A stretch of 64,000 nucleotides of DNA from Centroscyllium fabricii (lineage: Eukaryota), in assembly GCA_051313645.2 (NCBI GenBank), contig JBNRSN020000013.1, forward strand, positions 15,066,001 through 15,130,000. Direction: 5' to 3'. Of this stretch, positions 1-64,000 are shown in pieces (within the stretch, counting starts at the first letter, position 1; every line of letters starts with the position of its first letter). The notes beneath the pieces are model-generated. The model made no database searches. It was not told where the DNA came from and worked only from the letters and a program-made list of their open reading frames with translations. The translations under genes were made by a program, and so were the position numbers.

Positions 1-332
1 TTTCTCAATTAGCATGGGTGCGGAAATCGGAACACCCTCTGAATGCTTAAGAGAAAACCACTCATAAAGCACGGTATCCAGCTCTTCAAGCTTAGGCATA
101 CGAAGCATACGCCATTTCTCTACACTCTTAGATGTCTCCGAGCTTGAATAAAACTTAAGCAGCTTATCCTTCTGTGATTTGATGTCGTAGATTGTTGACG
201 AACCGATTTTTGAATTCATTCATAATGTTAATCTGCTTCTCTCCTCTTCCTAGTCGTTCGCATATGTCGTTTTTCTGTTTTAAAGTTTACACCACTCTTC
301 CTTTTGCTTGGACCAACTTTTGGGATTTCCAT
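1..332 (-). pseudogene. Disrupted Tigger-type transposase N-terminus (psq and CENP-B HTH)
   Basis: Manual translation: MEIPKVGPSKRK / [29 protein letters not shown] / [20 protein letters not shown]...[31 protein letters not shown]. Two frameshifts and one stop. Confidence 0.8.
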
Positions 333-647
333 AATGCAATGCAATGACTACCAGTAGTGTGGGAGACACACAGTACCCCTGTAAAATGGCGGATCAGAAG
401 AGACTACTGGCAGCACGGGAGAGTCAGGCTCCTGTTACAGGGTTTTTGAGGTGTTCCGACGTCCGACAGCGCCAAGAAGCCGAATAGTAGCAGTTTGGAG
501 AAGTACTCCATTGACTAACTCAGCCACCACAGGAGTCTTGGACTCGGCAACATTGCCGGTTATTGTGGTGTGCTTTTCGGAGTGAGAATTTTGACGGTTA
601 ATAGAGAATTCCGGATATTTAGGTGCCGTTTAAACGAGAGTTTCCTG
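1..647 (-). mobile_element. Tigger/pogo (Tc1-mariner superfamily) DNA transposon, 5' portion, runs off window start
   Basis: Terminus (minus strand) TA|CAGGAAACTCTCGTTTAAACGGCACC at 647, with TA at 648-649. Downstream lies a CENP-B/Tigger-type transposase N-terminus. Confidence 0.85.
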
Positions 648-1821
648 TAATGTCATATGTCGTAGATGTGCCTTACCATGGCGTATGGCGTAAGCTTTCA
701 GCAAATTCAGGCTCCGTATGTCTGAAGTTTCAAATTGCTGCAAGATTCAGTGTAAAAGAGGCTGCAATCTACTCTTAAACTTTAGTAACCATAATCTTCC
801 TTTTGGAGCTTTGCGGTATGCACAGCCAATGACCTGGTTGTAATGCAATGTTGGATCTTTACTGTGCAATTTCCAGTCTCTCCTGATAGCTCCCGAAATG
901 TGGGAGTTGAATTTGGCTCTTGACTCAGCGTAAATTCAAGGCCTGAGTTGCTGAAACAATTTTGGTACTGCAGAAGCTTTGTAATGGTCGTTCCCCTTGT
1001 GAGGAGTGGAATACTCTGTCTACTTGTTCCATTTCAATAGATAATTCAAAACATACAGTGCAAGACATGAATCTCCTCTGGGCAAATATTTCCTTTATTT
1101 GAACCTTGCTTTTAATACAATGTCTGTTAACTTGTATCTTAACTATAAATTGAAAGACTGGTTTAAGCTTTTTTTTGGGAACTCCTCATATATTGATAAA
1201 TTACCTCTGCAAATGTTACCAAGTGATATGAACAAGCGGGTTCACTTATCCTTTAGCTGTAATTGGGGAATTTGCCATGTACTGTAATGTTCTACGTTAC
1301 CAGGTGCTCCCACCCCAACAAAGCAGGATTTTAAAAAAAAAATAATTGGTCCACGTATTGCGTTTGTTACTGACGTATTCAACATAAAATGCAGCAGGCC
1401 TGAAATTCAGTTAGACATACGTTGGCAGATCCTGTTTACTGACATGTAATTAGGTAACCATAATCTGCCTGACCCGAGGATGTTAACATAAATATAGTTA
1501 TTTCGAAGCTTCAGGAAAGCTCCTGGTGCTTTGGATCAGTGTTGACGTTGCTACATATGGATATCAGTTGTAGTTTCATGGGTTGTTGCTTCATATGAGG
1601 CACGAGGGCATGTTTCTAATTGCCCATATCAACTACTCTGAAATCCCCAAAGACACATTAGTTTCCCTTGGGGACTATTTCTGTTCCATTAGATATTGCT
1701 ACAAGTGTGTATTCATATTGTGTGTAATGAAATTTTAAGAAGCAAATGGGAGGAAAACTTTACTTTGTTAATGGATAAAAGTAGTGTACTGGAATCCTAT
1801 GGTACTATTGATGCTTCCATA

Positions 1822-2618
1822 CTTGGTTAAGGGATAAATATTAGTCGGGGAGAACCTCCCTACTGTTCTTAGAAATAGTGCTTTGGAATATTTTGCGTCT
1901 ATCTGAGAGGGTAGATGGAGCATCGGTTTAATGTCTCATCCAAAAGACAGCACCTGCGACAATGCAGCACTCCCATAGCATTATACCGGTCCGACACCAT
2001 TAATCTGGCACCGGCGGGAGCAGGCTGGTGTCAGACTAATGAAAAAACGATTGATGCTTCGGCGAGCGCATGCGCAGACCATTCAAAATGGCCGCCGCGT
2101 ACACCAGTGGCCATTTTTAATGGTCTGCGCATGCGCTCGCTGAAACATCAGTCGTTCGGGGAGAGGTCCGGGCATGCGCAGCCAAGCGTGCCGGCCATTT
2201 TGCGCGTGCGCAGCCAAGCGCGCTGGCCATTTTGCACGTGCGCAGCCAAGCGCGGCGGCCAATTTGCGCGTGCGCAGCCAAGTGCGATGGCCATTTTGTG
2301 CATGCGCAGACCAGTCAGGGAGAGGCCCGGGCATGCGCAGCCAAGTGCGGTGGCCATTTTGCGCATCCGCAGACCAGTCGGGGAGAGGCCCGGGCATGCG
2401 CAGCGGCCATTTTGCGCATGCGCTGCCAAGCGCGTCGGCCATTTTGCGATGCGCAGACCAGTCGGCCGCATTCGTTCCGGACGACTGAAGTTTCCGGATT
2501 AACGGTGCCTGACCTGTACTTGAGTGTCATTCTAGATTTTGTGCTCAAGACCCTCTCGTGGGATTTGAACCAGTAACGTGACTCAGGCTAGAGTGCTCCC
2601 CACTGAGCCATGGCTGAT
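1822..2618 (-). mobile_element. Deu-domain tRNA-derived SINE (SacSINE1-like), interrupted by a MITE
   Basis: Homologous to the SINE at 34706-35141 (gggataaatatt...aaatagtg...cggtttaatgtctcatc...tgcagcactccc...ctgagcca). The sequence resumes after the MITE TA site. Confidence 0.75.
1986..2516. mobile_element. Tigger-type MITE (TA TSD), internal tandem NRF1/YY1-like units
   Basis: TA at 1984-85 and 2517-18; imperfect TIRs ccggtccgacaccattaatctgg / ccggattaacggtgcctgacctg; interior of repeated gcgcatgcgc and ggccattttg units. Confidence 0.85.
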
Positions 2619-2619
2619 G

Positions 2620-2810
2620 CCCTCCCTAAACCCCTCTGCCTCTTCACCTCTCTTCTCCTTTACGACCCTCCTTAAAACGTAACTCTTTGACCAAGCTTTT
2701 GGTCACCTATCTAATGGCTCCTTCATTGGCTTAGTGTAAATGTGTGATTACGCTCCTGTGAAGTGCCTGGTAATGTTAAAGGTGCTGTATAAATGAAAGT
2801 TATTGTTTTC
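2620..2810 (+). mobile_element. L2-type LINE 3' tail fragment
   Basis: ccctaaacccctc...ctccttaaaac...tttgaccaagcttttggtcac...gttaaaggtgctgtataaatg; a similar copy lies at ~31090-31285. Confidence 0.6.
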
Positions 2811-3433
2811 CTGCACATGATGGCTGATCAATACTATGATACTGTTATGCAGTATTTGCACAAAGGCTTTTGATGACTTGAGGTGGAAAGCTGCTCTCCC
2901 TTCCTGCTCAAAAAAAGGTATGAGTTGACCTTGTGGGAGATTACTTCTTCAGCTATACCAGTTTTAAAATATCAATCAGAAGTCAACTGAGGGAAACTTA
3001 AGAAAAAGTCTGAACCAGAAGAAGCTAAGGTAAGATAGCACTCGGGGAATTATGGGTTGAATCTTGCTTGGAAAAATAATGGCGTGTTAACATATGCTGT
3101 TAGTAATGTGCAAATCGGCTAGTAAGTTCAGAGAATTAAGGAATATGGCATGAGTTGCGAATCTCCAGAACTTGCTGTCCTTACTTGGCTCCCCTGTTAG
3201 TTTAAGAACTTGATGGATTTGCACCATAATTGTCAATTAAACCAGGCACAAAAAGTTAAATCTGGTAATTTGCAACGTGAGTACCTTTTTAATGATGTGA
3301 TAATAGATAATGCAATGCTAATGAACCTCTGGCCCAGAAATGAAACAATTTAAAGTGGTACAAAAGCAAAATACTGCAGAGGCTGGAAATCTGAAATAAA
3401 GAGAAAATGCTGGAAATACTCAGCAGGTCAGGT

Positions 3434-3807
3434 AACATAGAAACTATAGGAGCAGGAGTAGGCCATTCAATGTGATCATGGCTGACCATCCAAACCCAGC
3501 ACCCCGTCCCTGCCTTCTCCCCATATCCCCCGATCCCTGTCGAGCCTGCACCGACGCATATCCCACCCCATCCCCGCAACCCCACCTATTCAATCCCCCT
3601 AACACGAAGGGTCAATTTATCCTGGCCAATCAACCTAACCCGCACATCTTTGGACTGTGGGAGGAAACCGGAGCACCCGGAGGAAACCCACGCAGACACG
3701 GGGAGAATGTGCAGACTCCACACAGATAGTCACCCAAGGCTGGATTTGAACCCGGGTCTCTAGTGCTGTGAGGCAACAGTGCTAACCACTATGCCACCGT
3801 GCCGCCC
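3434..3807 (-). mobile_element. V-SINE / HE1-like tRNA-derived SINE with CR1-type tail
   Basis: Minus-strand head gggcggcacggtggcatagtggttagcactg with B-box gggttcaaatcc; V-domain ggtttcctccgggtgctccggtttcctcccacagtccaaaga; CR1-like tail. Confidence 0.85.
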
Positions 3808-3841
3808 TTGTGGAGCAGTTGTGGAGAGAGAAAGAGTTGTT

Positions 3842-5339
3842 GGGGTAAATTTTCATGGTGCCGTGAGGCGGGGTTTTCGGCGGGTTGGACCGCAAAATTG
3901 CTAAACCGCGGGGTCCCGCCGCTTTGCCATTTCCCGCCGCCCTCTGTCTCCGCCCCGAATCTTCCCGCGGGGATGGTCATTATGTTCATTAAGGGCCCTT
4001 ATTTGGCATCTGTAATGCCATTTTAAGGGCCCTTAGCATTTTACAAGCTCTTCCCACCCATAACCCGCCAGTTGCAAACCCCGCCGCTGAAACCTAGCGG
4101 GAACACAATCGGATTACTGAGTCTCAGCAGCAGGAGCTCCATCATAAGGTCTGACATTGAACCTGCCATCATAGGCAGGTGACAGGACCTTGTTTTGGGG
4201 CAACAGTTAGAAGTCTTAATCACACTTGTGGTTAGTTGGAGCCTCACTCACCTCTCCAGTGTGAACCCATCTCGGTACCTTCACTCAGCGCTTCCTCAGC
4301 GGAGGCAGATGCCAGAAGCATGGAAGCCATTTAGGTCTTACCTTTCTGGGCATTAGATGAGCTCCCACACTTGCCACAACAGCAGCAGGAGCGCCAGGCT
4401 GCTGCTCACCCACCCACTCCTGCATCTGTTCCTGGAGTTCCAGCCCCGCTGATCTTATGGATGGACCCAGAGGCAGAGGGTCGACATGCAGCTGAGCCCA
4501 GCTGGCAGAGTCCTACATTCTCCGACTAGGGCTCCCCACTGCTATCCCTGTCTGGATACTTACAAGGAGACAAAGATGGAGTGAAGTGGCAAGACCAAGG
4601 GCACTCCATATGTGTTGTAAGTTGTGTTCAAAGCATCAGTGATAGGGAGTGTGAGGGCTGCATGGTTGAATCGTTCTGTGAATATGAGCATAGAGAGAGC
4701 GGGAATGGGTAAGGGTGCATGGATGTCAGTGTCAAGTGGGATGTGGAGGAAGAGATTGCTGAAGCTGAGTGCTGGTGAGGACAGGCATTGGGGATCAGAT
4801 TGAGGGTGATGGAGTTCCATCCTCACTTTTCCAACGTGCAGAAGGTCATGAAATCTCTTCCTGCACTGAATGCAGGTTCTGTGGGGTACTGATAATGAGT
4901 TGCCCTCCTCTGCCACCTGGATTCACACATCCTGCTGGGGAGGCTTCTTCCTCCCTGAAGAAGGGAAGAGCACCTCTTTATGAGCTCCTGCACCCTCAAA
5001 TGAAGTTTGCAGGACCACATTATCAAACCTGGAAGCAGACCTAGGTTTTTCGATGGTCATTCTACCTCCAGGTCCCTCTGGCATGAAAGGGCACAAGGTT
5101 GGCAGTCCGCAGCAGAAGCAAGGCTTGCTGTGGATCTGAAATACACCAGCAACGATTACATCATATTGTGCAACTTTCTGACTGGAAATTGTCAATTGCC
5201 AAGGGCTCCCACACACCGGAAATCAATTGGTCAATTGAGCCAAAATTGCGTGGGGCTCACAGGCCCTTAAAGATTCGTGTCAGAAACCTGACCTTGCCGA
5301 AACCCGACAATTCCCTGCACTTCCGGGAAAATTTTGGCC
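3842..5339 (-). mobile_element. PIF/Harbinger non-autonomous derivative with Myb/SANT-like ORF remnants
   Basis: Termini ggggtaaattttc / gaaaattttggcc. Remnant peptides HKEVLFPSSGRKKPP and IQCRKRFHDL. A close homologue lies at 43595-45751. Confidence 0.75.
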
Positions 5340-5858
5340 AATGTTTCAGGTCGATGACCCTTCGTCAGAACTGGAAAAAGTTAGAGATGTAATGGATTTT
5401 TAAGCAATTGCAGGGGCATGCAAAGGGGGGCAGGGGAGGAAAGAACACAAGCGAAGGTCTGTAATAGGATGGAAAGCAGGACAGATTAAAAGACAAAAGG
5501 GATGATGGTTGCAAGGCAAAAGAAGATGGCAATGGGACAAGTTAAACAAAAGATGGGTCTAGATGAGGTGTAAATGGGAATGGCAGAATCATCGACAGCT
5601 GCCATATGGGGAAAAAAATAGGGGCAGAGGTATGGTCGGAAATTGTTGAACTTGATGCTGAGTCCAGTGCCTAATTGAAAGATGAGGTGTTTCTCCTCAA
5701 GCTTATGTTGAGCTTGGTTGGAACAGTGTAAGAGGCCGAGGTCAGAGTGGAGCGGCGAATGAAAGCGACAGGCGACCAGAAGCTCGGGGTCACACTTACG
5801 GACTGAATGGAGGTGTTGTGAAAAGCGGTCACCCAATCTGCGGTTTGGTCTCCTCAAT

Positions 5859-6653
5859 TCGGTGCTGGGGATGTTGGCCTGAGCAAGAACACTGACGTTG
5901 GTGCGCCTATCCTGCCAATGGATTTGCAGGATCTTGCAGAGGCAGCGTTGGTACCTCTCCAGTGCTTTGAGGTGCCTGCTGACAGGCTGCTGTACATGGT
6001 CCATGTCTCTGAAGCATACAGGAGGGCAGGTAGCACGACTGCTCCATAGACCATGAGCTTAGTGCAGGGTTTGAAGTCCTGGTCTTCAAACGCATTCTTC
6101 CTCCGGCGACAGAAAGCTGCACTGGCACACTGAAGGCGGTGTTGGACATCGTCATCGAGTCTGCCCTTGTTGACAGTAGGCTCCCAAGCATAGAAAGTGG
6201 TCCACGTTGTCCAAGGCCTTGCCGTGGATTTTGATAATCGGGGGGCAGTACTATGTGGAGGGGGCAGGTTGGTGGAGGATCTTTGTCTTTCAGATGTATT
6301 GTATAAGGCCCGTGCTCTTCTACGCTTTGGTGAAAGTGTTGACGATGGTTTGGAGTTCGACCTCCGAGTGTGTGCAGATGCAAGCATCACTTGCATACTG
6401 TAATTCGATGACAGAGGATGGGACGACCGTGGATCTGGACTGGAGGCGATGGAGGCTGAACAGTTTTCCGTTTGTTCTGTAGATTAGCTCCACTCCAGTG
6501 GGGAGCTTACTGAGGGTGAGATGGAGCATTGCAGCCATCTGGCCCACCTGTGACAGACTGTAGGTCCCGTATTGGATTCACCAGTCACCTGAGAACTAAT
6601 TTTTAGTATGGAAGCAAGTCATCTTCAGTTCAGAGGGACTGCCTAAGAAAGAA
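5859..6653. mobile_element. RTE-clade LINE insertion with inverted 5' segment
   Basis: 5859-6538 matches the RTE copy at 38433-39622 on the minus strand (ELQYASDAC, TKLMVYGAVVLPALLYASETWT). 6541-6653 is the RTE 3' end on the plus strand (gggactgcctaagaaagaa). Confidence 0.8.
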
Positions 6654-7753
6654 TAAAGGTCGAGGAGACTGCATCGTTTCCTGGCCCCAACCGTTTCCTT
6701 TTCACTGGATGTCCAATCCTTCTACACCTCCATCCCCCACCAGGTCGGTCTGAGGGCGCTCCGCTTCTTCCTTGATCAGAGGCCAACCAGTCCCCATACA
6801 CCACCACCCTCCTCCACCTGGCTGAACTTGTTCTCACATTGAATAACTTCTCCTTTGACTCCACTCACTTCCTCCAAATTAAAGGTGTTGCTATGGGAAC
6901 CCGCATGGGTTCTAGCTATGCCTGCCTTTTCATGGGATATGTGGAACATTCTTTGTTCCAGTCCTATTCCTTTCCCCTCCCTCACCTGTCTTCCGGTACT
7001 TTGATGACTGTACCCTGCACTTGCCCCTGTACATTGTGCTGTTTCCTGATCTCACCTTGAACTAGAAAATTTCATTCACTTTGCTTCCAATTTCCAACCT
7101 TCCCTCACCTTCACATGGCGCATCTTTCACTCTTCCCTTCCTCGACTTCTGTCTCCATTTCTGGGGATAGGCTATTGGCAAACTTTCACGAAGCCCACTG
7201 ACTCCCACAGCTACCTGGACTACACCTCCTCCCGCCCCGCTTCCTGTAAGGACTCCATTCCAATTCTCTGTTTCTCCGCCTCTGTTGCATCTGCTCTGAT
7301 GATGCCACTTTCCATTCTAGTACTTCCAATATGTCTTCCTTTCTCCTCAACCGAGGATTCCCCATTACCATGGTTGACAGGGCCCTCAACCGTGTCTGTT
7401 CTATTTCCCGCACTTCTGCTCTCACCCCTTCCCCTCCCTCCCTCCCTCCCAGAACTGCGATAGGGTTCCCCTTGTCCTCACCAGCCTCCACATTCAACCT
7501 ATCCTCATCCTGCCATTTCCACCGCCTCCAGCATGATCTGACCACCATGGCAACTGTTGATTGTACCATTCCCATTTACACCTCATCTAGACTCCTTTTT
7601 GTTAATCTGTCCCATTACCATCTCCTTCTGCCTTGCACCCTTTTGTCTTTTAATCTCTCCTGCCTTCCATCCTATCACAGACCTTTTGTTCTTTTCTCCC
7701 CTTTCCCTGCCCCTGCACTTGCTTAAAAATCTGTCACATCTCTAACTTTTGCC

Positions 7754-7790
7754 AGTTCTGATGAAGGGTCATCGACCTGAAACGTTAACT
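7754..7790 (+). ncRNA. Minimal hammerhead-ribozyme-like motif in Penelope-like terminus
   Basis: AGTT-CTGATGA-A-GGGTC(ATC)GACCT-GAAA-CG-TT-AACT: core boxes, stem II, stem I AGTT/AACT, palindromic AACGTT in place of stem III. Confidence 0.6.
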
Positions 7791-10329
7791 CTGTTTCTGT
7801 CTCCACAGATGCTACCTGACCTGCTGAGTATTTCCAGCATTTTCTGTTTTTAATTTAAAGTGGTATGATCCAGAGGAAAGGACTGGTTGATTTTTTTGCC
7901 GAGAGCTGTGTTGTATGGAGAGATGGTTTGCACTTGCTTGGTGAGGCAAAACATGTTTGAAAAGATGACTTAAAATTTTTGCTATCAATGTTTTTGCTAA
8001 TGTAGATCTATGATCATATTCACATTTCTTCTATATTGGGAAGTGTGCATGTCTGTTAAAATCATGTCATTGGTGCTTGTTTCATTTGGATTCTATTAGA
8101 CCAGTGCCCGTAAGCTTGCTTTATGTAATTACACTACGTGCATGATACTATTGAGTAACCTATCGTCAACCCAGAGTGGTTTTTTTTAAATGAGGTGTTA
8201 GTTTCTTACTCTAACATGGGACTGTAGTGAAATCTATGCTTGAGGTGAATAGTCAACCCGTTGGAACTGCCTCACTGTGGGTTAGAACTCTTTCCTCTCA
8301 TTTCTGGTCTCTGACTTTTAAGCTAGCACTGACAGACCGATGGAAATCTTTGATGGTTAAACATTCGAAGAACTGGGTTTGGTGGTTTTCAGTTCCATTC
8401 TTGTGGCCTTGAGAGAAGTATAAAACTGCTAACTGAAATTGAATTTTAGTCTTGGCCCATACGGATGGCAGGTATGAGAATTGATTTTTTTTTTTAACTG
8501 ATGCTGGACTTGGGAATTTGAGATCAAGACCAGTTGATGCACATCAATAGACGACTGAGGACCTATGGTTCCCAAGTGCTCTACCACTGGGGGTTTCCTT
8601 GTGTCATTGCTGGATCTGTTGATTTCTATGATGGTCAACTCCATTATCATTGTATCATGCAGCTACTAGGATGCTGCAAGACGAACTAGATGTACCGTGG
8701 TCTTTTTTCATCTAGATGTTCCTATGAAAGCAGTTCCACTGTTCCCAATCATGATGGACAGGGCCGCTGGTTCTATACTACATGGATCCAAGAATGCTTG
8801 TACGTTTGCACACCTACCTTGCCATTCACTCATTAATTTCTCATGGACCAGTACAATTCCCAAAGACAACGGGGTTACAATGTCTTCCTCTTTTGCTTGT
8901 TCTTTTAAAACATTTTCTTTCTTTTCCTTTGTCTCTCTCTCTCTCTCAATCCACTCTCTTTATATCCCTCTCTTTATTTCTCTTTCTGCATCTAATTCGA
9001 CTCTAATTCACCCTGTTTCGTTCTCTGTTCCTTCATCCTTTTCTTTCATTGGTCAAGGAGATTTATAAGTGTGCACATGAGGTTCTAGATGCGACATTGA
9101 TGTCGCTGCTCCATTATAAATGCGCATTTTTGGCAATTTACATCGCAGATATAATGTGATCTTAAGGGTGAGGTTGAAAAGTCAAATTCACATCACTCAC
9201 TGACGGATGTGTCATTCCAGCAATTTCTGGCCCTATATAAACAATTTATCTGGTTTTAGGGAAATTAGTTGGATGAAGCACCCTGCACTAATTTGTATTT
9301 GCATTTATTTTTTCTCACTTAAATAATCTTGGACTTCTTGCCATCACAGCACTGGAACTGAAGGACAGAAAAGGAATATCATACCATTAATGGATTTAGT
9401 CAAGAGTTAATTAGTCTTCAGATTTAACTAACTGTTGAGTTGAGTACATTGTACTTTATGCATTTTTGGAATTTATTTGTGAGACCAGCTGTGTCACGTA
9501 CATCTGAAATTGATGTAATTGATGACTAAGTCTACCAATAAATTCTTGAGATTAGAAATGAATTTAAAACTGTTTAAAATCTGGTGTGTCAATATATGGT
9601 GCAACGTCTTATTTTAGCATAAGAAAGTGAGTATTTTTGACCACAGCAGTTGCATTAATATAAAACTTAATGCACCTTACATGATACAAAGATAGGTGGG
9701 AAAGCAAGTTGTGAAGAGGACACAAAGGGGGTAATTTTGCCAACCCTGGGGAGGTGGGTATGGAGGCAGGACTGCCAGGAAAATGGCAGAAACTGGAAGT
9801 GGGTACAAAACCCACTCCCAACCCACCTCCGTGCCATATTCCCGGTAGGCAGGGACCCATCTTCTCGAGACGGGAAGGGGATTACAGTCAATTAGCTGCC
9901 AGTTAAGAGGCCATATCCCCATTTTACCCACACAACTGCAGGATTCCCGATGGCTGCGAACCTCGCTAGGGTCAGCGAGGTGAGCAGTGTGTCTGCGGGG
10001 GTGAGGGGGGTCAAAGTCCGCTGTAGAGGTGAATGATGGATGCAAGTGTGGAGAGGTAAGTATGAGGTGAGTGTGAAGTGTTAGAAAACGTTTCCTTACC
10101 TTTGCTTCTTCCTGCAGGCTTCAACCCTTGGGGATCCGGTGGCTCCTCATCTCAACGGCAGAGATGACAGAATGGCTGCTGCATTCTCAGATGCAGCAGC
10201 CATCTGATTTCTGCTCTGTACAAAGATTCACCATAGAACAGAGATTCAGTGTTTGACAGCTTCTCAAAGGTGAGACCACACCTGGAGTACTGCATAAAGT
10301 TTTGGTCCCCTTATTTATGGAAGGATATA

Positions 10330-10525
10330 CAGGTTGAGCACCGTTAATCCGGCACGGGCGGGACCAGGCCTGCGCCGGGAAAGGGAAAATCCCGAACGAT
10401 TGAAGCTTCGGCGAGCACATGCGCAGACCATTCAAAATGGCCGCTGTGAAAGGCTGGTGGCCATTTTGAATGGTCTGTGCATGCACTTATCATTCGTGGC
10501 GTCCCGGCCCGCAGTTGGGGAGCCC
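10330..10525. mobile_element. Truncated Tigger-type MITE inserted at TA in a CR1 fragment
   Basis: TA|caggttgagcaccgttaatccggcac left TIR after the CR1 piece at 10269-10329. The right TIR is absent and a CR1 tail (ctcctgcacctatttcttat) follows. Confidence 0.7.
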
Positions 10526-11064
10526 CGACTCCTGCACCTATTTCTTATCATCTTAATCCTGTAGTAAAGGGAGGCTAGCATTCAGGTTTGGGAGTCTTCT
10601 GTTTGGGGATTGATTGTGGGAATTTTTCTGCAATGCAAGCACAATTGGCTTACAACATTTTAAATTTCAATGATTATACCCAGAAATTCTGCATTGATTA
10701 CTAGATTTGAATGATGAATATTCACAATTAGATATTTGAGGAGTTATTCTTCAAACCTTTTTGTTCCTCTCAGCTTCATAAAAGATTGAGGTTCACCTGA
10801 CTTGAGACTTGACGCTATACCCTGCTTGTTGTTTCAAATGAATTTGAAGATGGTAGATTAATGGCTTTTATGATGAGATATAATCCCTGTAATTCCCTCT
10901 GTAGTCATGGCCTGGACTAAAAATAATCATTTATTTCTGGACATTCAGGCATCAGTTGCTGGGGGAAGGGATTGTTGTCAAATTCCACAGTGTCCTAGGT
11001 TGTGTATCTTTCCTGCCCCCCCTGTGCAATGTGATGTAACTTCTCTACATGCAATTTACAGGTA

Positions 11065-11676
11065 CAGGTTGAAGTTCATTAATCCGGCACCCGAAAAACC
11101 GGCAGCTTCAGTCGTTCGACACAGATTTTCCCGACTGCCCGGCGCATGCGCAGACAATTCAAAATGGCCACCGTCGGGGCTGGGCTTCTCTTTCACCTAA
11201 CATATACTCACTGGATCCCGGCTTAGTGACCACCCCGATGCCGATGGTGAATCCCAGGCCCAGAAGATGAGCTGTTGTGCCAGCCGCCTTTCGCAGGACG
11301 CGATACAGGCAATGCTCAGTGCCCATCGCTGCCGGAGGCTCCTGCCTGGTTGTGTGCTGACGTCACCGCGTTCCGAAGCTGGCGTGCGGTGGCGTCACGT
11401 GAGCCGGGCTTGAGCCGCGCATTAGGGCTCCGGCCTGCTGAAGCCATGCAGGCCGCTCCATGATCCGCAGCAGAATCGAGTGCGAGTTCCACCCGACCCT
11501 TGGGCCGAAAATCAACTGCCAGGTACCGGCGAGTGCATGCGCAGAGCATTGAAAATTTCGCGTCGGCCATTTTGAATGTTCTGCGCATGCGCCGCCGTGA
11601 CTTCAATAATTCGCCGTTTTCAACAATCCGGCAGGGTGCTGGTCCCGACCCTGCCGGATTAATGAACTTCAACCTG
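11065..11676. mobile_element. Tigger-type Pack-MITE with captured host DNA
   Basis: Perfect 25-bp TIR caggttgaagttcattaatccggca / tgccggattaatgaacttcaacctg; TA on both sides; unique GC-rich interior ~11172-11505. Confidence 0.9.
11212..11326 (-). pseudogene. cyb561d2: Captured first coding exon of a cytochrome b561 family D (CYB561D2-like) gene
   Basis: Kozak gcagcgATGG; translation MGTEHCLYRVLRKAAGTTAHLLGLGFTIGIGVVTKPGS, compared with recalled human CYB561D2 ...[37 protein letters not shown]; followed directly by donor A|GTGAGT. Confidence 0.8.
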
Positions 11677-12174
11677 TAGTTTACTGGAATTGTCTATAAT
11701 CACCCACTTACAATTTACATTTGTGCAACAACTTTTAGGTAGAAGGCGTCCCAAGGTATTGCTTAAAGGTAGGAGAAAAAATAGGTATTGGGAATAAAAG
11801 GATGGTTGTCAAGCCATGGTGGGAAAATAGCTGATTGAGTAGATGAAAAGCTTGATTGGAAGAATGGGTTTTCAGTAGGATATAAAGCTGCAGGAAGTCA
11901 GTTAGGATAGGGCAGGAACTAGGCTGTGAAGAGATTTTAAATTTGTTGCACACGGGTACCCAGTGTAGGTCGGTGAGGATAGGGGGTTATAGGCAAGTTG
12001 TATTGAGCGTGGGACAGGATGTGGGTGGCTAAACTTTGAACAAGTTGGAATTTCTGGAGGGTGGAAGGTCGGAGCTTGGCAAGGCGGAAGTTGGAGAAAT
12101 CAAGTCTCAGGTAAACAAAAGCATGGTTCTGGATTAGGTGGCAGCTGAGGAGAGATGGGCTGGAAGCAAAGCAT

Positions 12175-12635
12175 CTGCTATCTCCAGGGCCACTTCCTTA
12201 AGCACCCTAGGATGCAGATTACCTCCTGTGCAATGTGCAACCAGGCTGCATTGATTTCCTGGGGAGGTCTCTTTCGCCCATGGGAAGGGAAGAAAACCTC
12301 CCTGTGTGCTGTGACTCCCTTCATAAGCATATGGAGGGAGTCATGGGAGAGCCTGGGTGCAGCCGCGCACCTCTGTGCAGTGCTGGTCAGTGTTTGCAAC
12401 ACCTCAATGCTGTAGAACACTGACAACAGAACTGTCAAAATCAATTTGGACATGGCCCCTTTAAGGAAAGCGGCTGATGATGCGTCATCAAATGATGTCA
12501 TCAGACCTGCTTCCGATTAATTGGCCGGGAACCTCGCAGGGAGGACGTAATAAGCCCTATTAACATAAAATCACTTGGAAGGTGCGGGCAGCAGGCTAAG
12601 ACCGCGACACCAACCCCGGTCATGAAATTGCGGCC
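12175..12635 (-). mobile_element. Harbinger fragment with Myb/SANT-like ORF start
   Basis: APRLSHDSLHMLMKGVTAHREVFFPSHGRKRPPQEINAAWLHIAQEV; terminus gaaattgcggcc. Confidence 0.65.
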
Positions 12636-12949
12636 TACGATTCGCTCATCTTTCCTCATAACTGAAACCATTGATGCTAAGGATCAGCCTCATGGCTTTT
12701 CTCTGAATTGCTTGCAGCGCTCGAGTGTATCCTTTGTTTCTCAGCTAACAGATTTGGAAACGGTACCCATGGTGTGGTGGGATCAGAACAGTGCAGTTTT
12801 ATAACAACTTCCTGTGATTTATATTCAATTGTTTTAGCTACGCAGTTAAATATTCTGTAGGCTTTGTTGGTTGCTGTTTGGCATTGGTTGAATATGTTGA
12901 GTGTCAAGTCTACTAAGACTCCTAGGTCCCTTTCAACAATTTCCTCAAA

Positions 12950-13240
12950 ACCATTCAATATCCTGGGAGTCACCATTGACCAGAAACTTAACTTGATCAG
13001 CCACATATATACTGTGGCAAGAAGAGCAGGTCAGAGGCTAGGTATTCTGTGGTGAGTGTCTCACCTCCTGACTCCCCAAAGCCTTTCCACCATCTACAAG
13101 GCACAAGTAAGGAGTGTGATGGAATACTCTCCAGTTGCCTGGATGAGTGCAGCTCCAACAAAGCTCAACACAATCCAGGACAAAGCATCCCGCTTGATTG
13201 GCACCCCAACCACCACCTTAAACATTCACTCCCACCAACA
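12950..13240 (+). mobile_element. RTE-X-like LINE fragment
   Basis: ILGVTIDQKLN...ARRAGQRLGIL; IYKAQVRSVMEYSP...IQDKASRLIG; homologous to 27785-28640. Confidence 0.7.
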
Positions 13241-14495
13241 CTGACATTACGAATTCAAAAATCAGTTGGAGAGGTCATGGTTCTGACATTAGAATCATTG
13301 AGACTTACAGCACAGAAACAGGCCATTTGGTCCATCAAGTCCACGATGGTGTTTTTGTCCACATGAGCCACCTAGTCTAATCCCACACTCTTGCTTTCTA
13401 TACCTAGAATATACCTCAAATCAAAACAACTATCTACTTCCCTGTTTGTGGCAGAGAATTTTACATTTTTAACCGCACTCCATGTAAAGAAATACAGTAT
13501 TTCTAACTTCCTCTTCAATTCTTTTTGTGATAATCTGTTTTACTACCTCACAGACCAGCGGAAACAACCCAAAGTTTACTTTATCAAAACCATTCGTAAT
13601 CTTGGGGACCTCGATCAGGCAACCCCCTTAACCTTTTCTGCCCAAAGACTATGCCTAATGACTATCAGTATATATAACCCCCTGATTCACCTGAGACATA
13701 TTTGTTCGAATGTTACTCGGTCAGGTCCACTTACATTATAAATATTTCAAGGTGAATGGTGCAGTAGGTGGATAATCTGCCCTTTCATCCCTGCGATTGC
13801 TTTTCAAAACCAGCTCAGTCTGATGGGACGCAAGTCTGTTGGTGAGAAAAGGCAGTCTCAACCTGGTTCCTAGTGGATAGAAGCCCACAGTGAAAAAACT
13901 GCCTTCAAATGGACAATCTCACTCAGAGAAGAGAGCGTGGCTGGTGTAGAAAATGGAAAGATGCTATACTGGTACAGCAAGAAGTATTTGATGCTGTTGC
14001 TAGATATTGGAAATTGTTCCACTTTCCAGTACCAAAATCCCTCCTTGATGAGCCCAAAATTCACCAAAATCACAATTATAAGGTAGCCTCTACACCCATG
14101 ACAGATTCTGGTGCACTCTGTTCCAGAACCTGGTTATATTACAGCAGAGGCTTCCAATCTCAGTTTCACCTCCAAAGTAAGGCTACAGTAAATGGGCCCA
14201 CACAAAACAAACACTCTAAATTTTGGGCTTACGTTTAATTTTGCATATGGCATTCAAGTTGTAGCAACTTGGAACTACATTGAGCCCTGTGCATCCATTA
14301 TTATTCTTCCTAAAAATGCATATAGAAATGATATACCTCTGCAAAATGGATGTAATTATTTTTCAATTGACCCTATTGTAGCTCTGCTCGAGCATAATAA
14401 TCCTCACCCCATTATATATCATAGAGCTGCTTGGAAAAAACTCTGGATACAATTGTGTAGTAGAAAATACACAAACTCTATCTAATTATATATAT

Positions 14496-14749
14496 TGTGG
14501 CGACACGCCCACCAAAGCCATCGAATCCGCCTCGGGAGTACTGCGGGGCACGGCCCCGCCCATCGGGTGACGTGATGATGTCACCGGGACTTCCGGCGTG
14601 GTGACGTCACCAACCGCGGGCTCTTTAAATAAGCCTGTTCCAGGTAGCTCAGTCTCTTCGCTACCTGGCCCCTGCAGAGCAAAGTAATAAATGAGTGTTA
14701 TCCGATCTCTCTGTCTCCAGCGTGGTTCTTCAGGCCTGCATGCACTACA
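14496..14749 (+). repeat. 5' LTR (254 bp)
   Basis: tgtggcgacac...gcactaca; GC box, CRE (TGACGTCA), ETS (ACTTCCGG), TATA-like tttaaata, AATAAA. Confidence 0.95.
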
Positions 14750-14848
14750 GTGGTGACCTCGTACTTGGAACGACTTCCAAGGGAAATAAAAATGAAGCAG
14801 TTGCTGCAGGACTGAGGGCCAAGCTGCCTCAGTACACTCCCAACCAAC

Positions 14849-17728
14849 ATGCCATCAGGGAGCCAAGCAGCGCGACCTCAAAGATTGGGCCAGAACTCCG
14901 GCCAAAAACCAACTCTGCCAGAGTTCTGGGAGCTACGCCCAGCGGCCTGGTTCCTCTGCATCGAGAACACCTACCGCATCCATGGCGTACAGGGGGAGGA
15001 TCGCTACAACCTGCTCTTCACGGCCCTATCACAGACCACGGTCGACCGAATGTGGGCAACGATACAGCGTGCACCAACCGCAGGCAGGTATGAATTCCTT
15101 AAGGCCGCGCTGCTAAAGAAATTCACCCCCTCCCAGTTTGAGCGCGACTGCCAGCTCATTAACCTCCCCGAACCCGGGGACTCAGACCCATCGGACCTCT
15201 GGGCCCAAATGGAAGCGCTGAATTACGACCCAGCCACCATTAAGCGCACCTTGTTCCTCCTCAAACTGCCCCCCTCCGTCAGGCCGGCTCTGACGACCCT
15301 CTACCACTACCGCGGAGAACAACTGGCTGAGGAGGCCGACAAGCTGATGACGGCCGAGCGCTCCCGCTCAGCCACGTGCGAGCCCGCTGCCACGGCACCG
15401 GAGCCCCACCATGCGCACCCCAGGTCCGACCCCAAATCTGAACCCAGGCCAACGCGACCCCGCAAAAAGCCGCGCACAACAGGCCCTGGCTGGTGTTACT
15501 ATCACACCCGATTTGAAGCCAAAGCGCAGCGCTGCGTCCAGCCCTGCACCTTCAAACCCCAGCCCAGCTCAAGCCCCACCATGTCCGTAGGCCGCTCTGG
15601 AGCACTGCTCTTCATCACGGACAGCGGCTCAGGCCTCCGGTTCCTCTGTGATACAGGCGCGCAGCACAGCATCGTGCCAGCCTCTCCCGCAGAAACCAAG
15701 CAAGGCACCCGGGGCCCACCACTCGAAGCCGCAAACGGCTCCGAAATAGCCACGTACGGCACCCGCAAGCTCACCATCAAGCTAGCAGGCCACACGTACC
15801 TGTGGGACTTCATCACAGCCCAAGTCAAACTACCCCTCCTCGGGGCAGATTTCCTCTGCGCCCACGCCCTACTGGTCGACGTGACCCGGCGCCGACTGGT
15901 CGACATCTACAACATGTCGACCATCCCATGCTCCACAGGGCCGGCACACCAGGCCCACGCAGCGGCCCACTGCCGAGCCCAGAACTCCGACTCGTACGGC
16001 ACGCTCCTCGCGGAGTTCCCAGCCCTCACCAACCCCACCTTCACAGCCCGCACGGCCAAGCATGGGGTGGAGCATCACATCACCACCACAGGCCCTCCAG
16101 TCCACGCCCACGCACGCAGGCTGGACCCGGCCAAGCTGGAGATCGCGCGTACCGAGTTCCACATCATGGAACAACTCGGCATAATCCGCCGCTCCAGCAG
16201 CCCCTGGGCCTCCCCCCTCCACATCGCCCCCAAGCTGGGCGGTGGCTGGCGTCCCTGCGGAGACTACCGCCGCCTCAACAACGCCACCACCCCAGACAGG
16301 TACCCCGTCCCCCACATCCAAGATTCCTCAGCAAGGTTAGCTGGCTGCACGGTCTTTTCCAAGATCGACCTGGTACGGGGCTACCACCAGGTACCAGTGC
16401 ACCCAGCGGACGTCCCTAAGACAGCCGTCATTACCCCTGTTGGCCTTTTTGAGTTTCTCCGAATGCCCTTCAGACTCAAAAACGCGGCCCAGGCCTTCCA
16501 ACGCCTCATGGACTCAGTCCTACGGGACTTGCAGTTCACGTTCGTCTACCTAGACGACATCCTCGTGGCCAGCACCTCACCCCAGGAACACCTCCTCCAT
16601 CTCAGGACCCTGTTCAAACGCCTGGTCGAACACAGCCTAATATTAAGCCCCTCCAAATGTCGGATCGGCCTCGAGACAATCGACTTCCTTGGCCACCGCA
16701 TTTCCCAGACCGGGGCCATACCCCTGCCCTCCAAGGTGCAGGCGGTCCAGGAATTCCCTCGCCCGCACTCCATCAAGGGGCTGCAGAAATTCCTCGGGAT
16801 GGTTAATTTCTATAACCGCTTCATCCCAGGAGCAGCCGCTCTCATGGCACCCCTCTATCAGGCCACCCGCGGGCAGTCCAACAAGGCTGCGGTCGAGTGG
16901 ACGGCTGAAGCCACCACCGCCTTCACCGCAACCAAAACTGCCCTGTCCAACGCCACGCTCCTAGCCCACCCTAGGCCCAACGCCAGAGTTGCCCTCACCA
17001 CCGACGCCTCCGACCACGAGGTCGGAGCGGTCTACGAGCAGTGGACAGGCAACTCCTGGCAACCCCATGCCTTTTTCAGCCGGCAACTTCGGCCCCCGGA
17101 GGTCAAGTACAGCGCCTTCGATAGGGAGCTACTCGCTCTCTACCTCGCAGTGCGCCACTTCCGCTTCCTCTTAGAGGGCCGCCACTTTACAGCCTTCGTG
17201 GATCACAAGCCACTTGTGTCTGCAATGGCTAAGATCGCCGAACCCTGGTCGGCCAGGCAGCAGCGCCAGCTCGCGGCCGTGTCGGAGTTTACCACCGACA
17301 TACAGCACATCGCCGGCCGTGACAACGTGGTTGCTGACCGCCTGTCACGTCCCACCATCAACTCCGTACAAACGGCGGTCGATTACGCCAAGCTGGCGGC
17401 CGACCAACTGACCGACCCTGACCTGCTCGACCCAGCTACCAACCTCCCCGGCCTGCATTTGGCCACCGTAGCACACGGGCCCACAGCCACAGCGGTCCGC
17501 CGTGACGTCTCCCTCCCGCAGCCCAGACCCGTCGTCCCCCACGCATGGAGGCGACACATCTTCCAGACCCTTCATGGCCTGTCCCACCCTGGCACCCGCG
17601 CGTCCACTAACCAGATTTCGGCACGTTTCGTCTGGCGCGGCCTGGACCAATGCCTGCACTGCCTGCCAGCGCGCCAAGGTGCACAAACACATCAAGGCAC
17701 CGTTGGAAACGTTCACCATCCCAGCTAG
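14849..17728 (+). CDS. Gag-protease-RT-RNase H polyprotein (959 aa), frameshifted in the integrase zinc finger
   Basis: CYYHTRFEAKAQRCVQPC knuckle, LCDTGA protease, VYLDDIL RT, LTTDASD...DRELLA RNase H. Confidence 0.9.
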   Translation: MPSGSQAARPQRLGQNSGQKPTLPEFWELRPAAWFLCIENTYRIHGVQGEDRYNLLFTALSQTTVDRMWATIQRAPTAGRYEFLKAALLKKFTPSQFERDCQLINLPEPGDSDPSDLWAQMEALNYDPATIKRTLFLLKLPPSVRPALTTLYHYRGEQLAEEADKLMTAERSRSATCEPAATAPEPHHAHPRSDPKSEPRPTRPRKKPRTTGPGWCYYHTRFEAKAQRCVQPCTFKPQPSSSPTMSVGRSGALLFITDSGSGLRFLCDTGAQHSIVPASPAETKQGTRGPPLEAANGSEIATYGTRKLTIKLAGHTYLWDFITAQVKLPLLGADFLCAHALLVDVTRRRLVDIYNMSTIPCSTGPAHQAHAAAHCRAQNSDSYGTLLAEFPALTNPTFTARTAKHGVEHHITTTGPPVHAHARRLDPAKLEIARTEFHIMEQLGIIRRSSSPWASPLHIAPKLGGGWRPCGDYRRLNNATTPDRYPVPHIQDSSARLAGCTVFSKIDLVRGYHQVPVHPADVPKTAVITPVGLFEFLRMPFRLKNAAQAFQRLMDSVLRDLQFTFVYLDDILVASTSPQEHLLHLRTLFKRLVEHSLILSPSKCRIGLETIDFLGHRISQTGAIPLPSKVQAVQEFPRPHSIKGLQKFLGMVNFYNRFIPGAAALMAPLYQATRGQSNKAAVEWTAEATTAFTATKTALSNATLLAHPRPNARVALTTDASDHEVGAVYEQWTGNSWQPHAFFSRQLRPPEVKYSAFDRELLALYLAVRHFRFLLEGRHFTAFVDHKPLVSAMAKIAEPWSARQQRQLAAVSEFTTDIQHIAGRDNVVADRLSRPTINSVQTAVDYAKLAADQLTDPDLLDPATNLPGLHLATVAHGPTATAVRRDVSLPQPRPVVPHAWRRHIFQTLHGLSHPGTRASTNQISARFVWRGLDQCLHCLPARQGAQTHQGTVGNVHHPS

Positions 17729-18653
17729 ACGCTTCGGCCACGTCCACATTGACCTGGTCTGACCACTACCGCCATCACGGGGACACACACACGTCATGGC
17801 CATTGTCGACCGCAGCACTCGCTGGCCAGAAGCGGTCCCACTCATCGCTACCACCACCGCGGACCTGGCCAGGGCCTTCATCGCCACCTGGGTCGCACGT
17901 TTCGGCGTACCCACCGACTTCACGTCGGACAGGGGCCCGCAATTCACCTCAACACTATGGGCGACCATCGCCCGCGACCTCGGGGTAACCCTGCACCGAA
18001 CCACCGCTTACCACCCACAGGCCAACGGCCTCTGCAAATGGTTCCACCGCTCCATCAAGGCATCCCTGCGGGCCAGTCTGAAGGACGCAACCTGGACCGA
18101 CCGCCTGCCCTGAGCAATGCTCGGCCTGCGCTCAGCGGCCAAGGAAGACCTGCACGCCTCAGCGGCGGAACTCGTCTACGGCCAACCCCATACCGTACCA
18201 GGCGAGTTCCTCGCGGAACCCAACGCTCCCTGGTCAGCTGACCGGTGCCTCAAAGAGTTCAACAGCCAGGCAGGAGCGTTCAAACCACTACCGGTGGCCC
18301 GGCACGGAGAGCCGGCAGCACGTGTTCCAGACGGCATCAAGAACGCCGAATATGTGTTTGTCCGCCACGACGCACACCGAACACCACTACAGCCACCGTA
18401 CGATGGACCGTACAGAGTGCTTCGGGCGGGAGCTAAGACCTTTGAAATCAAAATGGGCAACAGAACCGAAACTGTCTCAATAGACCGGCTCAAACCGGCA
18501 CACGTAATGGCGGGCGAGACAACAGTCCCCGCGCAGCCACCAAAACGCGGACGCTCTCCCGCACCAAAACCCGCCCACACTCCCACGCAGAACAAGGAGC
18601 AGCGCACGACACGTGCCGGCCGCATCATCCGGCCACCTCAACGCCTCGCTTGA
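17646..18653 (+). pseudogene. Integrase (DDE, GPY) with two in-frame TGA stops
   Basis: HVHIDLV*PLPPS, TSDRGPQF, YHPQANG, DRLP*AMLG, PPYDGPY...VSIDRLKP. Confidence 0.85.
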
Positions 18654-18748
18654 GACTCATTTTTTATTCTCCCTTTTTTTATTTTAACTTTATGCTCCCT
18701 TTTTTTATTTTCACTTTATTCTCCCTCACAGATTCTGGGGGGGAGCTG

Positions 18749-19028
18749 TGTGGCGACACACCCACCAAAGCCATCGAATCCACCTCGGGAGTACTGCGGG
18801 GCACGGCCCCGCCCATCGGGTGACGTGATGACGTCACCGCGACTTCCGGCGTGATGACGTCACCGGGACTTCCGGCATGGTGATGTCACCAACCGCGGGC
18901 TCTTTAAATAAGCCTGTTCCAGGTAGCTCAGTCTCTTCGCTACCTGGCCCCTGCAGAGCAAAGTAATAAATGAGTGTTATCCGATCTCACTGTCTCCAGC
19001 ATGGTTCTTCAGGCCTGCATGCACCACA
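18749..19028 (+). repeat. 3' LTR (280 bp)
   Basis: Near-identical to the 5' LTR plus one extra 26-bp CRE-ETS unit. Confidence 0.95.
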
Positions 19029-19162
19029 ATATTATAGAAAGTAACAATGTCTCTGTGATTGTAACTGATTCTTGGGGTTATATAAACCACTCAAGATTAC
19101 CTTTCCTGCTGACAGTATTTCAGCTTGAGCACCACAACCTGGTAACCCATCAATTATAATGC

Positions 19163-21713
19163 TGTAGTGCATGCAGGCCTGAAGAACCACGCTGGAGCCA
19201 GTGAGATAGGAAAACACTCGTTTATTACTTTACAGGGACCAGGTAGCAAAGAGAGTGAACCACCTGGAGCAGGCTTATTTAAAGGGCCCGCGGTTTGGTG
19301 ATCTCATCACGCCGGAAGTCGAGGTGATGTCACCGCGTCATCTGATGGGCGGGGCCGTGCCCCGCGGTGTTGCCGAGGCGGATTCGATACCTTTGGTGGG
19401 CGTGTCGCCACACAGCTCCCCCCCAGAATCTGAGGGAGAATAAAGTGAAAATAAAAAAAGGGAGAATAAAGTTAAAATAAAAAATGAGTCTCAAGCGAGG
19501 CGTTGAGGTGGCCGGATGATGCGGCCGGCACGTGTCATGCGCTGCTCCTTGTTCTGCGTGGGAGTGTGGGCGGGTTTTGGTGCGGGAGGGCGTCCGCGTT
19601 TTGGTGGCTGCGCGGGGACTGTTGTCTCGCTCGTCATTACGTGTGCCGGTTTGAGCCGGTCTATCGAGACAGTTTCAGTTCTGTTGCCCATTTTGATTTC
19701 AAAAGCCTTAGCTCCCGCCCGAAGCTCTCTGTACGGTCCGTTGTACGGTGGCTGTAGTGGCGTTCGATGCGAGTCGTGGCGGACAAACACATATTTGGCG
19801 TTCTTGATGCCGTCTGGTACACGTGCTGCCGGCTCTCCGTGCCGGGCCACCGGTAGTGGTTTGAACGCTCCTGCCTGGTTGTTGAACTCTTTGAGGCACT
19901 GGTCGGCTGACCAGGGAGCGTTGGGTTGTGCGAGGAACTCGCCTGGTACGGTTAAAGGTTGGCCGTAGACGAGTTCCGCCGCTGAGGCGTGCAGGTCTTC
20001 CTTGGCCGCTGAGCGCAGGCCGAGCATTACCCAAGGCAGGCGGTCGGTCCAGGTTGCGTCCTTCAGACTGGCCCGCAGGGAAGCTTTGATGGAGCGGTGG
20101 AACCGTTCGCAGAGGCCATTGGCCTGTGGGTGGTAAGCAGGGTTACCCCGAGGTCGCGGGCGATGGTCGCCCATAGTGTTGACGTGAATTGGGGGCCCCT
20201 GTCCGACGTGATGTCGGTGGGTATGCCGAAACGCGTGACCCAGGTGGCGATGAAGGCCCTGGCCAGGTCCGCGGTGCTGGTAGCGATGAGTGGGACTGCC
20301 TCTGGCCAGCGAGTGCTGCGGTCGACCATGGTCATGACGTGGGTGTGTCCCCGTGATGGCGGTAGTGGTCCGACCAGGTCGATGTGGACGTGGTCGGAGC
20401 GTCTAGCTGGAATGGTGAACGTTTCCAGCGGTGCCTTGATGTGTTTGTGCACCTTGGCGCGCAGGCAGGCAGTGCAGGCGTTGGTCCAGGCGCGGACATC
20501 CTTGCGCAGGCCGCGCCAGACGAAACGTGCCGAAATCAGCTTGGTGGACACGTGGGTGCCAGGGTGGGACAGGCCATGAAGGGTCTGGAAGATGTGTCGC
20601 CTCCATGCGTGGGGGACGACGGGTCTGGGCTGCGGGAGGGAGACATCGCAGCGGACCGCTGTGGCTGTGGGCCCGTGTGCTACGCTGGCCAAGTGCAGGC
20701 CGGGGAGGTTGGTAGCTGAGTCGAGCAGGTCAGGGTCGGTTAGTTGGTCGGCCGCCAGTTTGGCGTAGTCGACCGCCGTTTGTACGGCGCTGATGGTGGG
20801 GCGTGACAGGCAGTCAGCAACCACGTTGTCGCGGCCGGCGATGTGCTGTATGTCGGTGGTAAATTCCGACACGGCTGCGAGCTGGCGCTGCTGCCTGGCC
20901 GACCAGGGTTCGGCGATCTTAGCCATTGCGGACACAAGTGGCTTGTGATCCACGAAGGCTGTAAAGTGGCAAATTCCCGAGGAATTTCTGCAGCCCCTTG
21001 ATGGAGTGCGGGCGGGGGAATTCCTGGACCGCCTGCACCTTGGAGGGCAGGGGTATGGCCCCGGTCTGGGAAATGCGGTGGCCGAGGAAGTCGATCATCT
21101 CGAGGCCGAACAGACATTTGGAGGGGCTTAATATAAGGCCGTGTTCGACCAGGCGTTTGAACAGGGTCCTGAGATGGAGGAGGTGTTCCTGGGGGGAGGT
21201 GCTGGCCACGAGGATGTCGTCCAGGTAGACGAATGTGAACTGCAAGTCCCGTAGGACTGAGTCCATGAGGCGTTGGAAGGCGTGGGCCGCGTTTTTGAGT
21301 CCAAAGGGCATTCGGAGAAATTCGAATAGTCCAAATGGGGTAATGGCGGCTGTCTTAGGGACATCTGCCGGGTGCACTGGTACCTGGTGTTAGCCCCGTA
21401 CCAGGTCGATCTTGGAAAAGACCGTGCAGCCCGCTAACCTTGCTGAGAAATCTTGGATGTGTGGGACGGGGTCCCTGTCTGGGGTGGTGGCGTTGTTGAG
21501 GCGGCGGTAGTCTCCGCAGGGGCGCCAGCCACCGCCCGGCTTGGGGGCGATGTGGAGGGGGGAGGCCCAGGGGCTGCTGGAGCGGCGGATTATGCCAAGT
21601 TGTTCCATGGTGCGGAACTCGGTACGCGTGATCTCCAGTTTGGCCGGGTCCAGCCTGCGGGCGTGGGCATGGACGGGAGGGCCGTTGGTGGTGATGTGAT
21701 GCTCCACCCCATG
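19163..21713 (-). mobile_element. 5'-truncated Gypsy copy of the same family (3' LTR 19163-19412, IN, partial RH and RT)
   Basis: Reverse complement of the 14496-19028 family; internal deletion across RNase H near 20970; truncated at 21713. Confidence 0.9.
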
Positions 21714-21765
21714 TATTGGAGAGGTGGTAGTAAGCAGTCTTGCTGATGAGCTGAGTTGAACAAGA

Positions 21766-22078
21766 TGTCATTGTTTCCCTTGGCCTGGGTCTCTGAATGA
21801 GTGGCCATTTATAACAAGAACAAAGATTCAGACGGGATGGAAGATTCAGACGGGATGGCAGGGGCAAGTTCTTTACGCAGAGAGTGGCCGGGGAATGGAA
21901 TAGGCTACCATCTGAAATAGTGGATGCGGACAGTCTGGGTGCTTTTAAAAGGATGATAGACAGGTACATGGAAGGGAAGTAACAGTAGGGGGGACAGGAA
22001 AAATCAGAGACGGAATAAGGGCGGCACTACATTGAGGGCCCAAGAGCCTGTACAGTGCTGTATGTTCTATGTTCTATA
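21766..22078 (+). mobile_element. CR1 LINE 3' end
   Basis: GKFFTQRVAGEWNRLPSEIVDADSLGAFKRMIDRYM; tail tgctgtatgttctatgttcta; 18-bp tandem duplication aagattcagacgggatgg. Confidence 0.7.
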
Positions 22079-23067
22079 TGTAAAACTTGTGTGCTGCTCA
22101 CATCGCCTCGCACTCTGGATGGACAGTGATATTATTTTGCACCTGTAACATAGCCTTTACAAGCAGGTACAGTTTCCTACTAATTTGACTTTATAAGCAA
22201 CTACAACAACAAAAACTTGTATTTTATATAACGCCATTAACGTAGTAAAATGTCCCACGGCATTTGTATAGTTAGACCACTTCACAAGGGAGTAGTTGAG
22301 TGATTGTCTGAAACAACAACTTGTATTTATATCATGGAGTGCCTGAGAGAGAGAAAATTTGCAGGACTTCGGGTCAAGGGCAGGGGAGTGGGACCAGCTG
22401 AGGTGGTCTTGCAGAGAGCCAGCATGGGCCCGACAAGCCGAATGGCCTTTTTCCGTGTTTCTGCTAGATCTAGCATGTTTTTCACGTGCAAAACTCCTCA
22501 TGCACCTGATTGATTAAAACAGCAGTGAATCACAACTGAAAAGAGAGAATCTATCAATGAATATGCATCGTTAATAAGGAGAAAACCAGCTATATCTGCT
22601 GTTTATTTTCTCACCTTGATGACCTTGACCCTCCAAGGGGAGGAATTGAGTATTTAAACCTACTGCCAATCCACAATCCAAATTTTCTCAACTGCAGCCA
22701 TTAATTGCTAAGTTACTGTTAAATAAATGAGATGCAGGTGGGACAAGGATAGGCACCACATTAAATGGCATTGCAACCATATAAAACTGAAGGAAACAGT
22801 TAACAAATATGTTTGATGTGGAAGCTCTATTTCCTCTTCTGGCACTTGTCATGCTGATGATGTTCAGTCTGGTGATCCCAGAAGTAGTATTTCGCACTGC
22901 TGTTGCAGAGCTGTCTCAGGATAAGCAAGAAAGATTCCAGGGCATGAATTGTCAGATTTATGTGCTCAAGTCCTGGAGTGGGGCTTGAACCCAACTTGAA
23001 TCTTCTGACTCGGGTTTGAGTCATGTTAAATGGTCAAGCTGATGATTTTTAAACTAAGATACTAATA

Positions 23068-23421
23068 CAGGTACACAACCCTTTATCCGAAAACCTCGGG
23101 ACCGGGCGGGTCTTTTGGTTTTCGGATAAATACGGTTTTTAGAGTTGGCTCCAGTGCGTATGCGCAGATCGCATGTGCATGCGCATTTCCATGTTTGCGG
23201 CCCAGCTCGCAGTCGGGGAATGGCATATCGGCCGTTTGGAGGGGGGATCGGCCGTTTTTTTCCTCCGCACGGCATCAACAGCACGAGATCGGGGTAGGAA
23301 CGTTTTTTCTGCCGAAGCTTCAATTTATTTAAGAAAAAAATCATTATGTTGGCACAACCCTGGACTTCGGTTTTTGGAGTTTTTCGGTTTTTGGAGTTGC
23401 GGATAAGGGATTGTGTACCTG
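23068..23421. mobile_element. Second Tigger-type MITE family (TA TSD)
   Basis: TA|caggtacacaaccctttatccg ... cggataagggattgtgtacctg|TA. Confidence 0.85.
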
Positions 23422-24899
23422 TATTGTTTTTTGCTGTTAAGAATGGGCTCTTTAGCAGTAAAATTCGTGACATTTGGAAGCCACTTGCATTTGTACATGC
23501 CATATCCATATTTGTGGAGGTCTACCATTCCCTGCTGCATGGTAATACGAGTTGGTATTTTATCTATAGCTCCCCGCATACATCATAACTCGTGCAGTCA
23601 GTGGCGATGCTCAGCCGGTGGAATTTTTTTTGGAGTGCTTGGTTAATATTTGCATTTCCCCATCGCATGTCTTGCTTACTTTTTTCCCACCCGCATCTGT
23701 CTCATTTTACAGAAAGACTGTTGACATGTTAAACATCTAGCAGTCATTTTTGTTTTGTGTGAACATCTTTGCCTGTGCAGTTGTCAAGGTTGGTCATAGG
23801 AAGCCATTTGTTAAGACGAGATGTCTTTTTGAGAACAGGATTCTTTTTCCTTGGTGTATGGGATTTAGTTGTTGAGGTGAGGCTCGGCCAACTAGAATTT
23901 AAATAAAAATCCAACTTCCTCATTAAATAAAATAGGAGCCTTTTTTTTTTAGCTCATTGTTTGTGACCAGTATCATTGTACTTCCATTCTGAAACCTGCC
24001 CAATGCTGCTATTGCCCAAGTACTGTAACAAAAACTAGGTCTTTAGTCATCAATACTTCATAAAATAATTTTGCTTTTTGTACCCTAACTTAAATAGCCT
24101 AATTTTATTTGGTGTGACAATTGCTTCTTTACACTGTGGCAGTACTTAAAAACAATTTGGTTAAGTAGCCTAATTAAGTCGGTGTTCATTTTACATTGTA
24201 ATCATCTGTGACCAAAATGTAGCATTTTTGTATAGTTTTAGCCTGTTATTGGCTACTTCAATCATAATACATACGGAATTAAAAATGAACTGCACTACAA
24301 CGCAATACAGTTGCTGTAAGGACTATTGTTTAGTTTTATCTTGGCAGTTGGCTACCACTGGCAGGAAGGTGGAATTACAACGTGACAAGTTTACATAGAC
24401 CGTTTGCATTCCAAGTGTCTACATCGGAGTTTATAATGGAATAAATTTATTCACTTGCTTATCTATTATTCAGTAAATTAGTTTGGCAACTAAAGGCTAA
24501 AACAAGGTCTGGTGTCGTGACACTGTCTGCTTCTTGAAGACATTAGGAGGATCCTGTGGAAGTTCTGGGTAGATTCAGAAGCTAAAGCAAACCTAAAAAA
24601 AGGTTTTCTGTTTGTTATTCTGGATGTATTATCAAAGTGATCTAGTTGTCAGGGAAAGTGTAAATACTTTCAAAGACATTGGGAATGAGGGCCATAATAG
24701 ATTGGGAGTGAGGACAATCTATGTGGATAGTCTGAATAATAGTTTACATTTTTCAGAGGCGAAAAATATCTCGACTAACGGCCAATTTGTTTATTTAATC
24801 AAGTACGCATTTTTGTTTCTCTAAAATAAATGTAATTTGCCATTGGTCTAATTTTCAGTTCATGCTTTACTGTCACTTTTTTGTGGAAGCAAAAACTGC

Positions 24900-25447
24900 T
24901 TTGCTGTTGCCTCATCCTCACCGACACGGAAACTCTTATCCACACTTTGATTACCACAAGGCTTGACTTCAATCTCACCTCCACAGTGCCCTCTCAAGCT
25001 CCAACTCATTAAAATCTCTGCTGGCCACCTTCTGTCTAGTGTTATGTTTCACTTGTCTGTTCTTGCCAACCTCTATTGTCTATTTTCTCCAAGGCATCAA
25101 ATTTAAAGTTCACATTCCTCATTTATAAATTCAAATGTTGCCGTAGTCTATCTCTGCAGTCTCTTGCAGCATGTATGTTCTGGTCCGCTGATTCAGGGCT
25201 CTCCTACTTAACTGCACTCCACTCCCAGCCCTTGACATCAGTGGCCGAGCCCCTCAATCACCCGACTCTCCACAACTGCCTCCCATAAACACTCAGTCTT
25301 TCTATTCCTCTCCTCCAAAAGTTCCTTTTTTAGCCGTGACTTTGGTTATCCATCAACTTTGCTCCTGATTGGCATCCCTTTCTCCCTTCTATATGAAGTA
25401 CATGGGGACCTGTCTATTTTAAGGAGTATATAAATGCAAGTTATTGC
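24900..25447 (+). mobile_element. Degraded L2 LINE 3' fragment
   Basis: actcttatccacactttgattaccacaaggcttgac (TLIH...TRLD), aaatttaaagttcacattctcatttataaa, tail tatataaatgcaagttattg. Confidence 0.55.
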
Positions 25448-26083
25448 ATTCATTTACCTTCTTTGCATTCAAACCAATTATCTTTCTAGATTACAGTGGA
25501 TCATTGAGTTAAATGCAGAAAATTCTTTTTTATTATTTGAAGTAATCTGAAATGTCTTTGGGGGGGTGACACTTAGAAGTGGAATGTTCCTCATACTGGG
25601 TTTCATTGTGCTGAATGTTGTCTTTGAGATGGGACTGCAGCAGAACAATTGTGGTTTTATGTTAATGATTACTATTGCTGTTCTGGCTGCATTATATATT
25701 GTGCTGTTTTATATATGTCTTGTATATAACCCACTTTCAGTAAATATAACACTTTTATCATGCTTTGTACTCGCTTCAGAGTCCTCCTCACATCATCTCT
25801 AAACTCGATGATGTTCTCCAGCATGCAACTGCTCAGTGGCTCCACAGATACTCACCAACCATTGCTGTGCTGCATAACCCTGTTTCCTCTTGTCATTTTT
25901 ATGGATGTGGGCAAGGCTGACATTTATTGCCTACCCCTAATTGCCTGTGAAAATGTTTCCTCACAATGTTGGGTAGTTCCAGAATTTTGACCCAGTGACA
26001 ATGAAGGAACAGCGATATATGTCCAAGTCAGGGTGGTGTATTACTTAAATGGGAACTTGGAGCTAATAATTTGGGAGGTGCTG

Positions 26084-27336
26084 CTGGTCCTGGCCCACAT
26101 CAAAGCCAGCGTCCCCGCCGCCCTGGACCAATACCAGTTCGCCTATCGAGGAAACAGATTAACGGAAGATGCAATCACTACGGCTCTTCACTTGGCACTA
26201 AACCACCTGGATAGCAAAGATACATATATCAGAATGCTGTTTATTGACTACAGCTCAGCATTCAACACTCTCGTCCCCAGCAAGTTGTCTACCAAACTCC
26301 TCTCCCTCGGCCTGAACACCTCCCTCTGCAACTGGACCCTGGACTTCCTAACCAACAGACCACAGTCTGTGAAGTTAGGCAACTCGCCCCCCCACCCCCT
26401 TACCCTGAACACGGGGGCCCCACAATGCTGTGTGCTGAGCCCCCCCCCCTCTACTCCCTCTTCACCCACGACTGTGTGGCTGTCTACGCCTCCAACACGA
26501 TGATCAAGTTTGCGGACGACACCACGGTGGTTAGCCAGATCACCAACAACGATGAGTCAGCCTACAGGGGTGAGATCCAGCGCCTTGTGGGATGGTGTGC
26601 CGACAACAACCTGGCACTGAACACCAAGAAAACTAAGATCATAGTGGACCTCCGGAAGACTAAAAGCAGAAGACACACCCCCATCTTCATCCAAGGGGCT
26701 GAGGCGGAAAGTGTGTCCAGCTTCAAGTTCCTTGGGGTCCACATCTCGGAAGACCTCTCCTGGTCACTAAACACCTCCTCTCTGATTAAGAAGGCCCAAC
26801 GGTGCCTGTACTTCCTAAGGAAGCTGAAAAAAGCCAGGCTGTCATCCGGCATCCTCACCAACCTCTACCGCTGCACAATCGAAAACATACTGACAAGCTG
26901 CATCACAGTCTGGTATGGGAACTGCACCATCTCGGACCGGAAGGCTCTGCAGCGGGTAGTCAAAACTGCCCAACGAATCACCGGCACCCAGCTACCGTCA
27001 ATCGAACGCACCTACCTCAAACGTTGCCTACGGAGGTCTCAGAACATTATTAAAGACCCCACACACCTCAGCCACAGTCTGTTCACCCCCCTGCCCTCCG
27101 GGAGATGCTACAGATCAATCTGCACCCGCACGACCAGATTCAAGAACAGCTTCTTCCCCAGGGTTGTCAGCCTCCTGAACTCTTAACAAAAAACTCCGGT
27201 ACCTGCACACCTGAAATGTGCTTTACTGTATGAAATTGTATGTAACTTATTTGCACTACTCTCTGGAGCGGCGAGTCTTCGTTTCGTTGTATTGTACTTG
27301 TACTCTGCAATGACAATAAAACTTGAATTGAATTGC
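26084..27336 (+). mobile_element. Rex1/Babar LINE, 5'-truncated, inserted in an old minus-strand RTE-X fragment
   Basis: [54 protein letters not shown]; tail aataaaa(cttgaattgaattg). Confidence 0.9.
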
Positions 27337-27784
27337 TGTAGGGGCCTTGGTAACTGTGCAGTGCTTCATTTAGCTAGTAAAACACTGCAGCTGTCGTTCA
27401 CTGGTATTGGGAGGGAGTGAATGTTTACACTAGTGGGCAGGTTGCTAATCAAGTGAACTGCATTTTCCTAGGTGGTGGTCGAGCTTTTTCAGTGTTGCAG
27501 CTGCAGTCATCCAGGCAAGTGGAGACTATTCCATTCATGACTTGTGCCTTGTAGGTCATGGGAAGGCTTTGGGGTGTTGAGAGATGAGCCACTGACTGCA
27601 GAATACCCAGCCTCTGACCTATTTGAATAGCCATGGCATTTATGTGGCTGGTCTAGTTGAATTTCTGGTTAATAGTAACTCTTCAGGTTGTTGATTGTGA
27701 GGGGTCTTGGCTATGGTAATTCCATTGACTGTTAGGCCCTTTCTTGTTGGTCGTAGAGATCAGATTAAATGTAATAGATTTATG

Positions 27785-28640
27785 ACAGAGCAGCTGACTG
27801 CACAGTGTTCAGTGCCATTCACCACAACTCAGATGATGAAGCTGTCCATACCCGCATGCAACAAGACCTGGACGACGTTCAGGCTTGGGCTTATACGTGA
27901 CAGGTAACATTCGTGCCACAGAAGTGCCAGGCAATGACTATCTCCAATAAGCGAGAGTCTAACCACCACCCTTGACATTCAATGGCATTACCATCGCCGA
28001 ATCTCCCACCATCAACATCCTGAGGGTGTCCATTGACCAGAAACTTAACTGGACCAGCCACGTAAATACTGTGGCAACAAGAGCAGGTCAGAGGCTAGGT
28101 GTTCTGCGGCGAGTGTCTCGCCTCTTGACTCCCCAAGGTACAAGTCAAGAGTGTGATGGAATACTCTCCACTTGCCTGGATGAGTGCAGCTCCAACAAAA
28201 CTCTCGACACCATCCAGGACAAATCAGCCCGCTTGATGGCACCCCATCTACCACCTTAAACATTCACACCCTCCACCACAGGTGTACTGTGGCTGCAGTG
28301 TGTACCGTCTGCAAGATGCACTGTAGCAACTCGCCAAGGCTTCTTCAGCACCTCCCAAACCCGCAACCTCTTCCACCTAGAAGGACATGGGCAGCAGGCG
28401 CATGGGAACACCACTACCTCCAAGTCTCTCACCATCCTGACTTGGAAGTATATCGCCGATCCTTCATCGTCACTGGGTCAAAATCCTGGAACTCCCTACC
28501 TAATAGCACTGCGGGAGTACCTTCACCACATGGACTGCAGCGGTTCAAGAAGGCTGCTCACTACCACCTTCTCGAGGTCAATTTGGGATGGGCAATAAAT
28601 GCTGGCCTTGCCAACGATGCCCACATCCCATAAACTAATT
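27785..28640 (+). mobile_element. RTE-X-like LINE 3' portion
   Basis: Degraded RT C-terminus, SKSWNSLPNS...GLQRFKKAAHYHLL; tail gggcaataaatgctggccttgccaacgatgcccacatccca. Confidence 0.75.
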
Positions 28641-29877
28641 TTAAAAAGTAGATTTTTTTTTTTCTCCTGCTCCTACCCCTCTTCCCAAGCCCCAGGGTGG
28701 TCCTCCATACCCATCATAAAAACATAGAAAATAGGAGCAGGAGTAGGCCATTCGGCCCCTCGAGCCTGCTCCACCATTCGATGAGATCATGGCTGATCAT
28801 CCAAACTCAGTACCCCGTACCTGCCTTCTTCCCATATCCCTTGATACCTTTAGCTCTAAGACTGCTGCTCCATCTTCTTTCCCCACTGTCATAGCTGTGT
28901 TCCCAGCCTGACTTGGGAACCAGCTTTGCTTTCTTTCAAGCATTTAGTGTGCTTGCATTATAGCATGCTTGTATGTTAGGAAAAGTGAAGTACGCATATT
29001 TAGGAATTTGAAACCATTGCCTGGGCTGCCAGGAGAATAGTTATGGTGCTGGACTGGGGTGCTGTTCGGGTTCACGGAAGGGTATACCCATCACCTGAGG
29101 TTTTTTAACATGGAAATTCCAACATAGAAACAGGCTGCTGGGTCCAACTAGTCCGCGTTGGTGTTTATGCACGACATGAGGGGTCCTAATCACATCTGCA
29201 TGCCTCGTTCCCATATCCTTGTTCCCCTATCCCTTTATTTCCTTTTCATAAACTACCTGTCTTAATGTATGTTAAATGTTGATCTGACCTGTGCTTCAAG
29301 CATTATTTCAGGTAATGCATTCCAAAAGCACAACTCTTAGTAACAAAAAAGGTTTATCTTGCTCTCTGTCTTAAATCTCTTGTATTTAATTGTACATCTA
29401 TGTCCTCTCATTTTAGATCCCTCAATCATTAGAAAGAGTCTGATGCTTCCTAATCTGTCCCATCCTGTCCAATTTTAAACACTCCAGTGAAAACAGCCCA
29501 ATTTTTCAAGTAATTCTTTTTGTATTTTGACTTCATACCAGGCAAAATCCTAGGAATCTATGCTGTACACTCGCTTCAACATCCTTCCTTTAGTATGGAG
29601 TGCAAAAATATAGTAGTGCAACTGTAATCTTGCTAAGATTTTATACAAATTCACAGTTACATCTCAACTTTTTAATTCTATACTTCTTGCCATAAAACCA
29701 GGTTTACCTGATGCTTTTTTATGGCCTTATTTACTTACGATACTGCTTTTAATGTCTTGTGAATTGGAACCCCCAAATCGCTCTGCTCTACCATGTTATC
29801 TAGCCTTCCCCTGCTCAAAGTACATTTGTTACTTTTACCAAAATGTACCCCCTCACATTTCCTGATGTTCATAAAAG

Positions 29878-30715
29878 CATAGAAACATAGAAGATAGGAC
29901 AGGAGTCGGCCATTCGACCCCTCAAGCCTGCTCCGCCATTTAATGAGATCATGGCTGATCATCCAAATTCAGTACCCTGTTCCTGCCTTTTCACCATATC
30001 CCTTGATCCCTTTAGCTTTAAGAAATATATCTAACTCCTCCTTGAATATATTTAATGAATTGGCCTCCACCACCCTCTGTGGCAGAGAATTCCACAGGTT
30101 CACCACTCTCTGGGTGAAGAAATTCCTCCTCATCTCTGTCCTAAATGGTTTACCCCTTATCCTTAGACTGTGACCCCTGGTTCTGGACTCCTTGCCATCG
30201 GGAATATCCTTCCTGCATCTAGTCTGTCCAGGCCTGACAGAATTTTATAAGTTTCAATGAGATCCCCTCTCATCTGAACTCCAGCGAATATAAGCCCAGT
30301 CGACCCAATCTCTCTTCATATGTCATTCCTACCATCCCGGGTATCAGTCTGGTGAATCTTCGCGACACTCCCTCCATGGCAAGAACATCCTTCCTCAGAT
30401 ACGGCAACCAAAACTGCACACAATACTCAAGGTGTGGTCTCACCAAGGCCCTGTACAACTGCAGCAAAACATCCTTGCTCCTGTACTCGAACCCTCTCGC
30501 TTTGAAGGCCAATTGCCTTCTTAAGCATGCAGGTGCAGCAGGCAGTTATCTTCAGCGACTGGTGCACAAGGACACCCAGGTGTCGTTGCACTTCCCTTTC
30601 TCCCAATCTGTTGCCATTCAGATAATCTGCCATCGTCTTTTTGCCACCAAAGTGGATAACCTCGCATTTATCCACATTATACTGCATCTGCCCAATCACC
30701 CAACCTGTCCAAATC
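29878..30715 (-). mobile_element. CR1 (HER1-like) LINE 3' portion
   Basis: LYRALVRPHLEYCVQFW...LGLYSLEFR; homologous to 50937-53673. Confidence 0.85.
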
Positions 30716-33550
30716 ATACTGCCTCTTTTTATTGCCCATTCCACCATCTTATCAATCAGTATCCCCAAGCAGCAGTTTTTTGCCCTCAAATGGCCTAGCA
30801 AGCCACGCAGTTGTAAACAACTGCTACGAAAAACACTAAGACTGCAGCGGTTCAAGAAGGCGGCTCACCACCATCTTCTCGAGGGCAATTAGGGATGGGC
30901 ACTAAAATGCAGGCCTAGCCAGCCAGCGACGCCCACATCCCATCAATGAATAAAAAAAATGATTTACTATGCCTCCTTTTTTATTATTCTCTGCAAATTT
31001 GGGCACCACTCTCTCTAGCTCTATTCAAATCACTGTACATGATGAGATGTGAAGGCTCAATTATATATTTGTGTAAGTTATATATTTCCCTAAACCTCTC
31101 CGCCTCTCTACCTCTCTCCTCCTTTAAGATGCTCCTTAAAACCTACCACTTTGACCAAGCTTTTGGTCATCTGCCCTTTTTTCTTAAGTGGCTGATGTCA
31201 ATTTTTTGACTTTGACACTCCTGTGAAGCACCTTGGGACATTTTACTACTTTAAAGCGCTAATATAAATAGAAGTTATTGTTGTAAGTACATTAAGCATT
31301 TTAACTAAAACAGCTTAGTGCTGGGAAAACACTTCTAAAACTTGGGGTGGGATGGTGAGAAGTAGGAGCCTAAATTCTTCTCAATTTCCACTCTTCCCAA
31401 CCCCAGCTGAGTGCTGCCCTACTCTGTATCTCAATTGTGATCTCAGAACCAGCTTTTAAGTTCTTGCTAAGATAGCACACTAAAGAATTCTAAGTTGATT
31501 CTCGGGCCAAGGTTGGGAATGTGGCTCAAGCACATTATCTGAGGCATACAGTTGACAATGTATAAGTGCACTAAAAAGTAAATACAATAATTTTCAAAGT
31601 TCAGTGTTGAGAGGGCACTGTTGAAAAATTTTCAGATTGGAGAGGGGGAATTCATGACTGCTTACAGCCATGATTATTGTTCCGTGTCCCCCACCACCAC
31701 TGGACATTACTGGTCTCTCGGTACCAGTATATTCCACGCCCTCTCCAAATGTCCTGGACCCCACACCCCTCTTCCTAATTTCCCCAGCATTGACACTACA
31801 CAGTCAAAGCCCCCCCCCCCCCCCCCCCATTATAGTTTTCTCATCTTGGTACCACTGACACCCATGCACTCTCTTCTCCAATGTTGCCAGAGACCAGAGT
31901 CAATCTGATGCTCCTTAACCCCACCCTCCACCTGCTATTGCCTCCAGACCCTAAAAACACCAACCCCAATGTATCTCTGCCTTGCAACCCCTCTTCCACT
32001 GTTTCCACCCAGTGGGAATCCCTTTTTACTTTCACAACAAACAACCTCCCTGTCACCCTCACTTTCACATTGCTGTCCGAGCGCTCCCACATCCGGAGAT
32101 CATTTCCCACCACTTCAACATTCCCAACACAACTTCCAGTGCCATCAGACCCAGAATCATTTCTGATTGCTCCCATACCCAACCTCTTCCCCTCTCCTCA
32201 CCCCCCCCCCCCCCCCCACAGTTCCAACCCCATCAAACTACATGAAAACCTCTAGCACGTGTACTTATGGGAACATCTTCCCTACCATCTTTCTGTGACT
32301 CCTGGGTGCTTTATATTTTTTTAAAGACATTGTTTGTTGACCTACGTAATCAATGTGATTTCCACAAAAAATTGGATGGATGTAATTTGAACCCCAAATT
32401 ACTGGCAACAGTTGCTGGATGTGACATTTTAAAAGGACAGGAGCATCATACCATGTAACACTTGCAAAGGTGGGTCCCACCCCACCCTGTTCGCCGGTCC
32501 TTTTTTTCTCCGCCTCTTCCCAGATCCCCAGTCGTCCTAATGCCCAGTTACCAGTTTTGCTTTCCCCTCTGACGGAGCCCCAATCGCCTTGTCCCCAGTA
32601 CTTCGTTGGCTGTAAGGCATCTTAGAACATCCTGAGGTTGTGAAAGGCGCTATTTAAATGCAAGTTCCTTCTTTCTATATTTGTCAATCTACTGTTGCAC
32701 TGCTCATGATAAGTTAGTTATTGTTGACTAACTATTAGAATTGCATTAATTATTACTATTCAAGAGGGTCAAAGGCTGGGGCTGGGAAGTTGGGAGGATT
32801 CAAGTTGGGGTTGGATAGTTGTTGAAATAAATAGTTAGGAGTTTGTGCTTGTTAATACCCTTCTGGTGATTATTAACACTAATTCACCAGAAGTCATGCT
32901 CTTCATTATAGTTGCTACCCAGACTCTTCCAAAAAGACCCCTTGAGGCAGGACTCGTGTTAATGCACTAAATACTACCTGCTGGTTCATGTTCTAGTATG
33001 CTCTAATTTTATTTCTCTTGGCAATGGAGAATTCAGAAACAAATCAGCTTACAGGAGCTCTCAACTTGATTTATTGTCCAATTTTGCCAGACATAAACAT
33101 GGCACCCTTCTAATTATTACAGACTGCAAACTCAGATGGAGCATGCTCAGAGTTCGGGAAGTATCTGCAGGCAAACCCAGTTAAAATTTCGAGCACTGGC
33201 AAGTTGGTAGAATCAAGCCTGAATCGCCAGAGCAAGGGAAATGCCTGGGTAAAGGAATGTTGCTTTAAGGATTTTTAAACAAAATAGCTTTGTGGTTAAG
33301 TTTAGTGATTTATTTGAGATATTTTTGCATGTGAACTGTAAATTTACTTGTAGATTTTAAGTTTAATTTTCGGTGGCTTGCCAAAATATGTTGGAGCAAA
33401 AGCTTTTGTGGTTTGAATCGTCTTGTACTTGCTAGTAGTTTTGAAGAAAATTGAGGAGTACAATTGCTTGATTTTTTTTTTGTGCTGTTTTCTCATTGCA
33501 AAGTGGTAACTTTTGGTGTGCGGTGAGTAAGTGGAACTTCTTTTGATTGT

Positions 33551-33636
33551 AAGAAGTCACACAACACCAGGTTATAGTCCAACAGTTTTATTTTAAATCA
33601 CAAGCTTTCGGAGCTTCTGCCCCTTCGTCAGGTGAA
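33551..33636 (-). mobile_element. Short Penelope-like terminus with hammerhead-like motif (33598-33635)
   Basis: Minus strand TCAC-CTGACGA-A-GGGGC(AGAA)GCTCC-GAAA-GC-TT-GTGA; a near-identical plus-strand copy lies at 54705-54789. Confidence 0.65.
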
Positions 33637-34238
33637 AGAGAAGCTGACTTAAAGAACACACATATGGGAGGAAGAGAGAAATCCGATCTCTCCCACATCT
33701 CACCGTAGCAGAGATAGACAGAGCACACAAAGGCGTATTAACATATTTTAACCCATCAGTCTGAGAGCAATGAGGCACTTTTGATTGGGCATGGTTAATT
33801 TCGTGTGCTAGATGCAAAACCGATTTGTATGAGGTGAAAACATGGCAGAAACATTCTGTCTGGTTGACACAAACTTCACTATTTTTGTATTTAATTTTTT
33901 CCTCTATTTTTGGAACCATGCTTCAGTTCTTGTCGGTGAGCTCTCGCTTCCTGTCTGCCAGAGAACATTTTCATTTGCCCAGCTATCTAGGTAAGTTTGC
34001 AGCATGTTGTAGAGTTTAAGTTTTACTTGTATTCCTGAACTGAATTTTGTGATAAAATGTGGCATTTTTGACCCAATTCTCTGCAACTTCACACAGTCCC
34101 CAAGTGGGATGGCATGTGCTATCTCCTTTTTTCCCCTCTCTTGCTCACTTAAACATGCATAAACCTGACTAGCTTGCAACAAAGACAGGGCCAATTAGCT
34201 TTGGAATTAGTCTGAAAGTGGAATTTTAGAAAAAGATA

Positions 34239-34703
34239 CAGGTTGAAGACCGTTAATCCGGCACTGGCAGGACTAGGCCCGCGCCGGGTCCTGCCAGCAA
34301 AAAACGGAAGAATGAAGCTGGACAGTGCGCGCACTATTCAAAATGGCCGCGCGCATGCGCACAACATTGGAAGTGGCCGCGGCGAAGTTTTGAATGATTT
34401 GCGTATGCGTCACTGACCGGCGAGCGCATGCGCAGATCATGCGAAATGGCCGCCACAAAGTTTTGAATGATCTGCGCATGCGCCGCTGAACAGCGAGCGC
34501 ATGCGCAGATCATTCAAAACTTCTGGCGGCTATTTTGATTGATCTGCGCATGCGCTCACCGTTCGGCAGCGCATGCGCAGATCATTCGCCGAAGCATCGA
34601 TTGCGGCGGCCATTTTGCGCATGCGCAGGGCAGTCGGGGCGATTTATGTCGGACGACTGAAGTTGCCGGCTTTTCGGTTACCGGATAAACTGTCTTCAAC
34701 CTG
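34239..34703. mobile_element. Tigger-type MITE, cargo-free form, NRF1/YY1 motif array
   Basis: TA|caggttgaagaccgttaatccgg ... ccggataaactgtcttcaacctg|TA; seven exact GCGCATGCGC. Confidence 0.9.
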
Positions 34704-34705
34704 TA

Positions 34706-35141
34706 GTGCCTGACCCAATGGACGTCTCAAAGCACTTTACAGCCAATGAAGTACTTTTGGAGTGTAGTCGCTGTTGTAATGCAGGAAACGCGGCAGCCAA
34801 TTTGCGCACACCAAGGTCCCACAAACAGCAATGTGATAATGACCGGATAATTTATTTTGTTACATTGATTGAGGGATAAATATTGTCCAGGACACCGGAG
34901 ATAACTCTCCTGCTCCTCTTCGAAATAGTGCCATGTGATCTTTTACGTCCACCTGAGAGAGCAATACGGCCTCGGTTCAACATCTCAGCAGAAAGATGAC
35001 ATATCTGACAGTGCAGCACTCCCTCAGCATGGCACTGGGGTATTAGCCTAGCCATATGTGCTCAAATTCATGGAGTGGAACTTGAACCCACAATCTTCTG
35101 ATTCAGAAGCGCGTGTGCTACCAACTGAGCCACAGCTGACA
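34706..35141 (-). mobile_element. Deu-domain SINE (SacSINE1-like)
   Basis: Minus-strand tRNA head gtgtcagctgtggctcagttggtagc...gggttcaagttcc, followed by Deu-like body and L2-type tail. Confidence 0.8.
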
Positions 35142-35392
35142 CTCTTTTACCGAGAGCATCAGTCAAGTTGTGACTTTATTTTTCGAGTTTAAGAAATGGA
35201 TAAATCTCACTGAAAGCTATTGTTTTCATTCATGTATTTTAAGTGAATTAAACCAATTAGCTTTGTAGTTGTGCCATGTTTTGATGCTGTAAAGATGAGA
35301 ATGCCAGTGATGGCATGTGTGACATTGCTGTAGTTGACATACACATCGAGTTCTGATTCTCTGAACATGCTATCATTTAACTAGACACAGGG

Positions 35393-35653
35393 TGTCATAA
35401 AATGCAACTTCCTAAATAAATCTAGGAAGAGTTATTGGTTGGACTTCCAACCAACCCAGGAACAGTTACTGGTCGGCCAGCTGAGGGCACCTGACCAGGA
35501 AGTATAAATACTGGGATTTAAGCACCAGTTGAACTGAGACACTCGAAGTTAGAGGCTAGTGACTGAACTAGCTTTACTATCTTTGTTGTATTATAAGTTG
35601 AATAAAGCCTTGCTTTATGTTCACTAAAAGCTTGGTAAGTCATTATTACATCA
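35393..35653 (+). repeat. Solo LTR
   Basis: TG...CA ends; TATAAATA at ~35503; AATAAA at ~35602; flanks CAGGG / TAGGG (5-bp TSD with one mismatch). Confidence 0.65.
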
Positions 35654-36772
35654 TAGGGCATTGTAGACAATATGAGGCCTGCTTCTGGGAATGATGGGTG
35701 ATGCAGCACTTGTTAGAATATCTAGAGTAAAACCTGAAAATTGTGTGATATATCCAGGGAACGAACGGAAAAGCCTACTCAGTTTATTTCGGCTAGTAGT
35801 TTTATCATTTGTCCTTGCATGAACCTCCTTATCTGGGGAAGGCAGCAGAATAATACTACATTAGACCTTAACTTGGGCTTTTACTGCCAAATGAATTTAT
35901 TGAGTAAAAACAAGTGAATAGCGGCAGTAAGACAAAATACCTTTTATAGCAGATAATTCTAAATAGTTCTCTATGATTGTGCTAAGTTATGATCTAATTA
36001 TTGCGTAGTGTTCTTTTTCGCACTGTCTATGAAAGCCATCTGGCCTAACTATCTCTGAAGGCTTCAAACAGACCCTCCAATTTGAACAGGACAGCATGAT
36101 GAATAACTTTAATAAGTAGTGGACCAAGCAGATATAAATAACTGATACACTCATACAAACTGACTAAAATATATAACGTTAGTCTATTTAAACTTGGGTG
36201 AATGTTTTGCATTGAACTTGATTAATGTACAGTGGAATGATAAAATAAATCACGACTATGCTATATCTTGGGAAATAAAGTTAATTTGGTCACGGGTGCA
36301 AAGCATGCCAAATGCAAAATCAGAGATTTGTATGAAGTGAAAACTTGCAAATAAATTGTGTGACCCACACAGGTTGGACTTGTTTTTGTAGACGTGATGA
36401 ATTCATGTCGAATACCATACTATAGCAGGGTGCTACCAAATATTTTTTTTTCACTTGCCCAGTCGGCCAAGTGGATTTCTAAAACACTTACCCGAACACA
36501 AATTTCACTTGCCTGAAATTTTTGAAGAAATAAATAAAGATTTTACATTTTTATTAAAATGCTTCAATATAAAGCCATAGATTGTGATTGTGCCTTTTGT
36601 TGCATTGGCCCGGTTTCTGCCCCTCCCTAAAACTATTGGCTTCTTCATCCTATTCCACCTTTAAAAATCTTTTCAAAAATCTATTTCCTCAAGCATTCAC
36701 TTCATTTGTCTCTTCCAAACTTTGTGAAGCCTCTGCAGTCCGCGGGCTCCCTCACTCTCTCTCCCCGCCGAC

Positions 36773-36899
36773 CTTCGTCCAGCAGCCGCTCCAGGCGCGT
36801 GAAGATGGGCAGGCTCGACATCAGCTTCTTGTTCATCAGCTGCATCAAATAATCGGGACTGGGTCTCGGCTTCTCCTTCACCTCCATTTCCCCCACCAT
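36773..36899 (-). pseudogene. qki: Captured QKI (Quaking) exon 1 coding segment with two in-frame deletions
   Basis: [42 protein letters not shown], compared with recalled human [47 protein letters not shown]. Similarity ends at G|GT; no further exon is seen. Confidence 0.9.
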
Positions 36900-37397
36900 T
36901 CCTTTATATATATTTTCCCCCCTCTGAGGACTAATTATAAAGATTTTATAGTTGATCGAAAGAATAAAGACTGAGTTGTTTTTTCTTCTTCTCCGAAGCC
37001 TCTCCGGTTTTTTCTCTCCCCTCAGCGGGTCGATGGCACCGACCCACTCGTGTACAATAGCAAAATACTGCAGATGCTGGAAATCCGAAATAACAACAGA
37101 AAATGCTGGAAAAACTCAGCAGTTCAGGCAACACCCGTGCAGAGAGAAATAGGAGTCACCGTTTCGGGCCGGGACCCTTTATCGATCTGCCTGAACTGCT
37201 GAGTTTTTCCAGCATTTTCTGTTGTTCTTTCCTCCCAACTCTTTTTCATCTCATCTCATCCTATCAACAGAACCTTCGATTCCTTTCTCCCTTGCAGACT
37301 GATCTTGCTTCCCCTTAAATGCATCGATGCTCTTTGCATCAACTACAAGCGAGTCCCACATTCTTATAGATTTTTACATTGATTAATTTCGTTAAAA

Positions 37398-37582
37398 GTT
37401 TCCTCCGGGTGCTCCGGTTTCCTCCCACAGTCCAAAGATGTGCGGGTTAGGTTGATTGGCCAGGATAAATTGACCCTTAGTGTTAGGGGCGATTAAATAT
37501 GTGGGGTTACGGGGATAGGGTGGGTTATGCAGGCTCGATGGGCCGAAATGGCCTCTATCTGCACTGTAGGGATTCTATGATC
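37398..37582 (+). mobile_element. 5'-truncated V-SINE inside the Pack element
   Basis: tttcctccgggtgctccggtttcctcccacagtccaaagatgtgcgggttagg ... gggccgaaatggcct...gattctatga. Confidence 0.75.
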
Positions 37583-38432
37583 ATGGCGAGCCCACCCGAC
37601 GCCGCATCGGTGGAGAGAAAAACAGAGTCGACGTTTCGGGTTGGGATCCCCCATCAAGACTAACTTTAAACCCATTGAGAGAATGTGGTTTAATGTAACC
37701 TCACGCACAAAAAAATCTTCGGCGGGGACCTGAACCCACGCAGAGCCAGCCCCTGTCCCGCTAAAGGCCAGGCTGCCGGCCTCCCGGGGGTGGAAGCACC
37801 GGCCGGCCTGTCGCACACCGGCTAAAGCACAGCGCACAAAGGCATTGAACCCGGCGCTCAGACACTCTCAGCTGCCTGGAGGAGCAGGAATCCCAGCGCT
37901 TCTCATAAAGGGTCCCAACCCGAAACATCGACACCACATCTCTCTCCCCACCGATGCTGCTCAGCCTGCCGAGCCACCCCCCACCTCTCTCCACCGAGGC
38001 TGCCCACCCTGCCGAGCCGCCCGGCCCGCTGAGCCCCCCCCCCCCCACCGCACTTTCTACTGTTACAACCGACCACTGCTGCCGCCACCAGCCCGCTCCA
38101 CCTAACTTGATTGCCCTCTCGATTGACACGCCGTCTCCTCCAATCCGCACCCGCGCCGCCCGGCCAATCCGCACCCGCCTCCAGGACAGGATCCACCGCA
38201 CTTGCCCGGTTGGGCAAGTCCGATTTTGTTTTACTTGCCTGTTGGCGCATTTTGCTTGGCCCGGGCAAGCAGGCAAATGGTTTTGTCGTGCCCTGCTATA
38301 GGTAATGTGTGTGTATACTAATTTGAATTTTGCATCCAACCCATTTGGCATGTGGTAAGAAATTTTCATGGCCATGACCAATGAAATTGGAAAAAAGAGT
38401 GGGTTTTATTTTTACTTTAAAACAAGTACGAA

Positions 38433-39622
38433 CTGGGGTCAAGCAAGGCTGTGTCATTGCCAACGCTCTTCTCGATCTTCCTTGCTGCAATGCTCCATCT
38501 CACCCTCTGGGCTCCTCGCTGGAGTGGAGCTAATTTACAGAACAAATGGGAAACTGTTCACCCTCTGTCACCTCCAGTCCAGATCCAAGGTCATTCCATC
38601 CTCTTGTCGTCGAATTACAGTATGCAGACGACGCTTGCATCTGCGCTCACTCGGAGGTCGAACTCTTAACCATAGTCAACACCTTCACCCCAGCACACGA
38701 GAGCATGGGCCTTGCACTGAACATCCGTAAAACAAAGTTCCTCTACCAACCTACACCCGCCAAACAGCACTACCCCCCCCACCCCCTCCCCGATTATCAA
38801 AATCCACAACAAGGCCTTGGACAACGTGGACCACTTTCCATACCTTGGGAGCCTACTGTCAACAAGGGCAGACGTCGACGATGAAGTCCAATACCGCCTT
38901 CAGTGTGCCAGTGCAGCCTTCGGTCGCCTGAGGAAGAGACTGTTTGAAGACCAGGACCACAAACCCGGCACCAAGCTCATGGTCTACAGAGCAGCAGTGA
39001 TACCCGCCCTGCTGTATGCCTCAGAGATATGGACCATGTACAGCAGGCACCTCAGCACTGGAGAGGTACCACCAATGCTGCCTCCGCAAGATCCTGCAAA
39101 TCCATTGGCAGGTTAGGCGTACCAACGTCAGTGTTTTTAGGCCAACACCCCAGGCATCGAAGGTTTGACCACGCTCAATCAGCTCCAATGGGCATGTCAC
39201 ATTGTCCGCATGCCCGATACGAGACTCCCAAAACAAGCACTCTACTCGGAGCTCCAGCACGGCAAGAGAGCCCCAGGTGGGCAGAGGAAACGCTCCAAGG
39301 ACACCCTCAAAGCCTCCTTGAAACATCCCCACCGACACCTGGGAATCCCTGGCCCAAGACCGCACAAATAGGAGGAGAAGCATCCGGGAAGGCGCCGAAC
39401 ACCTTCAGTCTCTTCACCGGGAGCAAGCAGAAGCCAAACGCAAACAGCGGAAGGAGCGCACTTCAGCCCAAGCACTCCACTCACCCGCCCCTTCAACCAC
39501 CGTCTACCCGACCTGTGACAGAGACTGTAGGTCCCGCATTAGACTCATCAGTCACCAGAGAACTCATTTTTAATGTGGTCGCAAGTCTTCCTCGGTTCCG
39601 AGGGGCTGCCTAAGAAGAGAAG
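38433..39622 (+). mobile_element. RTE-clade LINE, 5'-truncated
   Basis: GVKQGCV, ELQYADDAC, VDHFPYLGS, RMPDTRLPKQALYSEL; tail gcctaagaagagaag. Confidence 0.9.
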
Positions 39623-40302
39623 ATAACAAATACTTCAACATAAGATTACTGATAGTGATTCAGTGTTACCGACAGCTTGTGATAAAATACTCGTTGCCAT
39701 CAGGCCTGTGATTGATGCCTCTGTTTATGATGTCATCCGAAGTCTTCAATGCAATTATTACCCAGTAATCCGCTGCCAACCATGCATTTGACTCTCATCT
39801 GTCCATATCATATAGTAAAGCGCATAGGTTGTCCATTTTTGTAAGCAGCAGTTCTTGCATATGAATTAAATGTCAATATGCTGGCTTTGACATTTGCTGT
39901 CAAATACCACCATTTAAATTTCAGTTTACTAATAAATCTGCAATCTGTCTGATTAGGTCTTGCATTTGGCATGCTCCACACCTGTGACCAAATGAACCTT
40001 TTTTCCTAACATTTAGCATAGTAGTCAGGGTGCTACAAAAAAATTATTTTTCACTTGCCCAGTCAGACAAGTGGATTTCTAAGACACTTGCCCAAACACA
40101 AATTAAACTTGCCTGAAATTTTTAAAGAAATAACTGAAGATTTTAATTTTTTTATTAAAATGCTTCAATATAAAGCCTTAGATTGTGATTGTAGTTAGTG
40201 TACCTTTTAGGTCTGATATCAATCTTGCCCATTACTGATCTGGTATAGGTTAAAAAACAGTTTGGAGACAGATACACTGAAGAATATGTATTGCTACAAC
40301 TA

Positions 40303-40631
40303 CAGGTTGAGCACCGGTAATCCAGCACCCTTGGGTCCAGGCCGGTGCCGGACCATTGAAAATTCTGAACTACTGAAGGTTCGGGGGGAGCGTGCGGCTA
40401 GTACACTCCCCGGGGTCCGGCACGCGCGGGTAGATCACTCCCCGGGAGGGAGCCTGGGGATAGAACACTTAAAGAACCTAAAAAAGCAGCAACCCAAAGG
40501 CCCGACCCTTCGCGGGAAATGGTGGTGCCGCCAAGCGGCTGCTCCGCAAAATGAAGAGCGCCGGTTTTGATTCGTGCCGGACCACTGAAGGTGCCGGACC
40601 ATCGGGTGCTGGATTACCGGTGCTCAATCTG
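40303..40631. mobile_element. Tigger-type MITE with unique GC-rich interior, nested in the hAT-like element
   Basis: TA|caggttgagcaccggtaatccagcaccc ... gggtgctggattaccggtgctcaatctg|TA. Confidence 0.85.
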
Positions 40632-40633
40632 TA

Positions 40634-41005
40634 TTGGACCTGATTGAGGTGTACAAAATTATGAGGGGTATACATAGGGTAGATAGAAAGGAACTTTTTC
40701 CCTTAGTAGAGGGGTCAATAACCAGGGAGCATAGTTTCAAGGTAAGGGGCAGGAGGTTTCGAGGGGATTTGAGGAGGAACTATTTCACCCAGAGGGTGGT
40801 TGGAATCTGGAACTCACTGCCTGAAAGGGTGGTAGAGGCAGGAACCCTCAACATTCAAGAATCATTTGGATGAGCACTTGAAATGCCATAGCGTACAACG
40901 CGACGGACCAAATGCTGGAAAGTTGTATTAGAATCGACAGGGCTTGGTGGCCAGCACGGACACGATGGGCCGAAGGGCCTCTTTCTGTGCTGTATAACTC
41001 TGACT
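40634..41005 (+). mobile_element. CR1 3' end
   Basis: DLIEVYKIMRGIHRVDRKELFP...FTQRVVGIWNSLP; tail gggccgaagggcct...tgtgctgta. Confidence 0.8.
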
Positions 41006-42989
41006 CCAAATCTAATTTAACATGTATAAGCGTGAGACAATATAGTTTGTGAGGAAGAAGAAGGAATTCCAACAGAATTTCATGTTTTGTAAAAGAGGTA
41101 CACAGGACAAGAGTAAATACGTGTACAATAAATTTTTACAAAACATTGATTAGGCTATAGTTGAGTACTGAGTGCAGTTTTAGGCACCCCATCATAAACA
41201 GGATGTTAAAGCTATAAATTTGAGATTTTAGAACTAGCTCCTCTGGAGCAAAGGTGGCTAAAGGCGATTTAATAGATATTTTTAAACAATGAAGGTTTTT
41301 CATAGAGCGAATAGGGAAATACTACTTCCTCTGTTTGGGGCAGAGATCATTGTATCTTTTAAGGGAAAATTAGGTAAACGGGAAGATTCAGAGCTACAGA
41401 AGAAATAACACAGCAGTGAGATTAGTTCTGGATTATTCTAGAAAGCAAGTTGGCCACCAGATTAAACTAGCCTCAATGTGAAAAATGTGGATAACCATTA
41501 TAAAACTGGGATATGGAAAACATAAGACCGATTCAATTGGTCTCTGCTAATGGAACTTACTATTGGTCTCTGCTAATGGAACTTACTAATCAGGTGCCAG
41601 ACCAGCTCCCAGGCCGCTCGCCGCCTCTTCACCCCGCTGCCCGCCTCTGCATTGGCGCTCGCTGCTTGGCTGTGCGCGCGCACCCTCAGCGCTATTGCCG
41701 GACCCGGCCACTGCGCAGGCACCGTTAGGCGCTGAGGGTCATGTCTGCACATCGCTTGCCCGGTTGGGCAAGTGCGGATTTCTTTTGCTTGCCCGACGGC
41801 GCATTTTGCTTTCCCCGGGCAAGCGGTTTTATCGCGCCAGAGTGATTTATTTTATTGTGTAACTATGTTAATCAGGTTCAGTCCCAAAACTCTCAGCCAA
41901 GTTTAACCGGACTAATGTTAATGTCAGTGATGTTGCTCATGGGTAGATTGGGACCTGCAGTGCAATTTCAAAGGTTCACTTTTTTGCAGCCTCAGTACAA
42001 TTGCTGTAACAGCGTAAATTTATAGAAGCAGTAAATCACTAACTGACACAAGATCAAAATATTACACAATTGAATGGTACTGAAAGACTTGGGGCATTAC
42101 AGATATAATGTTTGTAATACTATTTGCCTACACAAACTTGCTGGACGTTACTTTGTCTCATTGTTGTGTGACAAAAATGAGGCATTGTTTTATTCATCTT
42201 TTTTCTAATTCATTTCTGTGAGGGAAGCTGTTTTTTAACTCGAGTACTGGGACAGAATTAGTGTCCCAGTTTAACGGAATGTTGTATCCGTTCAGTTTGG
42301 TAGCAGGCAGTTTGTTGGAGAGGAGCCCAGCCACTCAATTCAAATATAAACATGTTTCTGACTTGTTCACATGTGTCTAATTGACTTCCTTTGAAATTTA
42401 ACAGTTCTTCAATATCTCAAAGTTCCAGTAATTGTTCAGGGGATACTTGTTATTTTTAAATCACTTGAGATTTGATCAGAAGCCTTTAGAATAAGGTTGT
42501 TTGACTCTCCTCATGTGCACATATCTATATACACCCACACTCATCCCAAGGGCAGGAAGTTGCTTAGCTTCCAAGGCATAGGTGAAATTTCAAAAAATGG
42601 AACTGAAGTAACACCAAAGAAAGGCAGGCCTGTGTGGAGAAATTTACTGGTATTTCAAACATCAAATGAGAGTTTAAGTTCATTTTTTTTCCAACGGTGC
42701 ATAGTTTTTTTTCACATTGGGTATTTTAGCTACATTTGCTAATCTGAGTGAGAAAAATAACCATAAATTATTTGAGTGATTTGATTGGGTTATTTTGTGA
42801 TGATTGCTGGTCCTGGATTGTTGACTTTTAAAATAATTTGCTTTACTTATTGCCAAACAAGTGGTTTATGATTGTTTCACACACTTACTGAGATATTTCA
42901 TTTAATCAGTTTCAATAACCTGCCCATTGCAAACTGAGGTATAAAGCCCAAAAAAACACTATTGGCATACACTGTACATTAGAAAGAAA

Positions 42990-45900
42990 TACATATGGGT
43001 GGATGAGGGTAGCGCAGTCTATGTTGTGTATATGGACTTTCAAAAGGCGTTTGATAAAGGTAGGTGAGCAAAATTGAATCCCATGGGATAAAGGGGGCAG
43101 TAGCTGCATAGATGCACAATTGGCTAAGGTATAGAAAAGAGTTTTGAATGGCTGGCTGTTTTTCAGATTGGAGGGAGGTATACAACTGTGTTCCCCAAGG
43201 TTCAGTACTGGGACCACTGCTGTTTTTGATGTACATTAATGAATTGGACTTGGGGGTACAGGGCACAATTTTAAAATTTGCAGATGATACAAAACTTGGA
43301 AGTGTTGTAAACAGTAAGAAAGATGGTAATAGACTTCAAGAAGACATAGACAGGCTGGTGGAATGGGGCAGACACATGGCAGCTGAAATTCAACGCAGAG
43401 AAGCGCGAGGTAATACATTTTGGAAGAAAAATTAGGAGAGCCCATATATCGTCAATGGTATGATTTTAAAGGGGGTGCAACCACAGAGACCTGGGTGGGG
43501 GTGCTTGTGTTCAAATCTTTGAAGGTGGCAGGACAGGTTAACAAAGCAGTTGATCAAGCAGATGGGTTCCTGGACTTGATGAATAGAGGGGATCGGGGTC
43601 AACTTTCCTTCAGCCGTCTGGCGGATGTTTCGGTGGCCGGGGAGGCAAAATAGCAAATGCGGGGGGGTCAGGAACCCTCTCGCCGGATTCCCCCCACATC
43701 GCGATTTTCCCCCTATCGTGTCTGGTCGGCCCGATTCAGTCCCGCCCGCAACCGGCGGGAATGGTCTTTAGGCACCTTAATCACCGTTAATTGGCATCTA
43801 TAATGTCATTTTAGGGGCCCTTGCAATTTTCAGCCTTTTCCCACACAAAACCCGGCAGCTGGAAATCTCGCCGGTGAAACCTGGCGGGGCCACATTCAGT
43901 TCACTGACTCTCAGCTGCAAGTCCATCATAAATTATGAGATTGAATCAGCCATCATATGCAGGTGGCAGGACCTTGTAATTTCAGGATTGGGGCAACTTT
44001 TAGAAGTCTTAAGCACACCTGATGAAGGTTGGAGCCTCACACATATCTCCAGTGTGAACCCCTGGGAAACCCCTCTCTGCACCTTCACTCAGCGCTTCCT
44101 CAGCAGAGGCATATGCCAGAAACATGGAAGCCATTTATTTCATTCCTTTCTGGGCATTAGATGAGCTCCCACACCAGCCGCGGCTCTAGCAGAACCAGGA
44201 ACAGCAACAGGCGCACCAGGCTGCTGCTCACTCAGCCACCCCTGCATGTGTTCCTGGAGTTTCAGCACCGCCGATCTTATGGATGGACCCAGAGGCAGAG
44301 GGTCGACATGCAGCTGAGCCGAGCTGACAGAGTCCTGCGCCCTCCGGCTAGGACTCTCCAGTGCTGCCCCTGTCTCCACCATCTGCTGATGCTCACTTGT
44401 GAGCTGTGAGACACCAGATGCCAAAGCCACTCCATGTCCCGAAGGTCTCCCCGAGGTGTGAGTGTCTGCGCTGGTGCTAGGTGCGCTGAATTCTGCTGAT
44501 GCTGCGCCCTCAGAGGTGGCAGCTTCCTCTGAGGAGTCTGGATGCTCAGGCTGTTCCTCCTATCTAGTGGGGACGGCTGCTTGCGATGGTCCTGTGGGGG
44601 AGTAAAGGGAAGAGTTAGAGATGTGATGCCAAGGTTACATGCACCTTGCATATTACAGATGATCATAAGCCCATCTATTCGATCATCAGAATCATTATCA
44701 GCGACTCATGCAATGTCCATGAGAGATGGAGAACTAATCTGTCACCAGCTTGCTGTGATGCACCCGTCTGTCTGCCCTCCACTTGCGCATCTTCCTCCAC
44801 TCCCACGATCTCCAGGACCGCCTCCTCCCGGGGTGAGGTGGGCGAGTGAGAGTGGCCCTCCTCCTGTCCTCACTCTTTCTCACTTATTGTGAGCTCTCTT
44901 TTCCTGCAATGAGGGAGACCAGTGGAGGTTGAGTGACGATGAAGGAGTGAGTGCAGAGAATCCATAACATAGATACTTAGGAGGCAAAGACGGAGTGAGA
45001 TGGCAAGACCAAGGGCCCTCCCTGTGTGTTGTCAGTTGGGTTCAAAGCATCAGAGTGAGAGGGAGTGTGAGGGCTGCATGGTGGAATAGTTATGTGAATG
45101 TGAGCATAGAGAGAGAGGGAATGGGTAAGGGTGCATGGATGTCAGTGTCAAGTGGGATGTGGAGGAAGTGATTGCTAAAGCTGTGCTGGTGAGGAAAGGC
45201 ATTGGGGATCAGATTGAGGGTGATGGGAATTCCATTCTCACTTTTGCAGTGCGTAGAAGGTCATGAAATCTCTTCCTGCACTAAATCCAGGTTGTGCGGG
45301 CTACTGATAATGAGTTGCCCTCCTCTGCCACCTGGATCCACACAGCCTGCTGGGGAGACTTCTTCCTCCCTGAAGAAGGGAAGAGCACCTCTTTATGAGC
45401 TCTTGCTCCCTCAACTAAAGCTTGCAGGGCCACATCATCAAACCTGGAAGCAGACCTCGGTCTCTAGATGGTCATTCTGCCTCCTGTTCCCTCTGGCATG
45501 AAAGGGCACAAGGTTGGCAGTCCGCAACAGAAGCAAGGCTTGCTGTGGATCTGAAATGCACCAGCACCGATGACCTCATGTGCAACTTTCTGACTGGAAA
45601 TAGTCAATTGCCAAGGGCTCCCACACGCTGGAAATCAATTGGCCAATTGAGCCAAAATTGCGTGGGGCTCCCAGACCCTTTAGGATTCGTGTGGGAAACC
45701 TGACCTGTTGGAAGCGCGCCAATTCGCCACATCTGAGGGAAGATCGATGCCACAGTGTACAAAAGCCAGAAAGTTATGCTAAACCTATATAAAATACTAG
45801 TTTGGCCCCAGCTGGAGTATTGTGTTCAATTCTGGGCACCACACTTTAGGAAGGACGTGAAGGCTTTGGAAAGGGTACAGAAGAGATTCACTAGAATGGT

Positions 45901-46355
45901 TCCAGGGATGAGTGATTACAGTTAGGTGGATAGACTGGAGAAGCTGGGGTTGTTCTCCTTGGAGCAGAGAAGGCTAAGAGGAGATTTTATAGAGCTGTTT
46001 AAGATCATGAAGGGATTAGATGGAGTAAATAAAGAGAAACAGTTTCCAATGGTTGAAGGGTCGATAATGAGAGGGTATAGATTTAAGGTGGTTGGCAAAA
46101 GAACCAGGAGTGACATGAGGAAAAACTTTCTTACTCAACAAGTGGATGTGATTTGTAATGCACTGTCTGTTAGGGTGGTAGATACAAATTCAATAGTAGC
46201 CTTCAAAACGGAATTCGATCAATACCTGAAGGAGATAAAATTGCAGGAATATGGGGAAAGAGCGGGGGAGTGGGACCAACTGGATTGTTCTTCGAAAGAA
46301 CCGGCACAGACTTGATAGGCAGAATGGCCTCCTTCTGTGCTGTACTATTCTATCA
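42990..46355 (+). mobile_element. CR1 fragment interrupted by the Harbinger element at 43595-45751
   Basis: [19 protein letters not shown]...KFADDTKLG before the insertion; continuation RLEKLGLFSLEQRRLRGD after it. Confidence 0.75.
43595..45751 (-). mobile_element. PIF/Harbinger derivative with Myb/SANT-like ORF remnants
   Basis: Extensive identity to 3842-5339 plus extra internal sequence; termini ggggtcaactttcc / ggaagatcgatgcc. Confidence 0.75.
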
Positions 46356-49187
46356 TATAGTGCCTTTCATGACCTTAGGACATCCTAAAGCGCTTTACAG
46401 CCAATAAAGCACTTCTAAGGTGTAGTCACTTGTAATATACACGTGTGAGATAGATGGCCTGAATTTCTGTCTCATGATTTTGATGCACACTTTGTATGAT
46501 AACGTTTAACATTGAAAATCTGTACGTAAACATAAGGATGTAAATGTTTTTCCAGACTTGCACTACTGGTAATGGTGGAGTTCCTCCATCTCCCTTTTGA
46601 TGGCTCTATCACCACGGATAGCTCAGTCTCCCTGTTTCAGTCTTCTCCTTTAAATAATTTTTGCTCCATAGCCCTTTGCCTGGTTATCTTTAGCATTGGC
46701 CTGCCCTGCCCCTTTTGGGGCACGCTCCAGTCGATTTTCAGCTGCTCATCGGCATGACGCCTACGTCCACTTTGGAGCCAATGGCCATTTTACATTTTCA
46801 TTTTCTACTCACTGGCCACACTGTTGTCACATGGTGGACTAGATGCCTCAAACACACACTCAGCCGCTTCTGAGGCCTCCCAAGCCGCACCGCAGTCTGC
46901 TCCATACCATTTGGCCAGTTTTGGCATCTGAACCTTGGTACTAGGATTCCATTCCAGGTTTCTCCTTCTCGGGGTCTTTCAATCTGTTATAGTTCTAACC
47001 TTTTCTCCTTTTAAATTTTTGGGTCAGGTTTGTGGGGTGAGAGCACAAGTGATGGCGGTAAGTGCGTATATTTGTGGATGATGGGGCTACATTGGAAGTA
47101 AGGGGGAGAGCCATGTTGGGAAGGCAAAAGGAATGTTGGCAAGTGAAGACAGAAGTGATATGGGGATAAATGGCAATTTTTGGGGAAAGGGGGTAGATGT
47201 AAATGTTAAAGGGCAGGACGGCAGAGGATATTGGCCTGCAGATAGAATGCAAAATGGTGCTCCGGAATGGCAATGCTGGAGATTGTGGGAATTGGGTGTG
47301 GAAGGAATTAGAAAAGCAACAAGGAAGGGAAAAATAGAGGTGATGAAGGGATGATAGATGGGTCAATGGGAATTTAAGGAATGTGGTTCTGGGGTTTGAG
47401 CTCCACCATGTTAATGTTGCTTTCTGCTGCCCTTCCCTTGCCTGCAACCCAAAATATGTTACAGGCCTGGCCATGTTCTTTTCCGCAACCACAAGCTGAA
47501 ATCCAGCTTGCAACCCATTCCTGCATCTGCCTCCCAGTGCTTGCGTGAAAATCGCCCTACCACCTTTCAGCGTAAAGTAAATCCACTGGTCTGCCGAGAT
47601 CCCTCTCCAACCTGCGATCCACTGGTTCTGAATCCTTGCTGAATTCTTCACCGCCACCCCACATCCACCACCTACAAAATTTGTCCTACGACTCCCCACC
47701 CAGCCCAACTAATGCCCTGCATCTGCCACTGAAAAATGTTGCTTGAAGCGCTCAATTGCTCCCTTCCCATCACACCGCCCACCACCTCATAACTTAATAA
47801 AAAGAAAGGGAGAAAAAGAGATAGAAGCACAGGGTCGTACAGAGCGGTCTTGAGCTGAGGAGAAGACAGAGTAGCAGGAAAGAAAAAGGAGAAGTAGAAT
47901 AAGAGACCAGTGCTCAGCAAAGGCAGCAACATAAAAACAGATACTGATGAGATGGATTGTATCCTCTGACTTCCCAGATAACACCAACCCTTTCCTCGTG
48001 CTCCTACACTCAGAATGACCATTCTAATACGAGCAACCTATGCAATTCTCTTATTCTCTCACCCCCAGCACTGCTGCATGTAGTTTACCTCCTGCCTACC
48101 AAGGACCTGGTGTATCTAATTGACATGAATTGTAAAATGGGATAAAATAGTATATTTTCCATCTCGAGCAACGTCACAGGCGGTCCTTTAATTGTTTCTT
48201 GCGTAAGTTAAACTGAGATTTTAAATGGCTTTACATGACTAATGGAAAGATTATTTGTAAATTGGTAACTTTTCACCAAGTTAATAGAAATCTCTTTTAC
48301 ATAACATTTCTGGGGAAGCCTAATTTTGTTCATGCGTATGAAACTGTACTGCAGTCATTATCTCAATCCTATATTAACTGGCAAACATTAACAATACAAA
48401 TCTAGAGTCACTTTGTTTTGAACATGTTCCACAGTTCCCACAAATGACAGTTCAAAACAGTATAAAGTTCACTTGAGAATGGTCACTTAATGACATGTCA
48501 TGCAAAACATTCTGGAGCAGATTTTCAAGAGCAGTGCTGTTATAAGTAAGAGAAGTGGTGCTGGAAAAACCCATCAAGCCCATTGAAACTGCACCATCTC
48601 GGCATGGTTCAGCAATGTGCACCATTGACCCACAGGTCAATAATAACTCAAGTGAAATAGACATGATTTGCACAGGTTTGTACTTTCACTTCTCGCCCAA
48701 AAGGATCTGAAAAGAAGAGATGGAGGGCGGAGAAATGAGAATCTTGAGGCAGCCCTGGAAAATGAATACTTTTGCATTGGTCTGCTATCTCCAATTTGTC
48801 CACCCGTGATGTGACCATCTCATTGGAATATTTCTTGCATTTAAAAAGAAAGTACGCATAGCTGGGAGGTTTGTTTTGTCATGAACTGTCCTGGTTTTGA
48901 ACTTGATCTGTTCCAGGTGGACTTTATTTTTATGTTTGAGGGCCTCCAATCTAAGAATTAAGTGGTGTGCACGAGTAATTTCGCTGTGAGGTTAATAGGA
49001 TTTAAGATACTGACTTTCTGTGCATGCTTTTGATAAAACATAAATGCTTTTGCAGTAATACAGTTTAAGCAAGTCTGGGGATCTTGTGGAATTTCTACAT
49101 CTTGTGAAATAATCCTGCAGCTAGCAAAAGTGCAGCATTATTGTAGACTACACATTTGACAGTTTTGATATAATAATTTAAGTTTTG

Positions 49188-50222
49188 GAATAAACTTTTT
49201 CCGAATGGCAGGCAGTGACTAGTGGGGTACCGCAGGGATCGGTCCTCGGACCCCAGCTATTCACAATATATATAAATGATCTGGACAAGGGAACTAGATG
49301 TAATATCTCCAAATTTGCAGATGACACAAAGCTGTGTGTGCTGTGAGGAGGATGTCGAGAAACTCCAGTATGATCTGGACAATTTGGGTGATTGGGCAGA
49401 AACATGGCAGATGCAATGTAAGGTGGATAAATGTGAGGTTATCCACTTTGGTGGCAAAAACTGGAAGGCAGATAATTATCTAAATGGCAATAGATTGGGA
49501 GAAGGGGAAATGCAACGAGACCTGGGTGTCCTTGTGCACCAGTCGCTGAAGGTAAGCATGCAGGTGCAGCAGGTGGTTAAGAAGGCAAAAATGGTATGTT
49601 GGCCTTCGGATCAAGAGGGTTTGAGTACAGGAACAAGGATGTCTTGCAGTTGGTGAGACCACATCTTTGAGTCTTGTGTGCAGTTTTGTTCACCTTATCT
49701 GAGGAAGGATGTTCTTGCCATGGAAGGGAGTTCAGCGAAGATTCACCAGGCTGATACCTGGGATGTCAGGAGTGACTTCTGAGGAGAGATTGGGTCGATT
49801 GGGCTTGTACTCGCTGGAGCTTGGAAGAATGAGAGGTGATCTCATTGAAACTTATAACATTCTGACAGGACTGGACAGACTAGATGCAGGAAGGATGTTC
49901 CCGATGGCGGGGGAGTCCAGACCCAGGGGACACAGTCTAAGGATAAGGGGTAAGCCATTTAGGACAGAGATGAGGAGGAATTTCTTCACCCAGAGAGTGG
50001 TGAACCTGTGGAATTCTCTACCACAGAAGGCGGTGGAGACCAATTCATGAAATATATTCAAGAAAGAGTTGGGTATGTTTCTTGAGGCTAAAGGGATCAA
50101 GGGGTATGGGGAGAAAGCGGGGACCGGGTACTAAATTTGGATGATCAGCCATGATCTTATTGAATGGCGGGGCAGGCTCGAGGGGCCGAATGGCCTACTC
50201 CTGCTCCTATCTTCTATGTGTC
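49188..50222 (+). mobile_element. CR1 LINE, 5'-truncated
   Basis: [13 protein letters not shown]...; FFTQRVVNLWNSLP; tail ctcctgctcctatcttctatg. Confidence 0.85.
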
Positions 50223-50286
50223 CAAAAAAACTTCCAGTCGACTGTATTGGAAAGTGTATTTATGAACTTAATAAAGGCAAAGTAAT

Positions 50287-50751
50287 GGGCCAGAAATTAG
50301 GGTTGGAGTCTGGCCGCGAGTGTAAGACTCCAAAGTGCACTCACTGAGCGCACCTGCCGTTCTGGATTTCACTCACCTGAAATCCCGATCCTCTGGCCTG
50401 CTGAGAGGGCCCCGCGCCGCGCTGGAGCAACTGAAGGGCGAAGATAGTGCGAGGCTTCCCGCGGGATCACATGGTCCGCGGGAAGCCAATCAGAGCAAAG
50501 AATGCTCCATTCATAAGTTTGACAGATCTGTCAAACTTCTGAAATACTGGAGCCCCAAAACCACACTAAACCTTAAAATAAATTTTAAAAAACTCATTTT
50601 TAAAAAGTACCCTGTACTATCTATCAATCACATAAATTAGCTATTTTAAACAAAAAGTAAACATTTTGAAAAAATATTTTACCGGGCCTAAAAATCAACT
50701 TACCTGTCTTTAAAGTCCGTACTCACGAGTTGCGGGCCTAATTTCTGGCCC
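50287..50751. mobile_element. Harbinger-type MITE
   Basis: Perfect 15-bp TIR gggccagaaattagg / cctaatttctggccc; 3-bp TSD AAT. Confidence 0.85.
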
Positions 50752-50936
50752 AATATGTTTTTCTCTAATTATTTTGGTATTGGTAATATTGGGGTCTATA
50801 ATCCTCCAATGCATTAGAGGAAGAAGTGAGTGCCCCATTTATTGATCCTTATTGACCCTAATGCTCATTACTTCATTTCTCAACAATGAGCATGCATTTA
50901 ATGCTGTTTCATAATATAACATTGGTAGTTGGTAAT

Positions 50937-53673
50937 GATGTTGGGGTATTCAATATTCAGGAAAGATGGGCAAAAAGGAAAGGGAGTTTGGGTAGCATTG
51001 CTGGTTAAAGAGGGGATTAACGCAATTGTAAGGAAAGACATTGGCTCTGATGATGTGGAATCTGTATGGGTCGAACTGAGAAATACCAAAGGGCAGAAAA
51101 CATTAGTGGGAGTGGTGTATAGACCCCCAAACAGTAATGCTGAGGTTGGGGATGGCATAAAAAGGGAAATGAGGGAAGCATGCAATAAGGGCACAGCAGT
51201 CATCATGGGTGACTTTAATCTACATATAGATTGGACTAACCAAATCAGTAACAATACTGTGGAGGAGGAATTCCTGGAGTGTATACGAGACGTTTTCCTG
51301 GACCAATATGTCAAGGGACCAACTCGGGATCAGGCCATCTTAGACTGGGTGTTATGTAATGAGAGAGGATTAATTAGCAATCTTGTGGTACGAGGACCCT
51401 TGGGTCGGAGCGATCATAATCTGATCGAATTCTCACTTAAGATGGAGAGTGAAGAAATTGACTCCGAGACTAAGCTCCTGAATTTAAGTAAAGGGAACTA
51501 TGATGGTATGAGATGTGAGTTGGGTAGGATTGATTGGGTGGTGTCGCTCGGGGGGTTGACGGTAGATGGGCAATGGCAAACATTCAAAGATCGAATGGAA
51601 GAATTACAGAACTTGTTTATACCAGTTTGGCATAAAAATAAACCAAAAAAGGTGACTCAACCGTGGTTAACAAGGGAAATTAGAGATAACCTGAAATCCA
51701 AAGAGAGGGCATATAAATTGGCCCAAAAAAGCAACAGACCTGAAGATTGGGAGCAGTTTAGGATACAGCAAAGGAGGACAAAGGGATCAATTAAGAGTAG
51801 GAAAACAGATTATGAAAGTAAGCTTGCGGCGAACATAAAAACTGACTGCAAAAGCTTTTATAGATATATTAAGAGGTAAAGACTGGTGAAATCAAGCATT
51901 GGTCCCTTGCATTCCGAATCAGGGGAATATATAATGGGGAACAAGGAAATGGTAGACCAATTAAATACTTACTTTGGTTCTGTCTTCACAAAGGAGGACA
52001 CAAATAACCTCCCAGAGATGTCAGGAAACATAGGGACTAATGAGAGGGAGGAACTGATAGAAATCAGTATTTGTAGGGATATGGTGTTGGGGTAGTTGAA
52101 GGGATTGAAGGCCGACAAATCCCCAGGGCCTGATGATCTACATCCTAGGGTACTTAAGGAAGTGGGGTACTTAAGGAAGTCGTCTTGGAGATAGCAGATG
52201 CATTGCTGATCATCTTCCAGAACGCGATAGACTCTGGAACAGTATCCATGGATTGGAGGGTAGCTAATGTTACCCCACTATTCAAAAAAGTGGGTAGAGA
52301 AAAAGCAGGGAATTATAGATTAGATCAAGCCTGAAATCGGTAGTGGGGAAAATGCTAGAGTCCATTATTGAAGATGTAATGGCAGAGCACTTGAAAAATA
52401 GTGACGGGATCGGACAGAGTCAACATGGATTTACAAAAGGTAAATTGTGCTTGACTAATCTACTGGAATTTTTTGAGGATGTAACTGGTAAAATAGATAG
52501 GGGAGAACCAGTGGACGTGGTGTATTTGGACTTTCAGAAAGCTTTCGATAAGGTCCCTCATAAGGTATTGACTTGGATAGAGAACTGGTTGGCAGATAGA
52601 AAACCGAGAGTTGGAATAAACGGGTCGTTTTCCGAGTGGCAGGCAGTGACTAGTGGGGTACCGCAAGGATCGGTCCTGGGACCCCAGCTGTTCACAATAT
52701 ATATTAATGATGTGGACGAGGGAATTGGATGTAATATCTCCAAATTTGCAGATGACACAAAGCTGGGTGGGAGGGTATGCTGTGAGGAGGATGTCGAGAA
52801 ACTCCAATGTGATTTGGACAAGTTGGGGGAATGGGCGGATACATGGCAAATGCGCTATAATGTGGATAAATGTGAGGTTATCCACTTTGGTGGCAAAAAC
52901 AGGAGGGCAGATTATTATTTGAATGGCAATAGATTGGGAGATGGGGAAGTGCAAAGAGACCTGGGTGTTCTTGTGCACCAGTCACTGAAGGTAAGCATGC
53001 AGGTGCAACAGGCGGTTAAGAAGGCAAATGGTATTTTGGCCTTCGTAGCAAGAGGGTTCGAATATAAGAACAAGGATGTCTTGCTGCAGCTCTACAGGAC
53101 CTTGGTGAGACCACACCTCGAGTATTGTGTGCAGTTTTGGTCGCCTCATCTGAGGAAGGACGTTCTTGCCATTGAAGGAGTGCAGCGAAGATTCACCAGG
53201 CTGATACCTGGGATGGCAGGAATGAGGTATGGGGAGAGACTGAGTCGATTAGGCTTATACTCACTGGAGTTCAGACGATTGAGAGGGGATCTCATCGAAA
53301 CCTACAAAATTCTTTCAGGCCTGGACAGACTGGATGCAGGAAGGATGTTTCCGATTGTCGGGGAGTCCAGAACCAGGGGCCATAGTCTAAGGATAAGGGG
53401 AAAGCCATTTAGGACTGATGAGGGAGACTTTCTTCACCCAGAGAGTGGTGAACCTGTGGAATTCTCTGCCACAGAGGGCAGTGGAGGCCGGTTCATTGAA
53501 TTTATTCAAGAAGGAGTTGGATATATTTCTTCAGGCTGAAGGGATCAAGGGATATGGGGAGAAAGCAGGGACAGGGTACTGAATCTGAAAGATCAGTAAT
53601 AATCTAATTGAATGGCGGAGCAGGCTCGAGGGGTCAAATGGCCTACTCCTGCTCCTATCTTCTATGTTTCTAT
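50937..53673 (+). mobile_element. CR1 LINE ORF2 (APE endonuclease and RT), disrupted
   Basis: VYRPP, MGDFN, SDHNL (ORF 50929-51879); [22 protein letters not shown] (ORF 52343-53539). Stops, a 17-bp duplication at ~52148 and a deletion after KVPHK; tail tatgtttctatg. Confidence 0.9.
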
Positions 53674-53721
53674 GTCTGGATTGGAGGCTGAAAATAATCT
53701 ACTTTGGGCATATTGGCAGAA

Positions 53722-54418
53722 CAGGTTGTGCACCATTAATCCGCCACGGGCGGGACCAGGCCCGTGCCAGGAAACTGAAAAAACCGGGAGAATGAAGTTG
53801 GACAATGCGCATGCGCGCACCATTCAAAATGGCTGCGTGCATGCGCGCACCATTGGAAATGGCCGCCGAACGATGCAGGAAAAGTCCAAAAGAGGGGGCT
53901 GAGTGGGGCCATGTGTATGTGCGGATTGGTGCAGGGGGAGGGGAGCTATTTTTAGTGAGTGCTCACTGGATGTGCTAGTACTGCCGAGACACGAGCCGGA
54001 GCTGTTCACTCACTCAGCCAGCCGCTCATCCACTGACTCCAGCAGCAGCAAAGCTGGGTAAGGAACTCCGCTCAACATTCCCATTCCCGGCTCCCGCACA
54101 GGGCCAGCCTGCTCGCCAGGAACCGTGCGCTTCCAGTTTTATTTTCGCCCTGACGCCACGGAAGGCCCGGCGGCCATTTTGAATGATCTGCGCATGCGCT
54201 AGCCGTCCGGCAACGCATGCGCAGATCATTCAAAACACCCGGCAGCCGTTTTGAATGATCTGCGCATGCGCTCGCCGTTCAGCGGCACATGCGCAGATCA
54301 TTCGCCGAAGCCGTGATGGCGGCTGCCATCTTGCGCATGCGCAGTGCAGGGGGGCAATTTGTGCCGGCAGACTGAAGCTGCCGGCATTTCGGGTCACGGA
54401 TTTTCGGTGCACAACCTG
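53722..54418. mobile_element. Tigger-type Pack-MITE with promoter/first-exon-like cargo
   Basis: caggttgtgcacc ... ggtgcacaacctg|TA; arms nearly identical to 57930-58460; unique interior ~53868-54165. Confidence 0.85.
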
Positions 54419-54704
54419 TATAACCTTGTCTGATTGAATTGTCCTTGTACTAATAAATATGGAGGTACCTTATGAATGAGAGAACACTAATTATATGTAT
54501 GCATGTGTTATATAAGAGTTCACTTATTTCTTGCCTGTTCAAACTAGGACCGCAGTATGTCCAATTGCAAGGTAGTTGCTCTACTTCATGAGATTACATA
54601 TGCTTTTGTTTAAGGATTAGAATTTTAAGATTGTGTTTCTTTGTGCAAGCAGGATTTGTTTTCTTCTTCATTGCTAGCCCTCACCTCAATTCAAATGCTC
54701 TCAT

Positions 54705-54789
54705 TCACCTGACGAAGGGGCAAAAGCTCCGAAAGCTTGTGATTTAAAATAAAACCGTTGGACTATAATCTGGTGTTGTGTGACTTCTT
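54705..54789 (+). mobile_element. Short Penelope-like terminus with hammerhead-like motif (54705-54742)
   Basis: TCAC-CTGACGA-A-GGGGC(AAAA)GCTCC-GAAA-GC-TT-GTGA. Confidence 0.65.
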
Positions 54790-57475
54790 GCATTTATCCT
54801 TTTGTAGTCATCCTTTGCTGCTTTTTTAAAAATTCCCAATCCTCTGGCCTTTCACTATTCCAAGCAACATCGTATGCCTTTGTTTTCAATTTGATACCAT
54901 CCTTTACTTCCTTAGTTATCTACGGATGGTTCATCCTTCTCTTAGTCTTTCTTTCTCACTGCTAGTTATGAAATATCAACGGGAATGTTTGCCACTGCTT
55001 TTCTACTCTCAGTCCACTTTAACCAAGTCTGCCTTCATACTTTTGTAATAGAAACATAGAAAATAGGTGCAGGAGTAGACCATTCGGTCCGTCGAGCCTG
55101 CACCGCCATTCAATACGTTCATGGCTGAACACAAGAACACAAGAACTAGGAGTAGGCCAATCAGCCCCCCAAGCCCGCCCCCTCACCCATCAAGATCATT
55201 GCTGATCCTACCCTAACCTTCATACCCCTATCACCCTTCTCCCACCCAAAGAACCATGTGATCTCCTGGGAGAGGCGAAAAACCGGATAAAAACCCAGGT
55301 CCAATTTGGGAAAAGAATCCGGGAAATTTCTCTCCGACCCCAATCCAGGCGATCGAAACTTGTCCAGGAGATCACTCGGGTCTTACTATACTAACCATAA
55401 CTCAGGTCCACTTCCCTGGCCGCTCCCCGTAACCCCTAATTCCCTTGTCTGCTAAAAAACAGTCTATTTCTGTTTTAAATTTATTTAATGTTCCCGCTTC
55501 CACAGCTCCCTGAGGCAGCGAATTCCATAGATTAACCACCCTCTGGGTGAAGAAGTTTCTCCTCATCTCAGTTTTAAAAGAGCCCCCCCTTATTCTAAGA
55601 CTATGCCCCCTAGTTCTAGTCTCCCCGATCATTGGAAACATCCTTGGCGCATCCACCCGATCAAGGCCCCTCACGATCTTATACGTTTCAATAAGATCGC
55701 CTCTCATTCTTCTGAACTCTAAAGAGTAAAGTCCCAACCTACTTAACCTTTCATAAGAACATAAGAAATAGGAGCAGGAGTAGGCCAATCGGCCCCTCGA
55801 GCCTGCTCCGCCATTCAATAAGATCATGGCTGATCTGATCCTAACCACCAATCTACTATCACAGAACCATCTCCTGAATCTAACAGAATTAGACACACGA
55901 AATAGGAGCAAGATCAGGCTACACAGTCCCTGGGCCCGCTCCACTACCCACAAGGCAATGACCGATCTGAACCTAGACTCATGTCCAAATTCCTGCCCGC
56001 TCCCCGTAACCCTTTTACTTCTAGGAAGCTATTTGTATTAAATTTATGTAATGATGTAGCTTCTACAGCTTCCTCATATGTCAACCCCCTCATCGCTGGA
56101 ATTAACCGTGTAAACCTTCTCTGCACTGCCTCCAGAGCAAGTACATCCTTTCTTAGGTACGGACACCAAAACTGCACACAGTATTCCAAATGCGGTCTCA
56201 CCAATACTGACCTTTGTTTAAGTTCAGGACACTAGTTTGAGACCTAGCTTTCTTCCCCTCAAACTGAATTTGAAATTCTACCATGCTATGATCACTCTTC
56301 CCAAGAGGATCCTTCACTTTGAGATCATTAATTAATCCAGCCTCGTTACACATTACCAGATCTAAAATAGTCTGCTTCCTGGTTGGTTCCACAATGGTAT
56401 TGTTCCAAGAAACCATCCCGTATACACTCCAAGAACTCTTCCTCAAGTCTACCTTTGCCAATTTGCTTTGTCCAATCAATATGAAGATTAAAATCGCCCA
56501 TGATTATAGCCGTATCTTTCTTAACAAGTCTCGATTATTTCTTGATTTATACTCTCTCCGACAGTGTGGTTACTGTTTGGGGGCCTGTAGATCACTCCTA
56601 CCAGTGACTTCTTACCCATATTATTTCTTAACCCCACCCAAACTGATTCTATATCTTGATCTTCTGAGCCAATATCAATTCTCATTACTGCATTGATCTC
56701 ATCCTCTATTAACAGAGCTACACCACCTCCTTTTCCTTTTTGCCTATCCTTACGAAATGGCAAATACTCCTGAATATTCAGTTCCCAGCCTTGGTCACCT
56801 TGCAACCACATCTCTAACGGCTATCAGATCATACCCATTTATTTCTATTTGTGCTGTCAACTCATCTGTCTTGTTATGAATGCTGCGTGCGTTCAGATAT
56901 CGAGCTTTTAATTTTGTCTTTTTAACATTTTTCCCTACTCTGACCCCTCTTTCTGATGCACTCTTATGTGTATACACTCTGTCCCTTCCTGTCATACTCT
57001 GGTTATCATTACCCCTATTGCTACCCTGCACTTTTGACTTCTCATTTTCCTTTGACTTTTTAAATTTCCACTCAGCGGATCCCTCGCCCCCACTATTTAG
57101 TTTGAAGCCCAATGTGCAACCCCAGTTATTCGATTTGCCAGGAGAATGGTCCCAGCCTGGTTCAAATGAAGCCGGTCCTGACGGAACAGCTCCCTTTTAC
57201 CCCAGTACTGGTGCCAGTGCCCCAAGAATCGAAACCTGTTTCTCCCACACCAATCTGTGAGCCACTCATTCATCTGTCTGATCTTATTTACCATATACCA
57301 ATTTGCACATGGCTTGGGTAATAATCCAGTAGTTCTGCTTTCTAATTTAGCCCCTAGCTCCTCATACTCCCTCAGCAGAACCTCTTTCTTTGTCCAACAT
57401 GGACCACAACAACTGGATCTTTCCCTTCCCACTCACCAACCCAGAAGAGATGTCCTTTACCATGGCACCCGGCAG

Positions 57476-57810
57476 GTTAGCACTGCTGCCTCGCAATAAG
57501 GAGCACCAGGGTTCGAATCCTGCTTAGCCCGGGACACCTCTGCGTGTAGCTTGCATGTTCTCCCTGTGTTTGTGTGGGTTTCCTCCCACCACCCAAAGAC
57601 ATGCAGGTTAGGTGAATTGGAGATACTAAAAAAAATTGCCCAGGAGTATGTGTGCGAGATATAGTTCTGAGTTGGGGGTGTCTGGGGATATGGGGAGAGG
57701 GTAGGAGGGAGGTGCTGGGTTTCGATGATCAGCCATGATATTATCAAAATGGCGGAGCAGGCGCGAAGGGCCGAATGGCCAACTCCTGCTCCTATCTTGT
57801 GTTTCTGTGC
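57476..57810 (+). mobile_element. V-SINE inserted in CR1 ORF1
   Basis: ttagcactgctgcc...gggttcgaatcc, V-domain, CR1-like tail. Confidence 0.75.
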
Positions 57811-57929
57811 AACACAGCCTTCGGACTAATGCTTTTGGCTACAGGGGCCAGTGTCTATCTCCCTAACTATACTGTCCCCTACCACTGCCACATTTCTTTT
57901 TGTTCCCCCTACTTGAGTGGCTCCCTGTA

Positions 57930-58460
57930 CAGGTTGTGCACCATTAATCCGCCACGGGCGGGACCAGGCCCGTGCCGGAAAACAGAAAAAACCGGGAGAA
58001 CGAGGTTGGACACTGCGCATGCGCACCATTCAAAATGGCCGCGCGCATGCGCACAACATTGGGATTGGCTGGCGCGCGCATGCGCAGATCGGGCACGGGT
58101 CCGCGTTCCCTCTCCATCGCCTTTCGGGTTGCTGCTGCCGCCGAGCCGGACTCAGGCTGACAGCTGTTGCCTAGTGACTGTCCGCCTCAGTCACGGGGCT
58201 CAGCTGTCGGGAAAATAACCAGCGGCCGTATTGAATTATCTGCGCATGCGCTAACAGTCCGGCGACGCATACACAGATCATTCAAAACACCCGCAGCTGT
58301 TTTGAATGATCTGCGCATGCGCTCGGCGCATGCGCAGATCATTCGCCGCAGCCACGATGGCGGCGGCCATCTTGCGCATGCGCAGTGCAATCTGGGCAAT
58401 TTGTGCCGGCAGACTGAAGCTGCCGGCTATTCGGGACACGGATTTTCGGTGCACAACCTG
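57930..58460. mobile_element. Tigger-type Pack-MITE inserted at TA in CR1 ORF1
   Basis: TA|caggttgtgcacc ... ggtgcacaacctg|TA; the CR1 sequence is continuous across the site; unique interior ~58089-58220. Confidence 0.9.
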
Positions 58461-59063
58461 TACCACGTTGCTGTGGTCAGTTTGCTCATCCTCACTGCAG
58501 TCCCTGCTCGTGCCCACACAGAGAGTAAGAACCTCATAACTGTTGCATTAACTGAAACCATTGTAGACCATCAACTGAAAAATGCAAGGACGCAAGTTTG
58601 TTTTATCTGACACTTCTTGTACTTTGACTTTGTTTCATAACCAAGAGGAATTTTGTAGCTATTAGTAAAATTCCAGAGATTTTTTGAATGTCTTAAGGGC
58701 TGTTGTAGGTTGTGGTATGAATGTTGCAGTATTTCTTGTGCTTTACTAAATGGGCAATGCATTGTTTTACAGTTGCTTCCTGTTCTCTTTCCACTTGAAT
58801 TGCCAAGAGCATGCATTAAAGACTTGTTAGTGCACATTCTCCTGATGGACAAAGTGCTGGAATCCTTTCATGTATGTTTCAGACAAGCCAGATGCAGTTT
58901 TAATGACTGGAATGTTTGACATGGCACCCTGGGAATTCAAGATAAAAGGATAGAAAGATGAAAACCATGCACTGTCCTGTGCTTTTTATCCTCTCCAATT
59001 TCAAAATGAACTATTAAAGAACAGTTGTTCAGTCAGATGAGACTAGCATTTTTTATATCTTTT

Positions 59064-60799
59064 TGACCCACTGTATGTGGCAAGGCATACAGTCCATCAC
59101 GGACTACAAGTGCAGAAACACCAGCCCCCCGACCGGCGATGCCTCCCTACCGGAGGAACTCAACAACTTCTATGCTCGCTTCGACAGGGACAACAAGGAG
59201 CCAGCCACCAAAGTCCTGCAATCACCGGAAGACCAGCCATTAACACTGTCCTGTTCTGACGTTAGAGGTGCTCTACGTAGAGTGAACGCACGGAAGGCCG
59301 CGGGTCCTGATGGCATCCCCGGCCGGGCACTCAAAGAATGTGCCGACCAACTGGCTGAAGTCTTCACTGACATCTTCAACCTGTCACTGGCGAAGGCAGC
59401 TGTCCCTACCTGCTTCAAAACCGCCACCATCATCCCTGTGCCCAAGAAAACGGCCGTGACGTGCCTGAACGACTACCGCCCTGTTGCACTTACACCCATT
59501 ATCATGAAGTGTTTCGAGCGGCTGGTCCTGGCCCACATCAAAGCCAGCATCCCCGCCACCCTGGACCAATACCAGTTTGCCTACCGTGGGAACAGATCTA
59601 CAGAGGATGCTATCACTACGGCTCTTCACTCTGCACTAAACCACCTGGATAGCAAAGATACATATATCAGATTGGTGTTTATTGACTACAGCTCAGCATT
59701 CAACACCATTGTCCCCAGCAAATTGTCTACCAAACTCCTCACCCTCGGCTTGAACACCTCCCTCTGCAACTGGACCCTGGACTTCCTAACCAACAGACCA
59801 CAGTCTGTGAAGTTAGGCAACCTCACCTTCTCCTCCCCCGCCCCCCCCCCCTTTACCCTGAACACGGGGGCCCCACAAGGTTGTGTGCTCAGCCCCCTCC
59901 TCTACTCCCTCTTCACTCACGACTGTGCGGCTGTCCATGGCTCCAACACGATCATCAAGTTCGCGGATGACACCACGGTGGTTGGCCAGATCACCAACAA
60001 CGACGAGTCAGCCTACATGGATGAGATCCAGCGCCTTGTGGGTTGGTGTGCCGACAACAACCTGGCACTGAACACCAAGAAAACCAAGGAGATCATAGTG
60101 GACTTCCGGAGGACTGGAAGCAGAAGACCCCCCCCCCATCTTCATCCAAGGGTCTGAGGTGGAAAGGGTGTCCAGCTTCAAGTTCCTCGGGGTCCACATC
60201 TCGGAAGATCTCTCCTGGTCACTAAACACCTCCTCGCTGGTTAAGAAGGCCCAACAGCGCCTGTACTTCCTTAGGAAGCTGAAGAAAGCCAGGCTGTCAT
60301 CCGGCATCCTCCAACTTCTACCGCTGCACAATAGAAAGCATACTGACAAGCTGCATCACTGTCTGGTATGGTAATTGCACTATCTCGGACCGGAAAACCC
60401 TGCAGCGGGTAGTCAAAACTGCCCAACGAATTACCGGTACACAGCTACCGTCAATGGAAAGCATCTACCTCAAACGCTGCTTACGGAGGTCTATGAACAT
60501 TATTAAAGACCCCACACACCCCAGCCACAGTCTGTTCGCCCCTCTGCCCTCCAGGAGACGCTACAGAGCAATTCGCACCTGCACGACTAGATTTCAGAAC
60601 AGCTTCTTCCCCAGGGCTGTCAGCCTCCTGAACTCTAAAATGTAACTCCGGTACCTGCACGCCTGATAATGAACTTTACTGTATGCAATTTTCATGTAAT
60701 TTATTTATTTTGTTTGCACTACTCTCGGGAGAGTCGAGTCTTCGTCTCGTTGTATTGTACTAGTACTCTGCAATGACAATAAAACTTGAATTGAATTGA
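59064..60799 (+). mobile_element. Rex1/Babar LINE, 5'-truncated (RT ORF 59063-60157, then frameshifts)
   Basis: [37 protein letters not shown]; same tail as 26084-27336. Confidence 0.9.
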
Positions 60800-60990
60800 C
60801 TGGTGATTCATGCTCTACTCCATGTGGTTTTGTCATAACTGATAGCTGATAGGTGATACAGTGCTACATATAGTCCCTAAGATGCATTTTGCTGTTTGAT
60901 TGCATTACATAAAACTGGTACCGAGAAAACACAGAATATCAACTAGTCTTGAATTAGTTGATGAATTTTAGTACATGCTTATGTATTGCA

Positions 60991-61690
60991 GTTCTAGTTC
61001 CGGCTGGAGCGGCTGCCATTGCGGCCGCTCCTCAAGGCGAAGTCAATATGCGCGAATCGGCCGCCATCCGGCTGCAGTTAAGGCTGCAAGATGTGGAGCG
61101 CCGATCGGCCGACGGGAGTGAGAGCAGGGAGCTCGGAGGACTCTGGGAGATCTGGGAAGGCACCAGGCCGAGTGCTAGGCCTCGGGTTTTGGGGGAGCCG
61201 GAGAGTACTGGCTAGGCCCCAGGTTCGGAGGGTGCTGGACTGGGCCCCAGGCCTCAGGCCCGGGGGTAGCCGGAGGGTGCTGACTAGGCCTCGGGCTCGG
61301 GGAGTCGGAGGGTGCTGGTCTAGGCCTCGGGCCCAGAGTTCGGAGCCGGGATGGCGTCTGGACGAGAGCCAGGCCCCAGGACGCTACTCCTGAAGTTCGG
61401 AGATCCGTGGATTCGGGGGAGCCGGCATGGCGTCGGGCCGAAAGAAGTCAAGAGTAACATCGGAAGGAACAGCGGCAGAGCAAGTTAACGGAGCGGTCGA
61501 GGACAATTAACATCGTACTGAGAGGCCGGAGCAGGAACGGGACCCACGATGATGGCGCCGGAGAATGGCTGACGTCTTGCGGGCTTTTGCGTGCCGGGCA
61601 GCTTAATGTCCTTGTTGGGCGGTGCGTTCGGACAGCAGTTAGCATTTCACTGTCGAGATTGTATTTAGTACATGTGACAAACTTGAACTT
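60991..61690 (+). mobile_element. Probable non-autonomous Rex1-dependent retroelement with internal ~35-bp minisatellite
   Basis: CpG-rich, non-coding; repeats of cggagggtgctg(g)actaggcctcggg; tail catttcactgtc...tacatgtgacaaacttgaactt resembles the Rex1 tails in this window. Confidence 0.5.
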
Positions 61691-61895
61691 AGAGTAGTAC
61701 ATAAATTCCATGTAAATATTTCATCAACAAATACTAAATTTTTGGTGTAAATAAAACCTTGATTGTTGACCTAATTTCCTTATGTACGTAGATGCAACAA
61801 TATAATCTCATTATTTTTGTGGCTTAAAATTTGTATTGCTAATTCACAAATTGAGCTTTCAGTCATAAATACAAACTGATTTAAAAGCATAGCAC

Positions 61896-64000
61896 TGTGG
61901 CGGTACACCCACGGGGACATCGAATCCGCCACGGGGACTCCACGGAGCAAAGCCCCGCTCATCCGGGTGACGCGACTACGTCATCACGTCGGCCGACGCG
62001 ATGACGTCACCAACGGCGGGACCGTTTAAATATGCCTGTCTGGAGTGGTTCTCTCTCTTTCTTGTACTGTAGTTGATAATTAAAGCTGTGTTTTCTCTAA
62101 GCTCTGGCTCACGTGTGGTCACTAGGCCTGCCGGCGCTACAGTGGTGACCCCGAACTGGAACGATTTCCAGTGAAGAAAAAGCTGCCACAGGATCTGGGA
62201 CCACCAGCCAAAGACTTTTTTAAAGAAGCATGGTCAACCCAAGAAATCAAGCTCCACGAACGCAAGGAGCTGGACAGAACGCCGGGCGCGGACTTACTTT
62301 ACCCGAGTTCTGGGAGCAACGGCCAGCGGCCTGGTTTGTCTGCATAGAGGCCAGCTGCCGCACACATGGCATCAACGGGGACGACCGCTACGACTTGGTG
62401 TTCACAGCCCTTCCACAGACGACCATCGATAGGATGTGGTCAAAGATCCAGCGCGTGCCCGCTGCAGGCAGGTATGAAACGCTTAAGGCCGCGCTTATTA
62501 AAAAATTCACCCCCTCTCAATTTGAGCGCGACTGCCAGCTCCTCGACCTCCCCGAACTCGGGGACACAGACCCATCGGACCTCTCAGGTCAGATGCAAGC
62601 GCTCACACCCAATCCGGCCTCCCTATTTCGCACCGTCTTCCTCCTCAAATTACCCCGCGCCATCAGACCGGCCTTGGCGGCCCTAGGCCATCGTAGCGAC
62701 GATGAGCTCGGTGAGGAAGCCGACAGGCTGATGGAGGCGCAGCGCACCCGCTCCACCACGTGCGACCCTAACTCGGCATCGGTAGAGCGCAGCTATTCAC
62801 CCCCCAGGCACAACTTTACGCCTGAACCCAGGGCCCCGCGCCCGCCCAGACAACCGCGTCCCTCTAGCACCGGCTGGTGCTACTACCACACGCGGTTCGA
62901 CCACAAAGCGCACCGCTGCGTCCAGCCATGCGCATTTAAGCCACGGCCCAACTCAGCCCCTACCATGTCTGTAGCCCACACAGGAGCACTGCTCTTTGCC
63001 ACAGACAGCGGTACTGGCCTCGGGTTCCTCTGCGACACAGGCGCGCAGCACAGCATCGTGCCAGCCTCCCCCGCAGAAACCAAACGAGGTACCCGGGGCC
63101 CGCCACTAGCGGCAGCCAACGGCTCTAATATAAAAACGTACGGCACCCGCAAGTTAACCATTACCCTTGCAAGCCACGCGTACACCTGGGATTTTGTAAC
63201 GGCCCAGGTCACTTCTCCCCTCCTCGGGGCAGACTTCCTCTGCGCCTACGGCCTACTGGTCGATGTAACTCGGCGCCGCCTGGTGAATTTAAACACCATG
63301 ACAACCATCCCATGCTCCACAGGGCCCGCACTCCTGGCCCACGCGGCAGCCCAATGCCGCTCCAAGGACCCCGATGCCTACGGCACGCTCCTGGCAGAGT
63401 TCCCCGCCCTTACCAACCCCACGTTCACCGCCCGTAAGGCCAAACACGGGGTAGAGCATTTTATAACGACCACAGGTCCCCCCGTCCATGCCCACGCCCG
63501 TAGGCTCGACCCGGCCAAGCAGGAGATCGCGCTCACCGAGTTCCGCACCATGGAGCAACTCGGCATTATCCGCCGCTCCAACAGCCCCTGGGCCTCTCCT
63601 CTCCACATAGCCCCCAAGCCCGCCGGAGGTTGGCGCCCCTGCGGCGACTACCGCCGCCTCAACAACGCCACCACCCCGGATAGGTACCCCGTACCCCACA
63701 TCCAGGACTTTTCCGCCAGATTAGCGGGTTGTACGATCTTTTCCAAGATCGACCTGGTGCGTGGCTACCACCAGGTGCCCGTACACCCGGCGGACATTCC
63801 CAAAACGGCCGTAATTACCCCCTTCGGGCTCTTCGAATTTCTGAGGATGCCCTTCGGCCTCAAAAACGCGGCCCAGGCCTTCCAGCGCCTCATGGACTCA
63901 GTCCTCAGGGACTTGAAGTTCATATTCGTCTACTTAGACGATATCCTCGTGGCCAGCACCTCCCCCCAGGAACACCTCCTGCACCTCAGGACCCTGTTCC
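61896..64000 (+). mobile_element. Gypsy (CsRn1-type) sister-family element, runs off window end
   Basis: LTR 61896-62141 (TG...CA), PBS TGGTGACCCCGA at 62143, then gag-pol. Confidence 0.95.
62230..64000 (+). CDS. Gag-protease-RT, open to window end (absent from the ORF track because it has no stop)
   Basis: MVNPRNQ...[13 protein letters not shown]...[18 protein letters not shown]...LCDTGAQ...VYLDDIL; the frame is continuous for 590 codons. Confidence 0.9.

Follow-up and report, generated by a model that had tools for sequence, protein, structure and literature searches.

The window analysed here, a 64,000-nt stretch of the Centroscyllium fabricii genome (contig JBNRSN020000013.1, positions 15,066,001 to 15,130,000), contains a non-autonomous member of a hAT family at 36426-38295, in which the beginning of a quaking gene is embedded on the minus strand. 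The terminal inverted repeats of the element are imperfect (36426-36440 against 38281-38295, 15 nt, 11/15 complementary), and the element is bordered by the 6-bp target-site duplication CTATAG, whose left copy (36420-36425) matches the right copy (38296-38301) exactly. A previous sequence-only reading had described inverted repeats and an exact duplication at this position; both are present, although the repeats are imperfect and the duplication falls short of the 8 bp canonical for hAT elements. One end (36426-36581, minus strand) corresponds to the 3' end of an autonomous element (93.6% identity over 156 nt, to L151) and holds an AATAAA at 36555-36550 on the minus strand, and the other (38191-38295, minus strand) keeps approximately 100 nt of the autonomous 5' end at 75-77% identity (to L151 and L159).

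Between these ends lies a promoter-like piece from upstream of quaking-A (38121-38185, minus strand), which contains ATTGG (CCAAT-box) at 38168 and again at 38144 and is 74-80% identical to the CCAAT-box repeats that precede the exon on C916/L166; it may function as a promoter. Other repeats (37050-38120, approximately 1.07 kb) separate this piece from the UTR in the subfamily to which the window copy belongs, and include an inverted repeat with 44-nt arms (37087-37231) and a copy-specific repeat at approximately 37398-37581, which recurs at unrelated positions in other loci (query 715-898) and which we take to be SINE-like. One Rfam match on the inverted repeat scored below the gathering threshold and was taken as chance, and a tRNA search of 34000-43000 found none. 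The quaking-A 5'UTR follows at 36900-37049 (minus strand, approximately 80% identity to the parent), then the 127-nt coding part of exon 1 at 36773-36899 (minus strand), the start of intron 1 with its GT donor at 36739-36772 (minus strand, by alignment to the parent), and a filler at 36582-36738 (minus strand) that aligns in other copies and matches neither the quaking-A parent nor the autonomous element when compared with both. The UTR and intron start expected by the sequence-only reading do flank the exon, but intron 1 was captured over approximately 34 nt alone. A second member of the same family lies at 40026-41841 (minus strand); it has no quaking-A cargo and bears a piece of RYK upstream/5'UTR sequence at approximately 41730-41641. 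Pfam searches of 113 of the 296 long frames in the window found solely retroelement domains and the QUA1 piece, and placed no host gene around the insertion, a method that short exons would escape.

The segment 36899-36773 translates to the QKI N-terminus and matches STAR_dimer (PF16544) with an E value of 1.2e-9; translation and domain match together bear out the earlier description of a 127-nt QKI exon ending in G|GT (36773|36772-36771). When aligned to solved Quaking QUA1 chains, it has gaps at D24 (1 residue) and at N33-G36 (4 residues), and the coding part accordingly measures 127 nt, compared with 142 nt in both the parent and the family majority. The donor reads GTCGGC in the window copy and GTAGGC in 57 of 79 copies, and the read-through frame of the window copy is 65 aa long, ending at 36702.

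Carrier and target duplications

A piece of the hAT dimerisation domain, with Dimer_Tnp_hAT above the cut-off, is held by the family member L114 (the match in L150 is below the cut-off, E 0.006), and a search with this piece identified an autonomous single-ORF hAT with an open frame of 692 codons. This autonomous element has the same ends and resides in the same genome, so that the hAT derivation proposed for the carrier stands. Its transposase frame carries zf-C17orf113, and the nearest proteins are ZNF862-like, with a best identity of 47% (5 matches among 8,000 scored). Motifs at 230, 295, 324, 387, and 654 of the 689-aa frame are presumably the hAT DDE triad, CxxH, and RW; a solved-structure search by sequence with the transposase gave no match. 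Both ends and a near-full transposase occur together in eight fetched elements (L151, L154-L159, and L164), with transposase homology over 667-688 aa in L151 and L159, and four of these eight are flanked by exact 5-bp duplications. Judged by its ends, the window element is a non-autonomous member of the hAT superfamily. A PF05699 search of the genome returned 150 matches, and none of the 30 loci excised from these bore family ends.

Among 76 two-ended elements, exact duplications of 5 bp (23), 6 bp (10), 7 bp (5), and 8 bp (1) were counted, as compared with shuffled-pairing means of 0.42, 0.19, 0.06, and 0.01, respectively, while an exact duplication was absent in 37; nested internal ends were dropped from this census and the best of several possible ends was taken, which biases it slightly toward a match. 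The canonical 8-bp hAT duplication was found in 1/76 elements, and 5 bp accounts for 23/39 exact duplications, the remaining 16 being longer. The hAT5 and hAT6 groups are reported to be defined by 5- and 6-bp duplications and to fall within the Blackjack lineage (PMC12730594). Because duplications here are of 5-7 bp and not 8 bp, the family appears to be hAT5-like, an assignment made by duplication length. Like these groups, it has a transposase of the ZNF862/C17orf113 type and 5 bp as its commonest duplication; it differs in that a single family gives 5, 6, 7, and rarely 8 bp (23:10:5:1), a variability over 5-7 bp that bears on the definitions of hAT5, hAT6, and hAT7.

Copy number and cargo

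The sequence-only reading had called for a search for other copies, and approximately 1,000 exist in this genome of 7.2 billion bases. A 411-nt cargo query found at least 39 places besides the window at 84-88% identity (40 scored of 2,541 candidates), and all 39 fetched places align to the window element from the UTR toward the hAT end. Probing with 29 nt of exon 1 gave 469 exact places and 1,014 at up to three mismatches, the exon-end/donor probe 4,632 places, and the family right-end probe 9,476 places at up to two mismatches, with 0 for the reversed control of each probe; these counts may include assembly duplicates, and the count of ends overestimates the elements because some of them hold nested ends. 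The copies are located at unrelated sites with distinct duplications, as is characteristic of multicopy Pack-TIR elements. The ratio 469/1,014 gives a mean divergence of approximately 2.6-2.8%, divergence at non-CpG sites is 3.0% among 79 aligned copies, and copies differ from the family majority by approximately 3-4%; the copies analysed were chosen by similarity and are biased to well-preserved ones.

A second gene has been captured by the same family. The member L011 contains a 50-codon piece that matches two shark RYK proteins at their N-terminus with 82% identity (E 4e-16), and a solved-structure search with this piece gave no match. The best named relatives of the quaking-A and RYK cargos alike point to a cartilaginous fish as the host. 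The RYK parent is located at C224:170631408, with exon 2 139 kb downstream, and differs from 29 copies by 2 coding substitutions and one Cys-codon length difference. An RYK exon-1 probe matched at least 112 places, a lower bound, as the probe was taken from L011 and is one base off the majority. The RYK cargo, like that of quaking-A, retains the donor and the start of the intron, which marks capture at the DNA level, and both are host sequences lying between TIR ends with identified parents (quaking-A on C834 and RYK on C224), the arrangement that defines a Pack-TIR.

To what extent such cargo pervades the family can be seen in 20 stretches around exact right-end matches on C1; they take in 22 of the 25 matches that head the list (of the three omitted, two are quaking-A copies already in the set) and were searched whole, beyond element bounds. 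Quaking-A or RYK 5' DNA is carried by 19 of them: 14 have quaking-A pieces, 5 have RYK only, and 1 has neither, and a full transposase was found in 0/20. Ten of the 14 quaking-A stretches join the start of the UTR to the end of the exon without the 5' coding part and represent a deletion derivative. Among 88 full-exon copies, a non-random set, 46 are plain, 24 have a same-strand RYK exon 1 close by (on the upstream side in the examples inspected), and 18 have a transposase 3' piece, of which at least one belongs to a neighbouring element. A fusion of QUA1 with transposase in this last subfamily was considered and set aside; the piece comprises about the last 70 codons only. Pfam searches of 148 of the 352 frames from 13 family interiors detected no further cargo, although short pieces such as the RYK exon escaped this method.

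Parent gene and decay of the copies

Shark quaking-A protein from exon 2 onward identified one locus, C834:40.76-40.87 Mb (minus strand), and a second QKI-type locus was found on C1044 with a 68% match. The parental exon 1, at C834:40914520-40914380, lies 42 kb upstream from exon 2, and the 47 residues it encodes are those of the family majority. Exon 2 is closer to zebrafish qkia than to tetrapod QKI; the parent is the quaking-A paralogue. With the parental paralogue sought by the sequence-only reading thus located on C834, its view of the exon as a transduplicated copy holds. The parent-type probe matches C834, scaffold C916, and 3 single-mismatch places only; C916 carries the same exon and readable upstream DNA rich in CCAAT-box repeats, and may be an unplaced haplotype, although the identity to C834 drops to 74-89% in its farther flank. 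The captured span extends from the CCAAT-box piece through the 5'UTR and exon 1 to approximately 34 nt of intron 1. A search of 200 kb of C834 that includes parent exon 1 gave no family end (among matches of at least 80 nt).

Alternatively, the window exon might belong to a divergent but genuine QKI paralogue, to a segmental duplicate, or to a processed pseudogene, and its intact reading frame and donor could be taken in favour of such an origin. The transduplication reading would itself have been overturned by QKI exons downstream, but these are absent from the window and its contig, and the other exons of quaking-A were found on C834 alone. Moreover, copies retain intron sequence, their homology to the parent ends approximately 34 nt into the intron, and they are flanked by hAT ends and target duplications, which together leave this alternative next to impossible.

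The 79 aligned copies include 33 that keep the ATG, full length, and no stop, 28 that are frameshifted, and 14 with in-frame indels. Relative to the majority there are 300 non-synonymous and 94 synonymous substitutions, which against a spectrum-matched neutral ratio of 2.55 give an omega of approximately 1.25, inflated by subfamily-wide variants; singleton substitutions number 55 non-synonymous and 22 synonymous. The pattern of decay is that of neutral DNA, and the copies probably give rise to no functional protein. The two lesions of the window copy had been noted as in-frame, but a meaning for them is not supported by comparison with other copies: the 12-nt deletion occurs in 1/79 copies and the 3-nt deletion in 2/79, while 28/79 are frameshifted and omega is approximately 1. 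As to whether the deletions are common to other copies, the 12-nt deletion is private to the window copy and the 3-nt deletion recurs in 1 of the 78 others.

A further proposal was that the exon, if expressed, could yield a QUA1-only peptide, and we considered whether the family as a whole makes such a peptide that poisons or tunes QKI dimers. The 33 copies without a stop, whose read-through frames are mostly near 75 aa, the AATAAA downstream in the hAT end, and the lack of any non-synonymous change between majority and parent are consistent with this, and QKI-RAF1, which includes exons 1-3, is described as using the QKI N-terminus as a portable dimer module (PMC5680138). However, exon 1 stops one base into codon 48, such that read-through of the GT donor gives Gly: residue 48 is Gly in 74, Ser in 4, Ala in 1, and Glu in 0 of the 79 copies, and I49 and V52 of QUA1 helix 2 are encoded in exon 2. 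The E48G substitution reportedly turns QUA1 into an unfolded monomer and abolishes dimerisation, and I49 and V52 also stabilise the domain (PMC3592866); dimerising QKI fusions are likewise reported to hold exons 1-3 and to lose dimerisation with E48G (PMC5680138). The hairpin with E48, I49, and V52 that constitutes a functional QUA1 domain is not encoded. Given E48G on read-through and the missing I49 and V52, a QUA1 decoy peptide is unlikely to form; adding an omega of approximately 1, the 28 frameshifted copies, and the loss of D24 and N33-G36 from the window copy, the notion that the family acts on QKI dimers becomes highly improbable. The window copy itself is probably dead: its promoter piece stands apart from the UTR, and E48G would be present in any read-through peptide.

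The cargo might instead act through regulation: some copies could provide host genes with promoters or first exons, or small RNAs directed against the family could silence quaking-A and RYK in trans. The sequence-only reading had also proposed that an expressed copy might give antisense RNA against the parent. The GT donor is retained in 76/79 copies, and exact matches to parent UTR and exon extend over at least 21 nt in 74/79 copies and at least 25 nt in 61. Some members are located within host genes: L060 is 3.3 kb away from a KH exon of the KHDRBS type in the same orientation, and L123 lies approximately 140 nt upstream of an ENA/VASP-type WH1 exon; this WH1 exon was rejected as cargo, being outside the element and equipped with its own splice acceptor and donor. 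There are also precedents, in that bat Helitron cargo is reported to supply splice sites (PMC4224331) and young Pack-MULEs to give siRNAs (PMC5861414). On the other hand, a 96% retention of the GT is what chance would give at 3% divergence, and the promoter piece of the window copy lies approximately 1 kb from the UTR. We consider such roles rather unlikely; they could hold for a minority of copies alongside the explanation preferred below.

Origin and significance of the family

With shared ends, target duplications, an autonomous partner, a single parent, the copy counts, RYK cargo, and neutral decay all observed, we consider it highly probable that the window contains one copy of a non-autonomous, hAT5-like cut-and-paste family that carries the quaking-A upstream piece, 5'UTR, exon 1, and donor at approximately 1,000 places and is decaying neutrally, the gene start having likely been taken up at the DNA level while an internally deleted hAT was being repaired. 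Gap-filling and FoSTeST have been put forward as models for such capture (PMC8277862). An internally deleted hAT would have retained approximately 100 nt of its 5' end and 156 nt of its 3' end, and the gap may have been filled from open, GC-rich gene starts via template switching. Because intron sequence is retained, the capture would not have proceeded through RNA. Captures were probably serial, in several rounds, giving subfamilies with quaking-A only, with RYK only, with RYK followed by quaking-A, with quaking-A and the last ~70 transposase codons, and a derivative without most of the exon. The transposase of the autonomous partner would then have spread these elements in trans, in a burst that left approximately 3% divergence.

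The difference between parent and family majority complicates this sequence of events. The two differ at 5/28.3 synonymous and 0/112.7 non-synonymous sites and at 28/141 columns of the UTR (approximately 20%), and a simple capture followed by a burst needs the UTR of the parent to have evolved at several times the rate of the copies. Had a master copy persisted for long under neutrality, amino-acid changes would be expected; therefore, the changes would have fallen mostly on the parent branch, or the source was a working gene in another lineage. It is conceivable that the exons were captured from a working quaking-A in another lineage (or from a lost duplicate) and that the loaded element arrived by horizontal transfer or hybridisation before the burst. 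The divergence of parent and majority resembles that of two functional genes (5 synonymous changes, 0 non-synonymous, and 20% of the UTR; Fisher P 0.0002 and Poisson P 0.006 against a 4% branch), and RYK likewise differs more upstream (28/187 columns, some of them where the edge is misaligned) than within its coding sequence. However, the family majority has V7 and S14, as does the quaking-A of this genome, while other quaking-A proteins have T7 and T14 (four from shark and chimaera) or A7 and S14 (two from skates). The UTR differences lean to G/C in the parent by 16 to 6, and the quaking-A and RYK parents both lie near contig ends beside expanded tandem repeats, which fits a faster, GC-biased change on the parent branch. 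Overall, we regard capture in another lineage as unlikely; it would alter the origin of the element and not its nature. The amino-acid-silent 20% UTR gap nevertheless allows for a loaded element from another shark or ray lineage, which would amount to horizontal transfer of vertebrate host exons.

The closest known system is HelibatN3 of Myotis lucifugus, a Helitron whose cargo is described as the NUBPL promoter and 5'UTR together with the first exon and a portion of intron 1 (PMC4224331). The captured span is of the same kind (upstream piece, UTR, exon 1, and intron 1 start), the copy number is likewise approximately 1,000, captures are serial, and 5' gene parts are reported to reach the top copy numbers in the bat as well (PMC4224331). 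HelibatN3 differs in being a rolling-circle Helitron, whereas the present family moves by cut-and-paste, as a hAT that has inverted ends and is flanked by target duplications; Helitron capture is often attributed to read-through of the terminator. The present thousand-copy Pack-TIR is the cut-and-paste counterpart of HelibatN3. Pack-hAT-N8_XT of Xenopus, which contains CAPSL 5'UTR, shares the TIR ends, a host fragment, a distant parent, and a hAT carrier, and animal Pack-TIRs in general are reported to share GC-rich cargo and distinct target duplications (PMC8277862). In vertebrates, multicopy capture by cut-and-paste transposons has been reported as rare and low-copy: the survey of 100 animal genomes reports 4 multicopy Pack-TIR cases, with examples of 3 copies and 5 transposition events, and lists 0 Pack-TIRs for the elephant shark (PMC8277862). 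By contrast, in the family described here full-exon copies number at least 1,014 and donor-bearing copies at least 4,632, and 19/20 sampled stretches carry cargo as compared with approximately 2 per 10,000 TIR elements in that survey (PMC8277862), figures that are not strictly comparable because the survey pipeline used strict cut-offs. Rice Pack-MULEs are also non-autonomous TIR elements that join GC-rich pieces of several genes, but they belong to another superfamily and kingdom and comprise approximately 3,000 elements over many genes (PMC5861414), whereas here two identified genes have been amplified by the thousand and by the hundred. No prior description of the family came up in a literature search; it may nevertheless be named in Repbase, Dfam, bioRxiv supplements, or subscription papers, which lay outside the scope of that search, and one shark/ray genome preprint makes no mention of hAT, QKI, or RYK.

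The mechanism proposed is ordinary, while the scale and the carrier are unusual: a vertebrate hAT has amplified first exons on the scale of Pack-MULEs and Helibat elements, with parents, autonomous partner, and subfamilies in one genome. As such, the family makes it testable whether captured promoters raise transposition success. It is possible, if doubtful, that captured gene starts are what made these hAT elements succeed, in that CCAAT-bearing, GC-rich 5' ends would keep an element open or transcribed and favoured by the transposase, leaving several thousand promoter-plus-donor cassettes from two regulators of development scattered through the genome. If so, such cassettes could start chimeric transcripts in host introns, and quaking-A and RYK could be tied to small-RNA silencing of transposons. 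For annotation and read mapping, approximately 1,000 STAR_dimer-positive false exons and thousands of donors will mislead work on quaking-A and RYK in this lineage.

Traces of the family also occur in runs labelled as organisms B, C, and D, in which contigs cover the hAT end, the filler, and the exon. The filler/intron junction is bridged by one contig in X5, and the hAT-end/filler junction by one contig each in X11 and X12. It is likely that the loaded element predates the split of the organisms behind the runs, which are identified by coded labels. Joints of the deletion derivative were present in all four runs, mostly with short sides.

Target duplications, deletions and the parent genes

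Within one hAT family, target duplications of 5, 6, 7 and, rarely, 8 bp occur in a ratio of 23:10:5:1 (n = 76 elements). An in-frame deletion of 18 nt in codons 20-28 of quaking-A exon 1 recurs in approximately 10 copies, where it is found in several registers and is flanked by short direct repeats. The recurrence may reflect either slippage or subfamily inheritance.

Both parent genes, quaking-A and RYK, carry tandem-repeat expansions at their 5' ends (genomic loci L044:3300-4350, L166:7680-7950 and L169). In the quaking-A parent, a GA-rich satellite is present where intron 1 begins and CCAAT units are repeated, and in the RYK parent GC-rich units are repeated before the gene (L169, upstream of RYK). 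We also observed two tandem sets of RYK exons 2 onward (G000:C224:170.77-171.07 Mb and 171.16-171.47 Mb) that score almost identically. This arrangement reflects either genuine duplication or duplication during assembly.

Other transposable elements

Another member of the quaking-A/RYK-carrying hAT family lies at window 40026-41841, 1.7 kb from the element at 36426-38295. Its ends are those of the latter element, one of them being degenerate, and it contains a RYK upstream piece at approximately 41730-41641. A MITE-like element at 34230-34710 is bounded by 25-nt inverted ends, and the 73-nt repeats in its interior give rise to strong palindromes; related ends are found at 40301-40633. The window also holds LTR-retroelement pol frames (14816-17725, 19494-22026, and 62224-64000) and LINE pieces (25991-27183, 50929-53536, and 59018-60154). 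Elsewhere, several long open hAT-type frames of 589-871 aa were encountered on different contigs (L082-L086), and these constitute another hAT family, which may be young or domesticated.

Possible further cargo and neighboring host exons

An additional CCAAT/GC-box-like piece (L118:4550-4900 and L123:4600-4830) matches neither parent, quaking-A or RYK, and is possibly a third captured gene start. One family member (L126:4078-5000) has an A+T-rich interior and a donor-like site.

At locus L060 (3420-3542 and 6796-6927; G000:C1:569.2 Mb), the KH exon of a STAR gene, which we take to be of the KHDRBS type, is followed 3.3 kb downstream on the same strand by a quaking-A exon-1 element. The phases of the two exons would not match, and their neighborhood is likely due to chance. 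At L123 (3979-4144 and 4282-4941), an ENA/VASP-type WH1 exon is preceded, at a distance of approximately 140 nt, by a family member in the same orientation whose interior is CCAAT-rich; this member is a candidate alternative promoter.
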